A stretch of 64,000 bases of DNA from a virus. The stretch is from positions 38,378 through 102,377 of IMG/VR virus record IMGVR_UViG_3300027708_001885; one strand, written 5' to 3'. Numbering within the stretch: position 1 is the stretch's first letter; each line of letters starts with the position of its first letter. Positions 1 through 64,000 of this stretch are shown here, one piece after another. Position numbers and translations under genes: made by a program. The notes beneath the pieces are model-generated. The model searched no databases. It had not been told where the DNA came from and was given only the letters and a program-made list of their open reading frames with translations.

Positions 1-173
1 CCATTCAACACAATCGTTTAATTTTTGATTATACCAAACCATACCCGGCTCTGCTTCTTCTACCACCTGTAATCGCCACCAATGATTGCTTCTTCGATGT
101 AGTGTGGGTTTAATCATAGGCTGCTCCAAAGCCCACTTTTTAAGGACCTTGTCCAATTCGCTAAAGTCTAAGT

Positions 174-701
174 TCAAACTTTTTTCTTTCTAGGATAAGT
201 CCGGCGTTTGGTCTTAGTTTCTTTCATAACCAAAGGACCGTGGCTAACATCTTGTTTAGACTTTTCTAATGCGGCATGGATAGCATCGGCACTGATATTA
301 TCTTCATCAGCCATATGTTCTTCATGTCTATCAAATTCTTCATTTAAACTTACAGATCCTATGCCATTATGTCCGTCACCTGTAAATTCATCATTTGTTG
401 AGATTATTGCCATTCCAGTTCTAGCCAACATTCGATGTGCGGCATCTGGATCGGTAAAAGCTTCACGCAAACTACCCACATGCCCATCTTTAGTTTGACT
501 AATAGTTTCCCAAGTCCGAACTTCGAGCAAAGGTTCAATTTCAGTTGGAATAGCTATAACATAGTGAATGTTTTGACTCCAACCTTCTTGCCTGATAATA
601 AAAGTTTGAACAATTTTACCCTCAGTAGATTTGATATTATTTTTGCTAACACCGTAAATCCAAACGACATCCCCTATATTATATTTCTTTTTAATTGACA
701 T
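174..701 (-). CDS. hypothetical phage protein
   Basis: 175-aa ORF in the co-directional gene string; no recognised motif. Confidence 0.7.
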   Translation of the reverse strand: MSIKKKYNIGDVVWIYGVSKNNIKSTEGKIVQTFIIRQEGWSQNIHYVIAIPTEIEPLLEVRTWETISQTKDGHVGSLREAFTDPDAAHRMLARTGMAIISTNDEFTGDGHNGIGSVSLNEEFDRHEEHMADEDNISADAIHAALEKSKQDVSHGPLVMKETKTKRRTYPRKKKV

Positions 702-864
702 GTGTTTCCTTAACGCTTACGTTACCTTTAGACTCTAGCATGTCTTTGATAAACTTAATAGCTTTTCTATCGGTATCGTAAACGTATTCTGCGTCCTCGT
801 CATCGGATCGCAAAGTTACAACAACGCCATTTTTTACCTTACGGATTTCGATTGACTCAAACAT
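691..864 (-). CDS. small hypothetical protein (57 aa, MFESIEIRKVKNGVVVTL...)
   Basis: Hand-translated ORF filling the gap between neighbours; AAGG upstream; below the ORF-track cutoff. Confidence 0.65.
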   Translation of the reverse strand: MFESIEIRKVKNGVVVTLRSDDEDAEYVYDTDRKAIKFIKDMLESKGNVSVKETHVN

Positions 865-874
865 AGTTTTACCT

Positions 875-1657
875 TTATTGTGGTACGCTCAAATTATAGT
901 TAAAGTGGAATATACCGATATGAGCAACTTCTCTGCTCAATTCTTGATCACACCAAACTTCATATCCTGTCTTTTGAGCCTGCTGACAGAAATAAATGTC
1001 CTCACCAATTTCAAGATTAAGTTCTGGAACAAATTCTTGCAAGTAATGCGGTTGTGGAATTTTTTCATAAACTTCACGCTTGCACAGTACCATACCGTGT
1101 GGCAGTACATCAATCAATTCCATTGCAGGACTTTGATCTGTAGTGTGAAATTCTGTAAATGATCCAGCTTTACCAGTCATACCTGTAAAGTTGGGATTTG
1201 GAAAACGGCGACGACGATAGTTTGCGCCAACAATATCTTTGTTCCGTGCCAATAAACGCATAGGTGCGTCGATGGGAAATTTCATATCACTATCGACCCA
1301 CCAAATGTAATCAAAATCTGACTTTAGAAAAATATCAACTAGGTTACGACGAGCAATGGTAATAACTGATCCAATGTTGAATGCACAGTTGATCTTAATA
1401 CCGTTGGCAACCATATTAGCAGCCGCCATGGCCAGGTGCTGTGCAAACTCAGCATTAACCATTTCCATTGCGGGCACAGCAATCATAATACTTGGAGGTT
1501 TCCCTGCAGGACGTTGTTGCGCCGCTGGGTTTGGCCTAAAGTTTGTAGGCATTGGTTGTCCAGTCGGTGGCCGACTAAATGCTGCTTGCATAGCCGCAGT
1601 AGCCGCAGTCGGAGTAGGCCTGTTTCCTGTTGGAATGTTTAGTTTACCTTTTTTCAT
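875..1657 (-). CDS. GT-A fold (family 2-like) glycosyltransferase
   Basis: ARRNLV..FL..DFDYIWWVDSD (DxD motif), GEDIYFC, VAHIG. Confidence 0.7.
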   Translation of the reverse strand: MKKGKLNIPTGNRPTPTAATAAMQAAFSRPPTGQPMPTNFRPNPAAQQRPAGKPPSIMIAVPAMEMVNAEFAQHLAMAAANMVANGIKINCAFNIGSVITIARRNLVDIFLKSDFDYIWWVDSDMKFPIDAPMRLLARNKDIVGANYRRRRFPNPNFTGMTGKAGSFTEFHTTDQSPAMELIDVLPHGMVLCKREVYEKIPQPHYLQEFVPELNLEIGEDIYFCQQAQKTGYEVWCDQELSREVAHIGIFHFNYNLSVPQ

Positions 1658-1721
1658 GTATTTCCTTTATTGTTTATAATAACATGTTTCTTGATAAAAT
1701 GCAATGACTTTTATTACCATT

Positions 1722-2456
1722 TTATCGTTTATTAGATTCTTGAAGACTTAATGTATCAAAAAATTCTTTCTTTGTACCCGGGTCCTTGTTAAATGCACCT
1801 TTGAGTACAGATGTAGTTGTTGAACTATCATGTGCCATAATACCTCGATTTTCACAGCATCCATGTGTCATTCTCAAATAGACTCCGACGTTTTCACTGT
1901 CTGTGGCTTTAGAGATCTCCCTAGCAATGTCATTACAAAGTTCCTCCTGGAGAGTACCTCTACGGGCGCACCATTGGGCGATTCGTGTATATTTGGACAA
2001 TCCGATGAGCTTCTGGGCGGCAATAATGCCAATATAAGCAACACCGCTAACAGGTTGGTGATGATGAGAGCACATACTACGAAGCTCACTGCGGACAACC
2101 AGCATACCTTCGTAGCGGTCCTCCGAATCATTTGGAAAAGCGGTTGCATCTGGTGCTGGTTCATATCTACCTGCCATTATCTCATTAAAATACATTTTGG
2201 CCAGTCTACGTGCTGTACCTTTGCTATTGGGATCATTCTCTCGGTCAATTAACAATGTGTCTAACACACTTTCAAATGCCTCTGTTGCCTCGTCGATTAA
2301 CTGATCAACGTCTGTAAAGTGAACGTATTCGCTAACATTGTCCCCTGCCCAAAAACGCTTGCCTTCACGTTTCATCTTCATGCGGATTTGTCCTGCCAAA
2401 GTACCTTCACTATAATCGCCCTCGTCCATGTTCTGGTATGATACCGGTTCTGTCAT
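1722..2456 (-). CDS. folE: GTP cyclohydrolase I
   Basis: SMCSHHHQP, GLSKYTRI, LQEEL and HGCCENRG motifs. Confidence 0.95.
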   Translation of the reverse strand: MTEPVSYQNMDEGDYSEGTLAGQIRMKMKREGKRFWAGDNVSEYVHFTDVDQLIDEATEAFESVLDTLLIDRENDPNSKGTARRLAKMYFNEIMAGRYEPAPDATAFPNDSEDRYEGMLVVRSELRSMCSHHHQPVSGVAYIGIIAAQKLIGLSKYTRIAQWCARRGTLQEELCNDIAREISKATDSENVGVYLRMTHGCCENRGIMAHDSSTTTSVLKGAFNKDPGTKKEFFDTLSLQESNKR

Positions 2457-2498
2457 TTATTATTTTCCTATGTTAAGGCAGCGGATTGCCATTTGTTA

Positions 2499-2527
2499 AT
2501 TGTATAGTATTTAGATTCGTGTGTCAA
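2499..2527 (-). promoter_or_regulatory. sigma70-type promoter upstream of folE
   Basis: TTGACA-17 nt-TACAAT on the minus strand. Confidence 0.7.
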
Positions 2528-2615
2528 TGGTTTAGGATAATCTGAGGAAAGTATTCTTTTTAATTGCTACCTACAAATCCATAACCAATAATGCCAACTC
2601 TTTCTTGATCAAACA

Positions 2616-2843
2616 TTACTTGGTAAGGCCCATAAAAATAAGTTCACGCTCTGTGACATTGGCCACAGGTTTAAGCCAACCGTGCTGGATACATTCTAGT
2701 ATAAGATCTTTGTAATTTTCAGGGCATCGTTGACTAATTTCAATTCCGGCTCGATTAGCCTGCTCTAGGCCGGCAGTAATTACAAAATTAGGATCGCCCG
2801 GTTTGATAGTGCGAATTTGGCTTTGGTGAACAGTGTATGTCAT
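2616..2843 (-). CDS. hypothetical protein
   Basis: 75-aa ORF preceded by TATAAT. Confidence 0.65.
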   Translation of the reverse strand: MTYTVHQSQIRTIKPGDPNFVITAGLEQANRAGIEISQRCPENYKDLILECIQHGWLKPVANVTERELIFMGLTK

Positions 2844-2874
2844 GCTACTATTATAGCATACAATTTAAATTAGA

Positions 2875-3600
2875 TCAACGATCTATCCAATCTTTATTGC
2901 GATATGGTTTGCCAACATAGGCCAATGGAAGATACCGAACTACCTTTTTCTTAACACGCTGTACAATAGGATGATTGTGATCGTGCTCAAATGCCTTTAG
3001 ATACATTCTCCAACTATTGTGACGTCTTTGTTTGCCCTTTTGATTTTCGTTTAAGTAATCAATAATTGAATCGTAATCACCCTTAAACTTGTCAATCATT
3101 TCACAGGCAATGTTAAACGCATACGCATCTATCTCATCAGAGGATCCTAAGTATTCTTGTTCTAATCTTACCTTAGTCCTGTTAGCTGTACTTTCATAAT
3201 CCGGAAGTATTTTAAACTTTCTACGTCTGTACTGCCTCATATGTATCATTTCATGTAGTAGTGTATCTGCTATGTTAAGGCACATGCTTTTAAAACGTTT
3301 AGGAGTCATACAAATTGTATCATCCACTACAGGATATGCAAACACTATTTCAATACATTTGGTTTTTTCTTGATCTAAATCGCTGTAATAAGCACCACCG
3401 ACCCATATTTGGTTCTGTTCAATCTTTGGATCAAATTCTCGTTTTATTTTAAGGGGTGCAATTTTTTTTAATTGCGTGGATAGTTTTGTATGGATTTGCT
3501 GGATAGTTAGTGTACGTCCAACAATATTAGGATAGAGAGAGTATATGAAACCAGCTATAGTTTCTCGAGTTAATCCAGCCCAATTAAACTTGATTCGCAC
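2875..3600 (-). CDS. hypothetical protein with HExxH zinc-binding motif
   Basis: LLHEMIHMRQY followed by EIDAYA. Confidence 0.6.
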   Translation of the reverse strand: MRIKFNWAGLTRETIAGFIYSLYPNIVGRTLTIQQIHTKLSTQLKKIAPLKIKREFDPKIEQNQIWVGGAYYSDLDQEKTKCIEIVFAYPVVDDTICMTPKRFKSMCLNIADTLLHEMIHMRQYRRRKFKILPDYESTANRTKVRLEQEYLGSSDEIDAYAFNIACEMIDKFKGDYDSIIDYLNENQKGKQRRHNSWRMYLKAFEHDHNHPIVQRVKKKVVRYLPLAYVGKPYRNKDWIDR

Positions 3601-3654
3601 GTTCTATCCTTTGATATAATAGTAGTTATCAGTTTTGCATATAGATATTATATG

Positions 3655-4167
3655 CTATGTTAATTTTATTATATTTACGCCAGATTTTTCTAAAAACTCT
3701 ACTCCTGACTTGTCCCTATAACTATTGCGGTAATATACGCTAGATATGCCGGCGCCATATATGCTTTTAGCACACTCCAAACACGGAGAGTGAGTGACAA
3801 ACATAGACGCACCGGTTCCGCCGACTCCGCCCCGTTTGGCTAATTTATCTAACGCATTTCGTTCAGCATGAAGCACCTCTGGTTTAGTTTTTAATCCATA
3901 ACGTACATCACGTTGGGCACCTTCATGCCATCCTTCGTAAGGATATTTGGCTTCAAATTCGTCAGGGTCAAGCCAACCACCTGCTCCTGCATCCCACACT
4001 CGATCTTCACAGTTGTTATCCCACCCTGCAGGCATACCATTGTAGCCATAGCTGATAACACTGTCGTCTTTGACAATGACAGCACCAACTTGCAATCGTA
4101 CAGCATGACTTAATTGGGCAGTCCGATCTGCCCAGTCCATATACAAGTCTATAAATTTTTGTTTCAT
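3655..4167 (-). CDS. dCMP deaminase
   Basis: VGAVIVK, GYNG, HAERNA and PCLEC motifs. Confidence 0.92.
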   Translation of the reverse strand: MKQKFIDLYMDWADRTAQLSHAVRLQVGAVIVKDDSVISYGYNGMPAGWDNNCEDRVWDAGAGGWLDPDEFEAKYPYEGWHEGAQRDVRYGLKTKPEVLHAERNALDKLAKRGGVGGTGASMFVTHSPCLECAKSIYGAGISSVYYRNSYRDKSGVEFLEKSGVNIIKLT

Positions 4168-4919
4168 TTGTATTCACTTCCGTCTTTTGAATTATATTTT
4201 ACATCTGGATCAAAGTGTTCGAACTGATCGTATCCTGGTTCGTCGGGTAACACCCGTTTACCTACAAACCAATTACCGATGTGTTTAATTATGTTTTTAC
4301 CGTAATAATTTTTTACATTGGCAGAAGTTTGTACTTTTTGTTCTGCTAATACTCTGCCTATAAGACCTTCATTGAGATTATGATCGTAGAATTGTTTATA
4401 GGGGATTTTTGTTGCACTCAAAGGATATAGACTAGCCATTGGTGAAAATATGACACTACCTTTAGTGTATCTAAAATTTTTGTATATTAGATCAGTAGAT
4501 TCTGCTTTTGGGTCTGTCTCGGTTGCATACCATGCTTGCCTTGCCAATTGAATTTGGCTTATTTCAAGATCGCTATTCAGCAACTCTATTAAATCGGTGA
4601 TCAATACAGGCTGTTGTATCAGTACATCATCTTCCATATGGAAAACATAATCGTAATCTCTATCTTTAATTAGATCCCAGAATTGACTCCATGTAACACT
4701 TAGACCTAAATTTTCTTCATGCAGTATAATCTCATCATATCCAAACAACTTAACCAATTCAGTTATCATTAAGTTATTTCTAGTCTTAGGATAATCGTCT
4801 ATAAAAATTTTATGTACTTCACAACCGTAGAAATTTAAATTAGCTTGACACTGTAGGGTTGGGATTAGATATTCTAATCTATTTGTAGAAAACACAACCT
4901 GACAGATTTTATAGGTCAT
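4164..4919 (-). CDS. glycosyltransferase family 2-like
   Basis: IFIDD, YDYVFHMEDD, HIG. Confidence 0.65.
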   Translation of the reverse strand: MTYKICQVVFSTNRLEYLIPTLQCQANLNFYGCEVHKIFIDDYPKTRNNLMITELVKLFGYDEIILHEENLGLSVTWSQFWDLIKDRDYDYVFHMEDDVLIQQPVLITDLIELLNSDLEISQIQLARQAWYATETDPKAESTDLIYKNFRYTKGSVIFSPMASLYPLSATKIPYKQFYDHNLNEGLIGRVLAEQKVQTSANVKNYYGKNIIKHIGNWFVGKRVLPDEPGYDQFEHFDPDVKYNSKDGSEYK

Positions 4920-5467
4920 TAGTATGCCTCTACGTCAAAAAAGAATGTTTGGAACAATCGACCATTTTCTTTACTGTCACCGAAGTAATCTAAACTTGCA
5001 TGAAACAGGTCACCTCTGTAGAGTATAAGTCTGTTGTACTTGTTGCCTATTCTATCGAATAAATCCCACTTGGTATAATCGTATCCTTCATGATAAGATT
5101 CGGTACGTCTATATTCGCCTGTTGCCTTATGTCGATATAAACCTGTGCCTCCTGTGTATGGTGCATCTGGTGTTAGATAGCATACTCCTGCCCATTGATT
5201 ATAGTGATCGGCATGTATCCATGTTCTGTCCTGTGCAGTAGCCAATTGAAAAGCCCCAGTACATCCTTGATTCTCAAACCAGTTAGTTACATTACCGACA
5301 GAATTCATCCAATACTGTATTGCATCTTTAACATCATCTGGCAGGTAGGGTTTTGTTCGTACTCCGGGATAGTTACCTGTAACATCAAACGATTGTTCTA
5401 GTGCATATTTTCTTACAGCATCTGGATCGCTATAAAAATTATCAACAATTAATAATTCTAAATTCAT
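4919..5467 (-). CDS. 2OG-Fe(II) oxygenase-like protein (DUF6445-like)
   Basis: IVDNFY.DPD, NYPGVRT, WIHAD, GTGLY, YNRLILY..H, RLFQTFF. Confidence 0.75.
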   Translation of the reverse strand: MNLELLIVDNFYSDPDAVRKYALEQSFDVTGNYPGVRTKPYLPDDVKDAIQYWMNSVGNVTNWFENQGCTGAFQLATAQDRTWIHADHYNQWAGVCYLTPDAPYTGGTGLYRHKATGEYRRTESYHEGYDYTKWDLFDRIGNKYNRLILYRGDLFHASLDYFGDSKENGRLFQTFFFDVEAY

Positions 5468-5468
5468 A

Positions 5469-6230
5469 TTAATACCTTAAAAATTGACCACCAGCTCCGT
5501 CCCACCCGTATACTACCCAATCTGTTTCAATAATATTTGGCTCATATACTCTTGTAAAAAAGTATAACAAGGTTTCTACATCATATATCGAACCGTTAGG
5601 GTGATTGGTAAATGTTGCAATGACTCTGTAAATATCTAATATTCTGTCCATATTCATTCTGCCCCATCCGTATAGGACAGACGAGTACTGATAGAGTTTA
5701 TTATCATTTTGAATAGCACGACGATCTACTATTTGATAATTCCAGCTGTCATTCCATTCATACTTGAAAGGATGTTTAAAGAAGATTTTATCGAGATTTT
5801 CTTCATTGAGCAAACTGGTATCAAAATTACTATCAACAAAATACCGTCCACTCATTTTAAAGTAGTAGTCGTATCCGTCTAAAACACTTCTGTACTTTTC
5901 GATGAACTTGACCAACATTAACGACTCGCCGAAACTCTTGTTAGGGTGTGTTCTGACTAATTCAAATATATCAGGAAATTCTTCCTTAACTGACACAAAC
6001 ACAAGATTTTTCTGATAACCTAGTGTAGACTTATATTGCTCGTAATCTTCTGATGCATCAATTAGAAAAATAGTAGTATCAGCTCCAGCCATCATATCAA
6101 GTGATGCTATAGTAAAGATGGTGTGTTTAAATCTATCAGCACTTGAAAAGGTTGTTCGTACCTTACTGTATGTAAGTGGGTTAGTATTATCGACATCAAT
6201 AACACTGGTAATTAAAAATGCTTTTTTCAT
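5469..6230 (-). CDS. hypothetical protein, putative glycosyltransferase-related
   Basis: FLITSVI...FKMSGRY motif; flanked by GT genes. Confidence 0.55.
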   Translation of the reverse strand: MKKAFLITSVIDVDNTNPLTYSKVRTTFSSADRFKHTIFTIASLDMMAGADTTIFLIDASEDYEQYKSTLGYQKNLVFVSVKEEFPDIFELVRTHPNKSFGESLMLVKFIEKYRSVLDGYDYYFKMSGRYFVDSNFDTSLLNEENLDKIFFKHPFKYEWNDSWNYQIVDRRAIQNDNKLYQYSSVLYGWGRMNMDRILDIYRVIATFTNHPNGSIYDVETLLYFFTRVYEPNIIETDWVVYGWDGAGGQFLRY

Positions 6231-7249
6231 TCTCTGTAAAAATCCTTAGCCTGTAGTTTCTTAAAATATTCATCAAATTTTTTGTGTACTACAGATTCCT
6301 CGCAGTTGACCCATGCCCAATCTCTACAGGCTTTGGGATCTATGAGATGTATGTTTTTTAATGCTGTAACAAATTCTTTAAACTCTCTGCAACGATATCC
6401 CGTAACACCGTGTACTACTGTTTCAGTAAAACCACCCCAGTCTGTTGTAATTGCAGGTGTACCGCAGAAATACCCCTCAACCACCATATTGCCAAACGGC
6501 TCGACATAGTAAGTGGGCCCAATAATGGCCTGTGCATCACGCATCAATTCTTTTCTTTGATCGGAGCCAACTAGTCCTACACAGGTTACGTGCTCGGGTA
6601 TTTCTTTATATCCCATATCCGTGAGACTACCCGGACCAGCAATGATTAGCTTATGTCCAGATTTCTCTGTAGCCTGTATCGCAATGTGTATGCCTTTACT
6701 TTCAATTACACGGCCGAAGTACAGTATATAGTCTTTCTTTTTTGCAGAATATTCAAACTCGTCGGCACTAAATCCATTTGGAATAACTGCATCATACCAG
6801 CTGGGAGTCATCAACATACCTCGTTCACCATACATCATATGTTGCTGTGCATAGCTGACAAATACTCGATAAGGCGCAAATACTGCTTTAGTTTCGTAAC
6901 CGATGCTTGGTTCGACAATCAATAGGTCCTTATTTGCTTCGGCTGCTTCTCGATTCTCCCAACCATGGAAACACATGATTAAATCGCCGGTACGTTTACG
7001 CAGGGCAATTTCTTTGCCTGCACGTTTATTGTATTCTTTTATGTTAGTTTGATTATCATTATATATGTTAGGCAAACACACTATGGTTTTACACGGCACC
7101 TGGCACCCTACAATACCGTAATGAACACAATCCCATCCTAGCTTCTGCATGTTCTCGACAAATTTTATCACAGCTATTGAGAACGCATCTATCCTTCTAT
7201 CAATATGAACAGGACTGTATGGACTACTTAAAATGTGCAATGTTGACAT
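6227..7249 (-). CDS. glycosyltransferase family 4 (GT-B)
   Basis: YFGRVIESKG and EPFGNMVVEG...GTPAITTDWGG. Confidence 0.88.
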   Translation of the reverse strand: MSTLHILSSPYSPVHIDRRIDAFSIAVIKFVENMQKLGWDCVHYGIVGCQVPCKTIVCLPNIYNDNQTNIKEYNKRAGKEIALRKRTGDLIMCFHGWENREAAEANKDLLIVEPSIGYETKAVFAPYRVFVSYAQQHMMYGERGMLMTPSWYDAVIPNGFSADEFEYSAKKKDYILYFGRVIESKGIHIAIQATEKSGHKLIIAGPGSLTDMGYKEIPEHVTCVGLVGSDQRKELMRDAQAIIGPTYYVEPFGNMVVEGYFCGTPAITTDWGGFTETVVHGVTGYRCREFKEFVTALKNIHLIDPKACRDWAWVNCEESVVHKKFDEYFKKLQAKDFYRE

Positions 7250-7271
7250 ATTATTAATTATCGCTAATCAA

Positions 7272-7346
7272 TGGCCGGCCCTGCAGGAATTGAACCCACA
7301 TCGCATGGTTCGAAGCCACGTATTCTATCCATTGAACTAAGGGCCG
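7272..7346 (-). tRNA. tRNA-Arg(UCG)
   Basis: Cloverleaf; anticodon arm CGTGG-CTTCGAA-CCATG; encoded CCA. Confidence 0.9.
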
Positions 7347-7350
7347 CAAA

Positions 7351-7830
7351 TTAAGTAGCAAACCAAACTTCATCAAACCCTTCTTCCAAAGAAGGTGGGT
7401 CTGCTGTTAGATCAAAAGCCATTTGTTCTACTACACTTATTGGAATCTCTTTACCAGGTCGACTTGCTAAACGCTTGGCTAATTCTTCTTTTTCAGGAGT
7501 CTTAAACACTACTGCAATCTTGTAGTAGTCTGGCAACATGTTGAACTTACGAGCACGACTTGCAATAGTTGTACTGGTCTGATCCCAAATGATATCACGC
7601 TTCATTTCACGGGCCGCAATTACTTCCTTGGCCATGAGATCAACAGCAGTGGGCATGAAATCTGTAAACACTTCGGAATAGGTACGACCCACTTCCTTGG
7701 CATAGATTTCAACCCACTTGTCTGTACTGATGCGAGCACAGGTTATTGCCCATTCCTGATCATCTACCCATGTAGACTTACCTGAACCAGGCACTCCGAC
7801 TAGTACATATAATTTACATCGTTGGTCCAT
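7351..7830 (-). CDS. P-loop kinase, polynucleotide-kinase-like (AAA_33)
   Basis: GVPGSGKST, ISTD and IIWDQTS; start moved to MDQRCK. Confidence 0.8.
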   Translation of the reverse strand: MDQRCKLYVLVGVPGSGKSTWVDDQEWAITCARISTDKWVEIYAKEVGRTYSEVFTDFMPTAVDLMAKEVIAAREMKRDIIWDQTSTTIASRARKFNMLPDYYKIAVVFKTPEKEELAKRLASRPGKEIPISVVEQMAFDLTADPPSLEEGFDEVWFAT

Positions 7831-8419
7831 TGCCGTTCCTAAATGTAATTGATCCACCTTCTTCAACAATGCGCTTTTTTACATCCTCGAACAAGATGGG
7901 CGCAAAGTCCGGAGTCTGCTCAACGCAAACACAATGATAACGAACATCGTTCTCGTCGCTGTACAAGACTTCTCCTGTACGGGCATCGACACCCCTGGCC
8001 TTCTTGACACGATTTGCATGTAAATGACCGTGAACGTTAACACCGAATCGACCTAAGCTGTCACTATGTAAAGGAATATGACTAAAGATCATACCCTCTA
8101 CAACGTGATAGGCTCGCAATTCACGGAAGTAAGCTCTGTATTCGTCATCTCGGAAGATGTCGTGGTTACCGCGGATTAAGACCTTGTCGCCGTTCAAGCG
8201 AGCTAATGTCTTTAATGCCTTACGGTTAATAACCACATCGCCCAAATGATATATTTTATCTGTGGGCTTAACACGTTCGTTCCAAGCCTTGACCATGGCT
8301 TCGTCCATTTCTTCAGGACTGTCCCAAGGACGTAACTTTGTGACACCGTCGTTACGAGTGAACTTACAGACACCCATGTGTCCGAAGTGCGTATCACTCA
8401 CTAAAAATGTCGCTGTCAT
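7814..8419 (-). CDS. calcineurin-like metallophosphoesterase
   Basis: SDTHFGH, HLGD, GNHD and HGHLH motifs. Confidence 0.9.
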   Translation of the reverse strand: MTATFLVSDTHFGHMGVCKFTRNDGVTKLRPWDSPEEMDEAMVKAWNERVKPTDKIYHLGDVVINRKALKTLARLNGDKVLIRGNHDIFRDDEYRAYFRELRAYHVVEGMIFSHIPLHSDSLGRFGVNVHGHLHANRVKKARGVDARTGEVLYSDENDVRYHCVCVEQTPDFAPILFEDVKKRIVEEGGSITFRNGNGPTM

Positions 8420-8657
8420 ATTCTATCCTTTCTTTCTTTACTCGCCCTATTCGGCTAGCCTTGTTCCAATCATAGTCGACTCCATCAGGACACTTTCCGT
8501 CCTTAACAGCGTCAACGCCAAATATGCCACACACTTCAAAGTCCGGACCTTTGATAGTCACAAACATTCCAACGGTCTTGGCAAATGCCATGGCACCATC
8601 TAGTGTGTCGCTTCCGAATAGTGGCAAGCCACTTTTGCTTATTATATTATATATCAT
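8394..8657 (-). CDS. hypothetical protein
   Basis: Likely start at MIYNII, overlapping the upstream stop. Confidence 0.55.
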   Translation of the reverse strand: MIYNIISKSGLPLFGSDTLDGAMAFAKTVGMFVTIKGPDFEVCGIFGVDAVKDGKCPDGVDYDWNKASRIGRVKKERIEYDSDIFSE

Positions 8658-9114
8658 TTTTAAAAGTTCGCCAATCATCAATGTTTGGCTTTTCGTTTTC
8701 ATCATATGTCCAACCTAAAGCCTTCATCATGCGATGCTTGACTAGTAGGTTAGGGCTGCGGAATCTGCCAGTATCTTCAAAACCCATCATGACTCCGACT
8801 TCGCACACTGCACCACTACGGCAGATACCCATTGTACAATGCACGACTACATTCATTCTGTTAGATAATGCATGTTGCAGTAATCGAACAAGCTCGTCGG
8901 CTTGTTCTTGACTACATCTCATTGCTTCGTCTAAAGCAAAATCATTCTTTTCGATATCAAGGAACTCAAAATTATGACGCTCTTTGAATACGTGTTTTGC
9001 TTCTGGCTTCCAACCTGCAGGATCAGTAATGCTGATCAGCATACTATTCTCTCCGGCTTCATGATGAAACCTAGTAGGTATATCATCAGCAGCTACGTTT
9101 TCAATCCAGGGCAT
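8647..9114 (-). CDS. CX5R (protein tyrosine/dual-specificity) phosphatase-like protein
   Basis: VVVHCTMGICRSGAV; SD AAGGAG. Confidence 0.8.
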   Translation of the reverse strand: MPWIENVAADDIPTRFHHEAGENSMLISITDPAGWKPEAKHVFKERHNFEFLDIEKNDFALDEAMRCSQEQADELVRLLQHALSNRMNVVVHCTMGICRSGAVCEVGVMMGFEDTGRFRSPNLLVKHRMMKALGWTYDENEKPNIDDWRTFKNDI

Positions 9115-9137
9115 TTTATTCTCCTTATTATGTATAT

Positions 9138-9166
9138 ATTATAGCAGTATTTTACCAATCTGTCAA
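9138..9166 (-). promoter_or_regulatory. sigma70 consensus promoter
   Basis: TTGACA-17 nt-TATAAT with extended -10 TG. Confidence 0.85.
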
Positions 9167-9184
9167 GTAAGTAAATAGTATTAT

Positions 9185-9406
9185 ATGTCACAATCTAAGA
9201 CTCATTTGCAAGAAAAGCTAGCCGAACTCGACGAGTTGTTAGAGCATTATTCTCACGCCACAAAAGGCGAAACCCTTGCCGCCCAAAGAGGGCTATTGCA
9301 AGGGTGGTTGGCTAGAATCGCGGCAACGGATTATATCGTGGCAAACGAACTTAAAGAGCGATTGTACTTGGCTACGAACGGGCAGAAGCCTTCAAAAGGT
9401 ACATAG
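9185..9406 (+). CDS. hypothetical protein
   Basis: 73-aa ORF preceded by TAAATA. Confidence 0.55.
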   Translation: MSQSKTHLQEKLAELDELLEHYSHATKGETLAAQRGLLQGWLARIAATDYIVANELKERLYLATNGQKPSKGT

Positions 9407-9635
9407 TAACTTCCGGACCTTCAACTTTGACTAGATCGTTGGGATACTTTCTATTACCTTGATACCAAGAATAATTGCCGTAATCAAGTTCCCAAACTGT
9501 AACCATCTTAGCATTAAGTTTTTTGACGGTGCCGAATTCAAGAGTATTTCGATTAGGATAGCATACTGCATCTCCTATTTTAAGAATACGTCCTAATTTG
9601 TCTTTATGTTCGATTGGTTCTTTTGTTTTTGACAT
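9372..9635 (-). CDS. hypothetical protein
   Basis: 87-aa ORF with a KDKLGR.LKIGD N-terminus common in phage proteins. Confidence 0.65.
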   Translation of the reverse strand: MSKTKEPIEHKDKLGRILKIGDAVCYPNRNTLEFGTVKKLNAKMVTVWELDYGNYSWYQGNRKYPNDLVKVEGPEVTMYLLKASARS

Positions 9636-9649
9636 AATGTGATTTAGAA

Positions 9650-9723
9650 TGGAGCGGGTAGCGAGAATCGAACTCGCAAATTAACTTTGGCAAAGTTATA
9701 GGTTACCATTACATCATACCCGC
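9650..9723 (-). tRNA. tRNA-Gly(GCC)
   Basis: Cloverleaf; TAACT-TTGCCAA-AGTTA; TCCA end. Confidence 0.92.
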
Positions 9724-9748
9724 GATGTTTTTATTTACCTACTAAAAT

Positions 9749-9869
9749 AACAGGTTCTCATTTTTGTGCTACCAATACACCAACACAGTTGACCAAACTG
9801 TGTCCAGGATTCGAACCTGGTCCGTCTTTTTTGCAGAAAGTTTAATAAGATTGCTGAAAAGAACCTAAA
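9749..9869 (-). ncRNA. Y-RNA-like element 1 with circularly permuted tRNA (GCA anticodon)
   Basis: Terminal stem AGGTTC/GAACCT, then TTCAGCAA, anticodon arm, T arm, loop-closed acceptor stem and D arm. Confidence 0.7.
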
Positions 9870-9880
9870 TGGTCAAATAA

Positions 9881-10001
9881 AACAGGCTACTTTTTTTGAT
9901 GGCGATGAAGCCATTGCTCTACCATTGAGCGAATTTGGGAAACCCCAAATGTTGGAATCGAACCAACGTGTCATAAATGACTTTGCTGAACGTAGCCTAA
10001 A
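9881..10001 (-). ncRNA. Y-RNA-like element 2 with circularly permuted tRNA
   Basis: Terminal stem AGGCTAC/GTAGCCT, then TTCAGCAA, T arm, loop-closed acceptor stem, D arm and anticodon-like arm. Confidence 0.7.
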
Positions 10002-10003
10002 AC

Positions 10004-10079
10004 TGGTTGCAGAGCTTGGATTCGAACCAAGGATGGCAAAGGCTTATGAGACCTCGCTGGTGACCAGACCCTCTCTGCG
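10004..10079 (-). tRNA. tRNA-Met(CAU), initiator-like, reduced D arm
   Basis: CTCATAA loop, C1:A72 mismatch, TTCGAAT T loop, ACCA end. Confidence 0.8.
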
Positions 10080-10228
10080 ATAATTGGTGGAGAACATTTT
10101 TGAGGTATCCCCTATGAAGCAGATCACTGCTAACCTGTTACATCGCATTTTAGTACTATTACTTGCCCCAAAGATTAGGTACCTACCTTGGCCGCTCATA
10201 CTGGATAATGTAACTTATCCGCTGTTCT

Positions 10229-10304
10229 TGGTGGAGGATATCAGGATCGAACTGATCACCTACTGCTTGCAAAGCAGCCGCTCTCCCAAATGAGCTAATC
10301 CCCC
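10229..10304 (-). tRNA. tRNA-Ala(UGC)
   Basis: Cloverleaf, G3:U70, TTTGCAA loop. Confidence 0.93.
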
Positions 10305-10309
10305 TAATA

Positions 10310-10387
10310 TGGTCGGACATGTAGGATTCAAACCTACGACCCTCGCGTCCCAAACGCGATGCGCTAATCAGGCTGCGCTAATGTCCG
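10310..10387 (-). tRNA. tRNA-Pro(UGG)
   Basis: Cloverleaf; TCGCG-TTTGGGA-CGCGA. Confidence 0.9.
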
Positions 10388-10517
10388 AAAATAAATTAGG
10401 GCACAACTATCTATCCTTACAGGACCAATAACACTTATTACCGTATTACTGACGACCATTGTTATTTAAAATTAGCACAGCGTCGACTAAGGACTAGAAG
10501 TGCTGATCCCCTAAAAC

Positions 10518-10593
10518 TGGTACCTGGTGACAGACTCGAACTGTCATCGCTCTCCGTGTAAAGGAGACGTATAACCTCTCTACGCAACCAGGC
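10518..10593 (-). tRNA. tRNA-Val(UAC)
   Basis: TCTCC-TTTACAC-GGAGA; TTCGAGT T loop; ACCA end. Confidence 0.88.
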
Positions 10594-10600
10594 AAAAATA

Positions 10601-10674
10601 TGGAGCGAGGTAGGAGAATCGAACTCCTCGCTTTAGATTGGAAATCTAAGGTATTGCCACTATACGAACCCCGC
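10601..10674 (-). tRNA. tRNA-Gly(UCC)
   Basis: TTAGA-TTTCCAA-TCTAA; TCCA end. Confidence 0.92.
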
Positions 10675-10676
10675 AT

Positions 10677-10759
10677 ACTTTATTGAAACACACTAACCGC
10701 TCTGTTCCTACTGTATGCCTACAGTTTGTATCCATTCGTTTAATACGTTTCAATAAAGT
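10677..10759 (-). repeat. hairpin cassette A (AAACACAYU/AGUGUGUUU family)
   Basis: About 19-bp stem whose G-U pairs form only on the minus strand; 45-nt insert. Confidence 0.7.
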
Positions 10760-10965
10760 GTCTAGCTACCTACACCACATAGGCCCTAGACTGAGCGGTC
10801 TACTCTGTCTACGTATTTCTTCTTTTGGAAAAGGTTAGCGTTCCCCACCCAATGCGTTTCCAGTATCCCCCAACAGGGACTGATAGTCAATGCACTGCAC
10901 ACTTAGCACTCTCTATGGTGACTGCCCCACCCACTTTCATAACGTCAAAGTGTAACCCGGGTTTC

Positions 10966-11040
10966 TGGTGCCGAATGTCTGGTTCGAACAGACGACCTAT
11001 CGCTTACAAGGCGATTGCACTACCGCTGTGCTAATTCGGC
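10966..11040 (-). tRNA. tRNA-Thr(UGU)
   Basis: ATCGC-CTTGTAA-GCGAT. Confidence 0.93.
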
Positions 11041-11050
11041 TTAAATCTAT

Positions 11051-11323
11051 TTAACCACCTTGTGTGGTATCTCGTACTTCGCTATCTTTGCGAAGTTCTT
11101 CTTCCAACCATAACATCTTTTGATGCCGATACATGTCTTCGCTCAATCCATGCCAACCAATACATTTGCCAGTTGGACTACGACCACAACCGCATGAACC
11201 AAATTCTTTTGGATTTTCTTTAACTCTTACTTGCATATCTTTCTTTCCAAAAATTACATCATAGTTATTGCCAAACTCTTTTTGGCTAACACTATACGGA
11301 CGAGGTCTACTGCCTTTGCTCAT
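11051..11323 (-). CDS. small protein with CDGSH-like Fe-S/Zn motif
   Basis: CGCGRSPTGKCIGWH resembles the CxCxxSxxxPxCDGSH motif. Confidence 0.6.
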   Translation of the reverse strand: MSKGSRPRPYSVSQKEFGNNYDVIFGKKDMQVRVKENPKEFGSCGCGRSPTGKCIGWHGLSEDMYRHQKMLWLEEELRKDSEVRDTTQGG

Positions 11324-11553
11324 CAGCGGACTCTCTTTAAATACTCACGTCCTACAAGTCCTGCTTCAATTTCTTGAAGTGCAGTAATAGTTGGACTGTT
11401 GAGTCCCATGACCTGTTTAGCATGACCACGGCGTAATTCTCGAACTCGAGCAGCCGCGATCAATACTAGATCAAATCTATTGCCTACCGCTTCGACACAT
11501 TTATCCGTGTCAATGTTTTGCGGCGAAAACTTTGTCTTAATTATTTGTACCAT
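11323..11553 (-). CDS. rpoZ: RNA polymerase omega subunit homolog
   Basis: CVEAVGNRFDLVLIAAARVREL...TITALQEIEAG. Confidence 0.88.
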   Translation of the reverse strand: MVQIIKTKFSPQNIDTDKCVEAVGNRFDLVLIAAARVRELRRGHAKQVMGLNSPTITALQEIEAGLVGREYLKRVR

Positions 11554-11579
11554 TTGCTACCTTTTGTTGAAAAAACTTT

Positions 11580-11654
11580 TGGCTCCTCAGACTGGGATCG
11601 AACCAATGACCGATCGGTTAACAGCCGATTGCTCTACCGCTGAGCTACTGAGGA
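11580..11654 (-). tRNA. tRNA-Asn(GUU)
   Basis: ATCGG-CTGTTAA-CCGAT. Confidence 0.95.
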
Positions 11655-11664
11655 ATATATTGTT

Positions 11665-11952
11665 TGGTGCTCCGAGCCGGACTCGAACCGGCACACCTTG
11701 CGGCGAGAGATTTTCTTACCACTATAGTTTTCACTACCCTTGCGGTTTGATGGTCTGGACTATACCTTCATCATAGTATTACTACTTTAGATGCCCGCCG
11801 TCTAGTCTCTACACGTTCCCTTTCGGGCTTCGCTCGGTATTAGCATTTTACAGCCTTCACCGAATTTGACGGGTTCTACTCCTAGCATTTCCACTAGGGC
11901 ACTCAAATTTTACTCTCAAGTCTCTTGTGTCTACCTATTTCACCATCGGAGC
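11665..11952 (-). tRNA. tRNA-Leu(UAA) split by a group I intron (exons 11918-11952 and 11665-11714)
   Basis: Splicing gives AGAGA-CTTAAAA-TCTCT with a long variable arm and ACCA end. Confidence 0.92.
11715..11917 (-). mobile_element. group I intron (IC3-like, ORF-less, 203 nt)
   Basis: Inserted after U34 and ends in G; core motifs AATTCGGTGAA, AATACCGAGC, TGTAGAGACTAGACGG and AAGGTATAGTCC. Confidence 0.92.
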
Positions 11953-11960
11953 ATTACCAA

Positions 11961-12035
11961 ATTAAAACATACTACTAACAGGCGGTCGATATCAGCGTTA
12001 GCCAAGTCACTTACCCGTATGCAGTATGTTTTAAT
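11961..12035 (-). repeat. hairpin cassette B
   Basis: ATTAAAACATACTGC/GTAGTATGTTTTAAT stem; 45-nt insert. Confidence 0.7.
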
Positions 12036-12036
12036 A

Positions 12037-12112
12037 TGGTGCCCTAGGAGAGACTCGAACTCTCAGAACCTGGTTTCTAAGACCAGTACGTATACCATTC
12101 CGTCACCAGGGC
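12037..12112 (-). tRNA. tRNA-Leu(UAG) lacking a long variable arm
   Basis: CTGGT-CTTAGAA-ACCAG; 76 nt total. Confidence 0.88.
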
Positions 12113-12158
12113 ATATATTTTTTAACGAACGTTGCTAAACTTGTTAGCCTATGTGTTT

Positions 12159-12187
12159 ATTATACAGGGTATTTAACAACCTGTCAA
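12159..12187 (-). promoter_or_regulatory. sigma70 consensus promoter internal to the tRNA array
   Basis: TTGACA-17 nt-TATAAT, followed by boxA-like GTTCGTTAAAAA at about 12119-12130. Confidence 0.85.
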
Positions 12188-12203
12188 CCCCTATCTAAAT
12201 TAA

Positions 12204-12423
12204 TTTGTTAAAGTAGTGTCACCATCGTTATAGACACCATTCACCCGTGTAATTAAGCCGGCCGGGACTCGGTACGTCACTTGGGATACTAGTCCAGATG
12301 ATACCCATTGTATGCCGATGCAATCAAGCGATCAGCCGGGTAACGACCCCGCATCCTTCTACTGTTTTGGTCCTTCGAAGAAACCTAGACAGCGTGACAT
12401 TCTCTTGCTAACACTCTAACAAA
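12204..12423 (-). ncRNA. candidate structured ncRNA (~220 nt)
   Basis: GC-rich non-coding segment closed by TTTGTTAGAGT/ACTTTAACAAA, with internal GTCAC/GTGAC and GTGTC/GACAC pairings. Confidence 0.5.
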
Positions 12424-12427
12424 ACTT

Positions 12428-12497
12428 GGTGCACCTAACAGGAATCAAACCTATCTACGTTTGGCTTCAAATCCAACTCGCAATGTCAATCCAGCGC
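12428..12497 (-). pseudogene. degenerate tRNA-like sequence
   Basis: T arm ATAGG-TTTGATT-CCTGT and ACCA end; D arm and acceptor pairing poor. Confidence 0.45.
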
Positions 12498-12578
12498 ATA
12501 AAAATAATCAAGAGCTTGTAGACCAAACTACAATTTACCGGTTTCTAGACGAATTCTCAAACTTGGTGTGTGATCAAA

Positions 12579-13301
12579 TTACCTGGCCCGAACCCACGAA
12601 TAATACCCTCCGTGACTTCCATTGATCAGGCTAAAATGATTTAGATACGGGTGATCTGCAGGGGGATACTTCAAATCAAATTTTGGTTTTGCCCCCAACT
12701 CACTGCTGATTTCTTCTATGACATCTCGGTCCTTGACATTCAACACATCCAGTACTAGTGTGCCGCCTACTTTGAGGCTTTTGAGTGCCTTGTCCCAGTA
12801 GTACTCCTTGGGATAATGCCAGCACCAAGAAAACATAGAAATTATAAGATCTACGTCAGCCGGCCAATCATCGTCGGGTGACAAGATGTTGAATTTATTT
12901 TTGTCCACTTCGGGACTAGTCAACGATTCGTTAAAAACTTCCCACAGATTGTACGAATAGTATTCTTTAGAATAATATGTTGGCTGACTAGGGAATTCAA
13001 CTGTTGTTTTGTCAACTAGAAAAAATTCAATATTTTTGTTTAGATGATGCAAAGTTAAATCAAATGTAGCTATTCCGCTACCAACATCAATTACTTTTTT
13101 TAAATTGGGTACATCAATGTGATTTGATGTTCTATTCCAATTCCCCAATGCAGTATCTTCCAATCTTTTGAAGAATAACTCTCGAGTATTGAATTCTTTC
13201 CAATGTTGCGGGCCTGTTTGCAATTTTGCCACCAGGGATAGTTTGTTGTAATTTTGCCAATAAATTCGTTTGTTGCTGATGGGTAATGATATGCTGTTCA
13301 T
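12579..13301 (-). CDS. class I SAM-dependent methyltransferase
   Basis: VIDVGSG, DLIISMFSWCWHYP, LKVGG. Confidence 0.75.
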   Translation of the reverse strand: MNSISLPISNKRIYWQNYNKLSLVAKLQTGPQHWKEFNTRELFFKRLEDTALGNWNRTSNHIDVPNLKKVIDVGSGIATFDLTLHHLNKNIEFFLVDKTTVEFPSQPTYYSKEYYSYNLWEVFNESLTSPEVDKNKFNILSPDDDWPADVDLIISMFSWCWHYPKEYYWDKALKSLKVGGTLVLDVLNVKDRDVIEEISSELGAKPKFDLKYPPADHPYLNHFSLINGSHGGYYSWVRAR

Positions 13302-13325
13302 ATCAATATTTAGTTTTATCAGATT

Positions 13326-13871
13326 TTAGAATTTGTTTTTGTACACTGCAAAACTTTTGTACTTTCTGATACTACGTTCTATCAGCAACTTGTGCTTTTC
13401 TCTATCAAGAGAACCTTCAATATACAATGTAGTACGGTCTGGATCTTCTCGAACACGATGTACACACGATGTTAGATCTAATGCATAGGCAAATGGAGCA
13501 TTTGGTAAAATTGGAGTAATCCAATCAGTACCGTTATATACTTCAAGTGAATTATTTTTTCCCTGTAATAAAATATGATACCCTGCCGGCTCTGTAGATT
13601 TAATTAAATCTAATTTTTCTGGGGTAGAGTTTTTTATATCGTGATCTATATGTGGACCGACTGCTTTTAATTGCACCTTATATGTAAATATTTCTACTTT
13701 GGAAAATGGTAATTGATCAAACAACCAGTTATATTCAACATAGTTATTTTCTTTACCTAAAATAGTTCGTGTTCTCCAAAATTTCTGTCGAGCACTAACA
13801 TGGTAATCACCCAATTTAAACGTTGGGTTATTTGGTATTGTTATGTCTAGTGGAACAAATAATAATGTCAT
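13326..13871 (-). CDS. hypothetical protein, cupin/2OG-oxygenase-like
   Basis: PHID...H...R pattern; start moved to MTLLF because the annotated extension overlaps tRNA-Tyr. Confidence 0.6.
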   Translation of the reverse strand: MTLLFVPLDITIPNNPTFKLGDYHVSARQKFWRTRTILGKENNYVEYNWLFDQLPFSKVEIFTYKVQLKAVGPHIDHDIKNSTPEKLDLIKSTEPAGYHILLQGKNNSLEVYNGTDWITPILPNAPFAYALDLTSCVHRVREDPDRTTLYIEGSLDREKHKLLIERSIRKYKSFAVYKNKF

Positions 13872-13882
13872 ATTTTTATTTA

Positions 13883-13967
13883 TGGTGGAGTGTACTGGGA
13901 TCGAACCAGTCATGCCCGAAGACGGCGGAGTTACAGTCCGCTGCACCACCATTGGTGCGTCCACTCC
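13883..13967 (-). tRNA. tRNA-Tyr(GUA)
   Basis: GCGGA-CTGTAAC-TCCGC with long variable arm. Confidence 0.88.
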
Positions 13968-13972
13968 ATATA

Positions 13973-14065
13973 TGGTACCAGCGGAGAGGATCGAACTCTC
14001 TCAAGAACGCTAATCTGGCGCTGAAAAGATTTATAAAATCTCTCTGACTTCCAAGTCTCGCTGGC
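13973..14065 (-). tRNA. atypical tRNA with UAU (Ile) anticodon, mini D arm and long variable arm
   Basis: GCCAGCG-A-GACT-TGGA-AGTC-A-GAGAGAT-TTTATAA-ATCTTTT...TTCGATC...ACCA. Confidence 0.75.
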
Positions 14066-14144
14066 ATATATAAACACACTTTATGCTTTGGGAATAACAT
14101 TTCTGTTAAGCAACCATCAACGGTTACGAAGTGTGTTTATATAT
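14066..14144 (-). repeat. hairpin cassette C
   Basis: Perfect 16-bp ATATATAAACACACTT/AAGTGTGTTTATATAT stem; 47-nt insert. Confidence 0.75.
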
Positions 14145-14219
14145 GGCGTCCCTAACGAGATTCGAACTCGTGTACCCGACGTGAAAGGCCGGTGTCCTAG
14201 GCCTCTAGACGATAGGGAC
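14144..14219 (-). tRNA. tRNA-Glu(UUC)
   Basis: CCGGC-CTTTCAC-GTCGG; GCCA end. Confidence 0.95.
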
Positions 14220-14234
14220 AAATTTTACTGTTAA

Positions 14235-14246
14235 TTGTTAAAGAGC
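14235..14246 (-). promoter_or_regulatory. boxA antitermination element
   Basis: GCTCTTTAACAA matches the rrn boxA consensus and lies between promoter and tRNA. Confidence 0.75.
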
Positions 14247-14272
14247 GTATGTTAATTTCTTAACATGTGTTT

Positions 14273-14301
14273 ATTATAGCATAGTTTTCTAACGGTGTCA
14301 A
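14273..14301 (-). promoter_or_regulatory. sigma70 consensus promoter
   Basis: TTGACA-17 nt-TATAAT with extended -10 TG. Confidence 0.88.
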
Positions 14302-14302
14302 G

Positions 14303-14376
14303 TGGTGCTCAAGTAAAGAATCGAACTTTAATTTCCAACGTACCAAGTTGGTGTACTACCATTGTACTACAAGAGC
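14303..14376 (-). tRNA. tRNA-Thr(GGU)
   Basis: CCAAC-TTGGTAC-GTTGG; two U-U mismatches in the acceptor stem. Confidence 0.85.
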
Positions 14377-14391
14377 ATTATAAATAAAATT

Positions 14392-14877
14392 ATGCAAGAA
14401 AATTATAAACCTGTTGATATCAAATATGATAGAAATACTATAATGAATATTTTACAATCAGATAATAAAAATATTGTTAGACCGTGCTCTGTAGTAGAAA
14501 GATTTAGAATATCTAAAATATTGAATTTAAAAGACCCTATAACAAATATATTATACTTTCAAATGAATAAAGAATTTATAGGTGATATCCATAAAGATTA
14601 TACAGGAGAATATTATATAACTCATGCACTGATTTTACCGTTAATGGGTTGTAAAGCCACACATATGAAATGGTTTTTCCAAAACAATAATGTTACCAAC
14701 AATTCATTGTTAGGACCGACTGGGAAACCAATTCCTTTGTTATTGCATAGTAATGCGACCTGTATAGATACTGTCAATTGCAATACTCCCATTATAGTTA
14801 AGATAGATGATTGGCATTCAATTGAAAATAATTCAATTGAAGAGGTTAGTCATCTTATAAGTATAAGATTTGAGTAA
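14392..14877 (+). CDS. hypothetical protein, cupin/2OG-oxygenase-like
   Basis: IHKD...WHSIEN pattern; start at MQENY after TATAAATA. Confidence 0.6.
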   Translation: MQENYKPVDIKYDRNTIMNILQSDNKNIVRPCSVVERFRISKILNLKDPITNILYFQMNKEFIGDIHKDYTGEYYITHALILPLMGCKATHMKWFFQNNNVTNNSLLGPTGKPIPLLLHSNATCIDTVNCNTPIIVKIDDWHSIENNSIEEVSHLISIRFE

Positions 14878-15773
14878 TGGAGCATATTATAAATATCTAT
14901 ATGAAAATAACACCTATAAAAGATTCTTGGGGCTGCACTATTGAATTTGATAATCCTATGGATTTTTTTCAATATGACAATAACTACTGGCGTGATATGT
15001 TATATAGGAAAAAAATAATAATTTTTAAACGTATGAATTTTGAATTATTAGATTTTGCAAAATTTGGAACATACTTTGGGTCACCTTGGGACAAATGCGA
15101 TTACACATACAGCCGTGAAATAGGATTAACATGTGAAGATGTTGATAAAAATTATAGTGTATCTCATTTCAGTAATAAAATTCTCGGAATAGCAGATAGT
15201 GAAATGCCATGGCACGCTGATATTCCAAACCGAAGTTATAATCCTTATCCCCATAGAGCTTTATGGATTGTTAAGAATCCCAATCCTGATATATCGGGAA
15301 AAACAAAATGGCTCAATATTGAGGATTGTTTTAAACACTTAACTCCTAAGATGAAAGAATTATTGCCTAGAGTTAAGATAGAACAACAAAGTTGGTATGC
15401 ACCCGGCACCGATTTAGGAATTTATGATTTTATTAAAATACACCCTATTACAAAAAAACCAAGTTTGCGATTAAACTTTTATAATACAGATAAAATGAAA
15501 GGTGCTTGGATTAAAAGTGTCTATATTGATAATGAATTGCAATCTGATTGCAGTGTGATAAAAATGTTTATTGAACATTTAGAAAAAATTCCCGAGCTAG
15601 TACATTATCACCAATGGGACAACCAGGATATAGTTATATATGATAATTGGTCTTTTTTACACGGACGTACAGCATTACAGTTAGGCAACACTCCCGATAC
15701 TCAAGAACGTGCATTTTATAGGATGAATATTGATCATGTTGCTAATGATGTTTGGAACAATCAAAATATCTGA
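14877..15773 (+). CDS. TauD/TfdA family dioxygenase
   Basis: WHAD, HPIT and W...DIVIYDNW..LHGR motifs; true start may be 14901. Confidence 0.85.
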   Translation: MEHIINIYMKITPIKDSWGCTIEFDNPMDFFQYDNNYWRDMLYRKKIIIFKRMNFELLDFAKFGTYFGSPWDKCDYTYSREIGLTCEDVDKNYSVSHFSNKILGIADSEMPWHADIPNRSYNPYPHRALWIVKNPNPDISGKTKWLNIEDCFKHLTPKMKELLPRVKIEQQSWYAPGTDLGIYDFIKIHPITKKPSLRLNFYNTDKMKGAWIKSVYIDNELQSDCSVIKMFIEHLEKIPELVHYHQWDNQDIVIYDNWSFLHGRTALQLGNTPDTQERAFYRMNIDHVANDVWNNQNI

Positions 15774-16342
15774 TTTCCACCTTCGACTGCAATATCGACA
15801 ATAAGATGTATTCTAAAATCATCACCGTTGTTTATTAATTGATGAGGCAATCTATTATTAAGCTGACTTAACATTTTAAAAGGCATATGCTCAGTAATAG
15901 AAGAATCTTCTCCACTGAATAATACCATATTGTTTGTTTTAAACGGTATATGAAATCTTGAATACATTTCAAAATAATCACAAGGATCAGTATGCAGACC
16001 AACCTGACTTTTTGATTCTAATCGTACAATCATTATTCTTCCTAATGCAATACCATCAACTTGTTTATAAATCCATTCAGATGCTAAACATGCATTTTTG
16101 TATATATCGGTAGCAGGAAAATTATTTTCGCATTCTGTAATCATGCACCATTCTTCAAGTGATGTTGGCAATTTGCCTTTTGGTATTTTATTTCCTCGAA
16201 TATGAATGGCTTTGCTGGTATTGAACACGGAATTCCGTCTACTAGGATCTAAAATAGTTTCCCATTGAATAGTGTTTATTTCCTCTAACGCAGAAAAAAA
16301 TATACAATCAGGCACTTCGGTAATTGTTTTAACTAACGGCAT
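15761..16342 (-). CDS. aspartyl/asparaginyl beta-hydroxylase-domain oxygenase
   Basis: GRIMIVRL, HTD, RFHIP, H...N...RIHLIVD. Confidence 0.75.
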   Translation of the reverse strand: MPLVKTITEVPDCIFFSALEEINTIQWETILDPSRRNSVFNTSKAIHIRGNKIPKGKLPTSLEEWCMITECENNFPATDIYKNACLASEWIYKQVDGIALGRIMIVRLESKSQVGLHTDPCDYFEMYSRFHIPFKTNNMVLFSGEDSSITEHMPFKMLSQLNNRLPHQLINNGDDFRIHLIVDIAVEGGNQIF

Positions 16343-16358
16343 ATATTAATTTATGCAT

Positions 16359-16433
16359 TGGTCTCGCCACCAAGGATCGAACTTGGATCAAAAGTTTAGG
16401 AAACTTCTATTCTATCCATTGAACTACAGCGAG
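16359..16433 (-). tRNA. tRNA-Arg(CCU)
   Basis: GAAGT-TTCCTAA-ACTTT. Confidence 0.9.
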
Positions 16434-16435
16434 AA

Positions 16436-16510
16436 TGGTCCGGCGTAACAGAATCGAACTGCTGTTTAGGAGGTAGAAGCTCCCTGTATTTTCCACTATA
16501 CGAACGCCAG
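16436..16510 (-). tRNA. tRNA-Arg(UCU)
   Basis: GGGAG-CTTCTAC-CTCCT. Confidence 0.9.
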
Positions 16511-16513
16511 ATG

Positions 16514-16587
16514 TGGTAGGTCATGACGGTATTGAACCGCCGTATCTTGGATGTCGACCAAGCACTCTACCTTTGAGTTAATGACCT
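16514..16587 (-). tRNA. tRNA-Val(GAC), C at position 33
   Basis: CTTGG-TCGACAT-CCAAG. Confidence 0.85.
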
Positions 16588-17253
16588 ATGTTTATTGTTG
16601 CTTCTTCCAAAATTCCAACCATGTGGTAACGGATCTGTTTCTAAATGAAGTTTGTCATCCACTCCGTCTGTTATAAACTTTCTATTTTTATATGATGCCG
16701 AACCTGCATTCAAAAAATGTTTGCTATTTTTTCTTCCATTTATTGATTTTATTTCAGCACTATGAACTTCGCAATAACTAGCAAATCTTGTCTTTACTGG
16801 CAACTCACAGCAGATACATTTTTTGATTTCAAAATTTATTTTTCTTCCCAAAATCCAACCATCTGGCAATTCTTTGCTAATTGATATTTTTTTAGATACT
16901 TTTAATTCCGAGTTATAAATCCATTTTGTTCCAAACTGAGTATTTCCCGACCCTGTTTGTTTTTTGCTCTGAGCTTTAGAAAGTTTTCTTCTAAGCCATC
17001 CGTATAATTTATTTGATGGGCGATTAGCAACCATCATTACAGCGGCATGTAATAACGCAGAATTGTCTGGATTTATTTTCACTAGTAACTGATGTGCCAG
17101 ATAATGTTCTTCTGGTGTAAGATATACTAAGTTAATTTTATCATCCTTTCCACCTAGACATCGTGGTACAATGTGATGCCACTCACCGTATTCATTTAAC
17201 GTTCTTACTGATGCTCGAATAACAAGGTTATCGTATATTTTTTGATAGTTCAT
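16567..17253 (-). CDS. HNH homing endonuclease
   Basis: MNYQKIY..., EWHHIVPRCLGG.D...NLVYLTPEEHYLAH; stop codon lies inside tRNA-Val. Confidence 0.88.
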   Translation of the reverse strand: MNYQKIYDNLVIRASVRTLNEYGEWHHIVPRCLGGKDDKINLVYLTPEEHYLAHQLLVKINPDNSALLHAAVMMVANRPSNKLYGWLRRKLSKAQSKKQTGSGNTQFGTKWIYNSELKVSKKISISKELPDGWILGRKINFEIKKCICCELPVKTRFASYCEVHSAEIKSINGRKNSKHFLNAGSASYKNRKFITDGVDDKLHLETDPLPHGWNFGRSNNKHRSLTQR

Positions 17254-17275
17254 ATTGTATTTACCATCAAGTTTC

Positions 17276-17315
17276 ACCGTGTCGAGGTAGTGTTCTACCA
17301 TTAAACTAAGGACCT
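17276..17315 (-). pseudogene. 5' half of a tRNA-Val(GAC), truncated by the HNH insertion
   Basis: AGGTCCT-TA-GTTT-AATGGTA-GAAC-A-CTACC-TCGACAC-GGT, then unrelated sequence. Confidence 0.75.
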
Positions 17316-17323
17316 GAATAGGT

Positions 17324-17473
17324 TTTCGAGAGACCAGCTATCTTTCTGAAGGACTCACTGGCTTGTCTCGTATGAGCGAGTTTAAACTACCCTGTATAAT
17401 TCTACTGGTGTGTCATGCATCAGCCTAATGCACTAGAATACAAGGGACTCGAATCTCTACGTCTATCTCGAAA
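17324..17473 (-). ncRNA. candidate structured ncRNA (~150 nt)
   Basis: Terminal TTTCGAGA/TCTCGAAA stem with nested helices and a possible pseudoknot. Confidence 0.5.
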
Positions 17474-17474
17474 C

Positions 17475-17595
17475 TGGTGCCGCTGCTGGGATTCGAACCC
17501 AGATAACCCCCTTGACATGGATTAAGAAAATTGCTGAACGTACTCTATACAGAGTCACCCTTTTATAAGGTGTCCTACCATTAGGCGACAGCGGC
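17475..17595 (-). ncRNA. CCA-ended tRNA with the UUCAGCAA module inserted in its anticodon arm
   Basis: Acceptor GCCGCTG/CAGCGGC, TTCGAAT T loop and ACCA end; about 45-nt insert containing ACTCT-GTAT-AGAGT-AC-GTTCAGCAA. Confidence 0.75.
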
Positions 17596-17602
17596 AATAA
17601 CT

Positions 17603-17677
17603 TGGTGGTAATGACTGGATTTGAACCAGTAACACTCTCCGTATGAAGGAGGAAGACTACCATTGTCCTACATTACC
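17603..17677 (-). tRNA. tRNA with CAU anticodon (Met or Ile2)
   Basis: CTCC-TTCATAC-GGAG; ACCA end. Confidence 0.85.
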
Positions 17678-17759
17678 ATATAGAAACACACTGGCTTGCA
17701 AGACTCCTACTAACCTTTCGATAGATGTCGCAGTTAGTATTCAATGTGTTTTTATATGG
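17676..17759 (-). repeat. hairpin cassette D
   Basis: CCATATAAAAACACATTG/CAGTGTGTTTCTATATGG stem; 48-nt insert. Confidence 0.7.
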
Positions 17760-17793
17760 TAGGGGTTTTATGAGTTGATGCATAAATAAGTGT

Positions 17794-18702
17794 ATGCCTA
17801 ATTATACAACATTTACATGTTCTTGCATAGTCTGCAAACAACCAAAAACCTCAAAAGGTATTCATTCTCATTATCTCATTTCTCATACAGAAGAAGGACG
17901 AGCAAGAAATCGTAAAAATCGTCTTGCTGGTGGATTATTAGGTTCTGAAATTGCTAAACAAAATGCACAGCAAATTCAAAATCAATATTTAGAAAATCCT
18001 AACAAATGCAAACAGTGCGATGTCTCTCTTACATACGAGCAGCGTCATAATAAATTCTGTTCAACATCCTGTTCGGCAAGTTTTTACAACAAGGATCGAA
18101 AAGGTGTTGCTCTAGATACTGCTGTGAAACAAAAGATTTCAGATAGTGTTAAAAAGTTTAATCTAGAAAATCCTTACACCAAATCAAAACAGATGTTTAG
18201 CAGACTATCGTATTGTTGTATATGCAACTCTGTCATACAAAACAAAATTGTTAAAACTTGTTCTTCTAAATGCAAGTCAGTGCTGTTATCAAACAACATG
18301 TCCGATAGAATCAAACAAAACAGAAGAAGTAATTATCGCAGAGATAAAAGATCTTATCTCGAAGAATCATTTGAAACTTGGTTGTTGGATAACAACATTT
18401 CTCTAAAATATGAAACTGAATACACTATTAAAAATCATATTACACAGAAATGGTATTTCGTGGATTTCTACTTTCCCGAAATAAATCTTATAGTTGAACT
18501 TGACGGGAAACAGCACGAAAAACCTAAACACAAAGAAGCAGACAAACTTCGTGATGAATACATCACTACTAATCTAAACTTAAATGTTTTTAGAATTTCT
18601 TATGATGAATATCAAGCTGGTTCTAAAATAAACGAATTACTAAAATTATTGGTGAGGCAGGTGGGGTTCGAACCCACAAGGAGATTTCTCTCGCCAGATT
18701 AA
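17794..18702 (+). CDS. Zn-finger + DUF559/Vsr-like PD-(D/E)xK endonuclease (homing-type)
   Basis: Repeated CxxC and FCSxxC motifs; YFVDFY...IVELDGKQH...D..RD; ends antisense within tRNA-Lys. Confidence 0.82.
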   Translation: MPNYTTFTCSCIVCKQPKTSKGIHSHYLISHTEEGRARNRKNRLAGGLLGSEIAKQNAQQIQNQYLENPNKCKQCDVSLTYEQRHNKFCSTSCSASFYNKDRKGVALDTAVKQKISDSVKKFNLENPYTKSKQMFSRLSYCCICNSVIQNKIVKTCSSKCKSVLLSNNMSDRIKQNRRSNYRRDKRSYLEESFETWLLDNNISLKYETEYTIKNHITQKWYFVDFYFPEINLIVELDGKQHEKPKHKEADKLRDEYITTNLNLNVFRISYDEYQAGSKINELLKLLVRQVGFEPTRRFLSPD

Positions 18703-18737
18703 AAGTCTGGTACCGCAGCCACTTCGGTGTCTGCCCC
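18650..18737 (-). tRNA. tRNA-Lys(UUU) with long variable arm
   Basis: CCAGA-CTTTTAA-TCTGG; variable arm CGAGAGAAATCTCCTT. Confidence 0.82.
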
Positions 18738-18741
18738 ATAT

Positions 18742-18815
18742 TGGTCCCACACCACGGTAATGATCCGTGTTTTACCGGTTAAGAGCCGGTTACATCACCT
18801 TAATGTTTGTGAGGG
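18742..18815 (-). tRNA. tRNA-Lys(CUU), atypical T loop
   Basis: ACCGG-CTCTTAA-CCGGT; T loop ATCATTA. Confidence 0.78.
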
Positions 18816-18876
18816 TTAGTTGTATTAAATTGATTTAATGTGCCAACCCTAGACCAATACGGGATCTAGAGCGACA

Positions 18877-18897
18877 CTAACGTTTAGCACGTTTCAT
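18877..18897 (-). CDS. minigene MKRAKR* with strong SD and a hairpin at the stop
   Basis: AAAGGAGA-5 nt-ATG AAA CGT GCT AAA CGT TAG. Confidence 0.5.
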   Translation of the reverse strand: MKRAKR

Positions 18898-18925
18898 ATC
18901 GTTCTCCTTTGAACATAATTAAAAT

Positions 18926-19001
18926 TGGTACCAAGAGTCGGGATCGAACCGACCACACCCGATTCTTCAGACCGGTGCTCTACCAACTGAGCTATCTTGG
19001 C
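18926..19001 (-). tRNA. tRNA-Phe(GAA)
   Basis: CCGGT-CTGAAGA-ATCGG. Confidence 0.93.
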
Positions 19002-19012
19002 ATTGATGAATA

Positions 19013-19105
19013 TGATAATAGGGGTGACCACTGAGAAGTCTCACTCAGACTACAACTTTCACAGAGTTGGGTGCCAATTTTACACTATGGTCACCCCTAT
19101 TATCA
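19013..19105 (-). tRNA. tRNA-His(GUG)-like, atypical T loop, acceptor extended to an 18-bp stem, no encoded CCA
   Basis: CAACT-CTGTGAA-AGTTG; G-1:C73; T loop TGAGACTT. Confidence 0.7.
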
Positions 19106-19112
19106 CATAAAC

Positions 19113-19187
19113 TGGCAGGGGCTGAAGGTAACGCTCCTTCTCACCTAGTTTCAAAGACTAGTATCTGCTCTTATCGATTTAACCCCT
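19113..19187 (-). tRNA. tRNA-Gln(UUG), atypical
   Basis: CTAGT-CTTTGAA-ACTAG; T loop AGCGTTA; AGGGG/CCCCT-G acceptor. Confidence 0.72.
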
Positions 19188-19193
19188 AAATAT

Positions 19194-19255
19194 AACAGGA
19201 TGCTTATTTTTCAATTAACAGTTGAATTGGATAAGTTTGCTGAACGCATCCTAAA
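19194..19255 (-). ncRNA. Y-RNA-like element 3 carrying an isolated GUU anticodon hairpin
   Basis: AGGATGC/GCATCCT stem, TTCAGCAA, TTCAA-CTGTTAA-TTGAA. Confidence 0.7.
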
Positions 19256-19257
19256 AC

Positions 19258-19333
19258 TGGTACCCTACCCTGGTTTCGATCCAGGTACCCCCGCCTTATC
19301 AAGACGGTGCTCTCCCAATTGAGCTAGTAGGGC
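19258..19333 (-). tRNA. tRNA-Ile(GAU)
   Basis: CCGTC-TTGATAA-GGCGG. Confidence 0.9.
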
Positions 19334-19338
19334 ATATT

Positions 19339-19416
19339 TGGTGCGTCCCGAGAGGTTCGAACTCCCGACCCCCGGCTTCGTAAACCAGTGCTCTAATCCA
19401 GCTGAGCTAGGGACGC
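19339..19416 (-). tRNA. tRNA-Arg(ACG)
   Basis: CTGGT-TTACGAA-GCCGG. Confidence 0.93.
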
Positions 19417-19424
19417 ATTAAATT

Positions 19425-19500
19425 TGGAGTAGGTAACAGGAGTCGAACCTGCATAAAACAGATTTGCAATCTGCCCCCTAGCCTTTCGGGTCATACCTAC
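19425..19500 (-). tRNA. tRNA-Cys(GCA)
   Basis: GCAGA-TTGCAAA-TCTGT; U73. Confidence 0.9.
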
Positions 19501-19507
19501 ATAATAA

Positions 19508-19573
19508 AACAGGATCAACTTTTTAGTTTCTGGATAAAAGAAAGTTTGTTAGTTTTGCTGAACTGATCCTAAA
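19508..19573 (-). ncRNA. Y-RNA-like element 4 carrying a 5-bp/7-nt hairpin
   Basis: AGGATCA/TGATCCT stem, TTCAGCAA, TTTCT-TTTATCC-AGAAA. Confidence 0.65.
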
Positions 19574-19575
19574 AC

Positions 19576-19651
19576 TGGTCTCTCCTGTGGGACTCGAACC
19601 CACGAAATCCTCGCCCCAAACGAGGTGGCATAGCCGCTAACCGAAAGAGAG
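19576..19651 (-). tRNA. tRNA-Pro(UGG), second copy
   Basis: CCTCG-TTTGGGG-CGAGG. Confidence 0.88.
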
Positions 19652-19692
19652 ATAAAATTAACATGATCAATACCACTATATAAATATGTGAT

Positions 19693-20343
19693 ATGAAAAA
19701 AATAGGAATTGCAATTACCGGGGAAATATACAGTATACCCCGACCCGGCTTTGTTCATCAACGTAATTGGACATTAACCAGGGACAATATCAAAACCAAT
19801 TTAATTGGTTCTTTTGAAGAAAATAATGTTGTTAATGTTTACACTACAACATATGAAAATGAAAAAGTAGAAGAAGTAGTTAAATTTTATTCACCTACTA
19901 AATCTTTAGTGCTATCTCCTGAAGGTAGTCATCAAAGACTTACCTACATTAAGAGCATGGAAAATCTTTTAGATCAAGATCTAGATTTTATCATAGCAGC
20001 CCGATTTGATCTAGCGTTTGATCAAGAAGTTGTTAACTTCAATTGGGATTATGATAAAATGAATTTTGTTTCTAAGGAAATGATGGGCTGGGAAACTTTA
20101 CAGTTTGTCACAGACACATTCTTTGGATTTCCTAAAAAATATCTACAATCTTTTATCAATAGCATTAAAAATTCACATGCTCATCTTGAAGAAACACAGC
20201 CTGGAAACATCGGTGTTCATTACATGCACGATATCTACAGGCATATGGTCATGGAAGTCAATAACGAAAATATACATTTCCTAGTTCCTGACAAGCAATG
20301 GGCTAATCAAATTCCGGGTATGTATAGGATAGTTAGAGCCTAA
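19693..20343 (+). CDS. hypothetical protein (GT-like, RFD motif)
   Basis: KIGIAITG...DFIIAARFDL; preceded by TATAAATA. Confidence 0.65.
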   Translation: MKKIGIAITGEIYSIPRPGFVHQRNWTLTRDNIKTNLIGSFEENNVVNVYTTTYENEKVEEVVKFYSPTKSLVLSPEGSHQRLTYIKSMENLLDQDLDFIIAARFDLAFDQEVVNFNWDYDKMNFVSKEMMGWETLQFVTDTFFGFPKKYLQSFINSIKNSHAHLEETQPGNIGVHYMHDIYRHMVMEVNNENIHFLVPDKQWANQIPGMYRIVRA

Positions 20344-20346
20344 AAT

Positions 20347-20421
20347 TGGCATCCCCTGTTCGATTTGCACGAACCCTGGTGATTTTGGAGATCACTGTGC
20401 TGCTGCTGACACTAAGGAGAT
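20347..20421 (-). tRNA. tRNA-Trp(CCA)
   Basis: GTGAT-CTCCAAA-ATCAC; G73. Confidence 0.85.
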
Positions 20422-20427
20422 ATAAAA

Positions 20428-20515
20428 TGGCGGAGCGTGTAGGAATCGAACCTACTCACCCATTTCTGGATGACGGGTTAGCAACCCGCTGCCTTGACCG
20501 GTCGGCCAACGCTCC
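20428..20515 (-). tRNA. tRNA-Ser(GCU)
   Basis: GCGGG-TTGCTAA-CCCGT; long variable arm. Confidence 0.93.
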
Positions 20516-20521
20516 TAAAAT

Positions 20522-20635
20522 TGGTACGACTGGTAGGTCCTGCCCCTACAAGGGCTGCGAGTTATACTCATCGCCCCGGCCCCATTCCGTGCTATAAGCA
20601 CAGCGGGAGGTCTGCTATATTCCACTCACAGTCGC
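20522..20635 (-). ncRNA. tRNA-like RNA (114 nt) with enlarged anticodon and variable arms
   Basis: GCGACTG/CAGTCGT-ACCA acceptor; T stem GTAGG/CCTAC with a GGCAGGA loop. Confidence 0.65.
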
Positions 20636-20642
20636 ATATATA

Positions 20643-20670
20643 ATTATACACGAGTTAAGTAGAATGTCAA
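20643..20670 (-). promoter_or_regulatory. sigma70 promoter
   Basis: TTGACA-16 nt-TATAAT. Confidence 0.75.
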
Positions 20671-20676
20671 GTTATT

Positions 20677-20771
20677 TGGTGGAAAGCGGAGGAGTCGAAC
20701 CCCACCCTGTTCTTCACAAGGACCCAGTTTTCAAGACTGGTCGGGGAACCAACTCCCCTGCATCACTTTCC
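20677..20771 (-). tRNA. tRNA-Ser(UGA) with 8/4 Sec-like fold
   Basis: 8-bp acceptor GGAAAGTG/CGCTTTCC, 4-bp T stem, 6-bp D stem with TTGG loop, CTTGAAA anticodon loop. Confidence 0.78.
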
Positions 20772-20777
20772 ATTATT

Positions 20778-20854
20778 TGGCGGTCCCAAGGGGATTCGAA
20801 CCCCTGCCGACGGCGTGACAAGCCGCTGTACTGACCAGGCTATACTATGGGACC
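20778..20854 (-). tRNA. tRNA-Asp(GUC)
   Basis: GCGGC-TTGTCAC-GCCGT. Confidence 0.93.
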
Positions 20855-20860
20855 TAAAAC

Positions 20861-20936
20861 TGGCGCCACAGACGGGAATCGAACCCGCCTCGATCGGATA
20901 GACAATCCGGTGCCCTACCCAGAGGACTACTGTGGC
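20861..20936 (-). tRNA. tRNA-Asp(GUC), second copy, U37
   Basis: CCGGA-TTGTCTA-TCCGA. Confidence 0.85.
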
Positions 20937-20940
20937 ATAT

Positions 20941-21015
20941 TGGCATCCTGCACGGGTATCGATCCCGTTCCTACACCTTGAAAGGGTGTTGATCTAGCCA
21001 GTAATCTAGCAGGAT
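20941..21015 (-). tRNA. tRNA-Glu(UUC), second copy
   Basis: ACACC-CTTTCAA-GGTGT. Confidence 0.85.
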
Positions 21016-21021
21016 ATAATT

Positions 21022-21096
21022 TGGTGCTCTGTTACGGAATCGAACCGCATTCTGATGCTTACAAGACACCTGCATCGCCATCAATGCTTACAGAGC
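21022..21096 (-). tRNA. tRNA-Thr(UGU), second copy
   Basis: GGTGT-CTTGTAA-GCATC. Confidence 0.85.
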
Positions 21097-21101
21097 CAAT
21101 T

Positions 21102-21176
21102 TGGTGGAGGCCGAGGGAATCGAACCCTTCTAGTCACGATCCTTGCAAGGGAACGCCGCAGCCCACTGCTGCCCCC
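21102..21176 (-). tRNA. atypical tRNA-Ala(UGC) with mini D arm
   Basis: GGGGGC-A-GCAG-TGGG-CTGC; CTTGCAA loop; G3:U70; ACCA end. Confidence 0.75.
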
Positions 21177-21711
21177 AAATTATATCTTGCCATCTGATAG
21201 CATTCTTACTATCATAATCAAGCCTATTATTTTTGCTTTGATTATCTCGAGCCGGCAAGTATTGTAAATTATCCTGATGATGAAGTCCACCTTTTGATAA
21301 TGGTACCTTGTGGTCGACTTGGAATCCTTCAGGAACAAATTGATAAATTTGTCTAATTAAAATTAAATCAGCATCGTCAGGTATCGCATTTCTTTTCCGT
21401 GCTCTGTAAGCATAGACATTTGCTTTATTGCCTGCTTTTTTATGTTCTTCAGACACCCTGCCTTTTTTATCCCAGTAAGCATTTCTACCTGCTGAAATTT
21501 TTGTAGAGTGCTCTGCTGTCCTTGGAGGAAGTTTTACACCCTTTCTGTTTGGCATTTTTGCCTTACCAGAAATAATTGCTTCCTTAACACCTTTAGCAAT
21601 TTTTTCTTTAGTATCTGCTGTTCTAATTCTGCTGTTAGCACATGCTCTTGAGCAAAATTTTCCAGATCCAAAGGATCCATTGTGTTTGGCATCGCATTTA
21701 AAACATATCAT
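21130..21711 (-). CDS. HNH homing endonuclease with N-terminal Zn finger
   Basis: GSGKFCSRACAN and VDHKVPLSKGGLHHQDNLQYL...N; stop codon inside tRNA-Ala. Confidence 0.88.
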   Translation of the reverse strand: MICFKCDAKHNGSFGSGKFCSRACANSRIRTADTKEKIAKGVKEAIISGKAKMPNRKGVKLPPRTAEHSTKISAGRNAYWDKKGRVSEEHKKAGNKANVYAYRARKRNAIPDDADLILIRQIYQFVPEGFQVDHKVPLSKGGLHHQDNLQYLPARDNQSKNNRLDYDSKNAIRWQDIIWGQQWAAAFPCKDRD

Positions 21712-21766
21712 AATAGTTCTCCCAATTGTATTTATACAATTGAACTCATCTACTACAAATTACATA

Positions 21767-21842
21767 TGGCTCCATCTGTTGGATTCGAACCAACCTCTTC
21801 CGGTTAACAGCCGGGGGTACTCACCGAGAATACTAAGATGGA
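21767..21842 (-). tRNA. tRNA-Asn(GUU), second copy
   Basis: CCGG-CTGTTAA-CCGG; GCCA end. Confidence 0.87.
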
Positions 21843-21853
21843 ATAGAATATTT

Positions 21854-21940
21854 TGGTGGAACCCCAAGGAATCGAACCTCTTGCCACCACCCACCTTATT
21901 TTGGCTACGATTTTACAGACCGCAAGCGGGAAAGGGCTCC
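21854..21940 (-). tRNA. D-armless tRNA-like RNA with GUA (Tyr) anticodon
   Basis: GGAGCCC/GGGTTCC acceptor, 9-nt linker in place of the D arm, TGCGGT-CTGTAAA-ATCGTA, TTCGATT T loop, ACCA end. Confidence 0.7.
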
Positions 21941-21943
21941 ATT

Positions 21944-22070
21944 AAACACACTCTAGCAGTTTATCTTTCTGCCTCTCTATACTATGTACTCGGAACGAAT
22001 GTGTGTATTAAAGTACTTTCCGCTACGCTGTCGTGCCCGTTGGAGGGGTCAAGTGAAAGCACTTTAATAC
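21944..22070 (-). repeat. hairpin cassette E plus an adjacent long hairpin
   Basis: ACACATTC/GAGTGTGT stem with a 43-nt insert; GTATTAAAGTGCTTTC/GAAAGTACTTTAATAC stem. Confidence 0.6.
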
Positions 22071-22181
22071 GAACTAATTTTTAGTCCCACAAGAGGGATT
22101 CCATCCTAGTCGCCGCCCGTTTGCCCCAATGTTTTACGTGCAGGGCGAGGACCTCGTTTCCTCATATCACACGTTGCGATG

Positions 22182-22334
22182 TTAACGACCTCCGCAGAGC
22201 GTCTCTCGCTTTCTCATAGCTTCATAACTTTGAACAGCTCTTGCCAACTTGTTCTCAAACAACTGTTTAAGTTGTTCAGGAGTTAGCGTATGCTGTCTAA
22301 GCCATTCAGCTTGTTTGATCTTTTTACTGTCCAT
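22182..22334 (-). CDS. small basic hypothetical protein (50 aa, MDSKKIKQAEWLRQHTL...)
   Basis: Hand-translated ORF immediately after the terminator. Confidence 0.5.
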   Translation of the reverse strand: MDSKKIKQAEWLRQHTLTPEQLKQLFENKLARAVQSYEAMRKRETLCGGR

Positions 22335-22350
22335 TTTCTTTTTGGAAAAC

Positions 22351-22382
22351 AAAAAACCCCAGGGTTCTTAATCCTGGGGTCC
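22351..22382 (-). terminator. intrinsic terminator (attenuator) at the head of the tRNA array
   Basis: GGACCCCAGG-ATTAAGAAC-CCTGGGGTTT followed by TTTGTTTT. Confidence 0.88.
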
Positions 22383-22405
22383 TTGGAAGTTAAAATGTAA
22401 TCTAG

Positions 22406-22549
22406 TTACACTTTGGTCTCCTGGGACCCCGAGTTAATCTCCGGTGTGCGATCATAACTTGACAGACTATTAATCGCTAACCAGCTGGCGGACATGCATC
22501 CAACCTGTTTGGCTATCGTATTAAAATGTTGTCTTTGTTGCGATTGCAT
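22406..22549 (-). CDS. putative attenuator leader peptide (47 aa; all 20 amino acids)
   Basis: MQSQQRQHFNTIAKQVGCMSASWLAINSLSSYDRTPEINSGSQETKV*; its 3' end overlaps the antiterminator strand GGGGTCC. Confidence 0.72.
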   Translation of the reverse strand: MQSQQRQHFNTIAKQVGCMSASWLAINSLSSYDRTPEINSGSQETKV

Positions 22550-22607
22550 TTTGTTTTCTCTTTAAACCTTTGTTTACATCGACAGCACCATTGCTGCCTA
22601 TGTGTTA

Positions 22608-22636
22608 ATTATACATTTATTTAGTCTCGTTGTCAA
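22608..22636 (-). promoter_or_regulatory. sigma70 promoter P2 of the tRNA array
   Basis: TTGACA-17 nt-TATAAT. Confidence 0.88.
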
Positions 22637-22711
22637 CCACTATTTGCAAGTTTGGCAAAATATTTTAAAGTATTTTGCTTTTTTGCCTACAATGCTTGCT
22701 AACTAGTCTCT

Positions 22712-22740
22712 ATTGTACAACAGTTTTTCACTGCTGTCAA
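22712..22740 (-). promoter_or_regulatory. sigma70 promoter P1 of the tRNA array
   Basis: TTGACA-17 nt-TACAAT. Confidence 0.8.
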
Positions 22741-22781
22741 GTACTTTAGACAATTTATTTTGTTGTATTTTTACAACAAAA

Positions 22782-23381
22782 TTAGAGGACCCCAAATCTT
22801 ATTTTAACTATCTCATCGAATGTAGGGTTTCCTTCAAGCCGGACGGTAAGAACTGAACGATATGTTCCGTCAATATTGCTATTTGCACTATGCGGAACAT
22901 CAACCCGGGTAATTGTTGGTACATCATATATTTCAACGTTATCTAAAAGACTTGGTATACTATACCAATTAATGGCCCAAAATGGCACGGCCTTATTAGT
23001 AATTTCATCTATCCTAATTTGAGCCGTAAGTGTATAATCCCCACCCATCCAAAACATACATGTATTTCTACATCCGTCCAGCGGAATAATAATAGAAGCG
23101 TGTATCATTCCAACTTGGCCAGTTTCTGGTATACGATTACCGTCAACATGTAAATGATCTTTTGATATATCAAAGTTTTTTCTTTTAATACATAACAAAT
23201 TGCGGACCTTAGGCAATCCATATTCAGCTAATTCTAAATTAAGAATACTAGAAATTTTTCCATTAGTATCCAGTTGTCTAAGATATAGATCATCTTTGTT
23301 GAACTGATCCATATAAACTGACGCAAAATGTTGCAATTCTTTAAAACACTTTAATGGAAATGGATAATGCAACTTATCCAT
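22782..23381 (-). CDS. hypothetical protein, cupin/2OG-oxygenase-like
   Basis: HVDG...VPHSA...RSVLTVR. Confidence 0.6.
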   Translation of the reverse strand: MDKLHYPFPLKCFKELQHFASVYMDQFNKDDLYLRQLDTNGKISSILNLELAEYGLPKVRNLLCIKRKNFDISKDHLHVDGNRIPETGQVGMIHASIIIPLDGCRNTCMFWMGGDYTLTAQIRIDEITNKAVPFWAINWYSIPSLLDNVEIYDVPTITRVDVPHSANSNIDGTYRSVLTVRLEGNPTFDEIVKIRFGVL

Positions 23382-23835
23382 TACTAAGTCTTATTTGTTG
23401 AAAAGTTTCAAAGTATGATATATAATCGTCATATCCTAAAAAAGAAAAGTTATCCGATTGGTCCTCAAGTACAGTTACAGAAGTACCTAATATATGATAT
23501 TCCACTTCTCGTTGAATAATACGATAGGGCAAAATTGTGTCGTGATTATCAATTCTCCATTTATTAAAATCATCAAAATTTTCAAACAATACTTGTGCCC
23601 CTACTGTATGTTTGTCTAGAGATTCAAAAAATGTCATTGTAGAAACTTTGTTTAAAGAAGACACAATTTTAGAATCAAAATCGATGTAATCGTTTAACAA
23701 AGCGATGCCTTGGTCAATGCATTTAAATATTTCTATATTGGTTTCGGTTTTTATTTTAGATTTATCTTTTAGCATTTCAAAATTAAAAATGTTTAAATCT
23801 GAAAAATCATATCGATGGAGTAATTGAAATTTCAT
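23374..23835 (-). CDS. hypothetical protein
   Basis: 153-aa ORF in the gene string. Confidence 0.6.
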   Translation of the reverse strand: MKFQLLHRYDFSDLNIFNFEMLKDKSKIKTETNIEIFKCIDQGIALLNDYIDFDSKIVSSLNKVSTMTFFESLDKHTVGAQVLFENFDDFNKWRIDNHDTILPYRIIQREVEYHILGTSVTVLEDQSDNFSFLGYDDYISYFETFQQIRLSNG

Positions 23836-23863
23836 ATAATTTCCCTTTAACTTATTAATGTAT

Positions 23864-25486
23864 TTATTCCGTAATCAATAACGTAGGGTAATATTTGTTA
23901 TTTGAAAATTCAATTTTTGATTTAAAAGGCATTCGGGTAGCAGGAATTGTAGGTATAATTCTGTTTTTCATATAATTAAAAGGAACAGGACCTGCCTGAA
24001 ATTTCATATAATTTACATATTCTGTTACTTTTTTATAGCTATATAGATTAAGATTTTTTTCTTCTTCAACATATTTCAAAGTACGTAATTGTTTCATAGT
24101 GTAATCTTTTAATAATGCCATAACACAAAATGCAGTTACATTATTAATAATGTACGGACGTTTTTTATTAAAATCTTCAGTTAACTCTCTACTTAATGTA
24201 ATAGCATCTCCAACATTCATTAAATCTGTTTCCCAGTTAATATTTTCTTCAAAAAATGTTCTAGTCTGTTCATACTTGATAGCATTTTCTCTATAAGATT
24301 CTGGAATGTCTGTTGCTACCCTATAATATTTTTGATACAATCCTTTACTAAACAATGACTCTCCTATTTTAGGAATACCTAATGGAGTGTAGAATACATT
24401 GTCAAAAAAATCTCCATTAACTAAAATATCCTGTTGTTTTTGTATATCTTCTATAGTATCGTAGGGCAATCCGATAATAATGTTGATGTTAACTGCAACT
24501 TGATCTCTCCACACATTTCTAGCAGCAACTAGTGAGTCTACTGCATTTATGCCATATCCTTTTCCCACTGTAGATCCTGCCTTTTTGTTTAATGTTTCGA
24601 TACCTAAATTGGCGCCACGAAGACCTGAATCCATAAGTTTTTCAGCCGAACCTTTAATCTTATCTAGTAATTCTACTCGTATGTATCCACCAAATTCTAA
24701 TTCAAATGGTAATCTCTTGCTTACTTTATATAATTGATCAATTTTTTCCTCACTATCATTTAACGTGTCATCACTGAATTGATACCGCGTTGTTCCAAAA
24801 TTATCATAATTATGCATAAGTGTTTCGTATAGCACATCTTCGGTTTTGTTGTAATCTCCAAAGTTTTTTCCTGTCATGTTGTAATCGCAAAATGAGCATT
24901 TGAATACACATCCCCTACCCAGCTCTATAGGAAGAGTTTCGTTGTTTTGTACCCCATCCTCATTTGTAAATATTAAAAGTTTGTTTTTATTAAAATCTTG
25001 GTAATCATAAATTTTATCACTAACAAACCCATCTTCGTCTAATATAAGATCATCACCGTACAGTTCGTGTGCAATAATTGCTTTTAGGGTAATTTCTCCT
25101 TGTCCTTTTACTTTGTAATCATATGGTAGTATAGACTTTTCATTACGAGTAACTTTAGAACCCCCTACAATGAATACACAATTAGGATTGATAGATTTAA
25201 TTTTATTCATGATAGGGTCGAACAATCTATCGCACTCTGACATAACATTAATCATAGAGCCGGGCGATCCAAGCAATGTAGTACTTAAACAAATAAATCT
25301 TGTTTCTAGAGTTACATATTTGTCTATCAATTCAAATAAGTCAATTTGACGCATAGAAAATACATGATCTATTACAATGCTTGATAGACCCGTTTCTCTA
25401 AATATATTTGCCAGTATATACGACCCAGCGGGTTTTGTTCCAAATCGAACACGACTATATCCACAAAATATTACACTATCACTCAT
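23864..25486 (-). CDS. B12-binding-type radical SAM protein
   Basis: RGCVFKCSFC, DDTLN, GIETL and IIGLPYDT motifs. Confidence 0.85.
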   Translation of the reverse strand: MSDSVIFCGYSRVRFGTKPAGSYILANIFRETGLSSIVIDHVFSMRQIDLFELIDKYVTLETRFICLSTTLLGSPGSMINVMSECDRLFDPIMNKIKSINPNCVFIVGGSKVTRNEKSILPYDYKVKGQGEITLKAIIAHELYGDDLILDEDGFVSDKIYDYQDFNKNKLLIFTNEDGVQNNETLPIELGRGCVFKCSFCDYNMTGKNFGDYNKTEDVLYETLMHNYDNFGTTRYQFSDDTLNDSEEKIDQLYKVSKRLPFELEFGGYIRVELLDKIKGSAEKLMDSGLRGANLGIETLNKKAGSTVGKGYGINAVDSLVAARNVWRDQVAVNINIIIGLPYDTIEDIQKQQDILVNGDFFDNVFYTPLGIPKIGESLFSKGLYQKYYRVATDIPESYRENAIKYEQTRTFFEENINWETDLMNVGDAITLSRELTEDFNKKRPYIINNVTAFCVMALLKDYTMKQLRTLKYVEEEKNLNLYSYKKVTEYVNYMKFQAGPVPFNYMKNRIIPTIPATRMPFKSKIEFSNNKYYPTLLITE

Positions 25487-26705
25487 TTATTGCCTTTGGG
25501 GTATAGATGTGCTTACCATTAAGACTGACTGACATAAAATGGTCGTTAATCTCTATTAACTTTATAATTTTTTTAGCAATTTCATCGTCGGTAAAATACG
25601 CAGTTTTCCAAGGTGGATTATTTGTTAAAAAACATTCAATTGTCCCTAACTCAATTAATGATAATTTGCATATAAACTGTTCTCGCAATCCTATTCGCCA
25701 TGTTTTCATTTTTAATAATTTTTTAGATTCCATATATTCGTTAGGTATGTAGTCTAAAGTTTCGTAATAATATGCGAGTGATCCCAATGCTACTATATGA
25801 ACTAACTTATTATTACGATAATGTTCAAATATCTGATCAAATATTTTACCTTGTAAATAACCTTTACCGGGAGTATGATCATACAAATTTAATATTATAA
25901 CTTTTTCTCCAATGATAACATCTATTTGCTGAAATAATAATTCGATGTTATTTTCAAAATCTATTTTATTGCGTTCTATAGTTAAAATTGTTCTGTTTTG
26001 TAAATTGTTAATAAGGCTATTGCTAATTTTTTTTGCATTTGGATTATGCCCTATAATACATACCCCTGGCTTATTCACACTTTCATACATTTCTCGTGTA
26101 TCGGGTATAATACGTTTGTCTCCGTAATATCTTAATTCTTGTTTTAATGACATACATACAATTCCAGTCTCAACTGGATATATATTACCTCCCATCATTC
26201 TATTATAACCGGAGTAGTTAGATGGGGTATTAGGTGGTATTACTTCATCAAAATAACAATTATATCTGTTTAATGGTGCATAGTCTTCAAAAAATTTATT
26301 TTTTCTAAATTCAAAAAATCCAGTCCTTCTAACTAAATGAAATGTATATATTCCCAACTTTTCATAATAAGACATGCTTTCATTGAGTATGGGCAGTAGA
26401 TCTTTAATTGGATTAAACGGTTTAATTAATTCGCTTTTATAATTCACAAATGTTACTTTTGGTAAAAATAAATTAAGATCAGATCGAATAGATTTTACTA
26501 GTTGACCAGATTGATCAAAAAATCCCCAAAATATTATATAGTTATTGTTGAATAGTTCTTCAATATATTTAATATTCAAAACTTTATCTTTAGCATTTTT
26601 TACCCAATCGTCGTCATCGATTGACATTAAGCCTTTGGTCTCATATACTCTAATTGAATGCTCTATATAAATTGATATATCGGATGATATAAGCTGTCGA
26701 ATCAT
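25479..26705 (-). CDS. hypothetical two-domain protein; N-terminal part paralogous to 29002-29601
   Basis: Shared G.Y.F...RY..FDE...P..T...C..LKQ..R pattern; ATGA overlap suggests a start at 26705. Confidence 0.6.
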   Translation of the reverse strand: MIRQLISSDISIYIEHSIRVYETKGLMSIDDDDWVKNAKDKVLNIKYIEELFNNNYIIFWGFFDQSGQLVKSIRSDLNLFLPKVTFVNYKSELIKPFNPIKDLLPILNESMSYYEKLGIYTFHLVRRTGFFEFRKNKFFEDYAPLNRYNCYFDEVIPPNTPSNYSGYNRMMGGNIYPVETGIVCMSLKQELRYYGDKRIIPDTREMYESVNKPGVCIIGHNPNAKKISNSLINNLQNRTILTIERNKIDFENNIELLFQQIDVIIGEKVIILNLYDHTPGKGYLQGKIFDQIFEHYRNNKLVHIVALGSLAYYYETLDYIPNEYMESKKLLKMKTWRIGLREQFICKLSLIELGTIECFLTNNPPWKTAYFTDDEIAKKIIKLIEINDHFMSVSLNGKHIYTPKAINE

Positions 26706-27535
26706 TTGTCCTCCGAACGTGGCTTTCCTAAGAATGGCAAAAATATTGTACACATATCAAACTCCCACCAGTTACCGCTAATGGGAGAACCTGGATTCCA
26801 TGCTTGTGGTTTATAATGATGACCATGATGCCAACCCTGTCCCCATCCTAATAGACCTAGTACAATATTGTTATGGCTATTTTCATTTGTTTCAAAAATT
26901 CTATAACCTATTAAACATTTTCTATGAGCAACTACATTGACTAGATTATCTTGTAATATTGAAATGCCGGTGGGTAATACCAGTAACGCAAATGCCAATT
27001 TCCAATCGATTAATGCAACTACTATAGGAACCAACCATTGAATTTTTAATTGATGCTTATGAAACCAAACATGATTAGGTTTACGTAATAAATCCACTGC
27101 TAATTTAAAATTTACTTTGTTTGATTGTTCAGTGACTTCTAATGTCCAACCAAAAAATGCATGCCAGGGGCTGTGTGCAACCGGACTATGAAGATCGCTA
27201 GCTGTGTCGCTATATCTATGATGTGTCCTGTGTAATGCAGTCCATGTTATTGAAGATCCCTGGCCTCCTAATGCTGCACAAAATAATATAATGTTTTCTT
27301 TCCAGGTTGGAAGAATATGTGTTTTGTGACAAAATATTCTATGATATCCTGTTGCAATACCTAATCCACAGATCAATATCCAACCAACAATTGTAAACAT
27401 TAAATAATATGCCGGAATGACTCCGGCAATATAGAGGTACACTATTACAGGAATGGATAAGATAAAAGGTATAAAACTAAACCAAGAATATTTTGAAATA
27501 TTTTTAAACAAATTAATTCTCCATTTTAATACCAT
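26702..27535 (-). CDS. membrane fatty acid desaturase (delta-9-like)
   Basis: His boxes GYHRIFCH, HRTHHR and GWHHGHH. Confidence 0.9.
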   Translation of the reverse strand: MVLKWRINLFKNISKYSWFSFIPFILSIPVIVYLYIAGVIPAYYLMFTIVGWILICGLGIATGYHRIFCHKTHILPTWKENIILFCAALGGQGSSITWTALHRTHHRYSDTASDLHSPVAHSPWHAFFGWTLEVTEQSNKVNFKLAVDLLRKPNHVWFHKHQLKIQWLVPIVVALIDWKLAFALLVLPTGISILQDNLVNVVAHRKCLIGYRIFETNENSHNNIVLGLLGWGQGWHHGHHYKPQAWNPGSPISGNWWEFDMCTIFLPFLGKPRSEDK

Positions 27536-28176
27536 GTTACTTCTTCTGTTATGTTAGTAAACGCTGCCCTATCTATATCTACTATTAATATCAACCGAGG
27601 TGTCGATCCGTTATGTATTGTACCATGATATGCATCTCCATCGTCAAAGGCCCACACCTTACCTTTTTCCCATGCTCTGTCGGCATAATTTTCAATCATA
27701 AATTTTGCTTCGGGGTCACAAACAAGCCCTAAATGGAATCTTATATATTTTGATATCATTCCGTAATGCATTGATAATTTGGAACCTGGGTGCATTAAAT
27801 TAAAACCAACGCATCCAACATATGGATGGTATGGTTTTAAGATATTTTCAAGTACAGGAGTTGATTGTTGAGCAGCGGCTAATACAGCATCTCCTCTTTG
27901 TTTAGATTCTTCAGTAAGACCCCATACTGCTTCACATTCTATTAAAGAACATGATTCTGCAACTATACGTGTAAATTTAGATTGTATCTTGCCTTTATAC
28001 AGTTGTTTATTGTTTGATTCTCTTTGGTCAATTTGACGTCCCATGATATTATTGGGTTTAGTTGACAGGTGAAATCCAAAATTATTAACAAATTCGGCTA
28101 ATATATCATCATTGTGTTTCCTTAACTTACCTGATAAGGGATGTGTAGATACTTCAATATAACCTAACTTATTCAT
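27526..28176 (-). CDS. aspartyl/asparaginyl beta-hydroxylase (LpxO-like) oxygenase
   Basis: PGSKLSMHYG, IRFHLGL, W..GK..AFDD...H...RLILIVD. Confidence 0.8.
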   Translation of the reverse strand: MNKLGYIEVSTHPLSGKLRKHNDDILAEFVNNFGFHLSTKPNNIMGRQIDQRESNNKQLYKGKIQSKFTRIVAESCSLIECEAVWGLTEESKQRGDAVLAAAQQSTPVLENILKPYHPYVGCVGFNLMHPGSKLSMHYGMISKYIRFHLGLVCDPEAKFMIENYADRAWEKGKVWAFDDGDAYHGTIHNGSTPRLILIVDIDRAAFTNITEEVTWY

Positions 28177-28178
28177 TT

Positions 28179-28985
28179 TTAATTCCCGTTTTTGTTACGT
28201 AATAGAGGCAAAAATACCCTGCAAGGATCAAATTCCCACCATTTACCACTAATACCAGTACCAAAGTCAAACGACTTAGGATCATGGTGATGATTGTTAT
28301 GCCATCCCTGCCCCCATCCTAGTAATCCTAATACAATATTGTTTTGAGAGTTGTCAGTTGTCTCAAAATTTCGATATCCAATGCCGCCTTTTAAATGACC
28401 AAATACATTTACTAGATTATCCTGTAGTAGACTTATACTTGTAGGGAGGCAACATATTGCCAAACTTAATTTCCAATCAACTAATGCTATTAACAACGGA
28501 ACGGACCATAAAATTTTCATTTGGTGTTCGTGAAACCATAAATGATTCTTTTTACGCAAAATAGGTCCAGCGTATTTTAAATTAACGCTAGGATTGTTTT
28601 CAGTAATTTTAGTAGCCCATCCAAACATAGCATGATATATACCGAATTTAGGACTATGTAGATCCTTTTCTGTATCGGAAAATTTATGATGGTATCCCCT
28701 ATGTATTGCACTCCATGTTATACTCGATCCTTGTCCACTAAGGGTACCAAAAAAAAGAATAATATTTTCTTTCCATGTTGATAAATCGGGATGAGTATTG
28801 TGAGAAAATATTCTATGATACCCTACTGCAACCCCTAACCCTGCAATAAGTATCCAACCAATTGTTGTAAAAATAAGATAGTATGCAGGAATTGTGCCAA
28901 CAATATAAAGTACAATGGTTAAGATACCAAACAACGTAAATGGCAAAAAACTAAACCAAGAGTATTTTGATATATTTTTAAACAT
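28179..28985 (-). CDS. membrane fatty acid desaturase (delta-9-like), paralog
   Basis: His boxes GYHRIFSH, HRGYHH and GWHNNHH. Confidence 0.9.
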   Translation of the reverse strand: MFKNISKYSWFSFLPFTLFGILTIVLYIVGTIPAYYLIFTTIGWILIAGLGVAVGYHRIFSHNTHPDLSTWKENIILFFGTLSGQGSSITWSAIHRGYHHKFSDTEKDLHSPKFGIYHAMFGWATKITENNPSVNLKYAGPILRKKNHLWFHEHQMKILWSVPLLIALVDWKLSLAICCLPTSISLLQDNLVNVFGHLKGGIGYRNFETTDNSQNNIVLGLLGWGQGWHNNHHHDPKSFDFGTGISGKWWEFDPCRVFLPLLRNKNGN

Positions 28986-29001
28986 AATTTTATTTATCGG
29001 T

Positions 29002-29601
29002 TTATAAGCGGCCTGCGTTATATAACGAAGTTCTATATTTTTGCTTTAAAAAAGTACATCTTACAACAGTGTCAATAGGAACAAGTGTTCTGTTATACAA
29101 AATTTGCCAAGGCAACGAAAATAAACACTGGTGCTTCTCACCTACATAAAATTCATCAAAGTAATCATACCGTTCACTATTAGTTTTACTAAACGCAAGT
29201 CTCCTATAAACGTGTTGATATTTTAATGAGAACATACTATAAAATTTATATCGACCTTGTTCTTCATTATGAAACATTACCTGATCTAAAATAAGTTTAA
29301 TTTCAGCAGGTGTATCCCCAGTAGTTCTTACATGATTCCAATACCAGCTTGCATCGTCTTGCGATTCGTAGAAACCAATGAGAGAATTTATTTGCCCAGT
29401 ATCTTCTTCCGCACCATATGCATGATAATTTTTTAATCCCGACATATATGTGGATACAAAAGAGTTGTGATAAAAATCTGAAAAATCTTCCCCAGAGTCG
29501 ACAAAATAATTTTTAGAATGATCAACTCCCATAAATTTAGGTAGTTTAAATAGATGTTTAATATTTTCAGTATGCTCTTTAGTTAATTTAACTATTTTCA
29601 T
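29002..29601 (-). CDS. hypothetical protein (possibly GNAT-like)
   Basis: Paralogous to the N-terminal part of 25479-26705. Confidence 0.55.
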   Translation of the reverse strand: MKIVKLTKEHTENIKHLFKLPKFMGVDHSKNYFVDSGEDFSDFYHNSFVSTYMSGLKNYHAYGAEEDTGQINSLIGFYESQDDASWYWNHVRTTGDTPAEIKLILDQVMFHNEEQGRYKFYSMFSLKYQHVYRRLAFSKTNSERYDYFDEFYVGEKHQCLFSLPWQILYNRTLVPIDTVVRCTFLKQKYRTSLYNAGRL

Positions 29602-30515
29602 TTTTTACCTTTAAGCATTTCAATGATGCTGTGATACTCTATTCCGTCTAGATTAGATTCTAATCTAATAATTTGTTCGCTAGTTAATTGCCTATATGAT
29701 TCAAAATTAAATCCTAATAATTTTTCAAACCCGTGCGTCTTTTTTCGTAATCGTATTTCCGGCAATAACTTTTTTAGAATATTATTCTTGCTACTAACTG
29801 ATGAAAGTTTATAATTATATCTATTTGAAACTAAGGATATTATATCCGGATCTTCTAAAAAATATAATAACAGTTCGGGGGTGTAGCTAAAATATTCATT
29901 AACTAATGGAATGTTGTATAAATTGCTAAACCTCATAGCACTAGCATCTTCATTTTCTCTAAAACAATAATACCATGTGCTAGGATCAGTTCCTATATTT
30001 TTTTTTAACATAGCCTCTCCTCCCATTATGGCAGGCAACTCTATTTTTTTAATACAATGATATACCATTAGATATGTAATTTGTGTACACTGTAATTGTT
30101 TACCAAATTCACTAGCTTCTCCACTGTACATAAATTCTTTAACATCAAAGTCGATAATGTGCAAAGGTAAATCTAATTCTTTAGCTAAATCAATTGCTTC
30201 ATTAACATCATCTGCATTATAGTCATCTTTAAATTTAATTGTGTAGCAGGGAGGTTTGATTCCTATATCTAAAAAATTACGGGCAACTATTTCGCTATCA
30301 GTCCCACCACTGAGAAATAATGCAAAGTCTTTACCATAATCTTTATAGATTAAATTTGCTGTTCTTTTTAACTCTTGTTGATAACTGCTAGAATTATAAT
30401 TATCTTGATCGACTACTCCTACATTAACTGTAAATTGTTCGTAGGAATTATTCCTATAGCCATATAGACAATCTCCTATATGATATGTTAAGTGATTTTT
30501 ATAAGTAAAATTCAT
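29598..30515 (-). CDS. PP-loop ATP pyrophosphatase (asparagine synthase-like)
   Basis: ALFLSGGTDSE motif. Confidence 0.7.
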   Translation of the reverse strand: MNFTYKNHLTYHIGDCLYGYRNNSYEQFTVNVGVVDQDNYNSSSYQQELKRTANLIYKDYGKDFALFLSGGTDSEIVARNFLDIGIKPPCYTIKFKDDYNADDVNEAIDLAKELDLPLHIIDFDVKEFMYSGEASEFGKQLQCTQITYLMVYHCIKKIELPAIMGGEAMLKKNIGTDPSTWYYCFRENEDASAMRFSNLYNIPLVNEYFSYTPELLLYFLEDPDIISLVSNRYNYKLSSVSSKNNILKKLLPEIRLRKKTHGFEKLLGFNFESYRQLTSEQIIRLESNLDGIEYHSIIEMLKGKK

Positions 30516-31162
30516 AAGTCTTCTAATGTTTGAATAAAATCAAGTTTGTCAATTGACATAGTCAATGTTCCAGCAATAATTAATACGACTCTATTGTCTG
30601 CATTAATTAAAGGAACCCTGTGCGGATAGTATGTGCTACTGAAACAAAAAACAGTGTTGGACCTAGTGGGAATTAGCGAATATATTTTATCTTCCACCAT
30701 ATTGGGTTCAATCATTTTTAAATGTTGCCTAGCATTTTTAAAATCATTCTTCATTTTACCAAATTCTACAAATGGTTTTTTTGTGTCCAGTCCAAATGTT
30801 ATTCTAAATCCATAATTTGGATCTTTATCAAAATGAAAATTAAAATCATAATTTTCTTGTTTACATTGAGATATTAATAATATGCCTCTAGATTCAGGTA
30901 TGATAGGTAATGAATTTATTAATGACATTAACGGTTTAAACAAAGTATTAGATGAGTAACTATGAAATTCCTTTCCTTGAAACTCGAGAATTCTCCTCTC
31001 CCAGGGATATACTCTTAAATTTCTTTGTTTATAAACAAACTCTTCATTATTATGACCTGGAATACTTTCATGTAAAGTTTTTGAAGATTTAATAAATTCC
31101 TCAAAATCCTCAAATGATATTTCTGGAACTTGCATATTCAGCTCTCCTGCAATAAATGTCAT
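30512..31162 (-). CDS. hypothetical protein, oxygenase-like
   Basis: HFD...PHRV...RVVL pattern. Confidence 0.55.
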   Translation of the reverse strand: MTFIAGELNMQVPEISFEDFEEFIKSSKTLHESIPGHNNEEFVYKQRNLRVYPWERRILEFQGKEFHSYSSNTLFKPLMSLINSLPIIPESRGILLISQCKQENYDFNFHFDKDPNYGFRITFGLDTKKPFVEFGKMKNDFKNARQHLKMIEPNMVEDKIYSLIPTRSNTVFCFSSTYYPHRVPLINADNRVVLIIAGTLTMSIDKLDFIQTLEDL

Positions 31163-31704
31163 AATATATTAACTGGTGTGTATTCTACAACATATTGATC
31201 TGTATAATATACAGTTTTCATTCCCACAGGTGTAAACCTCTTATAGATTTCTGGCCAATTATTGAATAATGCTGTTCTTTTACCTAACTTGTCTCTTACA
31301 AACCATTCATACAATGCTTTATTATAAGCATTAACTGTGGCCCATACATGTTTATAATCAGTTACCTCTTCGAGTATTTTTGGTAAAATATTTGTAGCAA
31401 CGTAATAATTGACTCTATGTTTGGGCGCAATATACATCCTAGTTAATATCAAAGCAATGTCTGGTTCGTATTCGTTCCATCCGGCACTGCAAATATATTC
31501 TCCATTATTTTCAAGTACGTAATATTTGCCTTTGCCCTGTTTATATCTGCCATTTTCTAAGATATGAAAAATATTACCCGGAATGTCTTTGTATTCGGGG
31601 TGATAATTTTTCATAAATTTAGATTCTTTAATTTTTGATAACCCTGATATCAATAATTCATTAACGTGACTATTTGATAGATCATGTATCTCATGTAATA
31701 ACAT
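31159..31704 (-). CDS. GNAT-like hypothetical protein
   Basis: YICSAG...LTRMYIAPKHR. Confidence 0.55.
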   Translation of the reverse strand: MLLHEIHDLSNSHVNELLISGLSKIKESKFMKNYHPEYKDIPGNIFHILENGRYKQGKGKYYVLENNGEYICSAGWNEYEPDIALILTRMYIAPKHRVNYYVATNILPKILEEVTDYKHVWATVNAYNKALYEWFVRDKLGKRTALFNNWPEIYKRFTPVGMKTVYYTDQYVVEYTPVNIL

Positions 31705-31740
31705 GATGATATTTATTTTTATAATTGGGTGGGTTAGATT

Positions 31741-32310
31741 TTATAGAAGTTGATTAACTTTTGATTTTATGTAATCAAACTGTTCGGCAAACCCATAAGT
31801 GATTAAATATCTAGGTTTGTTCTCTATACTTGTAACTGAATGGTATTCGTGTGTATTAAGAATGTATCCCTCACCGTCATTTAAAATGTACGAGTCGTAA
31901 TTTTGATCTTGAGTATAATTGGTATTTGTCATTGCTAATGAAGTATTCATTAACCCTATATTAATACATGTGTTTCTTCCTGCTTCGTCTCTATGAGCAA
32001 CAACATTGCCTTTTGTTTTTATAATATGTACTCTTTCCTTATATACAGGAATATCGTCGTGTAAAAGAGATCTTAAAATTTTTACTATCTCTTTTGTTAA
32101 TTCTATTAAGATAGGATGTTTGTGAGTATGTCTAGTAAAACTAATAGTTCCACCAGTATTATTTCCATAAGTCATTAAACATGGACTATCTGGTATATCA
32201 AATTTCTTTCCATACTCGTGTATTATTTCGGGTAATTGGTCTATCTCTTTAATATATTTGTCAAATTCTAAAATATTAATTAATTTACCAATTTTGATTA
32301 TATTAGTCAT
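31741..32310 (-). CDS. 2OG-Fe(II) oxygenase-like protein
   Basis: HRD...INIGL...HSV...RYLITY. Confidence 0.6.
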   Translation of the reverse strand: MTNIIKIGKLINILEFDKYIKEIDQLPEIIHEYGKKFDIPDSPCLMTYGNNTGGTISFTRHTHKHPILIELTKEIVKILRSLLHDDIPVYKERVHIIKTKGNVVAHRDEAGRNTCINIGLMNTSLAMTNTNYTQDQNYDSYILNDGEGYILNTHEYHSVTSIENKPRYLITYGFAEQFDYIKSKVNQLL

Positions 32311-32311
32311 A

Positions 32312-32797
32312 TTATTTTTTAACTACCCCTACTAAATGTAATCTAGGTTGATCAGAACAATTTAAAAATGTGTGTTGTGTTGTGGTATCTACCCACCATA
32401 CTGAGTTAATTGGTAAATGAACAATACCGCCCGGATTGAAAAGAAAATAGCATTCTGGATTTGTAATTAACGGAATATGTATTCTAGGTGTTTTGTCAAC
32501 ATGCAGACTATAACACGATTTTGGATTAACCCACATTAAGCGTGTTCTATTTAAATTATATTTTTTGATCAATGTTTCAAAAATAGTATCTTTAAAGAAT
32601 GGATTTATAATAGAATATTGAAATTCATTGCCTTGACTTTTTCCAACTACACTTTTCCAAGGATCCTCATTTAGTTTATATTGTAAGCCAGTCTGTTTCC
32701 CTTGTAAATAATTAGTCCATACAATATCCTTATCAATTTTATTAAATTCAATAAGTATTGGGTCAATGCTAATGGTGTCTATTATATTACAATTCAT
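32312..32797 (-). CDS. Asp/Asn beta-hydroxylase-like oxygenase
   Basis: RTRLM, HVD, RIHIPL, HTFLN...RLHLV. Confidence 0.7.
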   Translation of the reverse strand: MNCNIIDTISIDPILIEFNKIDKDIVWTNYLQGKQTGLQYKLNEDPWKSVVGKSQGNEFQYSIINPFFKDTIFETLIKKYNLNRTRLMWVNPKSCYSLHVDKTPRIHIPLITNPECYFLFNPGGIVHLPINSVWWVDTTTQHTFLNCSDQPRLHLVGVVKK

Positions 32798-32909
32798 GCA
32801 ATTTTTCCAAATGTTATACCGTTGCTTTTTGAAAAACTAATAACAGTATGAGGTTGAAAATAATTATAGAACGCTTGTCCTAATCCCCTAGTATAACCAG
32901 TTATTGCAA

Positions 32910-33611
32910 TCACATTACTACTTCGATAGTATTAAATGACCAACCAAATCCTAGACTTTGAAAGTATCGTCCGTCATCACCTGGATCTATTCCCATCCTG
33001 GCATATTCATGTGGGCTAGTTACAGTTTTAGTATGCTTTACTGGATAGATATCAATAACTGCTACTCGTCCACCGAACTTGGTTGTACTAGATGTACTTT
33101 GTAAAATATCAGACCAATAGCCCTCTAGACCGTATCCGACACCTGCAGGCATAAGCCCAAAGTGTGCAGAACATTCTGGCCAAGCTGCTCGACTAAAAAT
33201 AGGACCCATAATTTCTACAGTGTTTGTATAATGTAGTTTTGCTCCGGGAATTAAGAATGTAGGAGGATGTGTACGAGAACTATCTGCTGTTAATGCAGGC
33301 TGTGCTAGGTCTAGGTTGTATTCTTTACAAAGATTAAATGTTGCTTCGATTGCTTCCAGAGTTGTTAAACAATCGTCATCTAACACCCACACATACTCGT
33401 ATTGAGTGATGTCATGCTTGTCCCTAAATGCAGAAACAATTTTCCATTTCTGTCCGGGAATGTTTTCAACATAAGCAGCGTTTTCTGTGTTGGCTAGATT
33501 TGCACCACTCCAATTGACGATTGCTAGATCAAAATTGCAGTTAGAATAATCTCCCCAAGATTGGAATAGTGCGTTAGCACCTGCTGGAATAATTAAAAGA
33601 TTTGGTTTCAT
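32910..33611 (-). CDS. DUF707-like putative glycosyltransferase
   Basis: YEYVWVLDDD, LDLAQPAL, TNTVEIMGPIFSR. Confidence 0.7.
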   Translation of the reverse strand: MKPNLLIIPAGANALFQSWGDYSNCNFDLAIVNWSGANLANTENAAYVENIPGQKWKIVSAFRDKHDITQYEYVWVLDDDCLTTLEAIEATFNLCKEYNLDLAQPALTADSSRTHPPTFLIPGAKLHYTNTVEIMGPIFSRAAWPECSAHFGLMPAGVGYGLEGYWSDILQSTSSTTKFGGRVAVIDIYPVKHTKTVTSPHEYARMGIDPGDDGRYFQSLGFGWSFNTIEVVM

Positions 33612-34213
33612 GGTTTGCGATAGCTGGCCTTAAATCCAGAATCGATAATAAAATCCCAATCTTCTGCTAGCATACGTTCGTGAACAATCTTGTGATTGTA
33701 CCAACTGGTATCGTCGAATACAAAGTGTGTGCCAGGAACTGAACGTGGTAAGAAGAAATCCATTTCGGCCATTACTTGTGCATCGCCGTGTGGTCCGTCA
33801 AAATATACAAGTGCATATTGTGTTTCTATTACTTTTGCTCTATTATAAAAAGGAACACCATCTGCAAATCGTTTGAAAAATTCTGTATCTTCTAAACAGA
33901 ATACCTGCAGGTTAACTGGTTTGGTTTTAATAAAGTTAAAAATATTTGGTATAGCTTCATTACGCATTTCATTGCTGTAGCCTTTACCAGTTTCTACTTG
34001 ATCATTCAAGTGTATATAATCAATGTTTCCCCATGGGTCAACACAGATAACATTTCTTCCGTGATCTCCGGATGCTTCGAGTGCATTAACAATAACACCC
34101 AGGCTTCCTCCTTTTCTTGTTCCAATTTCGCATACTGCTCCTGGAACACCTTTGATGGCCGTAGCCGCGTCTGCTAACACGTGGTAGTGGTCGCCTTCAG
34201 TTTCTAAGTACAT
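33608..34213 (-). CDS. SAM-dependent O-methyltransferase (TylF/Methyltransf_24-like)
   Basis: CEIGTRKGGS, YFDGPH, VFDD. Confidence 0.78.
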   Translation of the reverse strand: MYLETEGDHYHVLADAATAIKGVPGAVCEIGTRKGGSLGVIVNALEASGDHGRNVICVDPWGNIDYIHLNDQVETGKGYSNEMRNEAIPNIFNFIKTKPVNLQVFCLEDTEFFKRFADGVPFYNRAKVIETQYALVYFDGPHGDAQVMAEMDFFLPRSVPGTHFVFDDTSWYNHKIVHERMLAEDWDFIIDSGFKASYRKP

Positions 34214-34236
34214 AATAACCCTTTATATTAAAATAT

Positions 34237-35124
34237 TTATGTTGGTACAAATACCTGCATTTTTTCTGACACTGACTGCACACCATCAGGCAGAATATAA
34301 TCTTTCCATCTTTCTCTATCTTCAACAATACATTTTGGAAAGTAGTCGTCTAATTTTACTGCTTCTCCTTTGTGAAAATCCAATTGCGGAGCACTTCTGC
34401 CTTGAGCAATCAATTCGTCAACATTAACTTTATTTGCCAGTCCTCGATAATCGTTATGCCCTGTTGTTAATAACTTGTTGGTTGCAAAGTCAGTACCACC
34501 TTGATAGGTAAAATGCCACCCAGAATGTTGTACTTTCATGTTAACTCCATCATCGAAGTATATAGGATGGTTGCCCCAAATCATACCATGCGTTCTAATA
34601 TTACTAAATGATGGATAAGTCTTGGCCCTACCCCATGTAGCAGCAGAAGGATTGACTTGATATACCAACGGATCAACCTGCATATAATTAAATTTGTAAT
34701 AAAAGTAAGGCATATTAAAACCCCACAATGTATGTTGTGTATCTACACGTAGTTTATCAACAACTGTGCCTCTAACAATTTCATCCATATCACATATCAA
34801 TATGATATCGTTGTCGTTGGCATTGCCCAATCCTCTAGTTAGAACGTTTCGCTGATGCCCTTCATTATACATACATGCCATTGGGCTCATATCATTTTCT
34901 GGTACCCCCGGCATGTCTTCTACTTTTATATGAATAATTTTATCTAAGAACGGTTTAAACCTTTCTTGATTATCTAAGAATATATATTCTTTAGATTGTC
35001 CAGAGAATGTTGTGTTTGCTTCGGTCATGACAATGTGATCTACATGATCATATAATTCTTTCAATCGAACTTCTAACACATCAAGTTCGTTGTAGAACAT
35101 AAAGCAATCGTAAATTTTTCTCAT
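34237..35124 (-). CDS. glycosyltransferase family 17
   Basis: IYDCFMFYNELDVLEVRL.EL, E..QRN, DMDEI, GWHFTY. Confidence 0.85.
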   Translation of the reverse strand: MRKIYDCFMFYNELDVLEVRLKELYDHVDHIVMTEANTTFSGQSKEYIFLDNQERFKPFLDKIIHIKVEDMPGVPENDMSPMACMYNEGHQRNVLTRGLGNANDNDIILICDMDEIVRGTVVDKLRVDTQHTLWGFNMPYFYYKFNYMQVDPLVYQVNPSAATWGRAKTYPSFSNIRTHGMIWGNHPIYFDDGVNMKVQHSGWHFTYQGGTDFATNKLLTTGHNDYRGLANKVNVDELIAQGRSAPQLDFHKGEAVKLDDYFPKCIVEDRERWKDYILPDGVQSVSEKMQVFVPT

Positions 35125-35909
35125 AATAAAATTTTTCGTTCGTTGTTGTTAAAGCCAGGTTCGTAGAACATAACAAAGTTCTCCATCCGGCACTCCCGCA
35201 AGGCAGCAAATACTTTTTCATATGCCGCAGTTTGCCCGGCAGATGCATATGCACCTATGTCAGTTGGTCTATCTTTTACATATCGATAGACACATTTAGG
35301 ATTAGACCGGATGTGAAACTTAGGAACTACTCTACGACTCCATTCCATTTCTTCACCTTGACCCCATAGCAGATTTTCATTCATTGGCTCTTCTAAAAAT
35401 CTTTCTCGCTTAATGCAGAAATAGTTTCCAGAAATGCCCATATACTGTATTAGGTCAATCATATCCCACGGCACCTTAATGCCTCTAGGTAATAGTGGAT
35501 GACGATCTACAATCCATCCATCTCCTCTTTGTCCATTGAAGTAGATATTTTGATGTACGCAAATATCCCAATGTGTTCCAAACTTTTGAAACTCTTCCCA
35601 CCAGTCTGGATCAAATGCTAGATAGTCATGTATAACAACACAGATATCATATTTGGCATTTTGTACAGCTACATTCTTTTTACGAGTAATCCACTTTCCC
35701 GGAAGGCCTGCAACAATGATATGTGCCTTTTCTGATTCATCAAATGGAACCCATCGAATTCTATCCGATGTTTCTATAGTTGTTTTGTCCCCACCTACAA
35801 AAACTACTTCATAATTAGGGATGTTCAATGCTACAATACTTGCAATTGATTTTTTAATGTTAGTATCGTCGTCTCCGCTAGTAATAATACAAAAAGAAAT
35901 TCCATTCAT
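35121..35909 (-). CDS. GT2-like glycosyltransferase
   Basis: ISFCIIT, WITRKKN, HDY, WGQGEE. Confidence 0.65.
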   Translation of the reverse strand: MNGISFCIITSGDDDTNIKKSIASIVALNIPNYEVVFVGGDKTTIETSDRIRWVPFDESEKAHIIVAGLPGKWITRKKNVAVQNAKYDICVVIHDYLAFDPDWWEEFQKFGTHWDICVHQNIYFNGQRGDGWIVDRHPLLPRGIKVPWDMIDLIQYMGISGNYFCIKRERFLEEPMNENLLWGQGEEMEWSRRVVPKFHIRSNPKCVYRYVKDRPTDIGAYASAGQTAAYEKVFAALRECRMENFVMFYEPGFNNNERKILL

Positions 35910-35913
35910 ACAA

Positions 35914-36852
35914 TCACCAAACAAAGTTATTTTTGTAATACTCAACAATTCTAGCAAGCTCTGTATCGAAGTCTGCTTCTGCCTTCCAACCCAATGCTCT
36001 TAGTTTACTATCATCAATAGAATATCGAACGTCCTGTCCTTTGCGACCCCAACTAAAATCTACATAATTTTCATAGTCATCAGAACCAGAAACTAACTTG
36101 ATAATTTTCTTAGCGATATTGATATTGCTATCTTCGCTATTTCCGCTGATGTTAAAGATTTCTCCAGTAACACCGCTTTCAACAATGTGAATGATTGCTC
36201 GAGCAGTATCACTGACATGCAACCATGTACGTCTAGGAGTTCCGTTTTCGTGTAAGGGTATCTTTCGATCGATGCTTAGATACTTAACTGCTTTAGGAAT
36301 TAGTTTTTCAACATATTGTCCGATACCGTAGTTGTTAGTAGGTCGAACAATGACCCAGGGGATATTGTGTGTACGTGCCCACGCACTAATCAGCATGTCT
36401 GCCGCAGCTTTGGTAGCACTGTATGGATTGCTAGGTTTTAATATATCTGTTTCAGTATGACTACCTTCTACAATATCTCCATAGACTTCGTCAGTTGAGA
36501 AGTGTAGGAATGTTGGAACCTTAAACTTGTTCTTTTGTAAGTTCTGCAACAGGGTGTGAACACCGTTGATATTGCTATCTAAGAATACTTCGCTTCCTAC
36601 GATGCTGTTATCAACATGACTTTCGGCTGCTGTATTGATAACATAGTCGCAATCTAATAGATATGTAATGTCTCTGATATCGCTCTTAATATATTTAAAT
36701 CTAGGGTTAGCTTGAAACTCTGGTAAGAACTGCAAATTGGCAGCATAAGTTTCTTTGTCAACACCAATAACACGCCAGCCTTTTGCTAGACACTGTCTTG
36801 TAACTTCGGATCCAATAAATCCTAAACATCCTGTTACGTAAACAACTTTCAT
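35914..36852 (-). CDS. rfbB: dTDP-glucose 4,6-dehydratase
   Basis: TGCLGFIG, AAESHVD, STDEVYG, PYSATKAA. Confidence 0.9.
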   Translation of the reverse strand: MKVVYVTGCLGFIGSEVTRQCLAKGWRVIGVDKETYAANLQFLPEFQANPRFKYIKSDIRDITYLLDCDYVINTAAESHVDNSIVGSEVFLDSNINGVHTLLQNLQKNKFKVPTFLHFSTDEVYGDIVEGSHTETDILKPSNPYSATKAAADMLISAWARTHNIPWVIVRPTNNYGIGQYVEKLIPKAVKYLSIDRKIPLHENGTPRRTWLHVSDTARAIIHIVESGVTGEIFNISGNSEDSNINIAKKIIKLVSGSDDYENYVDFSWGRKGQDVRYSIDDSKLRALGWKAEADFDTELARIVEYYKNNFVW

Positions 36853-37649
36853 TTATAATTCCTTAAACCTTGTTCTAATCCTATCAGATTAAAATTATAA
36901 CTGTCGAGTGCAACACTATTGCCAGTTAAATTATTACCTGTTGGATTTGTAATTTTAATTTTTGACACAGACAATCCTAAATGATTACATAAAACTTTTG
37001 CCATGTCGCTTAGTCGATATTTATGGGGGTATACCATGTTGACATCAGAATGTTGGCTACGGCCTTCCACCATGCGATCAAGCATTGGGAAGATGTCCGG
37101 CAGGTATATGTAATCTAGATAGATGTCGTTATTAATAACTACTTCATCCTGTAGTTTAACTCTTTGAAAAAATCTATTAGACTTTTCAGTTTCGTGGAAC
37201 ACACCAAACAATTTTAAACTAAAAAAGTTAGGTGTATCTCGTATGATCCTAGCTACTAAGTTTTTAGCGTACCCATAACTTGTTTTAGGAAGATGCTGAA
37301 CAAAATCATATTCCAAAACATTATTATTGTCCTGTGTTAGATCAAATTCGTAAGCTGTTCCTAAATTAACAAATCTAGAGTAATGATGTTTTTGCAACCA
37401 AAGATTTCGGAACATCAACAATCCGTCTGACAAATATATAGGATCTGTACTAGACAACACTTCTCGACCACTGAGCGCACAATGAACAACTACATCAACT
37501 TTGTTATTTTTAAACCAAGTTTCGACTTGTTCCAAATTTAACAAATCTAACTCCTCCCTTGTTGGAGTTAAGACTGTGTGTTTTTTTGTTAGGTGTTTGC
37601 TGATAAAACTACCAACAAATCCTCTAGCTCCTGTAACCAGTATCTTCAT
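36849..37649 (-). CDS. NAD-dependent epimerase/reductase
   Basis: TGARGFVG and YGYAK. Confidence 0.82.
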   Translation of the reverse strand: MKILVTGARGFVGSFISKHLTKKHTVLTPTREELDLLNLEQVETWFKNNKVDVVVHCALSGREVLSSTDPIYLSDGLLMFRNLWLQKHHYSRFVNLGTAYEFDLTQDNNNVLEYDFVQHLPKTSYGYAKNLVARIIRDTPNFFSLKLFGVFHETEKSNRFFQRVKLQDEVVINNDIYLDYIYLPDIFPMLDRMVEGRSQHSDVNMVYPHKYRLSDMAKVLCNHLGLSVSKIKITNPTGNNLTGNSVALDSYNFNLIGLEQGLRNYK

Positions 37650-38518
37650 TTGTAAATTTCATCTAAATTTAAAGCGGGTACATAGTTTTTAATGCTAACA
37701 GTTGCATCAGAAATTATGTAATCCTTCCAACGTTCTGGATTCTTCCTAAGTGTTTCTGGAAAGTATTCATCAATTTGAATATATTCGAATCGCTCTGGGC
37801 TATTAGGATCAATGCCGCCTTTGCGGTTCATAATTTCATTAACATCGATCTTACTTGCCCAATGTTGGGATTCGGTATGTGCAAAGTTAAGAAGTTTAGT
37901 AGCAGCATGTGCAGTATCACCGAAGTAGGTAAAATGCCAGCCTGAATGTTGTATTGTCATAACATCTTCTGTGTTATAGTCATCTGATTGATGATATGCC
38001 CAGGTAAACATATTATGCCGAAGAAGTTGGAATGTGTTTAAATCTTTCTTCAAGATAGCCATTGGATTAACATGATACGATCTAGGCTGTGTCATAAGGT
38101 AGTTGGCCTTAAAATAAAACATAGGATGTCTGCAAATCCATTTACGATGTATTGTATCGTTTCGTAAAATGCTTAATGTCCTAGGACGAAGTATCTCATC
38201 ACAGTCAGTTAAAGCAACAACATCGTTGTCATCGGCATTGGTCAGGCCTCTAGCAAGTGCATTCCTTTGCCAGTATTCTCTTTCCCAGGCACTTGGACCA
38301 TCCGGCATGTCCTCTACTTTAATATATATAATCTTATCGTGGAATGCTTTATATCTATCCCAATTATCTTCTAAGTTAAATCTCTTAGGATTTCCAGCAA
38401 ATGTTACGTTAGCTTCTGCAATAACAAAGTAATCTACATAATCATAACATTCGGTTAATCTTAGTTCTAACAAATCTAATTCGTTGAAGAACGTAAAACA
38501 ATCATATACTTTTCTCAT
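37646..38518 (-). CDS. glycosyltransferase family 17, paralog
   Basis: VYDCFTFFNELDLLELRL, DCDEI, GWHFTY. Confidence 0.85.
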   Translation of the reverse strand: MRKVYDCFTFFNELDLLELRLTECYDYVDYFVIAEANVTFAGNPKRFNLEDNWDRYKAFHDKIIYIKVEDMPDGPSAWEREYWQRNALARGLTNADDNDVVALTDCDEILRPRTLSILRNDTIHRKWICRHPMFYFKANYLMTQPRSYHVNPMAILKKDLNTFQLLRHNMFTWAYHQSDDYNTEDVMTIQHSGWHFTYFGDTAHAATKLLNFAHTESQHWASKIDVNEIMNRKGGIDPNSPERFEYIQIDEYFPETLRKNPERWKDYIISDATVSIKNYVPALNLDEIYK

Positions 38519-39177
38519 TTAACCACCTTAGGCATATAGTAAGGAATCTGTCTTCCTAGTCGTGTTTCTAAACTTGAACCAGGCCAGTGTACAACAGTAT
38601 CGCCTGGCTCCCACCACGCACGTTCACCTAGTTTATCTAGACCAAATCCTGGTTGCCATTGATTAGGCCAGCAGTCGTGTGCATTGAACTTGTATTGCGG
38701 TTCAACTTTGATGATAGGCTTCCATTCGGGCATTTCATAACTATCAATCATTGCCTGCTGCTCATAGAAGTGATGATTTTCATACTTTGGCCACATTGCT
38801 GTTAACCAGTTTAAGTATGCGTTACCTTCGGGACTATTTCGCAAAAAGAAACTACCAGCGTTCATTCCATTGCCATCAGTTCCGATAATAAAATGGTAAT
38901 TGTTGTCGATAAGGTCTTCAATCTTTGTATTGTAGTTAGTGATTAGAGTATCTGACTCTAACCACCATAACCATTCTACATTAGGATGTGCATCGATGTA
39001 TTCGCGGAATAGGCGCAGTTTTTCTCCGCCTACTTGATGCTTGGGCAATCTGAAGTCATCAGTTTTGCAATATGCATCATACCCATGACGTTGGGCATAT
39101 TCTAATTTGTTTTGTGTCCAGGTATAATCAGCTAGCGGCTGATAGTCTGGAGTATGCATTGATATAACGGCGTACAT
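38515..39177 (-). CDS. glycosyltransferase family 34-like
   Basis: NKLEYAQRHGY, WLESDTLITN, NAGSFFLRNS, EQQAM. Confidence 0.8.
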   Translation of the reverse strand: MYAVISMHTPDYQPLADYTWTQNKLEYAQRHGYDAYCKTDDFRLPKHQVGGEKLRLFREYIDAHPNVEWLWWLESDTLITNYNTKIEDLIDNNYHFIIGTDGNGMNAGSFFLRNSPEGNAYLNWLTAMWPKYENHHFYEQQAMIDSYEMPEWKPIIKVEPQYKFNAHDCWPNQWQPGFGLDKLGERAWWEPGDTVVHWPGSSLETRLGRQIPYYMPKVVK

Positions 39178-39660
39178 TTAAATCTTTCTTGTTAAGTTTA
39201 AGTAAGCAGGTTCTGGACTATTGATAAAGTCTGGCCAGATATGTTCTAGCTCTTCGATACTTTTTGGTTTGTAAATTTTAATATTGGGCAAGGCTGCTAA
39301 TACTTGCTCATCATCATGCGCCCAATGACTTAATCCATCGTGGCTATAATCTTTATCTCGGCCACTGCCAATTAGTTTAACTGGTACACATTCTGCATTG
39401 ACATAGTTTCGCAAAAATTCAAACGGGCGATATAATACAAACGAGCTCATACTATAGCATACAGGAATCTTACCTGACTCTGCAAGTCCAATACCTGCAC
39501 CAATCATAAGTTGCTCTGCTGCTCCTACATTATGAAAACGTTCCGGAAACGAATTTTGTATTTGATCCAACAACCCAAAACCTAAGTCAGCAGTTAGTAC
39601 AATAATGTCTTGGTTCTCTACCATCTCTGCCAATAGCAGATTCATACATTCTTTTCTCAT
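39178..39660 (-). CDS. transketolase-like, pyrimidine-binding subunit
   Basis: ADLG, NVGAAEQLM, G.SH. Confidence 0.85.
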   Translation of the reverse strand: MRKECMNLLLAEMVENQDIIVLTADLGFGLLDQIQNSFPERFHNVGAAEQLMIGAGIGLAESGKIPVCYSMSSFVLYRPFEFLRNYVNAECVPVKLIGSGRDKDYSHDGLSHWAHDDEQVLAALPNIKIYKPKSIEELEHIWPDFINSPEPAYLNLTRKI

Positions 39661-40262
39661 GGTGTATAGTCCCTGCCCTTCATGACATAGTAGTGTGTTA
39701 ACAATCCTTTAGCAAAGCTAAATTCAGTAGGATCAGAAATTCTCAAATTAACCCTAGGTAAGAATGATTGTAATCTAGTTGATAGATACTCAACATCTAA
39801 GTACTCGTAAGCACTCATTCCGTTGATATTGGCATAGACATATAAGTTGTCTAGTTTAGCAGTATGTATAAAGCGTAGGCTTTCCCAAATACTACCCTCT
39901 GCACATTCACCATCACTAATCATACAGTAAACATTCTTTGTTCTATCTGCTAGGGCGTGTCCGACAGCAATAGGTAGACCACTACCTAAACTACCTGTGC
40001 TACAGTATAGTTTGTTTTCTAGATCTTTGCCGGGATGAATGCCGTGTTTATGTAATAGCATCACAGGATCAATGCCGTACTTTTCTTCAAGTACTACATA
40101 TAGTGCAAGACCAGCGTGTCCATTACTTAGAATAAACACCTCATCTTCTTTTTTCTTTGCGTATATTTCTTCTACAATAGGCAGTGCAGAAAGGCATGAG
40201 CTTAGATGGCTCAGCCTTTCTTGATAGCTAATATCAAGAATACGTTTGACTAATTTATTCAT
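39657..40262 (-). CDS. transketolase-like, ThDP-binding subunit
   Basis: SHLSS, LSNGH, STGSLG, SDGECAEG. Confidence 0.85.
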   Translation of the reverse strand: MNKLVKRILDISYQERLSHLSSCLSALPIVEEIYAKKKEDEVFILSNGHAGLALYVVLEEKYGIDPVMLLHKHGIHPGKDLENKLYCSTGSLGSGLPIAVGHALADRTKNVYCMISDGECAEGSIWESLRFIHTAKLDNLYVYANINGMSAYEYLDVEYLSTRLQSFLPRVNLRISDPTEFSFAKGLLTHYYVMKGRDYTP

Positions 40263-40974
40263 CTTTGTAAATGTACAATGAATCTTCTCTTAAGATTTGA
40301 GCAATGTATCCTTGTCTTTCAAAGATATCAATTAACTGTCCTCTGTTATGGCGTAGGCTATCAATACCTTTTAATTCTTCTGTATCAGTTGCATGAACTT
40401 CAACAAACCATGCATCTACAATGTCCTTAACTGCACTGATAGTTTCATCAGTTAGTGCCACCATTTCACTGCCTTCAATATCACACTTGACAAAATCTAT
40501 ATGTTCTAAATCAAGTTCTTTGATCAAACTTGCCAGTGTACGTGCTTGAACTTCTACTTTAATACCATATTTGTTAACGCTACTATTCATTGTAGAATTT
40601 TCTTCACTGATGTAAAAATCAATAGTAGTATCTTCATTGTGTGCCGCAACATTAACGGGATGAATATTGGGATAATCTTTAGTAAGGTCTTTTAAGATGT
40701 GAAAGTGCCCAGGTGTAGGCTCAATTGGATAAATTGCCTTTGCTCTATCTTGAGCATACAAACTAAACAACCCAATATTGCCACCTATATCTAAAATGGT
40801 AAGCTCGTCTTCGCCTTCGAAGATAGCATCATAGAATCTATCTGTGTTAATTTGATTTAATACAATATCGGCAAAGTTTGCCTGATTGTTAAAATGGCCT
40901 TCGGCTTGTGCATCTTCACTTACGATGTCGATAACTGTGTTCTTGCTTGTTAGCAATTGTCTTTGTAATGTCAT
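40255..40974 (-). CDS. FkbM family methyltransferase
   Basis: LDIGGNIG and KCDIEGSE. Confidence 0.85.
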   Translation of the reverse strand: MTLQRQLLTSKNTVIDIVSEDAQAEGHFNNQANFADIVLNQINTDRFYDAIFEGEDELTILDIGGNIGLFSLYAQDRAKAIYPIEPTPGHFHILKDLTKDYPNIHPVNVAAHNEDTTIDFYISEENSTMNSSVNKYGIKVEVQARTLASLIKELDLEHIDFVKCDIEGSEMVALTDETISAVKDIVDAWFVEVHATDTEELKGIDSLRHNRGQLIDIFERQGYIAQILREDSLYIYKDE

Positions 40975-40975
40975 A

Positions 40976-41803
40976 TCATTCCTGTTTATAATCTGCGGTC
41001 TTTAAGAAATCCTCTATACCTTGTTCTAAGGTATAAGTTGTTCCAAAACCATATTGTTCTTTAGCGTAGGTTGTATTACACAACCATACTTCACTTTCAA
41101 ATTCTTTAGCCATTGAAGGAACAACTTCAACTGGGCCCTTCTTTCCGGAAACTTTTTCAAATAATTCCAACACTTCTTGATTGCTATATTGTATACCTGA
41201 ACCAAGATTTACGATATCACCTAACGGTTTATCCTTGGCATTTACAATATAATCAATTCCCCTAATGAAATCATCTATGTATATAAAATCGTGATATCCG
41301 TGAAATAACTTCATTGGTTGATTAATTTGAAATGCTCTCCAGAGTCTTGGAAAGAGTCTATGAGATTTTTCGTATCTTCCATATACACTATACGCTCTTG
41401 CCACGGTGATGTCAAGTTTATATTGTCTAGCATAACCCTGACATAACAACGTACCGGCACCCTTAGTGGCCTGATACATATCAACTGGATTGATTCTATC
41501 TGTTTCGGCGGCCGCTCTTGGCACAGGTCCATACTCAGAACTAGATCCGATGTGTATCAATTTTGTTGTAGGATGAGACTTTACATATTCGAGAATAGTG
41601 TAAAGTAGATGTACGTTTGATTTCCACATGTCCTCTGGATTGTATATTTCAGCAGCACAATGAATAATCAAATCTGGGTTGGCAAATAGCAAGTCGCTAC
41701 GCATGTCAGCATCACGCTCGTACTCTACAATGTCATGATCTTTGTAATATTCTACTAGATTGCGACCAATAAAACCCTGTGTTCCAGTTAAAAATATTTT
41801 CAT
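40976..41803 (-). CDS. NAD-dependent epimerase/reductase
   Basis: TGTQGFIG, GSSSEYG, YQATK. Confidence 0.85.
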   Translation of the reverse strand: MKIFLTGTQGFIGRNLVEYYKDHDIVEYERDADMRSDLLFANPDLIIHCAAEIYNPEDMWKSNVHLLYTILEYVKSHPTTKLIHIGSSSEYGPVPRAAAETDRINPVDMYQATKGAGTLLCQGYARQYKLDITVARAYSVYGRYEKSHRLFPRLWRAFQINQPMKLFHGYHDFIYIDDFIRGIDYIVNAKDKPLGDIVNLGSGIQYSNQEVLELFEKVSGKKGPVEVVPSMAKEFESEVWLCNTTYAKEQYGFGTTYTLEQGIEDFLKTADYKQE

Positions 41804-41831
41804 AGTATAGTATTTAATAGGGCTTTAATTG

Positions 41832-42806
41832 TCAATACAAATTATCATAGTAGAGGTCCAAACACTGTGTAATAGCAACTTCTACTTCTTTGTCAGTATT
41901 GCAATGCAGGTTAATTGCGCCCACTAATTTTTTGTAATCATCTGTGGTAAAATTATAATGTCCCGCAACTGCAACCTTGACCGTGTCATCACCGTCGATT
42001 ATCCACTTCTTCCATTTACCACTAGCTATAACTTTATTTTTAAAATTATTGCTATCTATTTGGTAAAGGTCTGCCAATTCCAAAATCTTCTTGGTCTGAA
42101 TTACGCCCAACTGAGGTGCAATATTACAAGCATGAACTCCTGCAGATTTTCTCAATTGTATTTGTTCAGCAGTTAGGTAATCGGCATTGTGTTCTTTGAG
42201 TTTAACTACTGCATTGTTTGCATACCCTACAAGTTGCTTGACCATAGGAACATCAAAACTACCTACTTGACGGTCTTCCATAGTTAAACTACCAGTTTGT
42301 GCTACAACGAATTCCATGTTAGGGAACTGGCTGGCAAATTTTACATCATCTTTATATTTGTTAATGCCGGCAGCTACACCTACATTTTCTTCAGTTCCAA
42401 ACTCAAACTTAATATCAGGGTTAAGTTTAAGACAAAAATTAAACAATTCATCTGCAACGTGATATGAATCTTCACAACGGCTAGTATCTATGTGTATAAG
42501 ATCAAATCCATTTTCTATGTCGCCGGCAATTGTCTTTTTAGTTGCTTCGACTGCTTGAGACAAACTTAAACTCTTTTCAGCATCTAAGAAATATGGACCG
42601 CAGTGATCTCTACATAACATAAGATATTCACTTCGCAAAGGATTAATTTGCCGACCTAACTCTGTTGTTGTCATTACATAGCCACTATTAGAATCAATTT
42701 GATTGCGGCTAGCAATGAACATTAAAGGTCGCTGTTTATCTCTAGCATATCTAGCTTGTATATCATTAATTAATGGGCTCATTGGCCCTACGCCTAATTT
42801 AAACAA
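41832..42806 (-). CDS. GatZ/KbaZ-like (class II aldolase TIM-barrel) protein
   Basis: ASRNQID, DHCGP, HIDTS, EFGTE, KEHNADY. Confidence 0.7.
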   Translation of the reverse strand: MFKLGVGPMSPLINDIQARYARDKQRPLMFIASRNQIDSNSGYVMTTTELGRQINPLRSEYLMLCRDHCGPYFLDAEKSLSLSQAVEATKKTIAGDIENGFDLIHIDTSRCEDSYHVADELFNFCLKLNPDIKFEFGTEENVGVAAGINKYKDDVKFASQFPNMEFVVAQTGSLTMEDRQVGSFDVPMVKQLVGYANNAVVKLKEHNADYLTAEQIQLRKSAGVHACNIAPQLGVIQTKKILELADLYQIDSNNFKNKVIASGKWKKWIIDGDDTVKVAVAGHYNFTTDDYKKLVGAINLHCNTDKEVEVAITQCLDLYYDNLY

Positions 42807-43524
42807 AAACTTTTTCCTTAACTTGTTTGATCATATCTGTACTAGGATACATTCCTGTATACAGATTAAATTGATACATAAATTGTGCAGCATAGATATC
42901 AGCACCTGTAATTACATTTAACCCTTTTTGTTGAGCTATGTTAATTAATTTGGTATTGCCTATTACACAATCAACTACTAGATCAGCCTGTATATCATCA
43001 ACTGGACTTTCATCTGTGCCCAAACCTATACTAGTCGTGTTAATTAAAACATCACAAGGTGTGTTGCGTTGGTCCCAATTAGCCCTACTGACCTGTAAGA
43101 CATTATCTGTTAATGCTAATACATTATCAGCCATTGCACCATTGCCTAACAACACAATCTTCTTGCCTTTGATGTGATCCTGTATCACTTTAATTAGTCC
43201 AAGGTAATCGCAATTAAATCCTGTTAATATTTTGTCTTTGTTTAATACGGTATTGACAGAATTAGTGGGAGATCTAATCCAGTCAATATAATTACCAACC
43301 TCACGTTTGTAAGGCATTGTAATGCTGGCACCTGCACAGTGTTCACGCACTAATTCCATATCTCCAGCTAGGTCAATGCAGGTACACGCTACATATTCAG
43401 CATTGACATTATAATAGTTGAAGAATTCTGTATAAAATTTAGTACCAGTTGTACCCGGCTTTGCTGCCAAACTTACGTAGAGATTTTCTTTTGTTCTATT
43501 ATCAATTGCCTCTTGGACATTCAT
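42799..43524 (-). CDS. shikimate dehydrogenase-like protein
   Basis: SITMPYK, SVNTV, FNCD, LINTTSIG. Confidence 0.75.
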   Translation of the reverse strand: MNVQEAIDNRTKENLYVSLAAKPGTTGTKFYTEFFNYYNVNAEYVACTCIDLAGDMELVREHCAGASITMPYKREVGNYIDWIRSPTNSVNTVLNKDKILTGFNCDYLGLIKVIQDHIKGKKIVLLGNGAMADNVLALTDNVLQVSRANWDQRNTPCDVLINTTSIGLGTDESPVDDIQADLVVDCVIGNTKLINIAQQKGLNVITGADIYAAQFMYQFNLYTGMYPSTDMIKQVKEKVFV

Positions 43525-45047
43525 TTAAAAACCTCTGAGAAATGCAATTGAGAAAGTGCAATTAGATATTTGTCAAACGGTGCATCGTGCAATGGGCTCA
43601 TGTTGAGATAAATGATAGCAACCAGCAATCTTACCTTGTTAAAGTCTAGCCCTTTGTTCTCACACCATTGTTGCAATTTTCCAACATATAGATCGGCATC
43701 GGAGATACTGCAATCATTCAATGTAGCAGAATCATTTTCTTCGGTATATTCTAACTTGTCAGCTTTAACTGCTTGATAGTTCAGATAGATACCACCTAAC
43801 ATCTTGGCTAGATCGTAGTGTAGGTCTCCGTAACTGTCTCCGCCAAAATCTGTACGCCAATCAATACAGGTAAACAACTCACTTGCAGGATCGAAGATAA
43901 TGTTTTCAAATTGATAATCACCGTGGATGAAACACCACTCAGATGTATTAAGTAATGATTCCCAATCTACACGTTTGAGATATGTATCGATGCTTTCTAC
44001 CATACGACCATTAACGGTCCTTGGTTCACTCCAATTGCTGTATTTTACCCTAAATTGATTAAGTCTATCTTGTGTTTTGTTAAAATAAAACTCTTGGCAG
44101 ATTGATTTAGTATTCGGAAACCATTTCTTTTTCCAAAGGTCTTTCTCCGACCAGTCCATAAGTTTATCAAATATTTCAGGAGTTAATTGATTATAAATGA
44201 TATCGCCGCGTACATAGTTGTAGACAAGGAATTGTCCACTGCGTCTAATGCCGCTAGGCATACATATCGGATTTAACAAAGCACGGTTTGCCTTGCGATC
44301 TGTTAATGTGCTGTCAGTTGTAAATTTAACAATCTTATTGTTATCGTGGTAAAATAATTCATTAGGTTTAGGAAAGCTAACTTCCTTTAGACCTTCACTT
44401 AATTCAACCCATTTGTCATATGTTCCGAAGTCTTTCCATTCGCGAACAGTATGTGCTCTAAGTTCTAAGTTATCACCTAGTCCTTGATATGCTTCTGTTG
44501 CATTTACCGCTTTAAGGTTTTCAACATAGGTCATGTCCTTGCAATACATAAGACCAATAAATGCGTCAACTGCCTGTTTGCTAGGTTGCTTGTTTACAAT
44601 CTCTGTAATCTTATCACCATCACGTTTTACCCAGCAGTAATCTTTTGCTATTGAACTATCAACAGGATGTACAGCAATCCAATTATGGTCTAATTTGTCT
44701 TTGTAATCAAAATCAAATACAGTATCGCAGCTTAACCATATAAACGGACTATTGATGTGCTTTGAACAAAGTTGAATAGTAGTTGCTGGACCAGTTGATC
44801 CTTCTTCATAGTTTGCTATGTCTACATAGACTACCTGTTTGTCTGTATGTACTGAGCTAACATAGTCTTTGACCTGTTGACCCATATGCCCGCAAGCAAT
44901 AACAAATTTAGTATCGAGATCAAACTTGCCCATGATATGACTGATCAAGGGCTGGTTGTCATAAGGTATTAGGCCTTTATTGACCATTCGACTAAATGGT
45001 CCCATCCTACGACCAAAGCCGGCTGCGAGAATTAAAACTGTTAGCAT
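43521..45047 (-). CDS. nucleotidyltransferase fused to a phosphotransferase (APH/choline kinase-like) domain
   Basis: ILAAGFGRRM...NK; HGDYQFENI, IDWR, YDLAK. Confidence 0.8.
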   Translation of the reverse strand: MLTVLILAAGFGRRMGPFSRMVNKGLIPYDNQPLISHIMGKFDLDTKFVIACGHMGQQVKDYVSSVHTDKQVVYVDIANYEEGSTGPATTIQLCSKHINSPFIWLSCDTVFDFDYKDKLDHNWIAVHPVDSSIAKDYCWVKRDGDKITEIVNKQPSKQAVDAFIGLMYCKDMTYVENLKAVNATEAYQGLGDNLELRAHTVREWKDFGTYDKWVELSEGLKEVSFPKPNELFYHDNNKIVKFTTDSTLTDRKANRALLNPICMPSGIRRSGQFLVYNYVRGDIIYNQLTPEIFDKLMDWSEKDLWKKKWFPNTKSICQEFYFNKTQDRLNQFRVKYSNWSEPRTVNGRMVESIDTYLKRVDWESLLNTSEWCFIHGDYQFENIIFDPASELFTCIDWRTDFGGDSYGDLHYDLAKMLGGIYLNYQAVKADKLEYTEENDSATLNDCSISDADLYVGKLQQWCENKGLDFNKVRLLVAIIYLNMSPLHDAPFDKYLIALSQLHFSEVFK

Positions 45048-45518
45048 TTATTTGTGTTCCGATTCAATCTTCCCATGGCTCCTGTTTGCATCATCTTGCA
45101 GGCGGATAACGTCATCTAAATGACAAGTACTTGCTTCTACAAAACGCAAATCTGTATCGGCAATCATTCTATGGATAGTTCCCGGTTCAATAGTCATAAC
45201 GCTGCCTGGCCCGTACTTCTGGAACTTTAAATCAACAATAAAATTATCAATTTCTTGTGTGGTATATTTTCCAGAAATGTATTTTTCGCAATCAAAAAAT
45301 GCATCGCTATAAACAATTATGCCTTCGCCTTCTAAGATATAATTTGTTTCGGATTTATATTGGTGTACCTGCAAACTAGTTTTAAATCCTTGTTTAAGAA
45401 CAATCTCTTTTAAAACATAGTTATGGTTTCCTAGGATGTCGCCTTGCTGGATCCATTTCTCTTGTCCCCAAGGTTTGGCAACTGTTTTTACTTCTTCAAA
45501 ATTACTGTGTTTCATCAT
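45048..45518 (-). CDS. cupin-domain protein (sugar isomerase-like)
   Basis: KPWG, SLQVH..K.ET, HRM, EAST...DDVIRLQD. Confidence 0.78.
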   Translation of the reverse strand: MMKHSNFEEVKTVAKPWGQEKWIQQGDILGNHNYVLKEIVLKQGFKTSLQVHQYKSETNYILEGEGIIVYSDAFFDCEKYISGKYTTQEIDNFIVDLKFQKYGPGSVMTIEPGTIHRMIADTDLRFVEASTCHLDDVIRLQDDANRSHGKIESEHK

Positions 45519-46834
45519 AAAAATAAACTCATAAAGCCATCTACTTTTTCGCCGATGTAAGCGATCTGTTCCGGAGTGATAACAGGACTGCAACCGTGGA
45601 AAAATGTATTCTTCATTGTGTAGGTTGCTACAGGATAGTTATCACGTGCTTCCGCTGGATTCATTAAATGTGAATATGCAGGTTGCAACATAACATTACC
45701 AGCAAAGTACGGACGAGTTTGAATTAGATTTTCTTCTAAATAGTCAACAATGTCTGCACGAGTAAATGGAGCACCTTCTCTAATAGTTAAAGGAAATGCA
45801 AACCAACTTACATCGGCTTTATCACATGGACGTGGAATATGGAAGAACTCCTCGTATTTTTCATAGATCTTAAACAACAGTTCATAGTTGCGTTGACGTA
45901 GCTCATGAATCTGTGGTAGCTTTTTAATCTGCTCTAGACCCATAGCAGCCTGCAATTCAATAGGTTTTAGATTATAACCAATTTCATCATAGACATACTT
46001 GTGATCAAAGATCTCACCGGGAAGTTCTGGAATCCATTCTTTAAAGCGACTTCCGCAAGTACCGCATTTAAGTTTGTTAGCCTCTGGACCAACACAGTAG
46101 CAACCACGACCCCACTCACGGAAACTACGTACAATAACTTCTTGACTAGGACTATTGGTTGCTACAAAGCCACCTTCACCCATAGTCATATGGTGTGCTG
46201 GATAGAACGAGCATGATGCCATAAATCCAAAGCTGCCTAGTGGCTTGCCGTCATAGATAGTACCTAGTCCATCACAGCAATCTTCAAGCAGGACTAGATT
46301 ATACTTCTTAACCAATTCCATGACACGATCCATATTAGGGGGATTACCAAGTACATGAGCAAATGTAATAACTTTAATCTCTGGATCTTCTGCTAGGATT
46401 CGTTCTGCGTGATCGAGATCAATGTTTAGTGTATCAATTTCAATGTCAACAAATACAGGAACAAAGCCGACCTGTAGTGTAGGATTAAGTGTTGTTGGAA
46501 ATCCTGCAATGGGCATCAATACCTTTGTACCTTTGGGAAAGTTATGTCCACGCTTACTGGTCAATGATGCCATCATTAACAAGTTAGCACTAGAACCGGA
46601 GTTGGTCAATACTCCTAGACTCTTTCCAAACTGTGCAGGAAACTCTCTTTCAAAGCGTGTACCACATTCACCTAGGGCCAACCACCCTTTAAGTAGTGAT
46701 TCTACACCTGCCATATATTCAGATGAATCGTATAAGGCACCAGCATAGTTAACAAAGTCTTTGCCTGCAACCCAGGTCTTCTTTGCTTCTTTTTCTTCGA
46801 TGTATTTTTTTACTAGATCTAAAATTTCTTTCAT
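45515..46834 (-). CDS. rfbH: CDP-4-keto-6-deoxyglucose 3-dehydratase (E1)-like, DegT family
   Basis: NSGSSANL, EDCCD, SFYPAHHMTMGEGG (His replaces Lys), WGRGCYC. Confidence 0.88.
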   Translation of the reverse strand: MKEILDLVKKYIEEKEAKKTWVAGKDFVNYAGALYDSSEYMAGVESLLKGWLALGECGTRFEREFPAQFGKSLGVLTNSGSSANLLMMASLTSKRGHNFPKGTKVLMPIAGFPTTLNPTLQVGFVPVFVDIEIDTLNIDLDHAERILAEDPEIKVITFAHVLGNPPNMDRVMELVKKYNLVLLEDCCDGLGTIYDGKPLGSFGFMASCSFYPAHHMTMGEGGFVATNSPSQEVIVRSFREWGRGCYCVGPEANKLKCGTCGSRFKEWIPELPGEIFDHKYVYDEIGYNLKPIELQAAMGLEQIKKLPQIHELRQRNYELLFKIYEKYEEFFHIPRPCDKADVSWFAFPLTIREGAPFTRADIVDYLEENLIQTRPYFAGNVMLQPAYSHLMNPAEARDNYPVATYTMKNTFFHGCSPVITPEQIAYIGEKVDGFMSLFL

Positions 46835-46842
46835 GTTTTCTC

Positions 46843-47502
46843 TTATGGTGTAATATGTCTAACTAATCCAAGGAACTGTTGGCATAGTTCTTTCTTGGGC
46901 AAGCCACTGCCTGCAAAGTGAATTAAAAAGTCTCCTGGCTCCCACTGTCCACAATTGCCAGTCTTGTCAATATCACTATGGTAGATGTTCCAGTATAGCT
47001 GTCTATACAAGAAACTGTTGAAAGTCTTTTGTGGAACAAACTTAAACAGGTGTCCGTATGTTGGCATACTGTCAATCATAGCCTGTTGTTCCCACCACAT
47101 GTGTGTTTGATACTTTTCAACTTGTGTCCATAGATATGCAAAGTATTCTCTGCTCTCTGGGCTGTTCTTGATCATAAAGCTATCAGCATTTATATCGTTA
47201 ATGTCCTTTGCCATGACAATATGATATTTCTCATCGATAAAACTTTCTAATTTAATATAGAAGTTAGTAATCAACGTATCAGCACCTGCCCAATACAACC
47301 AATCATATTCTGGATGCTCAGTCATTACCTCTAGCATGAACTTGATCTTTTCGTAGCTAGGACAGTATGTGAATCCATCTGTTTTAATATGATACGGATA
47401 GCCCCAATGATCACAATATAGTTTTTTATTCTGTGTCCATGAGACATCTGCCAATGCTTGGTAGTTGTGATCCCATAATTGGCATACTGCAATTTTTGTC
47501 AT
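46843..47502 (-). CDS. glycosyltransferase family 34-like, paralog
   Basis: ADTLITN, EQQAM, GDFLIHFAG. Confidence 0.78.
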   Translation of the reverse strand: MTKIAVCQLWDHNYQALADVSWTQNKKLYCDHWGYPYHIKTDGFTYCPSYEKIKFMLEVMTEHPEYDWLYWAGADTLITNFYIKLESFIDEKYHIVMAKDINDINADSFMIKNSPESREYFAYLWTQVEKYQTHMWWEQQAMIDSMPTYGHLFKFVPQKTFNSFLYRQLYWNIYHSDIDKTGNCGQWEPGDFLIHFAGSGLPKKELCQQFLGLVRHITP

Positions 47503-48062
47503 AGTGTTCCTTGAAATTTATAACAGTCATTCCATACAGGATGACTTAGGTCTCGATCGCTTATAATCAGCGACTGATCTGGCACGAATGGCCATTGAAT
47601 GTTTAGTATAACATCTTCTGCATCAATTCCGCACTCAGCTTGGGCATTATAGTAGTTGTCTAACTTGTAGTTAACATATGTGTTTGGCTCTAAAGTTAAG
47701 AAGCCATGATAGAAACCGCGCGGTACATATACGATACTCGGATCGTCTTTGTTAATATTAATTTTACAAGACTTTCCGTATGTAGGACTTCCTACTCTAG
47801 CATCTACGATTACATCTAAAATGCTACCATTAAACACACTGACTAGTTTAGCTTGAGGGCAAATTGCTGACTGCGAGTGCATCCCTCTTAGGGTATTTGA
47901 GCTTGCACTAAAACTAGTGTAGTCAAAGATAAACTTATTAGTAATACCGATCTCTTCAAGCCAGCTTTCTCTAAAGTCTTCAGTAAACCATCCACGACTA
48001 TCTCCGTGGCGTTTCAACTTAATGACCTTGGCATCCTTTAGCGGTAAATCGTAATATTCCAT
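47499..48062 (-). CDS. rfbC: dTDP-4-dehydrorhamnose 3,5-epimerase
   Basis: DSRGWF, LRGMH, QAKLV, VPRGFYHGF. Confidence 0.92.
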   Translation of the reverse strand: MEYYDLPLKDAKVIKLKRHGDSRGWFTEDFRESWLEEIGITNKFIFDYTSFSASSNTLRGMHSQSAICPQAKLVSVFNGSILDVIVDARVGSPTYGKSCKININKDDPSIVYVPRGFYHGFLTLEPNTYVNYKLDNYYNAQAECGIDAEDVILNIQWPFVPDQSLIISDRDLSHPVWNDCYKFQGTL

Positions 48063-48862
48063 TAGAAGTAATTTCCATTTACTCTAGGAAACCAAACATC
48101 TCCCCATCCTCGGGGGCTACGGAAATTATCCCAGTCTTTTCTAGTTTCGGACCAGAATGTTTTTCCAAGTCCGATAGCCAGTGCCATTACAATACTTTGA
48201 TTAGCCATGACTTGTTCAGCACCTTGTATGAGCTGTGCCATCTCTAACATATTACGAACTGGTGAGTAAGGTACATTACAATTAAATTGTCTATTAAATG
48301 CAACTGACTCTTCTTCTGTGCCCAGGAAGATAGCAACATCCTCAAGACCTTCATCTACCCATTTGTGCCATGTAGGTGCAGTAGGATCACCACCTTGTAA
48401 GTATCGAGGAGTTCTATTGATAACAATAGGCCTGCCTTCTACTTTTACAGGTTCAACTCCGTCTAACCACGGATCAATTAATAGTGCTTTACGATGTTCA
48501 TCGAGATCCAGACCGCATACCAAAGCAGCACATTCTGTTTGATTACCTTGCCAACCTTTTGGCCCTGTGGTAAATTTATAATGATTGGCTAGATCGTGGT
48601 CCACTGTTTCATTACGCCATACATTGAGTTTATGGATGTAGCTTTGTTTTTCTAACAGTGGAAATAAAAAGTCAATGTCTGCCTGTGTATAGCGGCCTGC
48701 ATGTGGTCCTGCATTTGGCGCACCAAAAGCGTTCCAAGACACTTCGTTCATCCCGTTTAGTTTGATATATAGATCACCGCCTCCTAGAATCTTAATTGGG
48801 CACATACTATAAATTGTATCGCCAAATGTCCCCGAATGGCTGAATGATAATCTTTTGGTCAT
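48062..48862 (-). CDS. hypothetical protein, GT-B (GT9-like) related
   Basis: HSGTFGDTIYS...ANQS...ALAIGLG. Confidence 0.55.
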   Translation of the reverse strand: MTKRLSFSHSGTFGDTIYSMCPIKILGGGDLYIKLNGMNEVSWNAFGAPNAGPHAGRYTQADIDFLFPLLEKQSYIHKLNVWRNETVDHDLANHYKFTTGPKGWQGNQTECAALVCGLDLDEHRKALLIDPWLDGVEPVKVEGRPIVINRTPRYLQGGDPTAPTWHKWVDEGLEDVAIFLGTEEESVAFNRQFNCNVPYSPVRNMLEMAQLIQGAEQVMANQSIVMALAIGLGKTFWSETRKDWDNFRSPRGWGDVWFPRVNGNYF

Positions 48863-48972
48863 TAAATCCTCTTGTATTTTGTGCAGTATTTAAAATAATT
48901 TTTTCTACGGCATTACAAATATGATACAGCCTTGATTTGCTTTTGTCAAGTCTTTAGTGTATAATTAATGTT

Positions 48973-49686
48973 ATGAAAACATTAGTATTTTGCACCTCTT
49001 ACTCAAACGATCAAGCACGATGGGACGGCCTGTTTGGACGTTGGATCAATGCTTTAGAAAACAGCAAACTTGAATACGATCAACTATTGTTGATTGATGA
49101 CGGTAGTGCTATACTGCCTGGATGGGAAGGCGTTGAAGTTATTCGAGAAAATCAAATGCCTGCTGAATGTCCAGACAGCCGCGGGGTGATTTATCACTTT
49201 GAAAAGAACGGAGGATATACTGGACACGGTGTATATCCTGGCTGGTATCGAAGTTATATGTTTGCAGCAGAGTATGCTGAGAAATACGGCTTTGAAAAAG
49301 TAATACACATTGAATCTGATGCGTTCTTAATCACAGATCGCATTCAGGAGTATGTCAATAGTCTAGAACAAGGCTGGACAACCTTTTGGTGCCCACGCCA
49401 TAAGTTTCCAGAAAACAATATTCAGATCATTGCAGGTGATGGTTTAAAAAGATTTATTGCTTGGAATAAAGAAAAAGTTCCCTACTCAACATATCAAAAT
49501 ATATGTGCTGAGTTTTGGACTCCTTATACCCATGTTAATAGAGACTTTAAAGGAGACCGCTGGGGCGAGTTTGCTCCGGGCATGGCAGCAGTAGCCGATC
49601 CTAGTTGCCCTCCAGGTGTACCGCGCGATGCGGATTTTGTATGTCAAATTCGTCAGGAAAGCCCATGTTGGTGGCTTGAAGAATAA
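48973..49686 (+). CDS. GT-A-like hypothetical protein
   Basis: LLIDDGS and HIESD. Confidence 0.6.
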   Translation: MKTLVFCTSYSNDQARWDGLFGRWINALENSKLEYDQLLLIDDGSAILPGWEGVEVIRENQMPAECPDSRGVIYHFEKNGGYTGHGVYPGWYRSYMFAAEYAEKYGFEKVIHIESDAFLITDRIQEYVNSLEQGWTTFWCPRHKFPENNIQIIAGDGLKRFIAWNKEKVPYSTYQNICAEFWTPYTHVNRDFKGDRWGEFAPGMAAVADPSCPPGVPRDADFVCQIRQESPCWWLEE

Positions 49687-49745
49687 TTATCTACCCACAT
49701 ATCCTCTAATTCATTATATGTAAATATAATAAACTGGAAAGATTA

Positions 49746-49895
49746 ATGAAAGACTCTATTAAAAACTTACAAACTAGTTTAGCTCAAGATTTAGTTAAAC
49801 TTGAAGAGAGCAATATCAATGAAGAACATTTTGAAATAATTGAGGATACTTACGAAAAGGTATACCTGCTTCTTAATAATGCAAGGGAAAATTAA
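49746..49895 (+). CDS. small hypothetical protein (49 aa)
   Basis: Hand-translated; TAATG-coupled to the next ORF. Confidence 0.5.
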   Translation: MKDSIKNLQTSLAQDLVKLEESNINEEHFEIIEDTYEKVYLLLNNAREN

Positions 49896-50032
49896 TGGAA
49901 TTTATTTTAACTTATGTTGCAATCGGATTCTTTACAGTATTTGGTTGGAACGCAGGACAAAAAGTTTGGGACAAGTATGTTGAACCACCTGCAATTGAAC
50001 AGCCGGCAATAAAAAATGAAACTTCAAAATAA
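49895..50032 (+). CDS. small membrane protein (45 aa)
   Basis: MEFILTYVAIGFFTVFGW... hydrophobic N-terminus. Confidence 0.55.
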   Translation: MEFILTYVAIGFFTVFGWNAGQKVWDKYVEPPAIEQPAIKNETSK

Positions 50033-50138
50033 AATACTATTAGATTGGTATGAAAGAATCTTTGACAATGTATTAAGAGTATTATGGTTAATTTTGTTAA
50101 TCATGTGGATTAACTCTGAACACACTTTATTCAAATGA
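50016..50138 (+). CDS. small membrane protein (40 aa)
   Basis: VLRVLWLILLIMWI segment; ATGA overlap with the next gene. Confidence 0.45.
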   Translation: MKLQNKILLDWYERIFDNVLRVLWLILLIMWINSEHTLFK

Positions 50139-50776
50139 AACCTACTATTGCCCTATTCATACACCAACCAATGTGTAGCATACAATCGGGCAATGGAATT
50201 ATTAATGCACTACGATCCGATTATAATTTCAAAATCTTTACCAAACACGAATTAGAAGACGGATTCTTTGACGGTGTTGACATGCTGGCCTTTCCCGGAG
50301 GTTTTGGTAACTCTGATAGCTATGACTATCTAATGAAGATCAATAGTAAATCTATTACCAACTTTATAAACAGCGGTGGCTATTACCTTGGTATATGTAT
50401 GGGAGCTTACTGGGCAGGTAAAAATTACTTTAAACTGTTAGAAGGTGTTGATGCTGTCCAATACTACAAAAGACCTACAGCCTGCACTCGTCGTCCCCAT
50501 ACTAAAAATATGCCAATAACTTGGCAAGGAGTCGAAGACAAAATGTTCTTTAACGATGGCTGCACTTTTGTGGGCAAGGGCAAGTATGAAACTTACGCCA
50601 CATATTCAAATGGTGATCCCATGGCTATCATTCAGAATAGATTAGGATTAATAGGATGCCACCCAGAAAGTGAAAAATTTTGGTATGATGGATATCCGCA
50701 GCTTATCGAGCAGTATCATTATGGAGTTCACCATAAGCTACTGTTAAACTTTGTCAATACTTTATTATCTAAATAA
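50135..50776 (+). CDS. BPL_N / class I glutamine amidotransferase-like protein
   Basis: FPGG, YLGICMGAY, GCHPE. Confidence 0.8.
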   Translation: MKPTIALFIHQPMCSIQSGNGIINALRSDYNFKIFTKHELEDGFFDGVDMLAFPGGFGNSDSYDYLMKINSKSITNFINSGGYYLGICMGAYWAGKNYFKLLEGVDAVQYYKRPTACTRRPHTKNMPITWQGVEDKMFFNDGCTFVGKGKYETYATYSNGDPMAIIQNRLGLIGCHPESEKFWYDGYPQLIEQYHYGVHHKLLLNFVNTLLSK

Positions 50777-50811
50777 TCACTTTGACTTTACCGGTCGCAA
50801 CTTTGATATCT

Positions 50812-51021
50812 TTATAGAGTTACAGCCAGACTTGACTGCGGCGCCAGCCAAAGCAAAGAGGGTTGAGAGATCCATCGATTCTCTCTCTTGCGCCATTCTA
50901 AGCACCAGACTGTGCGATTATAAACATCGCCGCTCCATGCCCATCGTACACATTCCCACTCGGGCCATTTTTTAATATCTGGTTCTTTGGCCAATGCTAA
51001 TACTAAAATCCATTCGTACAT
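50812..51021 (-). CDS. small hypothetical protein
   Basis: WECVRWAWSGDVYNRTVWCLEW segment. Confidence 0.55.
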   Translation of the reverse strand: MYEWILVLALAKEPDIKKWPEWECVRWAWSGDVYNRTVWCLEWRKRENRWISQPSLLWLAPQSSLAVTL

Positions 51022-51141
51022 AATAATTTACTTTTTGAAATAAGCTTCATATAGCATTACCCAATATAATACAAACAGCGGACTTAACGCTATTAAAAAT
51101 AGTAGGTCACTGAATGTTATAACAATATTAAAGTACATAAA

Positions 51142-51759
51142 TTATCCTCCGGCTACGGCCTTGTCTCTTTCTTCACGCTCTTTAGCTGCACGTTCTCTGG
51201 CGTGTCTTCTTACCACAGCGTCACGTTCTGCTACCTTCTGTTCATAGATTCTTTTTTCTTCCATGGACCCGTGGATGCCAATCCCGCCCATGACAATTGC
51301 AAATATAATAGCTGATCCTGACAGGAAATACATACAAAGCATACCCATTTCCGCCATCTTTTTTTTGCGTGCCAGTTGACGTTCTGCTTCTTCACGTTCA
51401 GCCGCTGCTCTTTCTTTAACAAGGCGTGTTCGTTCTCTGATCATGTCTTCCCAGATTTGAGGCTTGCCCAACTGCCACACGATCATGTCTTTCAAATCTC
51501 GCTCGTATTGTCTTAGAGCATCGCTATGCATAGCGATTTGAAGTGCTTCTTTTCCTAATTCTGCGTCAGTTTTACCAAGTTGTTGAGCTTTAATCTTGGT
51601 TTTGGATCGTTCTTTATGGATAGCATCCGCAGAGTCAAAGAATTTGCTAAACTGCCCAACAAGGCTGTTGACATCTTTACCTAGAGCGATAGCCTGTTTG
51701 ATGTAGCCAACCGCTGATTGTGCGGCCGTAAATGCTAGACCAATAGTGATTGGATCCAT
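51142..51759 (-). CDS. hypothetical membrane/coiled-coil protein
   Basis: MDPITI N-terminus, charged helix, one TM segment. Confidence 0.65.
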   Translation of the reverse strand: MDPITIGLAFTAAQSAVGYIKQAIALGKDVNSLVGQFSKFFDSADAIHKERSKTKIKAQQLGKTDAELGKEALQIAMHSDALRQYERDLKDMIVWQLGKPQIWEDMIRERTRLVKERAAAEREEAERQLARKKKMAEMGMLCMYFLSGSAIIFAIVMGGIGIHGSMEEKRIYEQKVAERDAVVRRHARERAAKEREERDKAVAGG

Positions 51760-51835
51760 TAAAAAACCGCTCCATAACAGTAGTGTACTATTATTTAATC
51801 GGTTTTTAACTTTAAATTAAGTATATATTTAACTC

Positions 51836-52849
51836 TTATCTAATAATTTCTAGTAGCGCATTTACGAGTCTTTTAGGTTCTTGTACATCGAGACTACAAT
51901 TACATTCTGCTTTTTCGCATATCACACTGTCTGCAGCCCATGCAAAATTGTTATCATGTACATTGGCTATTACGCCGCCTTGTTTACACATTGATCTAAG
52001 TACATCATCAACTTCTATCATCAGGAGATCTTTGCCAATATCGCACTCCCATCCTTTGAATTTAGTTTCTAAACGTTGTACAAAGTCCTGTGAAGGAGCA
52101 GTCTTAATTGAATTATCGCTGTATGTCAGTGTTACACTAGATTGATACCAAGGTATAGATTCTATATGTTTTTGTTTCTTTATATATTCTCTAAAGTATA
52201 ATGGGCTCCTGGCATAAAGATTTTTTTGAATTAGTTCTAATTGTTCTGCTGTGTAAGGTTGCAGACATGCACCGTCATCAGTTGTTATAGGTTTTAAGCT
52301 AGAAATTGAAGCAGATTTTTTAAGAATCTCTCGATGTGCATCTACAGCAGCATTAAATAGACTAGTATCTGCCTGTGTAGTAACAAACACTGTTACTAAT
52401 GTGTTAGTAGCCTGCATTAAATTATTGACTTCTATAGTATGTTCTACTTTAGCACCTTGCTCTGTATGATGAGATATATACAATCTATCTAATACGTTGG
52501 CGTCTGCTAGTTCTTTCCACCAGCGTATGGTCCTGGAACCGTTGCTAATCATGCTGGTATATCCGCCACGATCTTTTATATATTTTAGTAACTCAATCAA
52601 CTTAGGATATAATGTAGGTTCCCCACCTGTAAATTGAAACCAAACTATTTTGGTTAGATCATTTTTGATCAACCTATCGATAGTCGATGTGTAAACTTCA
52701 TAGTCAAGGAAACGTTTGCTACCATCTTTGAATATACTTGGACAAAAACTGCAATCAAAATTACAGATGTTGCTCAATCGCCATTCTACTATTCTAGTTG
52801 TTCTAGGGGACTTGGCCCTTTCTAGTTTAATAGGGATAACTTTATTCAC
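51836..52849 (-). CDS. radical SAM protein
   Basis: CNFDCSFC, TGGEPTL, SNGS. Confidence 0.88.
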   Translation of the reverse strand: MNKVIPIKLERAKSPRTTRIVEWRLSNICNFDCSFCPSIFKDGSKRFLDYEVYTSTIDRLIKNDLTKIVWFQFTGGEPTLYPKLIELLKYIKDRGGYTSMISNGSRTIRWWKELADANVLDRLYISHHTEQGAKVEHTIEVNNLMQATNTLVTVFVTTQADTSLFNAAVDAHREILKKSASISSLKPITTDDGACLQPYTAEQLELIQKNLYARSPLYFREYIKKQKHIESIPWYQSSVTLTYSDNSIKTAPSQDFVQRLETKFKGWECDIGKDLLMIEVDDVLRSMCKQGGVIANVHDNNFAWAADSVICEKAECNCSLDVQEPKRLVNALLEIIR

Positions 52850-52863
52850 CAGGTACTTAGAAA

Positions 52864-54357
52864 TTATTGTGGGGGTACTTGCTCGGGTTCTTGCCCAATT
52901 TGTTGCTGGCTAGCACCCAAAGGCTTTTTCATATTTTGGATGCTTTTTGGAACTGGTGCAACTGGTGGTTTAGGTGCAGGCATTCCGGGTGATGCAACAG
53001 GTACTGGTCGAGTCATAGTAGTTAGCTCGGATAATAACGGTTCCATAGTAACCGAATTCCAAATCTTTTTATTGTCACCGGTTGCGTGATAACCCAATTT
53101 AATTAAAGATTTGCCAGAGTTCGCATCATAGATGTTTAGCTCAGGACGAGGTTCGCCGTTCTTACTTATACCTTCTCTATAGGATACTGTAAGATTAATG
53201 TTATCTGTCAATAGCTTATCGGTTAAATTTTTAAAACTATGTACTGTACTTACGCCAGTTTTACTTAACTGTACTAGTCTAACACCATCGTCGCCTTTAG
53301 TCGCATGATTTAAAACCATTGCAGCAATTTTAGCAACAACTCCAGCTTCTGACCTAGCATCAGCACCTGCTAGTTGCGATTTTAATTGACGAGTTGCATC
53401 TTTATAGGCCTTGGTCCAGAATGTAACTTTTTCTGCAACTCGCCTTGGCTGAGGAATTTCTACACCAATTGGGCTAAAGAAATTAACTGTACTCTGCCAT
53501 ACACCTTTTGTACTAGCTACATCAGCGGTTAATGATCCTGCACCTTGTTGTCCAAATTGACTACTGCCTGCTTTTAGACTAATTTTAAGAGCTTTTAATG
53601 GTTTACCATTTGCAAAAGCTTCAATATCAGTCTTTTTACCTTTTTGGTCGCTCATACCATCGCTAGCAACAGTTACCATATCTACTTTTCCATTTTTATA
53701 AAAGTGGTCAGCATATCTATCAATTTGTCCGCTATTTGCATAATGTACAGCGGAAGGTAACATTGTACCGTATTGTTGCCAGAAATCAGGACGTTGCATA
53801 AACACCCTTGTAGGTTCTCTAACTGCTACTGTAAATTTAATAATGTCTGCAATTTTACTATTTTTATCTGCTACTGTGTAAGAGCTAGTTCCGCTGTTCA
53901 CAGCAGAATTTAATGTGTTCATAACATCTTCCGCAGTAATATCGTCTACATTATCTGATCCACGTTTAATAAGTTTAGCAACAACTGCCGCACTTAATAC
54001 AGGCTCCGATAAATCACCCACGTTTCCTTCAGTACTACCCTTTTGTCCAGGAGCATGAACCATACCGCCCTGTATAGCACTATCATTTCCAGAAATAGCT
54101 AGATATGTATTATTAGGTCGTTTAAAATAACGTATTATATTACCTGTACCAAATTGAACTGTTGGGGTACGCTTAGGAGCTTTTTCTACCCACTCTAAAT
54201 CTTCGCTAGGATCAAAGTCGGGTACAGTTGCTTTAATAGTATTTGCTAGAGCCTTGCCTTTAGCAGAAGTAGAGCCGACTCTCACTTTATGTCCAAACGA
54301 GTATTTGTCTGCTCTGGTAAAAATGCTAGCTTCGGATAAAAATTCACGTGATCTCAT
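52864..54357 (-). CDS. hypothetical protein (possibly virion-associated)
   Basis: MRSREFLSE N-terminus, TAAATA upstream, Pro-rich tail. Confidence 0.6.
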   Translation of the reverse strand: MRSREFLSEASIFTRADKYSFGHKVRVGSTSAKGKALANTIKATVPDFDPSEDLEWVEKAPKRTPTVQFGTGNIIRYFKRPNNTYLAISGNDSAIQGGMVHAPGQKGSTEGNVGDLSEPVLSAAVVAKLIKRGSDNVDDITAEDVMNTLNSAVNSGTSSYTVADKNSKIADIIKFTVAVREPTRVFMQRPDFWQQYGTMLPSAVHYANSGQIDRYADHFYKNGKVDMVTVASDGMSDQKGKKTDIEAFANGKPLKALKISLKAGSSQFGQQGAGSLTADVASTKGVWQSTVNFFSPIGVEIPQPRRVAEKVTFWTKAYKDATRQLKSQLAGADARSEAGVVAKIAAMVLNHATKGDDGVRLVQLSKTGVSTVHSFKNLTDKLLTDNINLTVSYREGISKNGEPRPELNIYDANSGKSLIKLGYHATGDNKKIWNSVTMEPLLSELTTMTRPVPVASPGMPAPKPPVAPVPKSIQNMKKPLGASQQQIGQEPEQVPPQ

Positions 54358-54367
54358 AATATACTAT

Positions 54368-55036
54368 TTAGTGAAATTCTGGAAATAGAATTTCCTGTAC
54401 AAACTGTTGCATTTTGGGTTCAGGTACACCCATAGCAACCATGCTCTTAATTACATGCGGATTTTGCTTCTGATAGTGGCAATAACGGTTCTGTGCCATG
54501 TGATAATCTGCTAAATCTTGCTGATCTAGGCCTACATTCTTAAGATAAAAATCTAATGTAGTTAATGCTGTATCACATAACTGATCCACTTCGTGCATTT
54601 CTTGCACATTCCCAGCAGCAACCATTGCAGGGCTAAAGATCTGTTTTGCCCAGTCTGGCAGTGCTCTGGGCTTATTCCACTCTAATCCATTGACCTGTGC
54701 CTTAAACCATAGGTACATAAAACTAGTAGGATCGCCTGCATGGCTAAAGTCGTGGAAAGCACCAGTGATTTTGTTTGGTCCACATACAGCATCGAATCCG
54801 TAGATGGGACTAGGATCATTAAAGTGAGGAAATACTGTACAATGTAGAATGTAGATGTTGTAGGTTTCTCTAAAATCTACAATCTCAACATGTGCTCTGC
54901 GATATTGCTGGCTTGAGTAGATGGCATTATACCATCCGTAGTCGTCTGTAGGATCCTTCTCAGGATCACCTGTCTGTTTAAATTTTTCTTCGATATCAAC
55001 TGCTAACTTGCTGATCTTATCCCAAACTGCTGTCAT
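54368..55036 (-). CDS. pcyX: ferredoxin-dependent bilin reductase (PcyX/PcyA-like)
   Basis: RRAHVE, ILHCTVFP, PIYGFD, AFHDFS, LPDWA..IFS, QNRYC..QKQNPH. Confidence 0.85.
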   Translation of the reverse strand: MTAVWDKISKLAVDIEEKFKQTGDPEKDPTDDYGWYNAIYSSQQYRRAHVEIVDFRETYNIYILHCTVFPHFNDPSPIYGFDAVCGPNKITGAFHDFSHAGDPTSFMYLWFKAQVNGLEWNKPRALPDWAKQIFSPAMVAAGNVQEMHEVDQLCDTALTTLDFYLKNVGLDQQDLADYHMAQNRYCHYQKQNPHVIKSMVAMGVPEPKMQQFVQEILFPEFH

Positions 55037-55553
55037 AATCCCTCATCATGCGTATTGCCCAATCAAAGGCCACATTGGCTTCATCGCCCATGCTGTCGTC
55101 TAGTTTAGCACGAATGTTGGTCATCAGTGTGCGGGAGTCTGCAAACTCTAGATTACGGTGAGCACCTGGAACAATTTTCTTGATCATCTGTCCACCAAAC
55201 ATATCGCCCATGTGCCAGGTGTAGAGGTGTGCCATAATCTTACTAGGCTCTGTGGCAATAGAAATTAGGTATTTGTAGTAGTCGACTACAATAGGACGGA
55301 ATTGGTGTTTCTTACCATCAGTGTTCATTTCATTGTAATCCATGAACAGGTAAAATGTTCTGCGTAGGTCTGGCAAATCACCTAACAACTGATTAGCGCC
55401 GGCGGCGCCTTCGATGGCTCCGTAGAACAACCATTTCTGATATGTCCAATCTATCCATAAATCTTGAGGTAGCGTCTTGGCAAACACTGCCTTCATGAAT
55501 GGGGTAGATTCAGCTTCTGCATGTTTAGCAACAGTTAAATCTTTTAAACTCAT
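55017..55553 (-). CDS. hemO: heme oxygenase
   Basis: LKDLT..KH.EAE, AHLYTWHMGDMFGGQMI, EANVAF. Confidence 0.9.
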   Translation of the reverse strand: MSLKDLTVAKHAEAESTPFMKAVFAKTLPQDLWIDWTYQKWLFYGAIEGAAGANQLLGDLPDLRRTFYLFMDYNEMNTDGKKHQFRPIVVDYYKYLISIATEPSKIMAHLYTWHMGDMFGGQMIKKIVPGAHRNLEFADSRTLMTNIRAKLDDSMGDEANVAFDWAIRMMRDYDSSLG

Positions 55554-55562
55554 AGTAGTTCC

Positions 55563-55868
55563 TTATTCGGGTTCTACTTTAATTATCAGTGGCCATCCAT
55601 GTGTTCTTGCAAGATTGGTTGCATCTAGAGATTTTTGTTCTGCTACTTCGTAACTAAAAATTCCAGCAGTTGCACTACCTTTATTGTGAATTGTCAATGT
55701 TAATTCTAGTGCGGCAGTTTCGGTATGCCTGAACACTGCAATCAACATAGAAATTACAAACTCCACTGGTGTAACGTCATCATTACATACAATGACTTTA
55801 AACTTACCCGGCTCTTTAAGAGAGTCTGTAGTTCTTGTTTTCTTTTCGATAATTGTATCTACTGCCAT
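55563..55868 (-). CDS. clpS: ATP-dependent Clp protease adaptor
   Basis: KVIVCNDDVTPVEFV, IHNKG, EVAEQK. Confidence 0.92.
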   Translation of the reverse strand: MAVDTIIEKKTRTTDSLKEPGKFKVIVCNDDVTPVEFVISMLIAVFRHTETAALELTLTIHNKGSATAGIFSYEVAEQKSLDATNLARTHGWPLIIKVEPE

Positions 55869-55892
55869 AATTTTAATTAAAAAGATTTATCA

Positions 55893-55914
55893 ATTGGGGG
55901 CTGGAGCCCCCAAT
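55893..55914. terminator. GC-rich hairpin after hsp20 (possible terminator)
   Basis: TTGGGGGCT/AGCCCCCAA inverted repeat. Confidence 0.55.
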
Positions 55915-55917
55915 ACT

Positions 55918-56352
55918 TTACTCAGCTGTGATTTTCAACTGACGAGGCTTTAGAGACTCCGGAACTACCCGAGTAAGAGCGATGGTTAGAACACCGTTCT
56001 TGATCTTGCCTTCACCTACTTCCATGTGTTCAGCCAGTGTCCAACTACGAGTAAAATCTCGTGTTGCCAGCCCACGATGCAGGTATTGTGGTTCGTCAAC
56101 TTCACGCAGACGTTGCCCTCTGATTACCAGTTGATTCTGATCGATCTCAACTGCAACTTCCTCTGGTGCAAATCCTGTTACAGCAACTTCAATCTCATAA
56201 GAGTCTTCGCTGTGCTTTAGGATGTTGTATGGGGGATAGTTGTCTTTGATTTGATTTTGGAAACGACCTTCAAAGTCGTTAAACAATGTGTCAAATCCCA
56301 GTAGGGCTCTGTTTAGAGCGTTGGTGTCGAAACGTACGATTTGTTGATTCAT
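55918..56352 (-). CDS. small heat shock protein (IbpA/Hsp20)
   Basis: YPPYNI, AVTGF, YLHRGLATRDF, NGVL. Confidence 0.95.
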   Translation of the reverse strand: MNQQIVRFDTNALNRALLGFDTLFNDFEGRFQNQIKDNYPPYNILKHSEDSYEIEVAVTGFAPEEVAVEIDQNQLVIRGQRLREVDEPQYLHRGLATRDFTRSWTLAEHMEVGEGKIKNGVLTIALTRVVPESLKPRQLKITAE

Positions 56353-56414
56353 AATTTTCTCCTTAATAAGTAAGAATCGGGTGGGACCCTTTATAGGTAT
56401 CCCACGTGTATTTA

Positions 56415-58295
56415 TTATACAGTCTCTTTAACGTCGGCGTCAACGATATTATTATCCTTGTCGCTCTTGGCCTTTTCTTCAGCTTCGTGCTTTTTAGCAG
56501 TAATAGGATTCATAGCTTCGTAAAGTTTTGGAATACTATCCTGGATAATCTTTGCGTCATCGCCTTTGACAGCATCTTCAACTGCTTTTACAGCATCTTC
56601 CGCATTGGCTTTTTCTTCTTCCGTGACCTGATCACCGTACTTTTCTACATCGCCTTTAAAGGTGTGTAGAGTACTTTCGGCGCTATTACGAGCTTCAATC
56701 AATTCACGTTGCTTCTTATCTGCTTCTGCATTAGCTTCTGCATCCTGAACCATACGTTCAATTTCATCCTTGCTCAAACCGCTATCAGATTTAATAGTGA
56801 TCTTATTCTCTTTACCAGTTCCTTGATCCTTGGCACTGATCTTCATGATACCGTTGGCATCAACATCAAATGTAACTTCGATCTGTGGTGTTCCGCGTCG
56901 TGCTGGAGGAATACCGTCCAATTTAAATTCGCCAAGCGCCTTGTTGTATTGGAACAACTCACGCTCACCCTGTGCCACTTTGATATCAACAGCAGGTTGA
57001 TTGTCTTCCGCTGTGGAGAACACTTGACTTGCCTTGGTTGGGATAGTGGTGTTCTTTTGGATCAACTTGGTAAAGACACCGCCCATTGTTTCGATGCCTA
57101 AACTCAATGGAGTAACATCCAACAATAGAACGTCGGTGCGGCCACCACCTAGAACATCACCTTGGATAGCAGCACCTGCGGCAACTGCTTCGTCTGGATT
57201 AACGTCCTTACGTGGAGCCTTGCCAAACAACTGTTCAACAACTTCCTGTACCTTTGGCATACGAGTCATACCACCAACTAGAATAACTTCGTCAATGTCG
57301 CTGGCACTAACACCTGCGTCTGCCATAGCAGTCTTACATGGTCCGATACTGCGCTGGATCAATTCTTCAACTAGTTGTTCCAACTTACTGCGTGTAAGTT
57401 TAACGTTCATGTGCTTAGGACCACTTGCGTCTGCTGTGATGTAGGGCAAATTAACGTCTGTCTGTGCTGAACTTGACAGTTCAATCTTGGCCTTCTCAGC
57501 GGCTTCTTTTAGGCGCTGTAGAGCCAACATGTCTTTCTTAAGATCAACGCCATTGTCTTTCTTAAATTCATCAACTAAGAAATCCATAATGCGTTGGTCA
57601 AAGTCTTCACCACCTAAGAATGTATCACCATTTGTAGATAGCACTTCGATTTGTTTGTCGTCATCGACATTGGCAATCTCGATGATAGAAACGTCAAATG
57701 TTCCACCACCTAAGTCATAGACTGCAATCTTACGATCACGCTTGTCTTGTTTATCAACACCATAGGCCAATGCGGCTGCTGTTGGTTCGTTGATGATACG
57801 CAGAACTTCTAGACCTGCAATCTTACCTGCGTCTTTGGTTGCTTGGCGTTGACTGTCGTTAAAGTATGCAGGCACAGTGATAACAGCCTGTGTCACTTCT
57901 GTGCCCAAATAGTCTTCCGCAGTCTTTTTCATCTTACGTAGAACTTCAGCTGAGATCTGTGGAGGTGCTAGTCGATCGTTATTTGCTTCTACCCATGCAT
58001 CGCCGTTGTCGGCTTGGACAATTTTGTAAGGCATTAGGTCAATGTCCTTCTGAACAGCCTGTTCAGTAAATTTACGGCCGATCAAACGCTTGGCTGCGTA
58101 AATTGTGTTCTTTGGGTTTGTGACTGCTTGACGTTTTGCACTGGCTCCAACGAGAATTTCGTCATTAGCATAAGCTACAATACTTGGTGTAGTGCGAGCA
58201 CCTTCTGCGTTTTCAATGATTTTTGTGACGCCGTTTTCAATAACTGCCACGCAGGAATTTGTAGTTCCGAGATCTATTCCGATTACTTTGCTCAT
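56415..58295 (-). CDS. dnaK: molecular chaperone DnaK
   Basis: [25 protein letters not shown]; full length. Confidence 0.98.
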
Positions 58296-58366
58296 TAATT
58301 TCTCCTTAGTAAGTGAGCGGGCATTGTGCCCATATAAAAGCCATAAGGTCTTTTACAGATTTATTT

Positions 58367-58395
58367 ATTATAGTAGCATACTATATAAATGTCAA
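58367..58395 (-). promoter_or_regulatory. sigma70 promoter for dnaK
   Basis: TTGACA-17 nt-TATAAT. Confidence 0.8.
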
Positions 58396-58673
58396 GTGAG
58401 TGTATCATCTATATGATCCGATGCCCGAGGAACCCGATCGATGAACTGTTCTTTATATGATTGTCTAGCCTTTTCTGCATCGTAAGTAGATTCAACGTTA
58501 GATATTGCTTTAAAAATAGGGTGCATTAATTTGTCCATCATTCTACGGGACATTTGTTCCAGTGTTTTTTCAACATCTTTGCCCTGGGCAATTTCCTGCA
58601 TGGCCCAGCCGTGCTCGTACATGCGAACACGCTCGCACCAAGATTCGTAGCTTTCACCCTCATTTATTTTCAC
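58392..58673 (-). CDS. stand-alone glutamyl-tRNA reductase dimerisation-domain-like protein
   Basis: R..E...A...I..G.DVE..LEQMSRRMMDKLMHP resembles the HemA C-terminus. Confidence 0.62.
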   Translation of the reverse strand: MKINEGESYESWCERVRMYEHGWAMQEIAQGKDVEKTLEQMSRRMMDKLMHPIFKAISNVESTYDAEKARQSYKEQFIDRVPRASDHIDDTLT

Positions 58674-58918
58674 TGCAATAGTTTCCCAACATGCTCTACA
58701 GTAAGTTCATTGTCAGGAACAATCTGGGCATTCCACATTATGGCCATGACCAGTGCATCTTTGTTGCTTTTAAAGACAAAATCCATATAAATATCGCCAA
58801 TGCGGCATACATATCTAGCTCCGGGTAATCCGAAATATTCGATAGCCCATCCACATGCTTCATTCCAGTCAGCGATAGTATCACCTATGTTCCAAGGTAT
58901 TCTTACAGTAGAACTCAT
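58670..58918 (-). CDS. hypothetical protein
   Basis: WNEACGWAIEYFGLPG.RY motif. Confidence 0.65.
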   Translation of the reverse strand: MSSTVRIPWNIGDTIADWNEACGWAIEYFGLPGARYVCRIGDIYMDFVFKSNKDALVMAIMWNAQIVPDNELTVEHVGKLLQ

Positions 58919-59038
58919 TATGCCTCCACGATTCTATACTGTGAGTTGGGATAGCGTTCTCGCAACCATTCCAACATACCTTCCTCGCAGGGAAGTCGAA
59001 TAGAATCAAACTTGTTAGTAATATATCTCATTTTATCC

Positions 59039-59434
59039 TTAATATAACATCGGTTCAGTTGTGGGTTCATCTTTTAGAATCATTACCACTTCTTCCTTGC
59101 TGGGGTAGATCAAACCGCAGTCTTCCAAAATGATCCTGCGCTGTTCTGGCGTGATATCACACCAAGCCTTGACCTTTAGATAACTGCCCTGTGCTTCTTC
59201 GGGCACAGTATCTGCTATCCAATTTACCAGGGCCTTGTATGCTTCGATATGATTATTAGGATGACTACGCTGTATTGCCCGTGCAAAATCATTGGCCAGA
59301 ACAGCTTCAAAACAGCCGCCGGGTCTGAATCCCCACACTAGATAGTTGTAGAAAGGGTCAGCAAACTCCCGGGGCACATCCCAACGTTCAAATGTTTGCA
59401 TCAGTTTATTCTTACTGTATTTTGTTAGATTCAT
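59039..59434 (-). CDS. hypothetical protein
   Basis: 131-aa ORF in the gene string. Confidence 0.7.
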   Translation of the reverse strand: MNLTKYSKNKLMQTFERWDVPREFADPFYNYLVWGFRPGGCFEAVLANDFARAIQRSHPNNHIEAYKALVNWIADTVPEEAQGSYLKVKAWCDITPEQRRIILEDCGLIYPSKEEVVMILKDEPTTEPMLY

Positions 59435-59682
59435 TCTTCAACTCCGAAATGTTCTTTAATCTGAGCCAATATACCACGTTCGGTATCATTCATATCTGGG
59501 CCAGGTTCTGACACTAAAGACATACATTCCTGCACAATCAACTCGGCGAACTTTTCATCTACTCTGTATTGTAGTGTGCGGTCGTGTCTGATATTCTCCC
59601 AAAAGAATTCCTTCTTGGTCATATTCTGTTCAGCAACAAAATTAAAAGCCTGTTCAGCAAGTTGGTTAATTCGTTCGTTCAT
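59431..59682 (-). CDS. hypothetical protein (MNERI...FAELIV...EHFGVEE family)
   Basis: Tandem paralog of the next ORF. Confidence 0.7.
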   Translation of the reverse strand: MNERINQLAEQAFNFVAEQNMTKKEFFWENIRHDRTLQYRVDEKFAELIVQECMSLVSEPGPDMNDTERGILAQIKEHFGVEE

Positions 59683-59933
59683 TCTTCAACTCCGAAATGT
59701 TCTCTAATCATTTGAGCAATCTCTGGCGGTGTCAGCGGATGCTTATCACCTAATGCGGGATTCCTATAACCGCCATTTATAATAACCTTACTACATTCTC
59801 TCACAATCAACTCGGCGAACTCGGCCAACTTATCTCGTTCTGTTCGAACACCTGGACCATTTTGACCTTCAACTAAATTATTAGGAAGGTTGAATCCAGC
59901 CTGTTCAGCGAGTTCTTTAATTCGTTCGTTCAT
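59679..59933 (-). CDS. hypothetical protein (MNERI...FAELIV...EHFGVEE family)
   Basis: Start moved to MNERIKE. Confidence 0.7.
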   Translation of the reverse strand: MNERIKELAEQAGFNLPNNLVEGQNGPGVRTERDKLAEFAELIVRECSKVIINGGYRNPALGDKHPLTPPEIAQMIREHFGVEE

Positions 59934-59934
59934 A

Positions 59935-60759
59935 TCATACCTCAAAGTAAAAGCCAGGAATAAATTGATCACCTTCCCATGGGAGATATCCACGAGGGTT
60001 AGAGATCACACGAGTCTCACCAATCTTATAATCAACTGGGTCATGCATGTGGCCATGACAAAACACTTTGATGTTTTCATTGTCAAGGATAAATTCACTC
60101 ATGTCACTGGCGTAAGCACCATTAGTAGTAGTCTCATGTTTATACTTTTCATTTATACTCATGTAGCTAGGAGCATGGTGTGTAATGACTACAAAAGGTT
60201 TATCTCTGTTCATTTCTAGTACAATCTTAAAATACTGTTTGGTCTTGCGATGTACAGCCACCGTATGTTCTGGGGTCAGTTTATGATAGAGATTCTTAGC
60301 AGGATAGAAGTTTTGGATGGCCTTGTAGTCATTCATAAAACTTTTCATAGAATGAACAGTGATAGGATCACCCTTGTTCATGTCAGTCCATAATGTAGCA
60401 CCCATGAACATGATACCCTCATACTCTACCACTTGATCTTCCAGAATGGTCACATTAGGGGGCATCATGCCTTCCAGCAATGCTCTGGTCTTATCCAAAC
60501 GACCTCTGTAGTGCTCGTGGTTGCCCAGCACGTAGAACACTTTCTTATACTTTGGAACCTCAAACTCAAAGAAGTCGTGGCAGGGAAATGCTCCGGGCTC
60601 ACGATCCAACAGTTTAGTGCTATGGAATTCTTTGCTCAACTCTTTGGCTTCGCAGATATCTCCAGCCAAAATCAATACATCACCACCTGGCATCTCCAGG
60701 TAGCCACTAACGTCTAAATGTAAATCACTAACCAAATGTACTATCATCAAATGCCCCAT
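59935..60759 (-). CDS. metallophosphoesterase
   Basis: SDLHL, LAGD, GNHEHY, THHAP, HGHMH. Confidence 0.9.
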   Translation of the reverse strand: MGHLMIVHLVSDLHLDVSGYLEMPGGDVLILAGDICEAKELSKEFHSTKLLDREPGAFPCHDFFEFEVPKYKKVFYVLGNHEHYRGRLDKTRALLEGMMPPNVTILEDQVVEYEGIMFMGATLWTDMNKGDPITVHSMKSFMNDYKAIQNFYPAKNLYHKLTPEHTVAVHRKTKQYFKIVLEMNRDKPFVVITHHAPSYMSINEKYKHETTTNGAYASDMSEFILDNENIKVFCHGHMHDPVDYKIGETRVISNPRGYLPWEGDQFIPGFYFEV

Positions 60760-61013
60760 TTAAGTAAAAACCACTGAGCTTCTTTGTCAGTGGCTAGGTA
60801 AATTCTCATTGTGAATTTGTCATTGACCCAACACCACGAAATATTAGGATCTTTAATTTTTTCAATAAACTCAAGATCGTCGCTGGCACCCCATTGTTCC
60901 CAACACCATTTACGGATATCACAGAACTTTTGGGTTGTTGTGTAATTAAAATTTGCATAGTATTTAAACACACCATGCCCATTCATCCTACCATCGACTT
61001 TTTTAAGTTTCAT
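60747..61013 (-). CDS. hypothetical protein
   Basis: 88-aa ORF. Confidence 0.65.
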   Translation of the reverse strand: MKLKKVDGRMNGHGVFKYYANFNYTTTQKFCDIRKWCWEQWGASDDLEFIEKIKDPNISWCWVNDKFTMRIYLATDKEAQWFLLKWGI

Positions 61014-61360
61014 GTTATCTTAATTTGTTTTGTATTTGCTCGATCACTGTAGATCTTATGACCACGTTCTCGGATCAGGTCGGCGGTAGCCTGTGGGCAT
61101 TCTTCCCACTGCTCTCGCCAAAACTCCTCATTCATACCTTCCGCACAATCCACAGCATAGATTTCATAATGCCGCTGAGTATTATACCTAGCCCGCAATA
61201 CCATAGCCCGAACAATACTATCCAACGGATTTCTTTCTCTAGGCTTATCTTTTAAAAGATTGATAAGCTGATTTTTGTCATGATGTTCATATTGGGTAAT
61301 AGGTACGATGGCTTCAATACCAGTTTGGTCCCAACTAAAGATGTAGGCGTTTGTAGTCAT
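61010..61360 (-). CDS. hypothetical protein
   Basis: Start at MTTNAY directly after a TTGACT-17-TATAAT promoter (61367-61395). Confidence 0.65.
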   Translation of the reverse strand: MTTNAYIFSWDQTGIEAIVPITQYEHHDKNQLINLLKDKPRERNPLDSIVRAMVLRARYNTQRHYEIYAVDCAEGMNEEFWREQWEECPQATADLIRERGHKIYSDRANTKQIKIT

Positions 61361-61434
61361 AATACTATTATACAGTAAAACCAAGATAAAGTCAAGACTG
61401 ATTTTACCAAGTTAAATAGTAAAAAGGATATATT

Positions 61435-61854
61435 ATGGACAGAATTAAACGTGCTATTTGGTTTACATTGGGTATGATTTGTTTGGGCATTGCCTATATT
61501 GGAGTAGTCACACCTGGAATTCCGTGGTCAACTCCCACAGTTGGTGCTGCCTACTGCTTTGCCAAAAGTAATAAAAAGTGGCACGATTGGATTATGAACC
61601 ATAAACTGTTTGGGCCCTTTCTCCGCAACTGGAGTGAGAAACGTGTGTTTCCTACATATGGTAAGTGGGCCATGGTCATTACTATGGATGTCAGCTTGAT
61701 CATACTTTGGTTCACTACCTACAACTGGAAGTTGGTAGCCGGCGTTGGCCTAGGAATGGCACTCTGTGCTGTTTGGGCATTACGTTACCCTAGCAGTCCA
61801 GAAGAGTACGATCAAAGAAAAGCCGATGGCAAACGCATCGGCTGGTTTAAATAA
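61435..61854 (+). CDS. YbaN/DUF454 family inner membrane protein
   Basis: LG..C.GIAYIGV.TPG.P...AAYCFAKS...H.W...HKLFGP. Confidence 0.85.
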   Translation: MDRIKRAIWFTLGMICLGIAYIGVVTPGIPWSTPTVGAAYCFAKSNKKWHDWIMNHKLFGPFLRNWSEKRVFPTYGKWAMVITMDVSLIILWFTTYNWKLVAGVGLGMALCAVWALRYPSSPEEYDQRKADGKRIGWFK

Positions 61855-61902
61855 AATAGGACCCGAAGGTCCTACTACTGGTTACGAGAATCCAGCGACA
61901 CT

Positions 61903-62916
61903 CTATCTTGTGTCCGATTTTTCTACTAAGTTGTCTCTAAATATTTCCCAGGCTCGTTGCCAACTCCAACGCTGACTGACCCTATGTACTCTATCTCTAT
62001 CAAGTTGTAAACACTTATCAACAGCAACTTTTAAACCTTCTCTCTCCTCAGCCATAAATCCAGTAACACCCTGATCTATAACATCAGCAGGACCTTGACA
62101 GTTATAAGCCGCTACAGGTGTTCCACAGGCCATTGATTCAATCATTACAATGCCGAATGTCTCCCACTTACTGGGAAATACAAATACTTCAGCATTGGCA
62201 TAGTAACGTGCTAGATCCACACCAGTTTTAAATCCAGTGAATACTACATCTGGATATTGTTTCTTATAGACTTCCAGCATAGGTCCGTCACCTACCATGA
62301 TCTTTTGATAGCCAGGATAATCTAAATCCAAGAATGCTTCTAAATTCTTTTCCTTACTGACACGACTGACACATAGCAAATACTTACCAGGAAAGTTTTC
62401 TCTAAGTTCTGGTTTAAAGATCGTTCTATCAACACCGCGTGTCCATGGAATAACTTCACCTTTAAATCCGTGTGCTTGTAATTCTCTAACCATACTGTCT
62501 GTAGTAGTCAACACCTTGCCGCTGTGCTTGTGAAACCAACGAACAAAACGCCACGTAAATGTTTCTGGAATGCCAAATAACAATTTTAACCCTTCAGGAA
62601 ACCGAGTATGATAAGCGGTATTGTGCCTAATATCAGCCAATGACAGATACTTTCTAGCCCAACAACCAAGAGGACCTTCTGTCGCGATGTGTATATAATC
62701 CGGAGCAATCTCCTTGATCTTCTTGCCCATGTGGCGCGGCCAGGCAAGTTTGACTTCGTGATATTTAGGGCAATCAATGTAGCTGAACCACCCGGGATGC
62801 AACACCACAAACTTATAACCATCCAAAAGCGCACATGCCTCAATATTCGTGTAGGTCGTGACCACGCCATTTATCTGCTCCGGTAAGTTGTCAGTAATAA
62901 TTAAAACTGTTTTCAT
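61903..62916 (-). CDS. glycosyltransferase family 4
   Basis: QINGVVTT, HIATEGPLG, RVSKEKN, ETFGIVMIESMACGTPV. Confidence 0.92.
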   Translation of the reverse strand: MKTVLIITDNLPEQINGVVTTYTNIEACALLDGYKFVVLHPGWFSYIDCPKYHEVKLAWPRHMGKKIKEIAPDYIHIATEGPLGCWARKYLSLADIRHNTAYHTRFPEGLKLLFGIPETFTWRFVRWFHKHSGKVLTTTDSMVRELQAHGFKGEVIPWTRGVDRTIFKPELRENFPGKYLLCVSRVSKEKNLEAFLDLDYPGYQKIMVGDGPMLEVYKKQYPDVVFTGFKTGVDLARYYANAEVFVFPSKWETFGIVMIESMACGTPVAAYNCQGPADVIDQGVTGFMAEEREGLKVAVDKCLQLDRDRVHRVSQRWSWQRAWEIFRDNLVEKSDTR

Positions 62917-63803
62917 TGAATTTTCAATTTTACAAAATCTACTATATGCTGAGCCATGTCCTGCCCGCAGTGTTTATCCATACCTTTAAATCCTGGACTA
63001 GAGTTTGCTTCACATACCTTATACCCATCTTTATCAAATAACAAGTCAATGCCTGCTATTTGTAGACCCAACACACGGGCAGTCTCTCTGGCAATATAAT
63101 CAATCTCTGGTGTAATTTCAAACAATTCGCCAGTGCCGCCAGTGCTGATATTAGCACGGAAGTCACCGTCAGCACCAGTTCGTTTCATAGCTACAATAGT
63201 TTTGCCGCCTATTACCCACACACGTAGATCAGTACCAGGTTTAGCATCCACAAACTCCTGTATAATTAATGTTTTCTTCAATGCAATACTTGATAGTAAT
63301 TCCATCAAACCTTCAAAAATTTTACGTGTTTCACATAGGTATACTGTTTTACCTCTACTGCCGCTGGTAGCTTTGACTACACAGGGAAAGCCAATTTCTT
63401 TTTCAATTAACTCGACATCAACGTCTCCGTTGACCAATAATGTCTTAGGAATCGGCAATCCAGCACTGGCTAGTGCTTGGCTGGTTAGAAGTTTATCGCT
63501 TACCACTGCCACGCTTTCAGCATCGTTAATAACTGAGACGCCTAATTTTTCAAATTGTCTCATTAATGCTAATGTAAAATATGCACTACCCGAGCCAGTA
63601 CGACTCAATATTAAATCAGGTAGATCAATCTTCTCGCCTTTGTATCTAATACTTTTAGCATTACCACGACTGACTATGATGTCGAAATATTTGGGTTCAA
63701 ATATTTCTCCCTTGATACCATTTTGTTCAAGGCATTCGAGTAATCTTGTATTTTCGTAACAGTTAATACCACTAGCGTGATGTAAAAGCCATACACGTTT
63801 CAT
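62913..63803 (-). CDS. RimK family ATP-grasp ligase
   Basis: DKL.T...L...GLPIPKT, IQEFV, DLRV, DFRAN, EANSSPGF. Confidence 0.9.
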   Translation of the reverse strand: MKRVWLLHHASGINCYENTRLLECLEQNGIKGEIFEPKYFDIIVSRGNAKSIRYKGEKIDLPDLILSRTGSGSAYFTLALMRQFEKLGVSVINDAESVAVVSDKLLTSQALASAGLPIPKTLLVNGDVDVELIEKEIGFPCVVKATSGSRGKTVYLCETRKIFEGLMELLSSIALKKTLIIQEFVDAKPGTDLRVWVIGGKTIVAMKRTGADGDFRANISTGGTGELFEITPEIDYIARETARVLGLQIAGIDLLFDKDGYKVCEANSSPGFKGMDKHCGQDMAQHIVDFVKLKIQ

Positions 63804-63840
63804 TTTAGATCCTTTTTTTATATTTATATCTACGGGCGAA

Positions 63841-64000
63841 GTGATACATCTGCAAGGATATGAACCTTATGGGTTTGATCACTTGAAAACTCTATATAAA
63901 GAAAATCAAATACAATATCGTAAAAAAAATATGCCGGAACTATGGTATAACTGGCAAGGAAAAACTCGTAGATACTATTGTGATTTCTTCGTGGCGGATG
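63841..64000 (+). CDS. partial PD-(D/E)xK/TnsA-like endonuclease fragment running off the window
   Basis: Hand translation VIHLQGYEPYG...WYNWQGKTRRYYCDFFVAD; start uncertain. Confidence 0.4.
   Translation, partial: MIHLQGYEPYGFDHLKTLYKENQIQYRKKNMPELWYNWQGKTRRYYCDFFVAD

What the first reader, a model, noticed from the sequence alone, without database searches (positions are those of the whole stretch)
9749..19573. Family of five Y-RNA-like modules (terminal stem + UUCAGCAA) carrying different tRNA-derived cargo
Seen: four elements (9749-9869, 9881-10001, 19194-19255, 19508-19573) share the frame UUU-AGGNNN(N)-N(1-2)-UUCAGCAA-[cargo]-(N)NNNCCU-GUU. The stem sequences differ but always pair (AGGUUC/GAACCU, AGGCUAC/GUAGCCU, AGGAUGC/GCAUCCU, AGGAUCA/UGAUCCU), which is within-genome covariation. 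The cargo is two permuted tRNAs and two single anticodon-sized hairpins. A fifth copy lies inside the tRNA at 17475-17595. Established: bacterial Y RNAs (YrlA type) combine a 5'/3' terminal stem bound by Ro60/Rsr (TROVE) with a tRNA-mimic domain, and often sit near RNA-repair genes. Inference: this is a modular handle-plus-tRNA-bait RNA family, possibly decoys or adaptors for anticodon nucleases or repair enzymes. No TROVE gene is present in this window.
Basis: partly seen in the sequence, partly recalled or inferred. Interest (0 to 1): 0.88.

Follow-up and report, generated by a model that had tools for sequence, protein, structure and literature searches.

The report
Phage handle RNAs carrying tRNA parts
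A giant phage's tRNA gene cluster holds five small RNAs that share one conserved "handle" joined to different pieces of tRNA. In related phages this handle sits beside a gene for a Ro60-like ring protein, so they look like an undescribed cousin of the Ro60/Y-RNA particle, although this phage fragment lacks the protein gene.

Summary
Four minus-strand elements share the frame UUUU-AGGNNNN-N-UUCAGCAA-cargo-A run-NNNNCCU-GUU (4 matches against 0.05 expected). A fifth copy inside a CCA-ended tRNA is a circularly permuted handle, supported by compensatory changes in a distant orthologue.

The family is widespread. I found 115 unique copies with 34 different stems in IMG/VR phage tRNA arrays, always on the tRNA strand. 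Cargo is a tRNA elbow (T arm, closed acceptor, D arm), an anticodon-like hairpin, or a tRNA body.

No Rfam family reaches its threshold (YrlA 26.5 bits against 69). The YrlA Rsr motif GNCGAA is absent. No TROVE or RtcB gene was found, here or in 35 relatives.

Instead, 27 of 35 element-bearing records, including 6 of 6 complete genomes, encode a DUF2828+DUF7788 protein; 0 of 20 controls do. Its predicted fold matches Ro60 first. The gene usually lies within 300 nt of a handle RNA.

This 102-kb fragment has no such gene. In its collinear relative the gene sits in a slot that here holds other genes.

The best reading is Y-RNA analogues for a Ro60-like protein. Binding and function are inferred, not shown. 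Earlier sessions of this scan reported the same system on other DNA. I found no paper describing it.

The parts
9884..9998 (-). Handle RNA A. Stem AGGCUAC/GUAGCCU, then G-UUCAGCAA. Cargo: hairpin, T arm, 7-bp acceptor closed by a tetraloop, D arm, 5-bp hairpin with a 6-nt loop (UUCAUC). An A7 run precedes the 3' strand.
   Evidence: MFE -38.3, z -6.0. Weak full-length YrlA match, 26.5 bits. Model R1, trained without it, scores it 34.3 bits.
9752..9866 (-). Handle RNA B. Stem AGGUUCU/AGAACCU, then U-UUCAGCAA. Cargo: weak hairpin with loop CUGCAAA, T arm, closed acceptor with loop UUGGUC, D arm.
   Evidence: Close orthologues in L015 (G006), L035, L040, L052 and L059.
19511..19570 (-). Handle RNA C. 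Stem AGGAUCA/UGAUCCU. Cargo: 5-bp/7-nt hairpin UUUCU-UUUAUCC-AGAAA.
   Evidence: Orthologues in L069, L056 and L035.
19197..19252 (-). Handle RNA D. Stem AGGAUGC/GCAUCCU. Cargo: UUCAA-CUGUUAA-UUGAA, an Asn-GUU-type anticodon loop.
   Evidence: Orthologues in L007, L069 and L105 carry CUUUUAA (Lys-UUU type), one base different.
17475..17595 (-). Element E. A CCA-ended tRNA body (acceptor, D arm, T arm) in which a circularly permuted handle (core 17531-17564) takes the place of a normal anticodon loop.
   Evidence: Rfam tRNA 36.8 bits with a large insert. Folding. Orthologues in G006 and L095 with compensatory changes.
12159..12187 (-). Perfect-consensus sigma-70-type promoter upstream of the tRNA run that ends with A and B.
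   Evidence: 12 of 12 matches; repeat family D10.
20643..20670 (-). Perfect-consensus sigma-70-type promoter upstream of the tRNA run that contains C and D.
4168..7813 (-). Syntenic slot. The collinear relative G006 has its Ro60-like gene and three handle RNAs between the same two flanking genes. Here the slot holds a P-loop kinase, tRNA-Arg(UCG), a glycosyltransferase and three other ORFs.
7351..9114 (-). Context genes: P-loop kinase (AAA_33 type), metallophosphoesterase and dual-specificity phosphatase. These are possible RNA end-healing enzymes that recur beside handle-bearing tRNA arrays.
   Evidence: ORF clusters present in 10, 22 and 11 of 64 loci. Pfam on window 8647-9114.

Best explanation
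The five elements are small non-coding RNAs cut out of the phage's tRNA operons. They belong to a large family built from two parts.

1. A constant handle. The 5' and 3' ends form a 7-bp stem (AGGNNNN/NNNNCCU). A single-stranded N-UUCAGCAA sits on the 5' side, opposite an A-rich 3' strand.
2. An interchangeable tRNA-derived body: a tRNA elbow, an anticodon-like hairpin, or a whole tRNA.

By analogy with Y RNAs, the handle is most likely the docking site for a Ro60-like ring protein (DUF2828 helical repeats plus a vWA domain with a DxSGS MIDAS motif). Related phages encode this protein right next to handle RNAs. The body would then present a tRNA-shaped surface to tRNA-binding enzymes, either to recruit them or to soak them up. 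Candidates are repair or end-healing enzymes, modification enzymes and host anticodon nucleases.

Shown here: the family, its covariation, its placement in tRNA operons, the gene-RNA linkage in relatives, and the predicted Ro60 fold.

Inferred: binding of the handle to the protein, processing into discrete RNAs, and any role in tRNA repair or counter-defence.

In this phage the protein gene is missing from the 102 kb held, and its syntenic slot has been replaced. The partner may be encoded in the unsequenced part (CheckV puts the record at 22% complete), supplied by the host, or lost.
For: - Motif frame: 4 observed against 0.05 expected.
- Family size: 115 unique copies with 34 distinct stem sequences; 93 are followed by GTT.
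- Arm-swap control: 116 of 167 against a mean of 17.
- Orientation: all 95 scorable copies lie on the strand of the nearest tRNA, at a median gap of 10 nt.
- The permuted copy E keeps the handle even though no free ends exist there, with compensatory changes in L095. This argues for a binding module rather than a cutting signal.
- DUF7788 is found in 27 of 35 element-bearing records and 6 of 6 complete genomes, against 0 of 20 control viral records.
- 20 of 23 such genes have a handle RNA within 300 nt upstream on the same strand.
- Cases free of motif ascertainment: G006's gene is flanked by three handle RNAs. Mycobacteriophage AvadaKedavra and a Felixounavirus, both found by protein search, have CAGCAA handle RNAs just after the gene.
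- AlphaFold model (pLDDT 78, pTM 0.71): the 13 best PDB matches are all Ro60/TROVE structures, aligned full length, E down to 9e-9 and TM up to 0.60.
- Ro60 proteins of bacteria and phages are known to bind adjacent Y RNAs (PMC4201824, PMC12135203).
Against: - No binding or expression data exist.
- This genome fragment has no DUF2828/DUF7788, TROVE, RtcB or RNA ligase gene, and the syntenic slot is occupied by other genes.
- Eight of 35 element-bearing records lack the gene, though all eight are incomplete.
- Most loci were collected through the motif, so the gene-RNA proximity counts are partly ascertainment-biased.
- The Ro60 similarity is structural only. Sequence searches of the PDB find nothing, and TM 0.57-0.60 is moderate.
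- Only about 27 of 66 short cargos have a canonical anticodon-type loop.
Confidence: 0.62

Rival explanations
1. The elements are processing punctuation. The stem plus UUCAGCAA would only guide endonucleolytic cutting or spacing of the polycistronic tRNA transcript, and the released pieces would be by-products with no partner protein.
For: The elements sit between tRNAs at a median gap of 10 nt. Their flanks (UUUU...GUU) resemble the CCA-GUUUU trailers of the neighbouring tRNAs.
Against: Most tRNA junctions in these arrays lack the element. The cargo is conserved as orthologous types across phages. Element E keeps the handle in closed, permuted form inside a tRNA, where no end has to be cut. 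The tight linkage to one protein gene would go unexplained.
Confidence: 0.1
2. The RNAs are protein-independent decoys or sponges. They would act alone as baits for host anticodon nucleases or tRNA-modifying enzymes, with the handle serving only for stability and excision. This would fit a phage that has lost the Ro60-like gene.
For: Among short cargos with canonical loops, the dominant types are Lys-UUU (8), Arg-UCU (4) and Thr-UGU (4). D copies the tRNA-Asn loop. From my own knowledge, not tested here, such tRNAs are typical targets of anticodon nucleases. G000 keeps five RNAs while the gene slot is replaced.
Against: An invariant 8-nt single-stranded motif plus invariant AGG/CCU pairs is more than stability needs. 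The gene is present in 6 of 6 complete genomes. Many cargos are not anticodon-like. G000 is only 22% complete.
Confidence: 0.15
3. The elements are true YrlA-type Y RNAs that work with a canonical TROVE Ro60/Rsr of the phage or host.
For: The YrlA model aligns full length to A, with T arm, closed acceptor and D arm in register. Sub-threshold YrlA hits also appear in relatives.
Against: The score is 26.5 bits against a gathering score of 69. The GNCGAAN0-1G motif (PMC4201824) is absent. TROVE is absent from G000 and from 35 relatives, including 6 complete genomes. C and D have no tRNA-like domain at all.
Confidence: 0.05
4. The elements act at the DNA level, as miniature inverted-repeat mobile elements or homing targets, with terminal inverted repeats AGGNNNN/NNNNCCU.
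For: They have inverted termini and recurrent T-rich flanks, and HNH, GIY-YIG and DUF559 endonuclease genes lie in these arrays.
Against: The inverted termini differ between copies in one genome yet always stay complementary. That fits selection on RNA pairing, not a shared transposase site. Orientation is always that of the tRNAs (95 of 95). The cargos are tRNA-like folds.
Confidence: 0.03

Closest known systems
Ro60 (Rsr) with Y RNAs, in particular bacterial and phage YrlA (Rfam RF02553; Chen et al. 2014, PMC4201824) and Thermus phage phiLo Ro60 with Yrl1/Yrl2 (PMC12135203)
   Same: Both are small RNAs whose 5' and 3' ends form a stem next to a conserved single-stranded or internal-loop motif. 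Both can carry a tRNA-like module with a T arm, closed acceptor and D arm (A and B). In relatives the RNAs are encoded beside a HEAT-ring plus vWA protein whose predicted fold matches Ro60 best.
   Different: The handle is AGGNNNN-N-UUCAGCAA, not GNCGAA/CGAA. The protein is DUF2828+DUF7788, not Pfam TROVE, with no sequence-level PDB hit. There is no rtcB link. The cargo is far more varied (anticodon-like hairpins, whole tRNA bodies, a permuted handle inside a tRNA), and there are several copies per genome inside tRNA arrays. YrlA scores stay below the gathering score.
Class I RNAs of dictyostelid social amoebae (Rfam RF01414; Kjellin et al. 2021, PMC7919456)
   Same: Size is similar (42-65 nt against 48-67 nt for the short type). 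Both have a short covarying stem joining the ends. A conserved motif directly follows the 5' strand (Rfam consensus CCUUACAGCAA against N-UUCAGCAA). The termini match (AG... and ...CU-GU), and the interior is variable. Sub-threshold hits score 27 bits on D and up to 34.7 bits in relatives.
   Different: All scores are below the gathering score of 41.5. The organisms and transcription signals are unrelated. The known binder of Class I RNA is an RRM protein, Rnp1A. The resemblance could be convergence and was not tested further.
Phage T4 stable RNAs rnaC and rnaD (species 1 and 2) in the T4 tRNA cluster
   Same: They are small stable RNAs of unknown function, co-transcribed with phage tRNAs and carrying tRNA-like features.
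   Different: They have no UUCAGCAA motif and no AGG/CCU stem.
Circularly permuted tRNA genes (known from a red alga; from my own knowledge)
   Same: The order T arm, acceptor, D arm occurs within one transcript (A and B).
   Different: Here the acceptor is closed by a 4-5-nt loop with no CCA, and no normal anticodon arm is rebuilt. These are mimics, not precursors of decoding tRNAs.

Membership tests
Rfam YrlA (RF02553) | Score at or above the curated gathering score (69 bits) | tested here: not met
   The best hit is A at 26.5 bits. B, C and D score nothing useful.
Rfam YrlA (RF02553) | tRNA-like domain: T arm, closed acceptor-like hairpin, D arm | tested here: met
   Met for A and B only. 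C and D lack it.
Rfam YrlA (RF02553) | GNCGAAN0-1G motif near the 5' end, the proposed Rsr contact (PMC4201824) | tested here: not met
   The 5' regions read AGGNNNN-N-UUCAGCAA.
Rfam YrlA (RF02553) | Encoded next to a TROVE-domain Ro60/Rsr gene | tested here: not met
   PF05731 is absent from G000 and from 35 of 35 element-bearing relatives.
Y RNA in the functional sense (Ro60-type RNP partner) | Gene linkage to a protein with the Ro60 fold | tested here: inconclusive
   Met in relatives: 27 of 35 records, 6 of 6 complete genomes, 20 of 23 genes within 300 nt, and the fold search. Not met in this 102-kb fragment.
Y RNA in the functional sense (Ro60-type RNP partner) | Physical binding of the stem or motif to the ring protein | not testable with these tools
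   Needs EMSA, RIP or a structure.
Dictyostelid Class I RNA (RF01414) | Score at or above the gathering score (41.5 bits) | tested here: not met
   D scores 27 bits and relatives up to 34.7.
Dictyostelid Class I RNA (RF01414) | Short covarying terminal stem, conserved motif after the 5' strand, about 42-65 nt | tested here: met
   C is 60 nt and D is 56 nt. Stem and motif are shown, and the features are as described in PMC7919456.
Phage handle-RNA family defined here (model R1) | 7-bp stem AGGNNNN/NNNNCCU, N-UUCAGCAA, 3' A run, GU(U) trailer, tRNA-operon context | tested here: met
   A to D meet all features. E meets them in permuted form.
Ro60/TROVE protein family (for the partner protein of relatives) | HEAT-repeat ring plus vWA domain with a MIDAS motif | tested here: met
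   The predicted structure matches Ro60 chains over about 500 columns. DxSGS is invariant in alignment A1. The Pfam TROVE model itself does not match.

The most novel reading that the evidence does not exclude
Phages of many lineages carry a programmable RNP. One Ro60-like ring would be loaded, through a universal UUCAGCAA handle, with a set of interchangeable tRNA-shaped baits (anticodon loops of Lys, Arg, Thr and Asn tRNAs, tRNA elbows, whole tRNAs). These baits would capture host anticodon nucleases or deliver broken tRNAs to repair enzymes. Under this reading the handle is evolutionarily related to the unexplained Class I RNAs of social amoebae. This window would add that the RNAs can persist, and perhaps work, after the phage's own ring-protein gene has been replaced.
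Probability: 0.15. Interest if true: 0.9.

Novelty: new variant of a known kind. Interest (0 to 1): 0.74.

Why it matters
Ro60/Y-RNA particles are a classic but poorly understood RNA-surveillance system.

The protein family involved here is common. tblastn finds it in 701 GenBank phage records, including Felix O1-like, T4-like Vibrio and Aeromonas phages, Listeria phages and mycobacteriophages. It is annotated at best as "Ro-like RNA binding protein" or DUF2828. I found no description of its partner RNAs in Rfam 15 or in the paper library.

A conserved handle attached to swappable tRNA parts offers an easy experimental entry into two questions: what Y-type RNAs do, and how phages protect or manipulate the tRNA pool during the fight with tRNA-cutting host defences. 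Several cultured phages carry the system, so it is directly testable.

Tried and rejected
- Rfam at gathering and at permissive thresholds, on the window and on six related loci. It found only tRNAs, one group I intron, and sub-threshold YrlA and Class I hits.
- TROVE, RtcB, Rnl1 and Rnl2 searches of the phage record were all negative. For Rnl1 the tool's control genomes also gave nothing, so that negative is uninformative.
- TROVE and RtcB in 35 relatives were negative. An Rnl2-type ligase is present in only 4 of 6 complete genomes, so there is no consistent ligase link.
- T4 rnaC and rnaD were fetched and read; they have no shared motif.
- Megablast of the array against GenBank phages found only tRNA-sized matches.
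- Sequence and profile searches of the PDB with the DUF2828 protein found nothing. Only the fold search was informative.
- A literature search for UUCAGCAA returned only unrelated siRNA and primer hits. DUF2828 returned only plant and tardigrade mentions. "Ro-like" returned only genome announcements and a cytotoxicity screen.
- Burroughs and Aravind 2016 and the supplement of Chen et al. 2014 are not held. I therefore could not check whether their phage YrlA list already includes handle-type RNAs.
- The MITE and terminator readings were rejected on covariation, orientation and the lack of a U tract.


Full report
WHAT THE WINDOW IS

The window is the last 64 kb of a 102-kb IMG/VR virus record that CheckV rates 22% complete. 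Tail-fibre, baseplate-type and other phage proteins, Hsp70, and many sugar and radical-SAM enzymes mark it as a very large tailed phage. Between 7.2 and 21.9 kb, the minus strand carries 34 tRNA genes with encoded CCA ends and one group I intron. Several perfect-consensus sigma-70-type promoters sit on the same strand.

CHECK OF THE OBSERVATION

- Read on the minus strand, the four elements are exactly as described.
- The composite pattern AGGN5TTCAGCAA occurs four times, against 0.05 expected.
- Each copy closes with a perfect 7-bp stem of different sequence, has an A run before the 3' strand, and is followed by GUU.
- A and B carry a T arm, a 7-bp acceptor helix closed by a short loop, and a D arm. 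Their T loops (UUCGAUU, UUCGAAU) and GG-containing D loops look canonical.
- C and D carry only a 5-bp/7-nt hairpin. D's loop is identical to the anticodon loop of the phage's two tRNA-Asn genes.

The fifth copy lies in a CCA-ended tRNA that Rfam scores at 36.8 bits with a long insert. There the string A-run, GUgACUCU, GUAU, AGAGUAC, G, UUCAGCAA is the same handle with its outer end closed by a tetraloop.
- An orthologue in the collinear relative is 96% identical.
- A distant orthologue (L095) reads GUgAACCU-GUCA-AGGUUAC-G-UUCAGCA. That changes two pairs on both sides and restores the family's AGG and CCU-GU termini.
- The thermodynamic fold allows another pairing, so I treat this copy as well supported rather than proven.

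THE FAMILY BEYOND THIS WINDOW

- The loci yield 115 unique elements with a closing stem ending in CCT. They use 34 different stem sequences, and 93 are followed by GTT.
- Because that set was chosen for pairing, I ran an arm-swap control. 116 of 167 motif hits pair with their own arm, against a mean of 17 with another hit's arm.
- Lengths are bimodal: 48-67 nt and about 89-117 nt.
- Every scorable copy lies on the strand of the nearest tRNA, at a median of 10 nt from it. The loci are large tRNA arrays.
- Cargo types recur as orthologous groups across phages.
- Three topologies exist. In A and B the handle takes the anticodon-arm position of a closed-acceptor tRNA mimic. In L080 and L115 the handle takes the acceptor position of a D-arm/anticodon-arm/T-arm body. 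In E the handle sits closed inside an open tRNA.
- Of 66 short elements, about 27 have a canonical Y32-U33-NNN-R37 loop, led by UUU, UCU and UGU.
- A covariance model built from short copies finds A, which was not in the training set, at 34 bits. It finds no further copy in the 102 kb.

THE PARTNER

Neither occurs in this record or in 35 element-bearing relatives, six of them complete.

Clustering the ORFs of the loci gave a different answer. The most frequent neighbour is a roughly 475-aa protein with Pfam DUF2828 plus DUF7788.
- DUF7788 is present in 27 of 35 element-bearing records and in all six complete genomes. It is absent from 20 viral records that matched the motif by chance.
- The gene has a handle RNA within 300 nt upstream on the same strand in 20 of 23 cases.
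- Those loci were collected through the motif, so I looked for independent cases. G006's gene lies 30 kb from the motif hit that brought that record in, yet it is flanked by three handle RNAs.
- Two GenBank phages found by protein search also have CAGCAA-type handle RNAs directly after the gene: mycobacteriophage AvadaKedavra and Salmonella phage BPS17W1. One of the mycobacteriophage RNAs is YrlA-like at 39.8 bits.
- The protein has an invariant DxSGS motif.
- Its AlphaFold model (pLDDT 78, pTM 0.71) has Ro60 structures as its 13 best PDB matches, over the whole length. These come from Thermus phage phiLo, Deinococcus, Xenopus and human.
- Sequence-level searches of the PDB find nothing.

THE SITUATION IN THIS GENOME

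No such gene exists in the 102 kb by Pfam search or tblastn. The record is collinear with G006. In G006 the Ro60-like gene and three handle RNAs lie between a metallophosphoesterase (93.5% identical to window 7814-8419) and a dCMP deaminase (window 3655-4167). In this phage the same interval holds a P-loop kinase, tRNA-Arg, a glycosyltransferase and three other ORFs. So the cassette has been replaced at its expected site while five handle RNAs remain in the tRNA array. With 78% of the genome unseen, I cannot say whether the gene sits elsewhere.

MECHANISM

The best-supported reading is that the handle is a protein-docking module analogous to the Ro60-binding stem of Y RNAs, and that the tRNA-shaped body is the effector part. 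Three things argue for sequence-specific recognition over mere processing:
- the invariant single-stranded octamer on the 5' strand;
- the three invariant closing pairs;
- the survival of the handle in closed, permuted form.

What the RNP does is not shown. Conserved neighbours (kinase, metallophosphoesterase, dual-specificity phosphatase) and an Rnl2-type ligase in four of six complete genomes fit a tRNA-repair setting. The anticodon-like cargos fit a bait for anticodon-directed enzymes. Both are inferences.

COMPARISON WITH WHAT IS KNOWN

The closest system is Ro60 with YrlA-type Y RNAs (PMC4201824), and phage Ro60 with Yrl RNAs that carry a CGAA motif (PMC12135203). The elements here fail YrlA membership on score, on motif and on the TROVE neighbour. 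They share only the tRNA-like module (A and B) and the general logic.

The short type resembles dictyostelid Class I RNAs in size, terminal stem, motif position and sequence, and termini (PMC7919456). It stays below that family's threshold. T4 rnaC and rnaD share no motif.

I found no paper on the handle or on DUF2828 in phages. Jumbo-phage comparative work mentions only ROT/TROVE proteins with a tRNA-like partner (PMC7824862). Two sources that might bear on priority are not held.

EARLIER NOTES OF THIS SCAN

After I had derived the DUF2828 link, a look-up showed that several earlier sessions reported the same protein-handle pairing on other DNA: Felix O1-type, crAss-like, giant-virus and other records. 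My results agree with them and were obtained independently here. This window adds three things: the permuted in-tRNA copy with comparative support, the three attachment topologies, and a genome in which the gene's syntenic slot has been replaced.

VERDICT

The feature is real and widespread. It is a new variant of the Ro60/Y-RNA kind. The function is untested.

Noticed in passing
window 9867-9883 and 9784-9792 (minus strand); L015, L035, L040, L052, L059, L029: B-type elements are preceded by UUUGACC(A/U)UU, and their closed acceptor hairpin has the loop UUGGUC(A), which is complementary to GACCA. Both strings are conserved in seven orthologues. They could pair with each other, or the loop could pair with NCCA ends of tRNAs. 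There is no covariation, because both strings are invariant.
   Followed up: partly
window 19113-19186 (minus strand): A 74-nt CCA-ended tRNA-like sequence with anticodon loop CUUUGAA (Gln-UUG type) and an odd T arm (GAAGG-AGCGUUA-CCUUC). Neither ARAGORN nor Rfam calls it.
   Followed up: no
window 11734-11921 (minus strand): Group I intron (Rfam 61.1 bits) inside the tRNA array, between tRNA-Leu and tRNA-Asn. Its host gene was not determined.
   Followed up: no
window 9138-9166, 12159-12187, 14273-14301, 20643-20670, 22608-22636 (minus strand): Five perfect TTGACA-N16/17-TATAAT promoters divide the tRNA array into operons. Three of them share about 45 nt of surrounding sequence (repeat family D10).
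   Followed up: partly
window 19197-19252 compared with L007, L069, L105: D differs from its orthologues by one base in the cargo loop (CUUUUAA to CUGUUAA). This turns a Lys-UUU-type loop into the Asn-GUU loop of the phage's own tRNA-Asn.
   Followed up: partly
window 4168-7813 compared with G006 58875-62378: Cassette replacement between conserved flanking genes. The Ro60-like gene plus three handle RNAs in the relative correspond here to a kinase, tRNA-Arg, a glycosyltransferase and three ORFs.
   Followed up: yes
window 16567-17301, 17794-18702, 21130-21711: Endonuclease genes are interspersed in the tRNA array. GIY-YIG and HNH genes recur in the related loci.
   Followed up: no
L137 3960-4200 (Mycobacterium phage AvadaKedavra): Three RNAs with NNCAGCAA handles directly follow the annotated 'Ro-like RNA binding protein' gene, and the middle one has a YrlA-like tRNA domain. 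So the handle consensus outside this clade is CAGCAA, with stems that need not start with AGG.
   Followed up: partly

Follow-up and report, generated by a model that had tools for sequence, protein, structure and literature searches.

Hairpins with a near-constant stem and exchangeable interior fill gaps between tRNA genes in phage tRNA arrays

The 64,000-nucleotide (nt) stretch of DNA analysed here (the window) covers part of a jumbo phage genome and carries a tRNA array with 34 tRNAs. Between the tRNA genes of this array recur hairpins with similar arms and dissimilar interiors, raising the question of what these elements are and what the tRNA operon does with them. Here we report that four of the hairpins are members of a widespread, phage-only family of tRNA-sized hairpins that fill inter-tRNA gaps. 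With a probability of about 0.5, we interpret them as small structured RNA genes within the polycistronic tRNA operon, each built from a conserved terminal stem (the clamp) and an exchangeable insert (the cargo).

Hairpins of the window

The hairpins and the promoters of the array are as follows.

10675–10761 (−), clamp hairpin copy 1: 22-column terminal stem with 21 pairs, 3 of them G-U; variant core GAAACGUAU/GUGUGUUUC; 43-nt cargo
11956–12040 (−), clamp hairpin copy 2: 20-column stem with 19 pairs; 45-nt cargo
12159–12187 (−), perfect sigma-70 consensus promoter of the array, with AAACACAT directly after it
14063–14147 (−), clamp hairpin copy 3: 19 columns, 18 pairs, 17-bp perfect stem; canonical core AAACACAC/GUGUGUUU; 47-nt cargo with two small hairpins
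14273–14301 (−), twin promoter, perfect sigma-70, with AAACACAT after the −10 box
17674–17761 (−), clamp hairpin copy 4: 20 columns, canonical arms ACCAUAUAAAAACACAUUG/CAGUGUGUUUCUAUAUGGU
19010–19108 (−), 22-bp terminal stem with other arms but the same architecture, enclosing a tRNA-His-like cloverleaf
20643–20670 and 22608–22636, two more perfect sigma-70 promoters in the array
21944–22006 (−), weak fifth copy: 8-bp core stem ACACAUUC/GAGUGUGU
22005–22070 (−), strong variant-arm hairpin at the head of the array: 16-bp stem GUAUUAAAGUGCUUUC/GAAAGUACUUUAAUAC, 34-nt interior

Copies 1–4 have a tRNA-like total size of 85–88 nt and, in agreement with the initial annotation, which had placed them just upstream of tRNA genes, each ends 0–3 nt before a tRNA 5′ end. 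Copy 1 is preceded by a conserved RNA of about 207 nt, and tRNA-Gly(UCC) begins 1 nt past its end. The stem of copy 2 begins with the A-CCA of tRNA-Leu(UAG) (12037–12112), and the hairpin ends 3 nt ahead of an intron-containing tRNA (11665–11952). Copy 3 occupies the entire gap from the CCA of tRNA-Glu (14144) to base 1 of tRNA-Ile(UAU) (14065). In copy 4, whose stem contains one A·C mismatch and a U·G wobble, both typical of the family, the final GG forms the first two bases of tRNA-Met (17603–17677). A promoter scan placed the array promoters upstream of the hairpins on the same strand.

Read as minus-strand RNA, copies 1–4 fold with energies of −27.2, −36.4, −29.3 and −29.7 kcal/mol, respectively (z = −5.99, −6.58, −7.00 and −5.30), and none of 200 shuffles equalled them. 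The window contains four perfect inverted repeats (stem at least 13, loop 25–80), compared with 0.05 for dinucleotide shuffles, and the strict core AAACACA..TGTGTTT occurs twice against 0.03 expected. The initial annotation had listed five cassettes; four of them lie far beyond chance, whereas the fifth is weak (z = −1.27, with 20 of 200 shuffles equally good) and, taken alone, indistinguishable from chance. This fifth copy adjoins a tRNA-like RNA at 21857–21941 (a weak tRNA-Sec-like match), and its 5′ arm shares bases with the 3′ arm of the hairpin at 22005–22070 (z = −4.1). The latter, absent from the initial list, has arms related to the clamp arms (UAUUAAAGUGCUUUC), and similar arms stand at array starts in L022, L027, L030 and L038. 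The claim that G-U pairs appear on the minus strand only is clear for copy 1, whose stem measures 22 on the minus versus 17 on the plus strand; the other stems are about equally good on either strand.

A phage-only family in tRNA arrays

We collected the family by scanning with the exact 17-nt 5′ arm, which matched on at least 120 viral contigs. The partner arm is present 29–123 nt downstream in 139 of 149 viral matches, giving stems of 17 bp or more. As a control, the same 17-mer gave 120 matches in 596 Gb of cellular genomes, three of them with the partner arm; all three lie on contigs of metagenome-assembled genomes, two of which are 1.5–1.8 kb long. The loci are tRNA arrays in 117 of 121 cases (1971 tRNAs in 1.07 Mb). 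The CCA of the arm is that of the upstream tRNA in 93 of 116, and the next tRNA begins on the last G(G) of the arm, as its base 1–2, in 44 of 116. Because the clamp thus starts on the CCA of one tRNA and finishes on base 1–2 of the following one, the inter-tRNA spacer is exactly the hairpin. Arm polarity relative to the tRNA strand is 96:3, and the clamp follows tRNA-Lys in 63 of 93. Four relatives have one or two strict-core clamps per genome, a fifth relative has none, and most tRNA junctions in the relatives lack one; other arm sequences occupy other tRNA junctions in the same manner. Tandem copies also exist (L001, 2385–2624). The four hairpins had no BLAST match in 50,697 GenBank phage records, T4 and T5 included, and Rfam, GenBank phages and the papers searched returned no match to the family, which is apparently new to description.

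The clamp consists of an AU-rich base and the core AAACACAYU/ARUGUGUUU. Its 3′ arm carries about 2 bits per position, compared with at most 1.5 in the flanking tRNAs and about 0 in the cargo, although arm conservation is partly by construction, since the family was gathered with an exact 5′ arm. An A·C mismatch at stem position 8 (86 of 108) and a U·G wobble at position 16 (74 of 108) are conserved and mark the transition between a lower stem that is weak and AU-only and an upper stem that is stronger. In the alignment of the copy 4 class (18 distinct sequences), 94% of cells are paired and 11 of 31 pairs show compensatory changes, six of them in two cargo helices, a result that none of 500 shuffles matched. 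These data support the proposal of conserved arms and a strand-specific, RNA-level structure tied to the tRNA transcript.

Cargos

The inserts of copies 1–4 (43–47 nt) are mutually unrelated, as originally described. Their constant size does not hold in relatives, in which cargos span 29–123 nt (median 50); the initial annotation had suggested uniform small RNAs and had itself named freely varying insert length as grounds for abandoning them. Among 104 elements we distinguished 72 cargo classes. The inserts are swapped cassette-like within a near-constant stem: cargos are unrelated in all five pairs whose flanks are both at least 93% identical, and 33 of 35 cargo-related pairs are flanked by different genes. 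Across such different flanks cargos are about 95% conserved, their orientation is constant (32 related pairs versus 1), and their GC content is 49%, compared with 39% for the genome. The inserts are not junk, in that every traceable one in the window has conserved homologues with compensatory changes in other phages. A homologue of the copy 1 cargo lies in L114 under different, compensated arms; homologues of the copy 3 cargo, with a compensated helix and different outer arms, lie in L023 and L264–L266; and the copy 4 cargo belongs to the class described above.

Taken alone, cargos exceed shuffles in structure by only a small margin (mean z = −0.46), which, together with their free length, means that many could be filler. 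A T-arm-like GGTTCRAWTCC hairpin occurs in 7 of 97 cargos, 2–3 nt before the 3′ arm, as in tRNA, and anticodon-stem-loop-like hairpins are not enriched (3 observed, 3.8 expected). Cargo searches revealed no target, partner protein or known motif for any cargo. The suggestion of guide or antisense function has so far gained no support, as the inserts have no complementarity in the phage's own 102 kb, in 1.4 Mb of related phage DNA or in GenBank phages.

Alternative explanations

The hairpins could instead be pure processing or insulator stems, namely double-stranded RNase III sites that separate tRNAs and prevent misfolding around an interior of drifting, recombining filler, a view that we consider possible but rather unlikely. 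RNase III needs a stem of a size that 17–22 bp matches, the stem exactly spans trailer and leader, and the mismatch and wobble would fit a cut-and-fall-apart design. The free insert length, the barely structured lone cargos and the different arms serving the same job at other tRNA junctions point the same way. However, filler accounts poorly for compensatory changes in cargo helices, a GC content above that of the genome, a single orientation and strong conservation across different flanks, and the near-invariant arm sequence exceeds what structure alone requires. Moreover, with one or two strict-core clamps per genome and most junctions lacking one, the clamps do not serve a general processing need.

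The exchange of cargos at one site in near-identical phages, the recurrence of one cargo between different genes, the tandem copies and the presence of variable DNA between 17–20-bp inverted repeats also recall a selfish palindromic mini-element (MITE-like or Correia-like) that is neutral to the phage, has the arms as inverted terminal repeats, and spreads within tRNA arrays via recombination or some enzyme. Homing endonuclease genes crowd the arrays. TA often stands on both sides of the hairpins and could be a target-site duplication or simply reflect that TA is itself palindromic and also forms tRNA bases 72–73. A search turned up no transposase candidate. Unlike MITE- or Correia-type repeats, the copies share no conserved interior, and they are confined to tRNA arrays rather than scattered over the genome. 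Together with the fixed polarity relative to transcription, the fixed cargo orientation, an arm that doubles as a functional tRNA CCA and covariation that keeps the pairing, this makes a mini-element improbable. We give similarly little credence to tRNA relics or mimics, in which a lengthened acceptor stem would present decoys to tRNA-directed host nucleases or other enzymes. The tRNA-like size, the T-arm-like hairpins at the tRNA position, the cloverleaf at 19010–19108 (which has a GUG loop but neither a canonical T loop nor CCA) and the preference for tRNA-Lys, a frequent target of anticodon nucleases, favour mimicry, but a T-loop motif is missing from 90 of 97 cargos, neither ARAGORN nor Rfam detects a tRNA feature in the four cargos of the window, and anticodon-like hairpins stay at their expected number. 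A DNA-level signal, either an internal promoter (−10 right after CCA, −35 in the T loop) or a palindrome or cruciform bound by protein, is very improbable. The 5′ arm, CCA-TATAAA-AACACAT, does resemble the −10 and start region of two true array promoters, and a T-loop TTCGAA lies 17 nt upstream of it. The reported likeness of arm core and promoters is real for those two of the four perfect promoters (12159–12187 and 14273–14301). No arm scores as a promoter; none reaches the scan threshold or figures among 56 promoter-like sites (−35/−10, 16–18-nt spacing, T last in the −10), and the same scan detected the four perfect promoters elsewhere in the array. Furthermore, the covarying arm variants TATCTA, TATCAA and TATGAA abolish the −10 box while retaining pairing, a promoter would leave the 3′ arm superfluous, and an RNA-level structure is indicated by the fixed polarity and by G-U pairing in copy 1 and the cargo helices.

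Proposed processing

For small structured RNA genes with clamp and cargo, processing stems that release discrete small RNAs remain the most economical mechanism. Transcription, cut sites and stability of these RNAs are predicted here from sequence. The array's sigma-70 promoters would drive transcription of hairpins and tRNAs together, and host RNase P, cutting the downstream tRNA, would set the 3′ end of the hairpin. The 5′ end may arise from a cut after CCA, of RNase E or RNase Z/BN type, or from host RNase III cutting both strands of the stem, with trimming afterwards. This would yield a discrete RNA of about 75–90 nt that resists exonucleases, in which the clamp might confer stability and possibly serve as a protein handle, and the cargo a specific activity; the shared arms may also provide short homology for cargo exchange between phages. 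RNase P would be expected to act poorly on a leader that is base-paired as far as position −1, and 3′ trimming to be impeded by a blunt 20-bp hairpin immediately following CCA; an RNase P-only route is therefore unlikely without an extra nuclease. Excision by tRNA-processing enzymes, with RNase III as a helper, is plausible, and an RNase III-type stem would offer a route by which a tRNA 3′ end trapped inside a helix might be freed. No phage RNase III gene was found in five related records, three of them complete, so RNase III cleavage would need the host enzyme. Nor were genes for RNase Z, CCA-adding enzyme, RtcB or Ro60 found in the three complete relatives.

Comparison with known RNAs

Among known RNAs, the nearest counterparts are stable RNAs encoded in the tRNA clusters of T4 and T5. 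T5 RNAIII, RNAIV and RNAI and T4 rnaC and rnaD (species 1 and 2) are non-tRNA RNAs of about 100–140 nt, annotated as stable, that lie inside the phage tRNA cluster on the tRNA strand, 0–6 nt from a tRNA; the window hairpins likewise are same-strand non-tRNA RNAs abutting tRNAs. T5 RNAIII, which adjoins tRNA-His, folds with a 12-bp terminal stem around a multi-hairpin interior, and T4 rnaC has a T-arm-like hairpin. However, the T4 and T5 RNAs share no sequence similarity with the window hairpins, have neither the AAACACA clamp nor a stem starting on CCA, and show no evidence, over many phages, of a constant stem with exchangeable cargos.

RNase III processing hairpins (T7 early R1.1-type sites, rRNA stalks and rRNA intervening sequences) also place a long stem between transcript units, with a variable or functional interior and mismatches that subdivide the stem. 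Copies 1–4 offer the roughly two helical turns of near-uninterrupted double-stranded RNA (19–22 columns, at most one mismatch) and the position between functional units of one polycistronic transcript that characterize such hairpins, but the clamps differ in arm conservation beyond structural need, in conserved cargo classes and in the few junctions occupied per array. In murine gammaherpesvirus 68 tRNA-pre-miRNAs, plant tRNA-snoRNA precursors and engineered tRNA-guide-RNA arrays, non-tRNA hairpins fused to tRNAs obtain defined ends via RNase P or RNase Z. The clamp hairpins may follow the same logic by analogy, although those systems are eukaryotic or synthetic and have no conserved clamp, whereas the clamp hairpins have tRNAs on both sides and a stem that overlaps the CCA and base +1.

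Two further identities were rejected. Neither ARAGORN nor Rfam RF00005 called a tRNA for copies 1–5, which have no T-loop motif. HDV-like/theta ribozymes next to phage tRNAs have a core of nested double pseudoknots, which begins at the cleavage site immediately behind the tRNA and contains conserved catalytic nucleotides (10.1101/2023.06.13.544163). In the hairpins, no Rfam ribozyme matched, no nucleotide is conserved across cargos, and the first 17–20 nt behind the tRNA form one continuous helix with the 3′ end, unlike the P1/P2 topology.

Y RNAs and YrlA (RF02553) resemble the clamps in their paired 5′ and 3′ ends, long conserved stem, variable and sometimes tRNA-like module, and occurrence in phages; the window copies differ in having no T or D arms. 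The Ro60/Rsr contact of these RNAs is a GNCGAAN0-1G motif near the 5′ end (PMC4201824, Chen et al. 2014). The GNCGAA motif is absent from all six window hairpins and present in 4 of 104 family members, which is chance level. No Rfam covariance model matched any hairpin at E ≤ 1, leaving the YrlA gathering score of 69 bits unreached, and neither the window's record nor the five relatives, three of them complete, gave a match to TROVE (Ro60). One of the three complete relatives encodes a DUF2828 protein. Away from the hairpins, the array holds separate Y-like modules, with a weak match at 9880–9999 (26.5 bits) that is the only one to YrlA in the region.

Hairpins in the tRNA array

The window covers the rightmost 64 kb of an IMG/VR record of 102 kb (GC content 39%), which we regard as a jumbo phage fragment because its CheckV completeness is 22%. 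ARAGORN identified 34 tRNA genes at 7.2–21.9 kb of the window, all on the minus strand, and a promoter scan of the window revealed four perfect sigma-70 consensus promoters in the same direction. Besides tRNAs, the array contains a group I intron within a tRNA, homing-endonuclease genes and several structured stretches without an assignment. Between its tRNAs lie hairpins in which a conserved terminal stem with the arms AAACACAYU/ARUGUGUUU (the clamp) encloses an exchangeable insert (the cargo). RNA folds refined the limits of four copies:

10675–10761, minus strand, clamp copy 1
11956–12040, minus strand, clamp copy 2
14063–14147, minus strand, clamp copy 3
17674–17761, minus strand, clamp copy 4

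At the RNA level, the tRNA-strand folds of these copies have energies between −27 and −36 kcal/mol and z-scores between −5.3 and −7.0. Perfect inverted repeats with a stem of at least 13 and a loop of 25–80 nucleotides (nt) occur four times in the window versus 0.05 in shuffles, and a strict core pattern occurs twice versus 0.03 expected. The initial annotation had listed a fifth hairpin (21944–22006), which we do not retain: its 8-bp stem is no better than shuffles, and a strong hairpin at 22005–22070, with a 16-bp stem and related arms, overlaps its 5′ arm. For copies 1–4, the description of unrelated inserts just upstream of tRNAs is accurate, as the interiors (43–47 nt) share no kinship and the 3′ arms end 0–3 nt ahead of a tRNA 5′ end. 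In copies 2 and 3 the stem starts on the CCA of the preceding tRNA, and therefore the entire spacer is hairpin. The proposal that G–U pairs mark the RNA strand applies clearly to copy 1 alone; the other stems are near-palindromes that pair about equally well on both strands.

A phage family in register with tRNAs

A relative reached through a neighbouring protein (76% identity), the viral tRNA-array contig L001, carries the same elements, and strict-core copies, one or two each, were present in four of the five related records searched, where a control with the pattern reversed yielded no copies. One scan for relatives by protein returned nothing. We collected the family by searching IMG/VR for the exact 17-nt arm CCATATAAAAACACAYT, with matches listed on at least 120 contigs. 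Among the matches listed, the partner arm AGTGTGTTT(C/T)TATATGG follows 29–123 nt downstream in 139 of 149 CCATATAAAAACACAYT occurrences, and tRNA arrays account for 117 of the 121 viral loci (1971 tRNAs in 1.07 Mb). Across bacterial and archaeal genomes totalling 596 Gb, CCATATAAAAACACAYT was hit 120 times and had its partner in only three cases, all on MAG contigs, two of them 1.5–1.8 kb long. The hairpin is thus a phage feature, neither a chance palindrome nor a host signal.

The arms are placed in register with the tRNAs. Of 116 sense-strand elements, 93 have an arm that opens with the CCA of an upstream tRNA, mostly tRNA-Lys, as its first three bases, and in 44 the next tRNA begins on the last one or two G of the arm; the polarity of the arms relative to the tRNAs is 96:3. 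Two tandem clamps in L001 (2385–2624) have arms identical to those of copy 4 and unrelated interiors. In tandem clamps, alternative folds arise because a 3′ arm can also pair across the spacer with the 5′ arm of the clamp that follows. Apparently 'flipped' clamps are nearly always such junctions between tandem copies. Another related locus, L054, also has tandem clamps (13611–13943).

Constant arms and exchangeable cargos

Across 104 non-redundant elements, the information content is about 2 bits per position in the 3′ arm, at most 1.5 in the flanking tRNA and about 0 in the interior, arm conservation being in part by construction because the 5′ arm served as the probe. These elements contain 97 distinct interiors in 72 classes. 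The stem retains two imperfections, an A·C mismatch at position 8 (86/108) and a U·G wobble at position 16 (74/108), which separate a lower stem made up of AU pairs only from the ACACAYU/ARUGUGU upper part. Arm variants co-vary (TATCTA/TAGATA, TATCAA/TTGATA and others). When the 18 sequences of the copy-4 class are aligned, 94% of cells are paired and 11 of 31 pairs have double changes, six of these pairs lying in two intra-cargo helices; shuffles and register slides never come close.

Cargo and flanks are uncoupled. Five pairs of elements have both flanks at least 93% identical, and in each of them the cargos are unrelated; of 35 pairs with related cargos, 33 are located between different genes. 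Related cargos invariably share one orientation (32 pairs versus 1), and no inverted cassettes were found. The cargos range from 29 to 123 nt (median 50), so that the constant size noted initially is a local property of this array. Their GC content is 49%, versus 39% for the genome; taken alone, they are just mildly more structured than shuffles, and 7 of 97 have a T-arm-like hairpin right before the 3′ arm. Conservation of the inserts in relatives, on which their reading as functional cassettes was to be judged, is borne out in part of the set: the cargos of copies 1 and 3 are found again in other phages, where the arms differ and are compensated, and the copy-4 class comprises 18 sequences.

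Nature and processing of the elements

These observations are best explained if the hairpins are small RNA genes riding in the tRNA operon, each with a conserved clamp and an exchangeable cargo; we consider this the most likely reading. If they were instead processing stems only, with cargo as filler, the stem and the free cargo length would be accounted for, but the covariation within cargos, their GC content, fixed orientation and class conservation, and the low copy number per array would be left unexplained. A selfish palindromic element would explain the shuffling of cargos and leaves unexplained the fixed polarity, the confinement to arrays and the unrelated interiors. A reading as tRNA relics or decoys fits a minority of cargos and the following element, a tRNA-His according to ARAGORN that the Rfam tRNA model does not call and that has neither a canonical T loop nor CCA:

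19010–19108, minus strand, tRNA-His-like cloverleaf (GUG loop) closed by a 22-bp stem

The cargos show no enrichment of anticodon-loop-like hairpins, and we rejected the anticodon-stem-loop decoy on this ground. That the arms act as a promoter or DNA palindrome is disfavoured, as they fail the promoter scan and their covarying variants break the −10 box. The suggestion of guide-like or antisense cargos found no support in the DNA searched. The cargos of the window have no significant match elsewhere in the 102 kb of the phage; in 1.4 Mb of related DNA, 236 of 273 cargo hits lie in clamp contexts, the remainder being mostly variant-arm homologues or T-arm words; and BLAST searches of 50,697 GenBank phages, with the whole region and with the individual hairpins, gave tRNA hits alone or none.

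Given the CCA/+1 register, the tRNA-processing machinery would define the hairpin ends. RNase P acting at the downstream tRNA would generate the 3′ end, and a cut after CCA, or cleavage of the double-stranded stem followed by trimming, would generate the 5′ end and free the upstream tRNA. RNase P should be impeded by a leader that is paired to −1, and 3′ exonucleases by a blunt 20-bp helix right after CCA. A double-strand nuclease, for example host RNase III, could therefore plausibly act first, in line with the initial annotation; a stem that is weak in its lower part and stronger in its upper part would suit such a prior cut. We thus infer excision by tRNA-processing enzymes, perhaps following RNase III cleavage. 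Across five related records, three of them complete, genes for RNase III, TROVE (Ro60), the CCA-adding enzyme, the RNase Z fold and RtcB were absent, and a DUF2828 protein, which we take to be possibly Ro-related, occurs in just one of the three complete relatives. The commonest ORF families around the arrays are metallophosphoesterases (35/147 loci) and dual-specificity-type phosphatases (22/147), frequencies too low for obligate partners; these enzymes may heal RNA ends. The window encodes both:

7814–8419, minus strand, calcineurin-like metallophosphoesterase
8647–9114, minus strand, dual-specificity-type phosphatase

A more speculative and, in our judgement, rather unlikely extension is that the clamp serves as the handle of a trans-acting ribonucleoprotein, in which a putative phage or host protein binds the AAACACAYU/ARUGUGUUU stem with its A·C mismatch and the exchangeable cargo confers specificity, as decoy, guide or sponge, in phage–host or phage–phage conflict. 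Cargo swaps between near-identical phages would then be adaptive, like spacer or cassette turnover in other conflict systems.

Comparison with known systems

Rfam 15 has no family for the clamp hairpins, an Rfam scan of 18 kb (E ≤ 1) returned nothing at them, and the literature searched yielded no description. The family is real, widespread, phage-specific and apparently undescribed. Its closest known counterparts are the small stable RNAs of phage tRNA clusters (T5 RNAIII, RNAI, RNAIV and others; T4 rnaC and rnaD), a few RNAs of unexplained function known for fifty years. They share position, strand and size range with the clamp hairpins, and T5 RNAIII also shares a terminal stem abutting a tRNA, whereas the T4 and T5 RNAs have no sequence in common with these hairpins and no constant-clamp, variable-cargo design. 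Y RNAs similarly combine a terminal stem with a variable module, but we rejected this assignment, as motif, model and Ro60 gene are all missing. HDV-like (theta) ribozymes likewise directly follow phage tRNAs; they were rejected because the topology differs and the conserved core is missing.

Here, the T4/T5 type of gene is a large modular family of uncultured jumbo phages. Its near-constant stem is fused on one side to the CCA of a tRNA and on the other to the first base of the tRNA that follows, and it encloses inserts of at least 72 kinds, which phages that are otherwise near-identical exchange. Herpesvirus tRNA–pre-miRNA units and engineered tRNA–guide arrays similarly borrow RNases P and Z. 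If the inserts are active, the family would be a natural scaffold-plus-cargo RNA display borrowing the tRNA-processing machinery, the same design that engineers built independently as tRNA–guide-RNA arrays, and the role of phage stable RNAs would become directly testable. If they are filler, the family would still represent a signal by which long tRNA operons are processed in a sequence-specific way.

Other elements of the arrays

Clamp-bearing arrays gather many kinds of structured RNA. The array of the window further contains:

9880–9999, minus strand, weak YrlA (Y RNA-like) match (26.5 bits versus a gathering score of 69)
10760–10966, minus strand, stretch of about 207 nt between tRNA-Thr and clamp copy 1
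11323–11553, minus strand, RNA polymerase omega subunit homologue (Pfam RNA_pol_Rpb6, E = 3e-13) inside the tRNA array
11665–11952, minus strand, type II tRNA (acceptor GCUCCGA...UCGGAGC-A-CCA) split by a group I intron
14235–14247, minus strand, boxA-like CGCTCTTTAACAA, 26 nt downstream of the perfect promoter at 14273–14301
17794–18702 (region 17757–18737), plus strand, DUF559/Vsr-like endonuclease ORF running into the opposite-strand tRNA-Lys(UUU)

The 207-nt stretch has no match in Rfam and recurs at 72–84% identity in at least 15 further viral tRNA-array loci, and also in L001 (13797–14003); a CACUUUAU-type clamp comes after it in both loci checked, L001 and the related L022. It is probably a further unnamed structured RNA. 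The intron in the type II tRNA matches Rfam Intron_gpI (61 bits, 11734–11921), and ARAGORN made no call for this tRNA. CGCTCTTTAACAA closely resembles the boxA antitermination element of rRNA operons, and its position after a promoter suggests that the array is under rrn-type antitermination. The weak YrlA match and the GUUUUAGGAU..GUUCAGCAA stems constitute a second stem-plus-cargo module family in the same array; these stems are common to several tRNA trailers.

An orphan CCCCTACCA, which matches the usual tRNA-Lys end upstream of clamps, lies at 17757–17765, where a tRNA end normally joins clamp copy 4, and from this arrangement the endonuclease gene looks to have been inserted between tRNA-Lys and the clamp. 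This layout is repeated in L001. In another related locus, L047, a GOLLD RNA (2633–3098, Rfam 202 bits) lies ahead of a canonical clamp (3103), with its end 5 nt away, and permuted tmRNA genes are also present in L047 and in the related L020.

What the first reader, a model, noticed from the sequence alone, without database searches (positions are those of the whole stretch)
17475..17595. Inside-out version of the module: CCA-ended tRNA with the UUCAGCAA stem inserted in its anticodon arm
Seen: normal acceptor stem (GCCGCUG/CAGCGGC-ACCA), D region and T arm, but about 45 extra nt lie between the anticodon-stem strands. The insert contains ACUCU-GUAU-AGAGU-AC-G-UUCAGCAA. This is the family's terminal stem with its 3' (CU-GU) and 5' (U-AG) ends joined by a loop. 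A GUC triplet survives near the 3' side. Inference: the same two-domain RNA exists in the opposite circular permutation. This could be an evolutionary link between tRNA and Y-like RNA, or a CCA-bearing, possibly chargeable member. The insert is too short for a group I intron.
Basis: partly seen in the sequence, partly recalled or inferred. Interest (0 to 1): 0.8.

Follow-up and report, generated by a model that had tools for sequence, protein, structure and literature searches.

The report
tRNA carrying a Ro60-type protein handle
This phage gene encodes a complete tRNA-shaped RNA with a conserved 47-base arm spliced into its anticodon stem; the same arm is the "handle" of a widespread, apparently undescribed family of phage small RNAs that travel with a Ro60-like ring protein.

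Summary
On the minus strand, 17595->17475 is a 121-nt RNA with a 7-bp acceptor stem, ACCA, D arm and T arm. It carries a 47-nt insert made of a hairpin followed by UUCAGCAA.

Thirty-four homologues from viral contigs keep the insert, so it is not decay or chance. Every helix covaries.

One refinement. The two bases after position 26 pair with the far strand of the GUC hairpin. The RNA is therefore a full cloverleaf, and its anticodon stem is interrupted after its second base pair. Deleting the insert in silico makes ARAGORN call all 34 as normal tRNAs; this one is called Asp-GUC.

The hairpin plus UUCAGCAA is the same handle that closes four neighbouring RNAs, two of which have circularly permuted tRNA bodies. 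It also occurs in more than 100 viral contigs.

Handle RNAs flank a DUF2828/DUF7788 gene whose model matches Ro60. That gene is present in 16 of 16 near-complete handle-bearing genomes. It is absent from this 102-kb fragment.

Best reading: a Y-RNA-like tRNA mimic in non-permuted form. No experiment supports binding, charging or splicing.

This scan met the same family earlier on other phage DNA. I class it as a new variant of a known kind.

The parts
17475..17595 (-). Whole 121-nt handle-tagged tRNA-shaped RNA (RNA nt 1 = 17595, nt 121 = 17475)
   Evidence: Rfam tRNA 36.8 bits. Covariance model R1 scores it 123 bits. 34 homologues.
17589..17595 (-). Acceptor stem, 5' strand (nt 1-7). It pairs with 17479-17485.
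   Evidence: All 7 pairs show compensatory changes; 99.6% of cells paired.
17572..17586 (-). D arm (nt 10-24): GCCU-AAUGGUA-GGAC. Homologues have GUCU.
   Evidence: All 4 pairs covary. The C11.A24 mismatch occurs only in this copy.
17569..17570 (-). Top two bases of the anticodon-stem 5' strand (nt 26-27, CC). They pair with 17507-17508.
   Evidence: Long-range pairs are formed in 34/34 and 32/34 homologues, with pair types CG/UA/AU and UA/GC/CG/UG.
17522..17568 (-). 47-nt insert (nt 28-74): A-rich linker, hairpin, G, UUCAGCAA, U-rich linker
   Evidence: Inserts of 41-52 nt lie at the same place in all 34 homologues. Removing them gives ARAGORN-callable tRNAs.
17540..17558 (-). Handle hairpin (nt 38-56): GU(G)ACUCU-GUAU-AGAGUAC
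   Evidence: The five core pairs are 100% paired and all covary. A G after the 5' strand is seen in every row of the alignment as printed.
17531..17538 (-). UUCAGCAA, the single-stranded part of the handle (nt 58-65)
   Evidence: The CAGCA core is invariant apart from one row with G at the first A (C 34/34, A 33/34, G 34/34, C 34/34, A 34/34).
17507..17521 (-). Lower anticodon stem (UCC), 7-nt loop AUGUCAA and 3' strand GGGGG (nt 75-89)
   Evidence: The inner three pairs covary. Loop pattern is (A/C)U-NNN-AA with a variable triplet.
17486..17502 (-). T arm (nt 94-110). The 4-nt variable loop lies at 17503-17506.
17475..17485 (-). Acceptor 3' strand, discriminator A and encoded CCA (nt 111-121)
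   Evidence: NCCA is encoded in 25 of 34 homologues; some of those were found with a pattern that demanded CCA.
9884..9998 (-). Sibling handle RNA with a circularly permuted tRNA-like body
   Evidence: Weak Rfam YrlA match: 26.5 bits against a cut-off of 69.
9752..9866 (-). Sibling handle RNA with a second permuted tRNA-like body
   Evidence: Homologues in many contigs and in Synechococcus phage BUCT-ZZ01.
19197..19252 (-). Short sibling handle RNA (handle plus one hairpin)
19511..19570 (-). Short sibling handle RNA (handle plus one hairpin)

Best explanation
The RNA is a non-permuted member of a phage family of 'handle' RNAs that work like Y RNAs.

Shown:
- It is a complete tRNA cloverleaf with an encoded CCA end.
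- The 5' strand of its anticodon stem is interrupted, after base pair 2, by a conserved arm: a roughly 7-bp hairpin that begins AGR on its 3' strand, one nucleotide, then UUCAGCAA.
- The same arm forms the terminal stem of stand-alone and circularly permuted tRNA-like RNAs in this array and in more than 100 viral contigs.
- These RNAs flank, and co-occur genome-wide with, a DUF2828/DUF7788 protein whose predicted fold matches Ro60.

Inferred:
- The RNA is cut out of the tRNA operon transcript by RNase P and 3' processing, like its neighbours.
- The handle is the docking site of the Ro60-like ring protein.
- The tRNA body is displayed as a tRNA mimic. It acts as bait or tether for a tRNA-binding factor, plausibly within RNA repair or defence against tRNA-cutting nucleases, and not as a decoder.
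- With a roughly 50-kDa protein on an arm leaving the anticodon stem, use on the ribosome is unlikely.
For: Structure:
- In 34 homologues aligned to model R1, 99.3% of cells are paired. 24 of 26 pairs show compensatory change. 0 of 500 shuffles and no slid control come near.
- The split anticodon stem is supported by pairs the model was not built with.

Same handle elsewhere:
- Fixed AGR-N5-UUCAGCAA spacing in five RNAs of the window, with a CAGCA core that is invariant apart from one row.

Partner protein:
- A protein of about 472 aa lies on the same strand beside handle RNAs in 32 fetched loci.
- Pfam DUF2828 plus DUF7788 match 17 of 17 members.
- The AlphaFold model has pLDDT 85.5. The 11 best Foldseek matches are all Ro60/Rsr structures, with E from 1.5e-10 to 8e-8 and TM 0.51-0.66.
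- The gene is present in 25 of 32 handle-bearing records and in 16 of 16 that are at least 90% complete.
- Baselines: 710 of 50,697 phage records, and 0 of 15 records whose pattern match is not of the family type.
- Relatives carrying a near-identical tagged tRNA have the gene, flanked by handle RNAs.
- In Cronobacter phage S13, two tagged tRNAs follow the gene directly.
- In Listeria phage LMTA-34, three handle RNAs lie between a promoter and the gene, and RtcB lies downstream.
- A related Listeria phage has three very abundant transcripts upstream of its Rsr-like gene (PMC12282133).

Not needed for decoding:
- The window has two ordinary tRNA-Asp(GUC) genes.
- In 14 of 25 loci the tagged anticodon is also present on an ordinary tRNA.
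Against: - No DUF2828 or TROVE gene lies on this 102-kb contig.
- The slot where relative G001 carries the gene holds other genes here.
- The contig is only about 22% of the genome.
- No binding, transcript or processing data exist for any member.
- The handle lacks the GNCGAAN0-1G motif proposed for Rsr binding (PMC4201824).
- The nearest-neighbour energy model prefers local hairpins (-39.2 kcal/mol) over the cloverleaf with insert (-25.8 kcal/mol) for this sequence.
- A conserved 7-bp acceptor stem, CCA, and an anticodon-type loop with U33 and A37 are features one would expect of a working tRNA.
Confidence: 0.6

Rival explanations
1. It is an intron-bearing tRNA-Asp(GUC). The 47-nt insert is removed after transcription to give a working 74-nt tRNA. 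The handle may serve as the recognition element for the excision machinery.
For: - Removing the insert restores a canonical 5-bp anticodon stem, a 7-nt loop and a 74-nt tRNA in all 34 homologues.
- 'Enigmatic' conserved introns have been reported in tRNAs of huge phages (Lak phage preprint 10.1101/356790).
- GenBank annotators called one such gene a two-piece tRNA (Aeromonas phage PX29).
Against: - No splicing route is known for a 41-52-nt insert inside the stem at positions 28/29.
- There is no group I match.
- The tRNA splicing endonuclease is absent from 24 of 24 records. RtcB is present in only 6 of 16 complete genomes and is missing from the 97%-complete relative G024.
- The same handle occurs on RNAs with no tRNA body and on permuted bodies.
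- The anticodon is redundant in the window.
- Anticodons change (GUC, GUU, GCC, UCG, UCU) on one nearly constant body.
Confidence: 0.12
2. It is a chargeable tRNA that keeps its arm: an aminoacylated RNA-protein particle. It could be used as bait for host tRNA-targeting nucleases, or to hold a charged tRNA on the Ro60-like ring.
For: - The 7-bp acceptor stem and NCCA are conserved.
- Among members with a G or U discriminator, the discriminator mostly fits the anticodon: U73 with GCA (Cys) and UCC (Gly), G73 with GUC/GUU (Asp/Asn) in several lineages, judged against the identity table of PMC9976931.
Against: - This copy has A73 and A38 where bacterial Asp identity needs G73 and C38.
- Several members disagree: Met-CAU with G73, Glu-UUC with A73, Gly-GCC with A73.
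- Permuted relatives have sealed acceptor ends, so a free CCA is not needed for the family's core role.
- No charging data exist.
Confidence: 0.15
3. It is a decaying tRNA pseudogene that acquired a chance insertion resembling the handle.
For: - ARAGORN at default settings misses it.
- This copy has one D-stem mismatch.
Against: - 34 homologues keep the insert at the same site, with compensatory changes in every helix and a CAGCA core that is invariant apart from one row.
Confidence: 0.02
4. The handle is only an RNA-processing or stability signal of the tRNA operon (a nuclease entry or stop site) and has no dedicated protein partner.
For: - Permuted and short forms start right after a tRNA's CCA, with GUUUU-AGG, and end with CCU-GUUUUAU.
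Against: - In the target the handle is internal and closed by a loop, yet it keeps the same sequence.
- The tight genomic link to the Ro60-fold gene would be left unexplained.
Confidence: 0.06

Closest known systems
YrlA Y RNAs bound by Rsr/Ro60 (Rfam RF02553; Chen et al. 2014, PMC4201824; Wang et al. 2018, 10.1101/312249)
   Same: - A small RNA joining a protein-binding stem to a tRNA-shaped domain with T and D arms.
- Encoded beside a Ro60-fold gene.
- Several RNAs per locus.
- RtcB is sometimes nearby.
   Different: - The target has an open acceptor stem with encoded CCA and an intact anticodon-type loop, and its protein-binding stem is closed by a loop.
- The handle is AGR-N5-UUCAGCAA, not GNCGAAN0-1G.
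- The partner is DUF2828/DUF7788, which Pfam's TROVE model does not detect.
- The Rfam YrlA model does not match the target.
Processed Mycobacterium smegmatis YrlA (cut by RNase P, CCA added; PMC4201824)
   Same: A Y RNA whose tRNA-like domain ends up with a free tRNA-like 5' end and a CCA 3' end while staying bound to Rsr.
   Different: There the open form is made by cleavage into two pieces. Here it is encoded directly as one continuous chain with the handle closed.
Circularly permuted tRNA genes of red algae and an archaeon (cited in 10.1101/312249)
   Same: Both orders of the two tRNA halves exist for one kind of RNA.
   Different: Those are matured into ordinary tRNAs by the splicing endonuclease. 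No such enzyme was found here, and the handle is retained in the gene.
'Enigmatic' conserved introns in tRNAs of Lak and other huge phages (10.1101/356790)
   Same: Over-long phage tRNA genes with short, highly conserved inserts of unknown nature.
   Different: I did not test whether the Lak inserts carry the CAGCA handle. That paper proposes no protein partner.
tmRNA
   Same: A tRNA-like acceptor and T arm with CCA, and a large insertion in place of a plain anticodon arm.
   Different: - No G3.U70 pair.
- No stop codon in the frame that starts at the handle's GCA (my own reading of the sequence).
- A full D arm and anticodon loop are present.
- No significant Rfam match: permuted-tmRNA model 13.5 bits against a cut-off of 47.

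Membership tests
YrlA (RF02553) | Reaches Rfam's gathering score (69 bits) | tested here: not met
   No YrlA match on the target even at E up to 10. The permuted sibling at 9880-9999 scores 26.5 bits.
YrlA (RF02553) | GNCGAAN0-1G motif near the 5' end (proposed Rsr contact; PMC4201824) | tested here: not met
   The sequence shows AGAGUACG-UUCAGCAA in its place.
YrlA (RF02553) | tRNA-like domain with a loop-closed acceptor stem and no anticodon loop | tested here: not met
   The target has an open 7-bp acceptor stem with ACCA and a 7-nt anticodon-type loop.
YrlA (RF02553) | Encoded near a TROVE-domain Ro60 gene | tested here: inconclusive
   Pfam TROVE matched 0 of 48 records and nothing on the window's own contig. 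A Ro60-fold DUF2828 gene lies next to handle RNAs in 32 loci and in 16 of 16 complete genomes, but not on this contig.
Canonical tRNA (RF00005) | Cloverleaf with conserved D and T loops, above Rfam's cut-off | tested here: met
   36.8 bits against a cut-off of 29. All four helices covary.
Canonical tRNA (RF00005) | Continuous anticodon stem; length of about 73-95 nt | tested here: not met
   A 47-nt insert lies after stem pair 2, giving 121 nt in all. ARAGORN calls it only after the insert is removed.
tRNA-Asp (bacterial identity set, PMC9976931) | G73, G10, G34-U35-C36, C38 | tested here: not met
   G10 and GUC are present. A73 and A38 stand in place of G73 and C38.
Group I intron in a tRNA | Match to RF00028; insertion in the anticodon loop; roughly 200 nt or longer | tested here: not met
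   No match in 17300-17800 at E up to 10. The insert is 47 nt and sits in the stem. A true group I intron elsewhere in the window does match.
Archaeal/eukaryal-type spliced tRNA | tRNA splicing endonuclease (PF01974) available | tested here: not met
   0 of 24 phage records; the archaeal control genomes are detected. Host genomes were not tested.
tmRNA | Rfam tmRNA models; G3.U70 pair; tag reading frame ending in a stop | tested here: not met
   Only a 13.5-bit partial match to the permuted-tmRNA model. The acceptor has C3-G70. By my own reading of the sequence, there is no stop codon in the frame that starts at the handle's GCA.
Phage handle-RNA family (unnamed; defined here) | A stem whose 3' strand starts AGR, one spacer nucleotide, then NNCAGCAN at fixed spacing; the opposite strand ends YCU-G | tested here: met
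   AGAGUAC-G-UUCAGCAA, with ..ACUCU-G on the other strand.

The most novel reading that the evidence does not exclude
The non-permuted members may be genuine, chargeable tRNAs of many isotypes that permanently carry a docking arm for a Ro60-like ring protein. That would be a protein-tagged tRNA: a kind of particle not described before. It could be used by large phages to bait or out-compete host nucleases that cut tRNA anticodon loops, or to hand damaged tRNAs to repair enzymes. A rarer alternative is that the arm is a new protein-assisted tRNA intron that interconverts the permuted and non-permuted forms.
Probability: 0.2. Interest if true: 0.9.

Novelty: new variant of a known kind. Interest (0 to 1): 0.7.

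Why it matters
Y RNAs with Ro60 are a classic RNA-protein particle, but their bacterial and phage versions are poorly understood.

This family would show three things:
- Many phages pair a hidden Ro60 relative (DUF2828) with a set of RNAs built on one handle. These include T4-like, Felix O1-like and Listeria P100-like phages that can be grown in the laboratory.
- The handle can be grafted onto a tRNA in several topologies, including a complete CCA-ended tRNA.
- At least some over-long 'tRNA-OTHER' or 'intron-containing' tRNA calls in phage genomes are such tagged tRNAs.

It would also make a long-standing question directly testable in tractable phage-host pairs: what do the tRNA-like domains of Y RNAs recruit?

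Tried and rejected
- BLAST of the 121-nt RNA against 50,697 phage records found nothing. Homologues came only from degenerate pattern scans and a covariance model.
- ARAGORN's own intron mode proposed a Sec(UCA) tRNA with a 27-nt intron and a poor stem. I rejected this against the covariation data.
- My first model had a local hairpin H1 just after the D arm and a 5-bp local GUC hairpin. It was only 81% and 76% paired. The split anticodon stem replaced it.
- TROVE and RtcB were not found on the window's own contig.
- The 540-aa ORF just upstream of the array is a B12-binding radical-SAM protein, not a Ro60 relative.
- A 514-aa ORF in L011 was a false lead.
- A text search for UUCAGCAA returned only siRNA papers. 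A search for DUF2828 returned no functional paper.
- tmRNA-like reading: by my own reading of the sequence, the frame from GCA has no stop codon.

Full report
**Context.** The window is part of a 102-kb viral contig judged about 22% complete. From 7.2 to 21.9 kb it carries a minus-strand array of 34 ARAGORN-called tRNA genes. The finding lies between tRNA-Met (17603-17677) and an HNH endonuclease gene.

**The observation.** Read on the minus strand, 17595->17475 is a 121-nt RNA. It has a 7-bp acceptor stem, ACCA, a D arm and a T arm. It also has the string ACUCU-GUAU-AGAGU-AC-G-UUCAGCAA and a GUC triplet. Rfam's tRNA model matches at 36.8 bits with a 60-nt insertion. No other Rfam family matches, even at E up to 10.

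UUCAGCAA occurs five times on the tRNA strand inside the array. Each copy lies exactly 8 nt after the start of a stem strand that begins AGR. The other four copies belong to RNAs whose 5' and 3' ends form that stem. Two of them carry circularly permuted tRNA-like bodies, and one of those gives a weak YrlA match of 26.5 bits.

**Homologues.**
Most hits are permuted forms, but some are non-permuted and end in NCCA like the target.
- Two further scans and a covariance model, R1, raised the non-permuted set to 34 distinct sequences.
- The CAGCA core is invariant apart from one row with G at its first A. A G after the hairpin's 5' strand is seen in every printed row.

**Structure.**
- Acceptor, D, handle hairpin and T helices all show compensatory changes.
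- My first model gave poor pairing for a hairpin just after the D arm (81%) and for the outer pairs of the GUC hairpin (76%).
- An earlier first-reader note from this scan, on another genome, prompted a different test: whether the two bases after position 26 pair with the last two bases of the GUC hairpin's 3' strand. They do, in 34 of 34 and 32 of 34 sequences, with pair types CG/UA/AU and UA/GC/CG/UG.
- With these pairs, 99.3% of all cells are paired. No shuffle or slid control comes close. The model was not built with these pairs.
- The RNA is therefore a full cloverleaf. The 5' strand of its anticodon stem is interrupted after pair 2 by a 41-52-nt insert (47 nt here, window 17522-17568).
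- Deleting the insert in silico lets ARAGORN call all 34 as tRNAs of 73-76 nt (one of 81 nt), covering 13 or more isotypes. The target becomes Asp-GUC.
- For this one sequence, the energy model alone prefers local hairpins: -39.2 against -25.8 kcal/mol. An alternative fold cannot be excluded.

**Is it a decoder?**
- The window has two ordinary tRNA-Asp(GUC) genes.
- In 14 of 25 loci the tagged anticodon also sits on an ordinary tRNA nearby.
- Within the target's own clade, one nearly constant body carries GUC, GUU, GCC, UCG or UCU.
- The target has A73 and A38 where bacterial Asp identity needs G73 and C38 (PMC9976931).
- Against this, members with a G or U discriminator mostly fit their anticodon (U73 with Cys and Gly anticodons, G73 with Asp and Asn anticodons). 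Charging of some members stays possible.

**Partner protein.**
- Notes from earlier sessions of this scan spoke of a 'hidden Ro60-like' gene next to such RNAs. I tested this independently.
- Clustering all ORFs in the fetched loci gave one dominant family of about 472 aa. It lies on the same strand beside handle RNAs in 32 loci.
- All 17 aligned members match Pfam DUF2828 and DUF7788.
- The AlphaFold model (pLDDT 85.5) has Ro60/Rsr structures as its 11 best Foldseek matches, with E from 1.5e-10 to 8e-8 and TM 0.51-0.66.
- The gene occurs in 25 of 32 handle-bearing records and in 16 of 16 that are at least 90% complete.
- For comparison, it occurs in 710 of 50,697 phage records and in 0 of 15 records whose pattern match is not of the family type.
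- Pfam TROVE finds none of these proteins.

**Cultured phages show the same arrangement.**
- Cronobacter phage S13 has two tagged tRNAs directly after the gene. They are annotated 'tRNA-Ser' (121 nt) and 'tRNA-OTHER' (113 nt).
- Aeromonas phage PX29 has one, partly covered by a tRNA-Leu annotated as joined from two pieces.
- Listeria phage LMTA-34 has three handle RNAs between a promoter and the gene, with RtcB downstream.
- A transcriptome study of a related Listeria phage found three very abundant RNAs upstream of its Rsr-like gene and suggested they might be Y RNAs (PMC12282133).
- A survey of jumbo phages noted ROT/TROVE proteins but described no RNA partner (PMC7824862).

**Caveats for this window.**
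- The DUF2828 gene is not on the contig.
- In relative G001 the gene cassette lies between homologues of window 7814-8218 and 4004-4168. In the window that slot holds tRNA-Arg and glycosyltransferase genes.
- Relatives with a near-identical tagged tRNA do have the gene (G001, G006, G024, G033). I therefore expect it elsewhere in this genome, but that is an inference.

**The splicing alternative.**
- There is no group I match.
- The tRNA splicing endonuclease is absent from 24 of 24 records.
- RtcB is present in 6 of 16 complete genomes.
- Huge-phage tRNAs with 'enigmatic introns' have been reported (10.1101/356790). I could not test whether those are the same thing.

**Comparison with known families.**
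- The closest family is YrlA with Rsr (PMC4201824; 10.1101/312249). The logic is the same: a protein-binding stem, a tRNA mimic, and a neighbouring Ro60-fold gene.
- The target is not a YrlA member. It fails the Rfam score, the GNCGAA motif, and the closed-acceptor, no-anticodon-loop anatomy.
- It resembles the RNase P-opened, CCA-tailed form of M. smegmatis YrlA. The difference is that here the open form is encoded directly as one chain.

**Verdict.**
- The 'opposite permutation' reading is supported.
- The function as a Y-RNA-like tRNA mimic for a DUF2828 Ro60-type protein rests on strong genomic association only.
- This scan has met the same family before on other phage genomes.
- I found no paper or Rfam family that describes the handle or the tagged-tRNA form.

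Noticed in passing
window 11734-11921 (-), flanks about 11655-12036: A group I intron (Rfam RF00028, 61.1 bits) sits inside what looks like a split tRNA gene between tRNA-Leu and tRNA-Asn. The intron is unusually short, about 188 nt.
   Followed up: no
window 19196-19251 (-) and 9805-9865 (-): Rfam's Dictyostelium Class I RNA model (RF01414) gives weak matches (27 and 14.9 bits; cut-off 41.5) to the short handle RNAs. Its consensus is also an end-to-end stem followed by CCUUACAGCAA, which closely resembles the phage handle.
   Followed up: no
window 4168-7814 compared with L156: In relative G001 the DUF2828 gene and its handle RNAs sit between homologues of window 7814-8218 and 4004-4168. In the window that slot holds tRNA-Arg(UCG), a glycosyltransferase and three other ORFs, which suggests a cassette exchange.
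   Followed up: partly
L039:564-682, L051:7629-7747, L141:4930-5055: Three tagged tRNAs have 8-nt anticodon loops (AUUCAUAA). After the insert is removed, ARAGORN reads them as four-base anticodons (UCAU).
   Followed up: no
window 10388-10517, 10080-10228, 10675-10965, 20516-20676, 19095-19190 (all -): Further stretches between tRNAs hold no ORF of 70 aa or more on the tRNA strand. One begins GUUUUAGGGG like the handle RNAs but lacks the normal spacing to CAGCA. Their nature is unknown.
   Followed up: no
L161 (KC954775) 4396-4638; L162 (GU396103) 6286-6401; L160 (PP919962) 2363-2794: GenBank records of cultured phages annotate tagged tRNAs as 'tRNA-Ser' (121 nt), 'tRNA-OTHER' (113 nt), a two-piece tRNA-Leu, or a 432-nt 'tRNA-Arg' that overlaps the DUF2828 gene. 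These are probably mis-annotations of handle-tagged tRNAs.
   Followed up: partly
L163 (Listeria phage LMTA-34) 2600-7061; G022 187452-191894: RtcB lies 1.3-1.8 kb from the DUF2828 gene in a Listeria phage and in one huge phage. This echoes the Salmonella rsr-yrlBA-rtcBA operon.
   Followed up: partly
several permuted loci, e.g. L017, L032, L042, L043, L071, L080: In some circularly permuted members, the loop that seals the acceptor stem starts with NCCA right after the 3' strand. This fits an origin from tandem copies of the non-permuted gene, or opening by RNase P as in M. smegmatis YrlA.
   Followed up: partly
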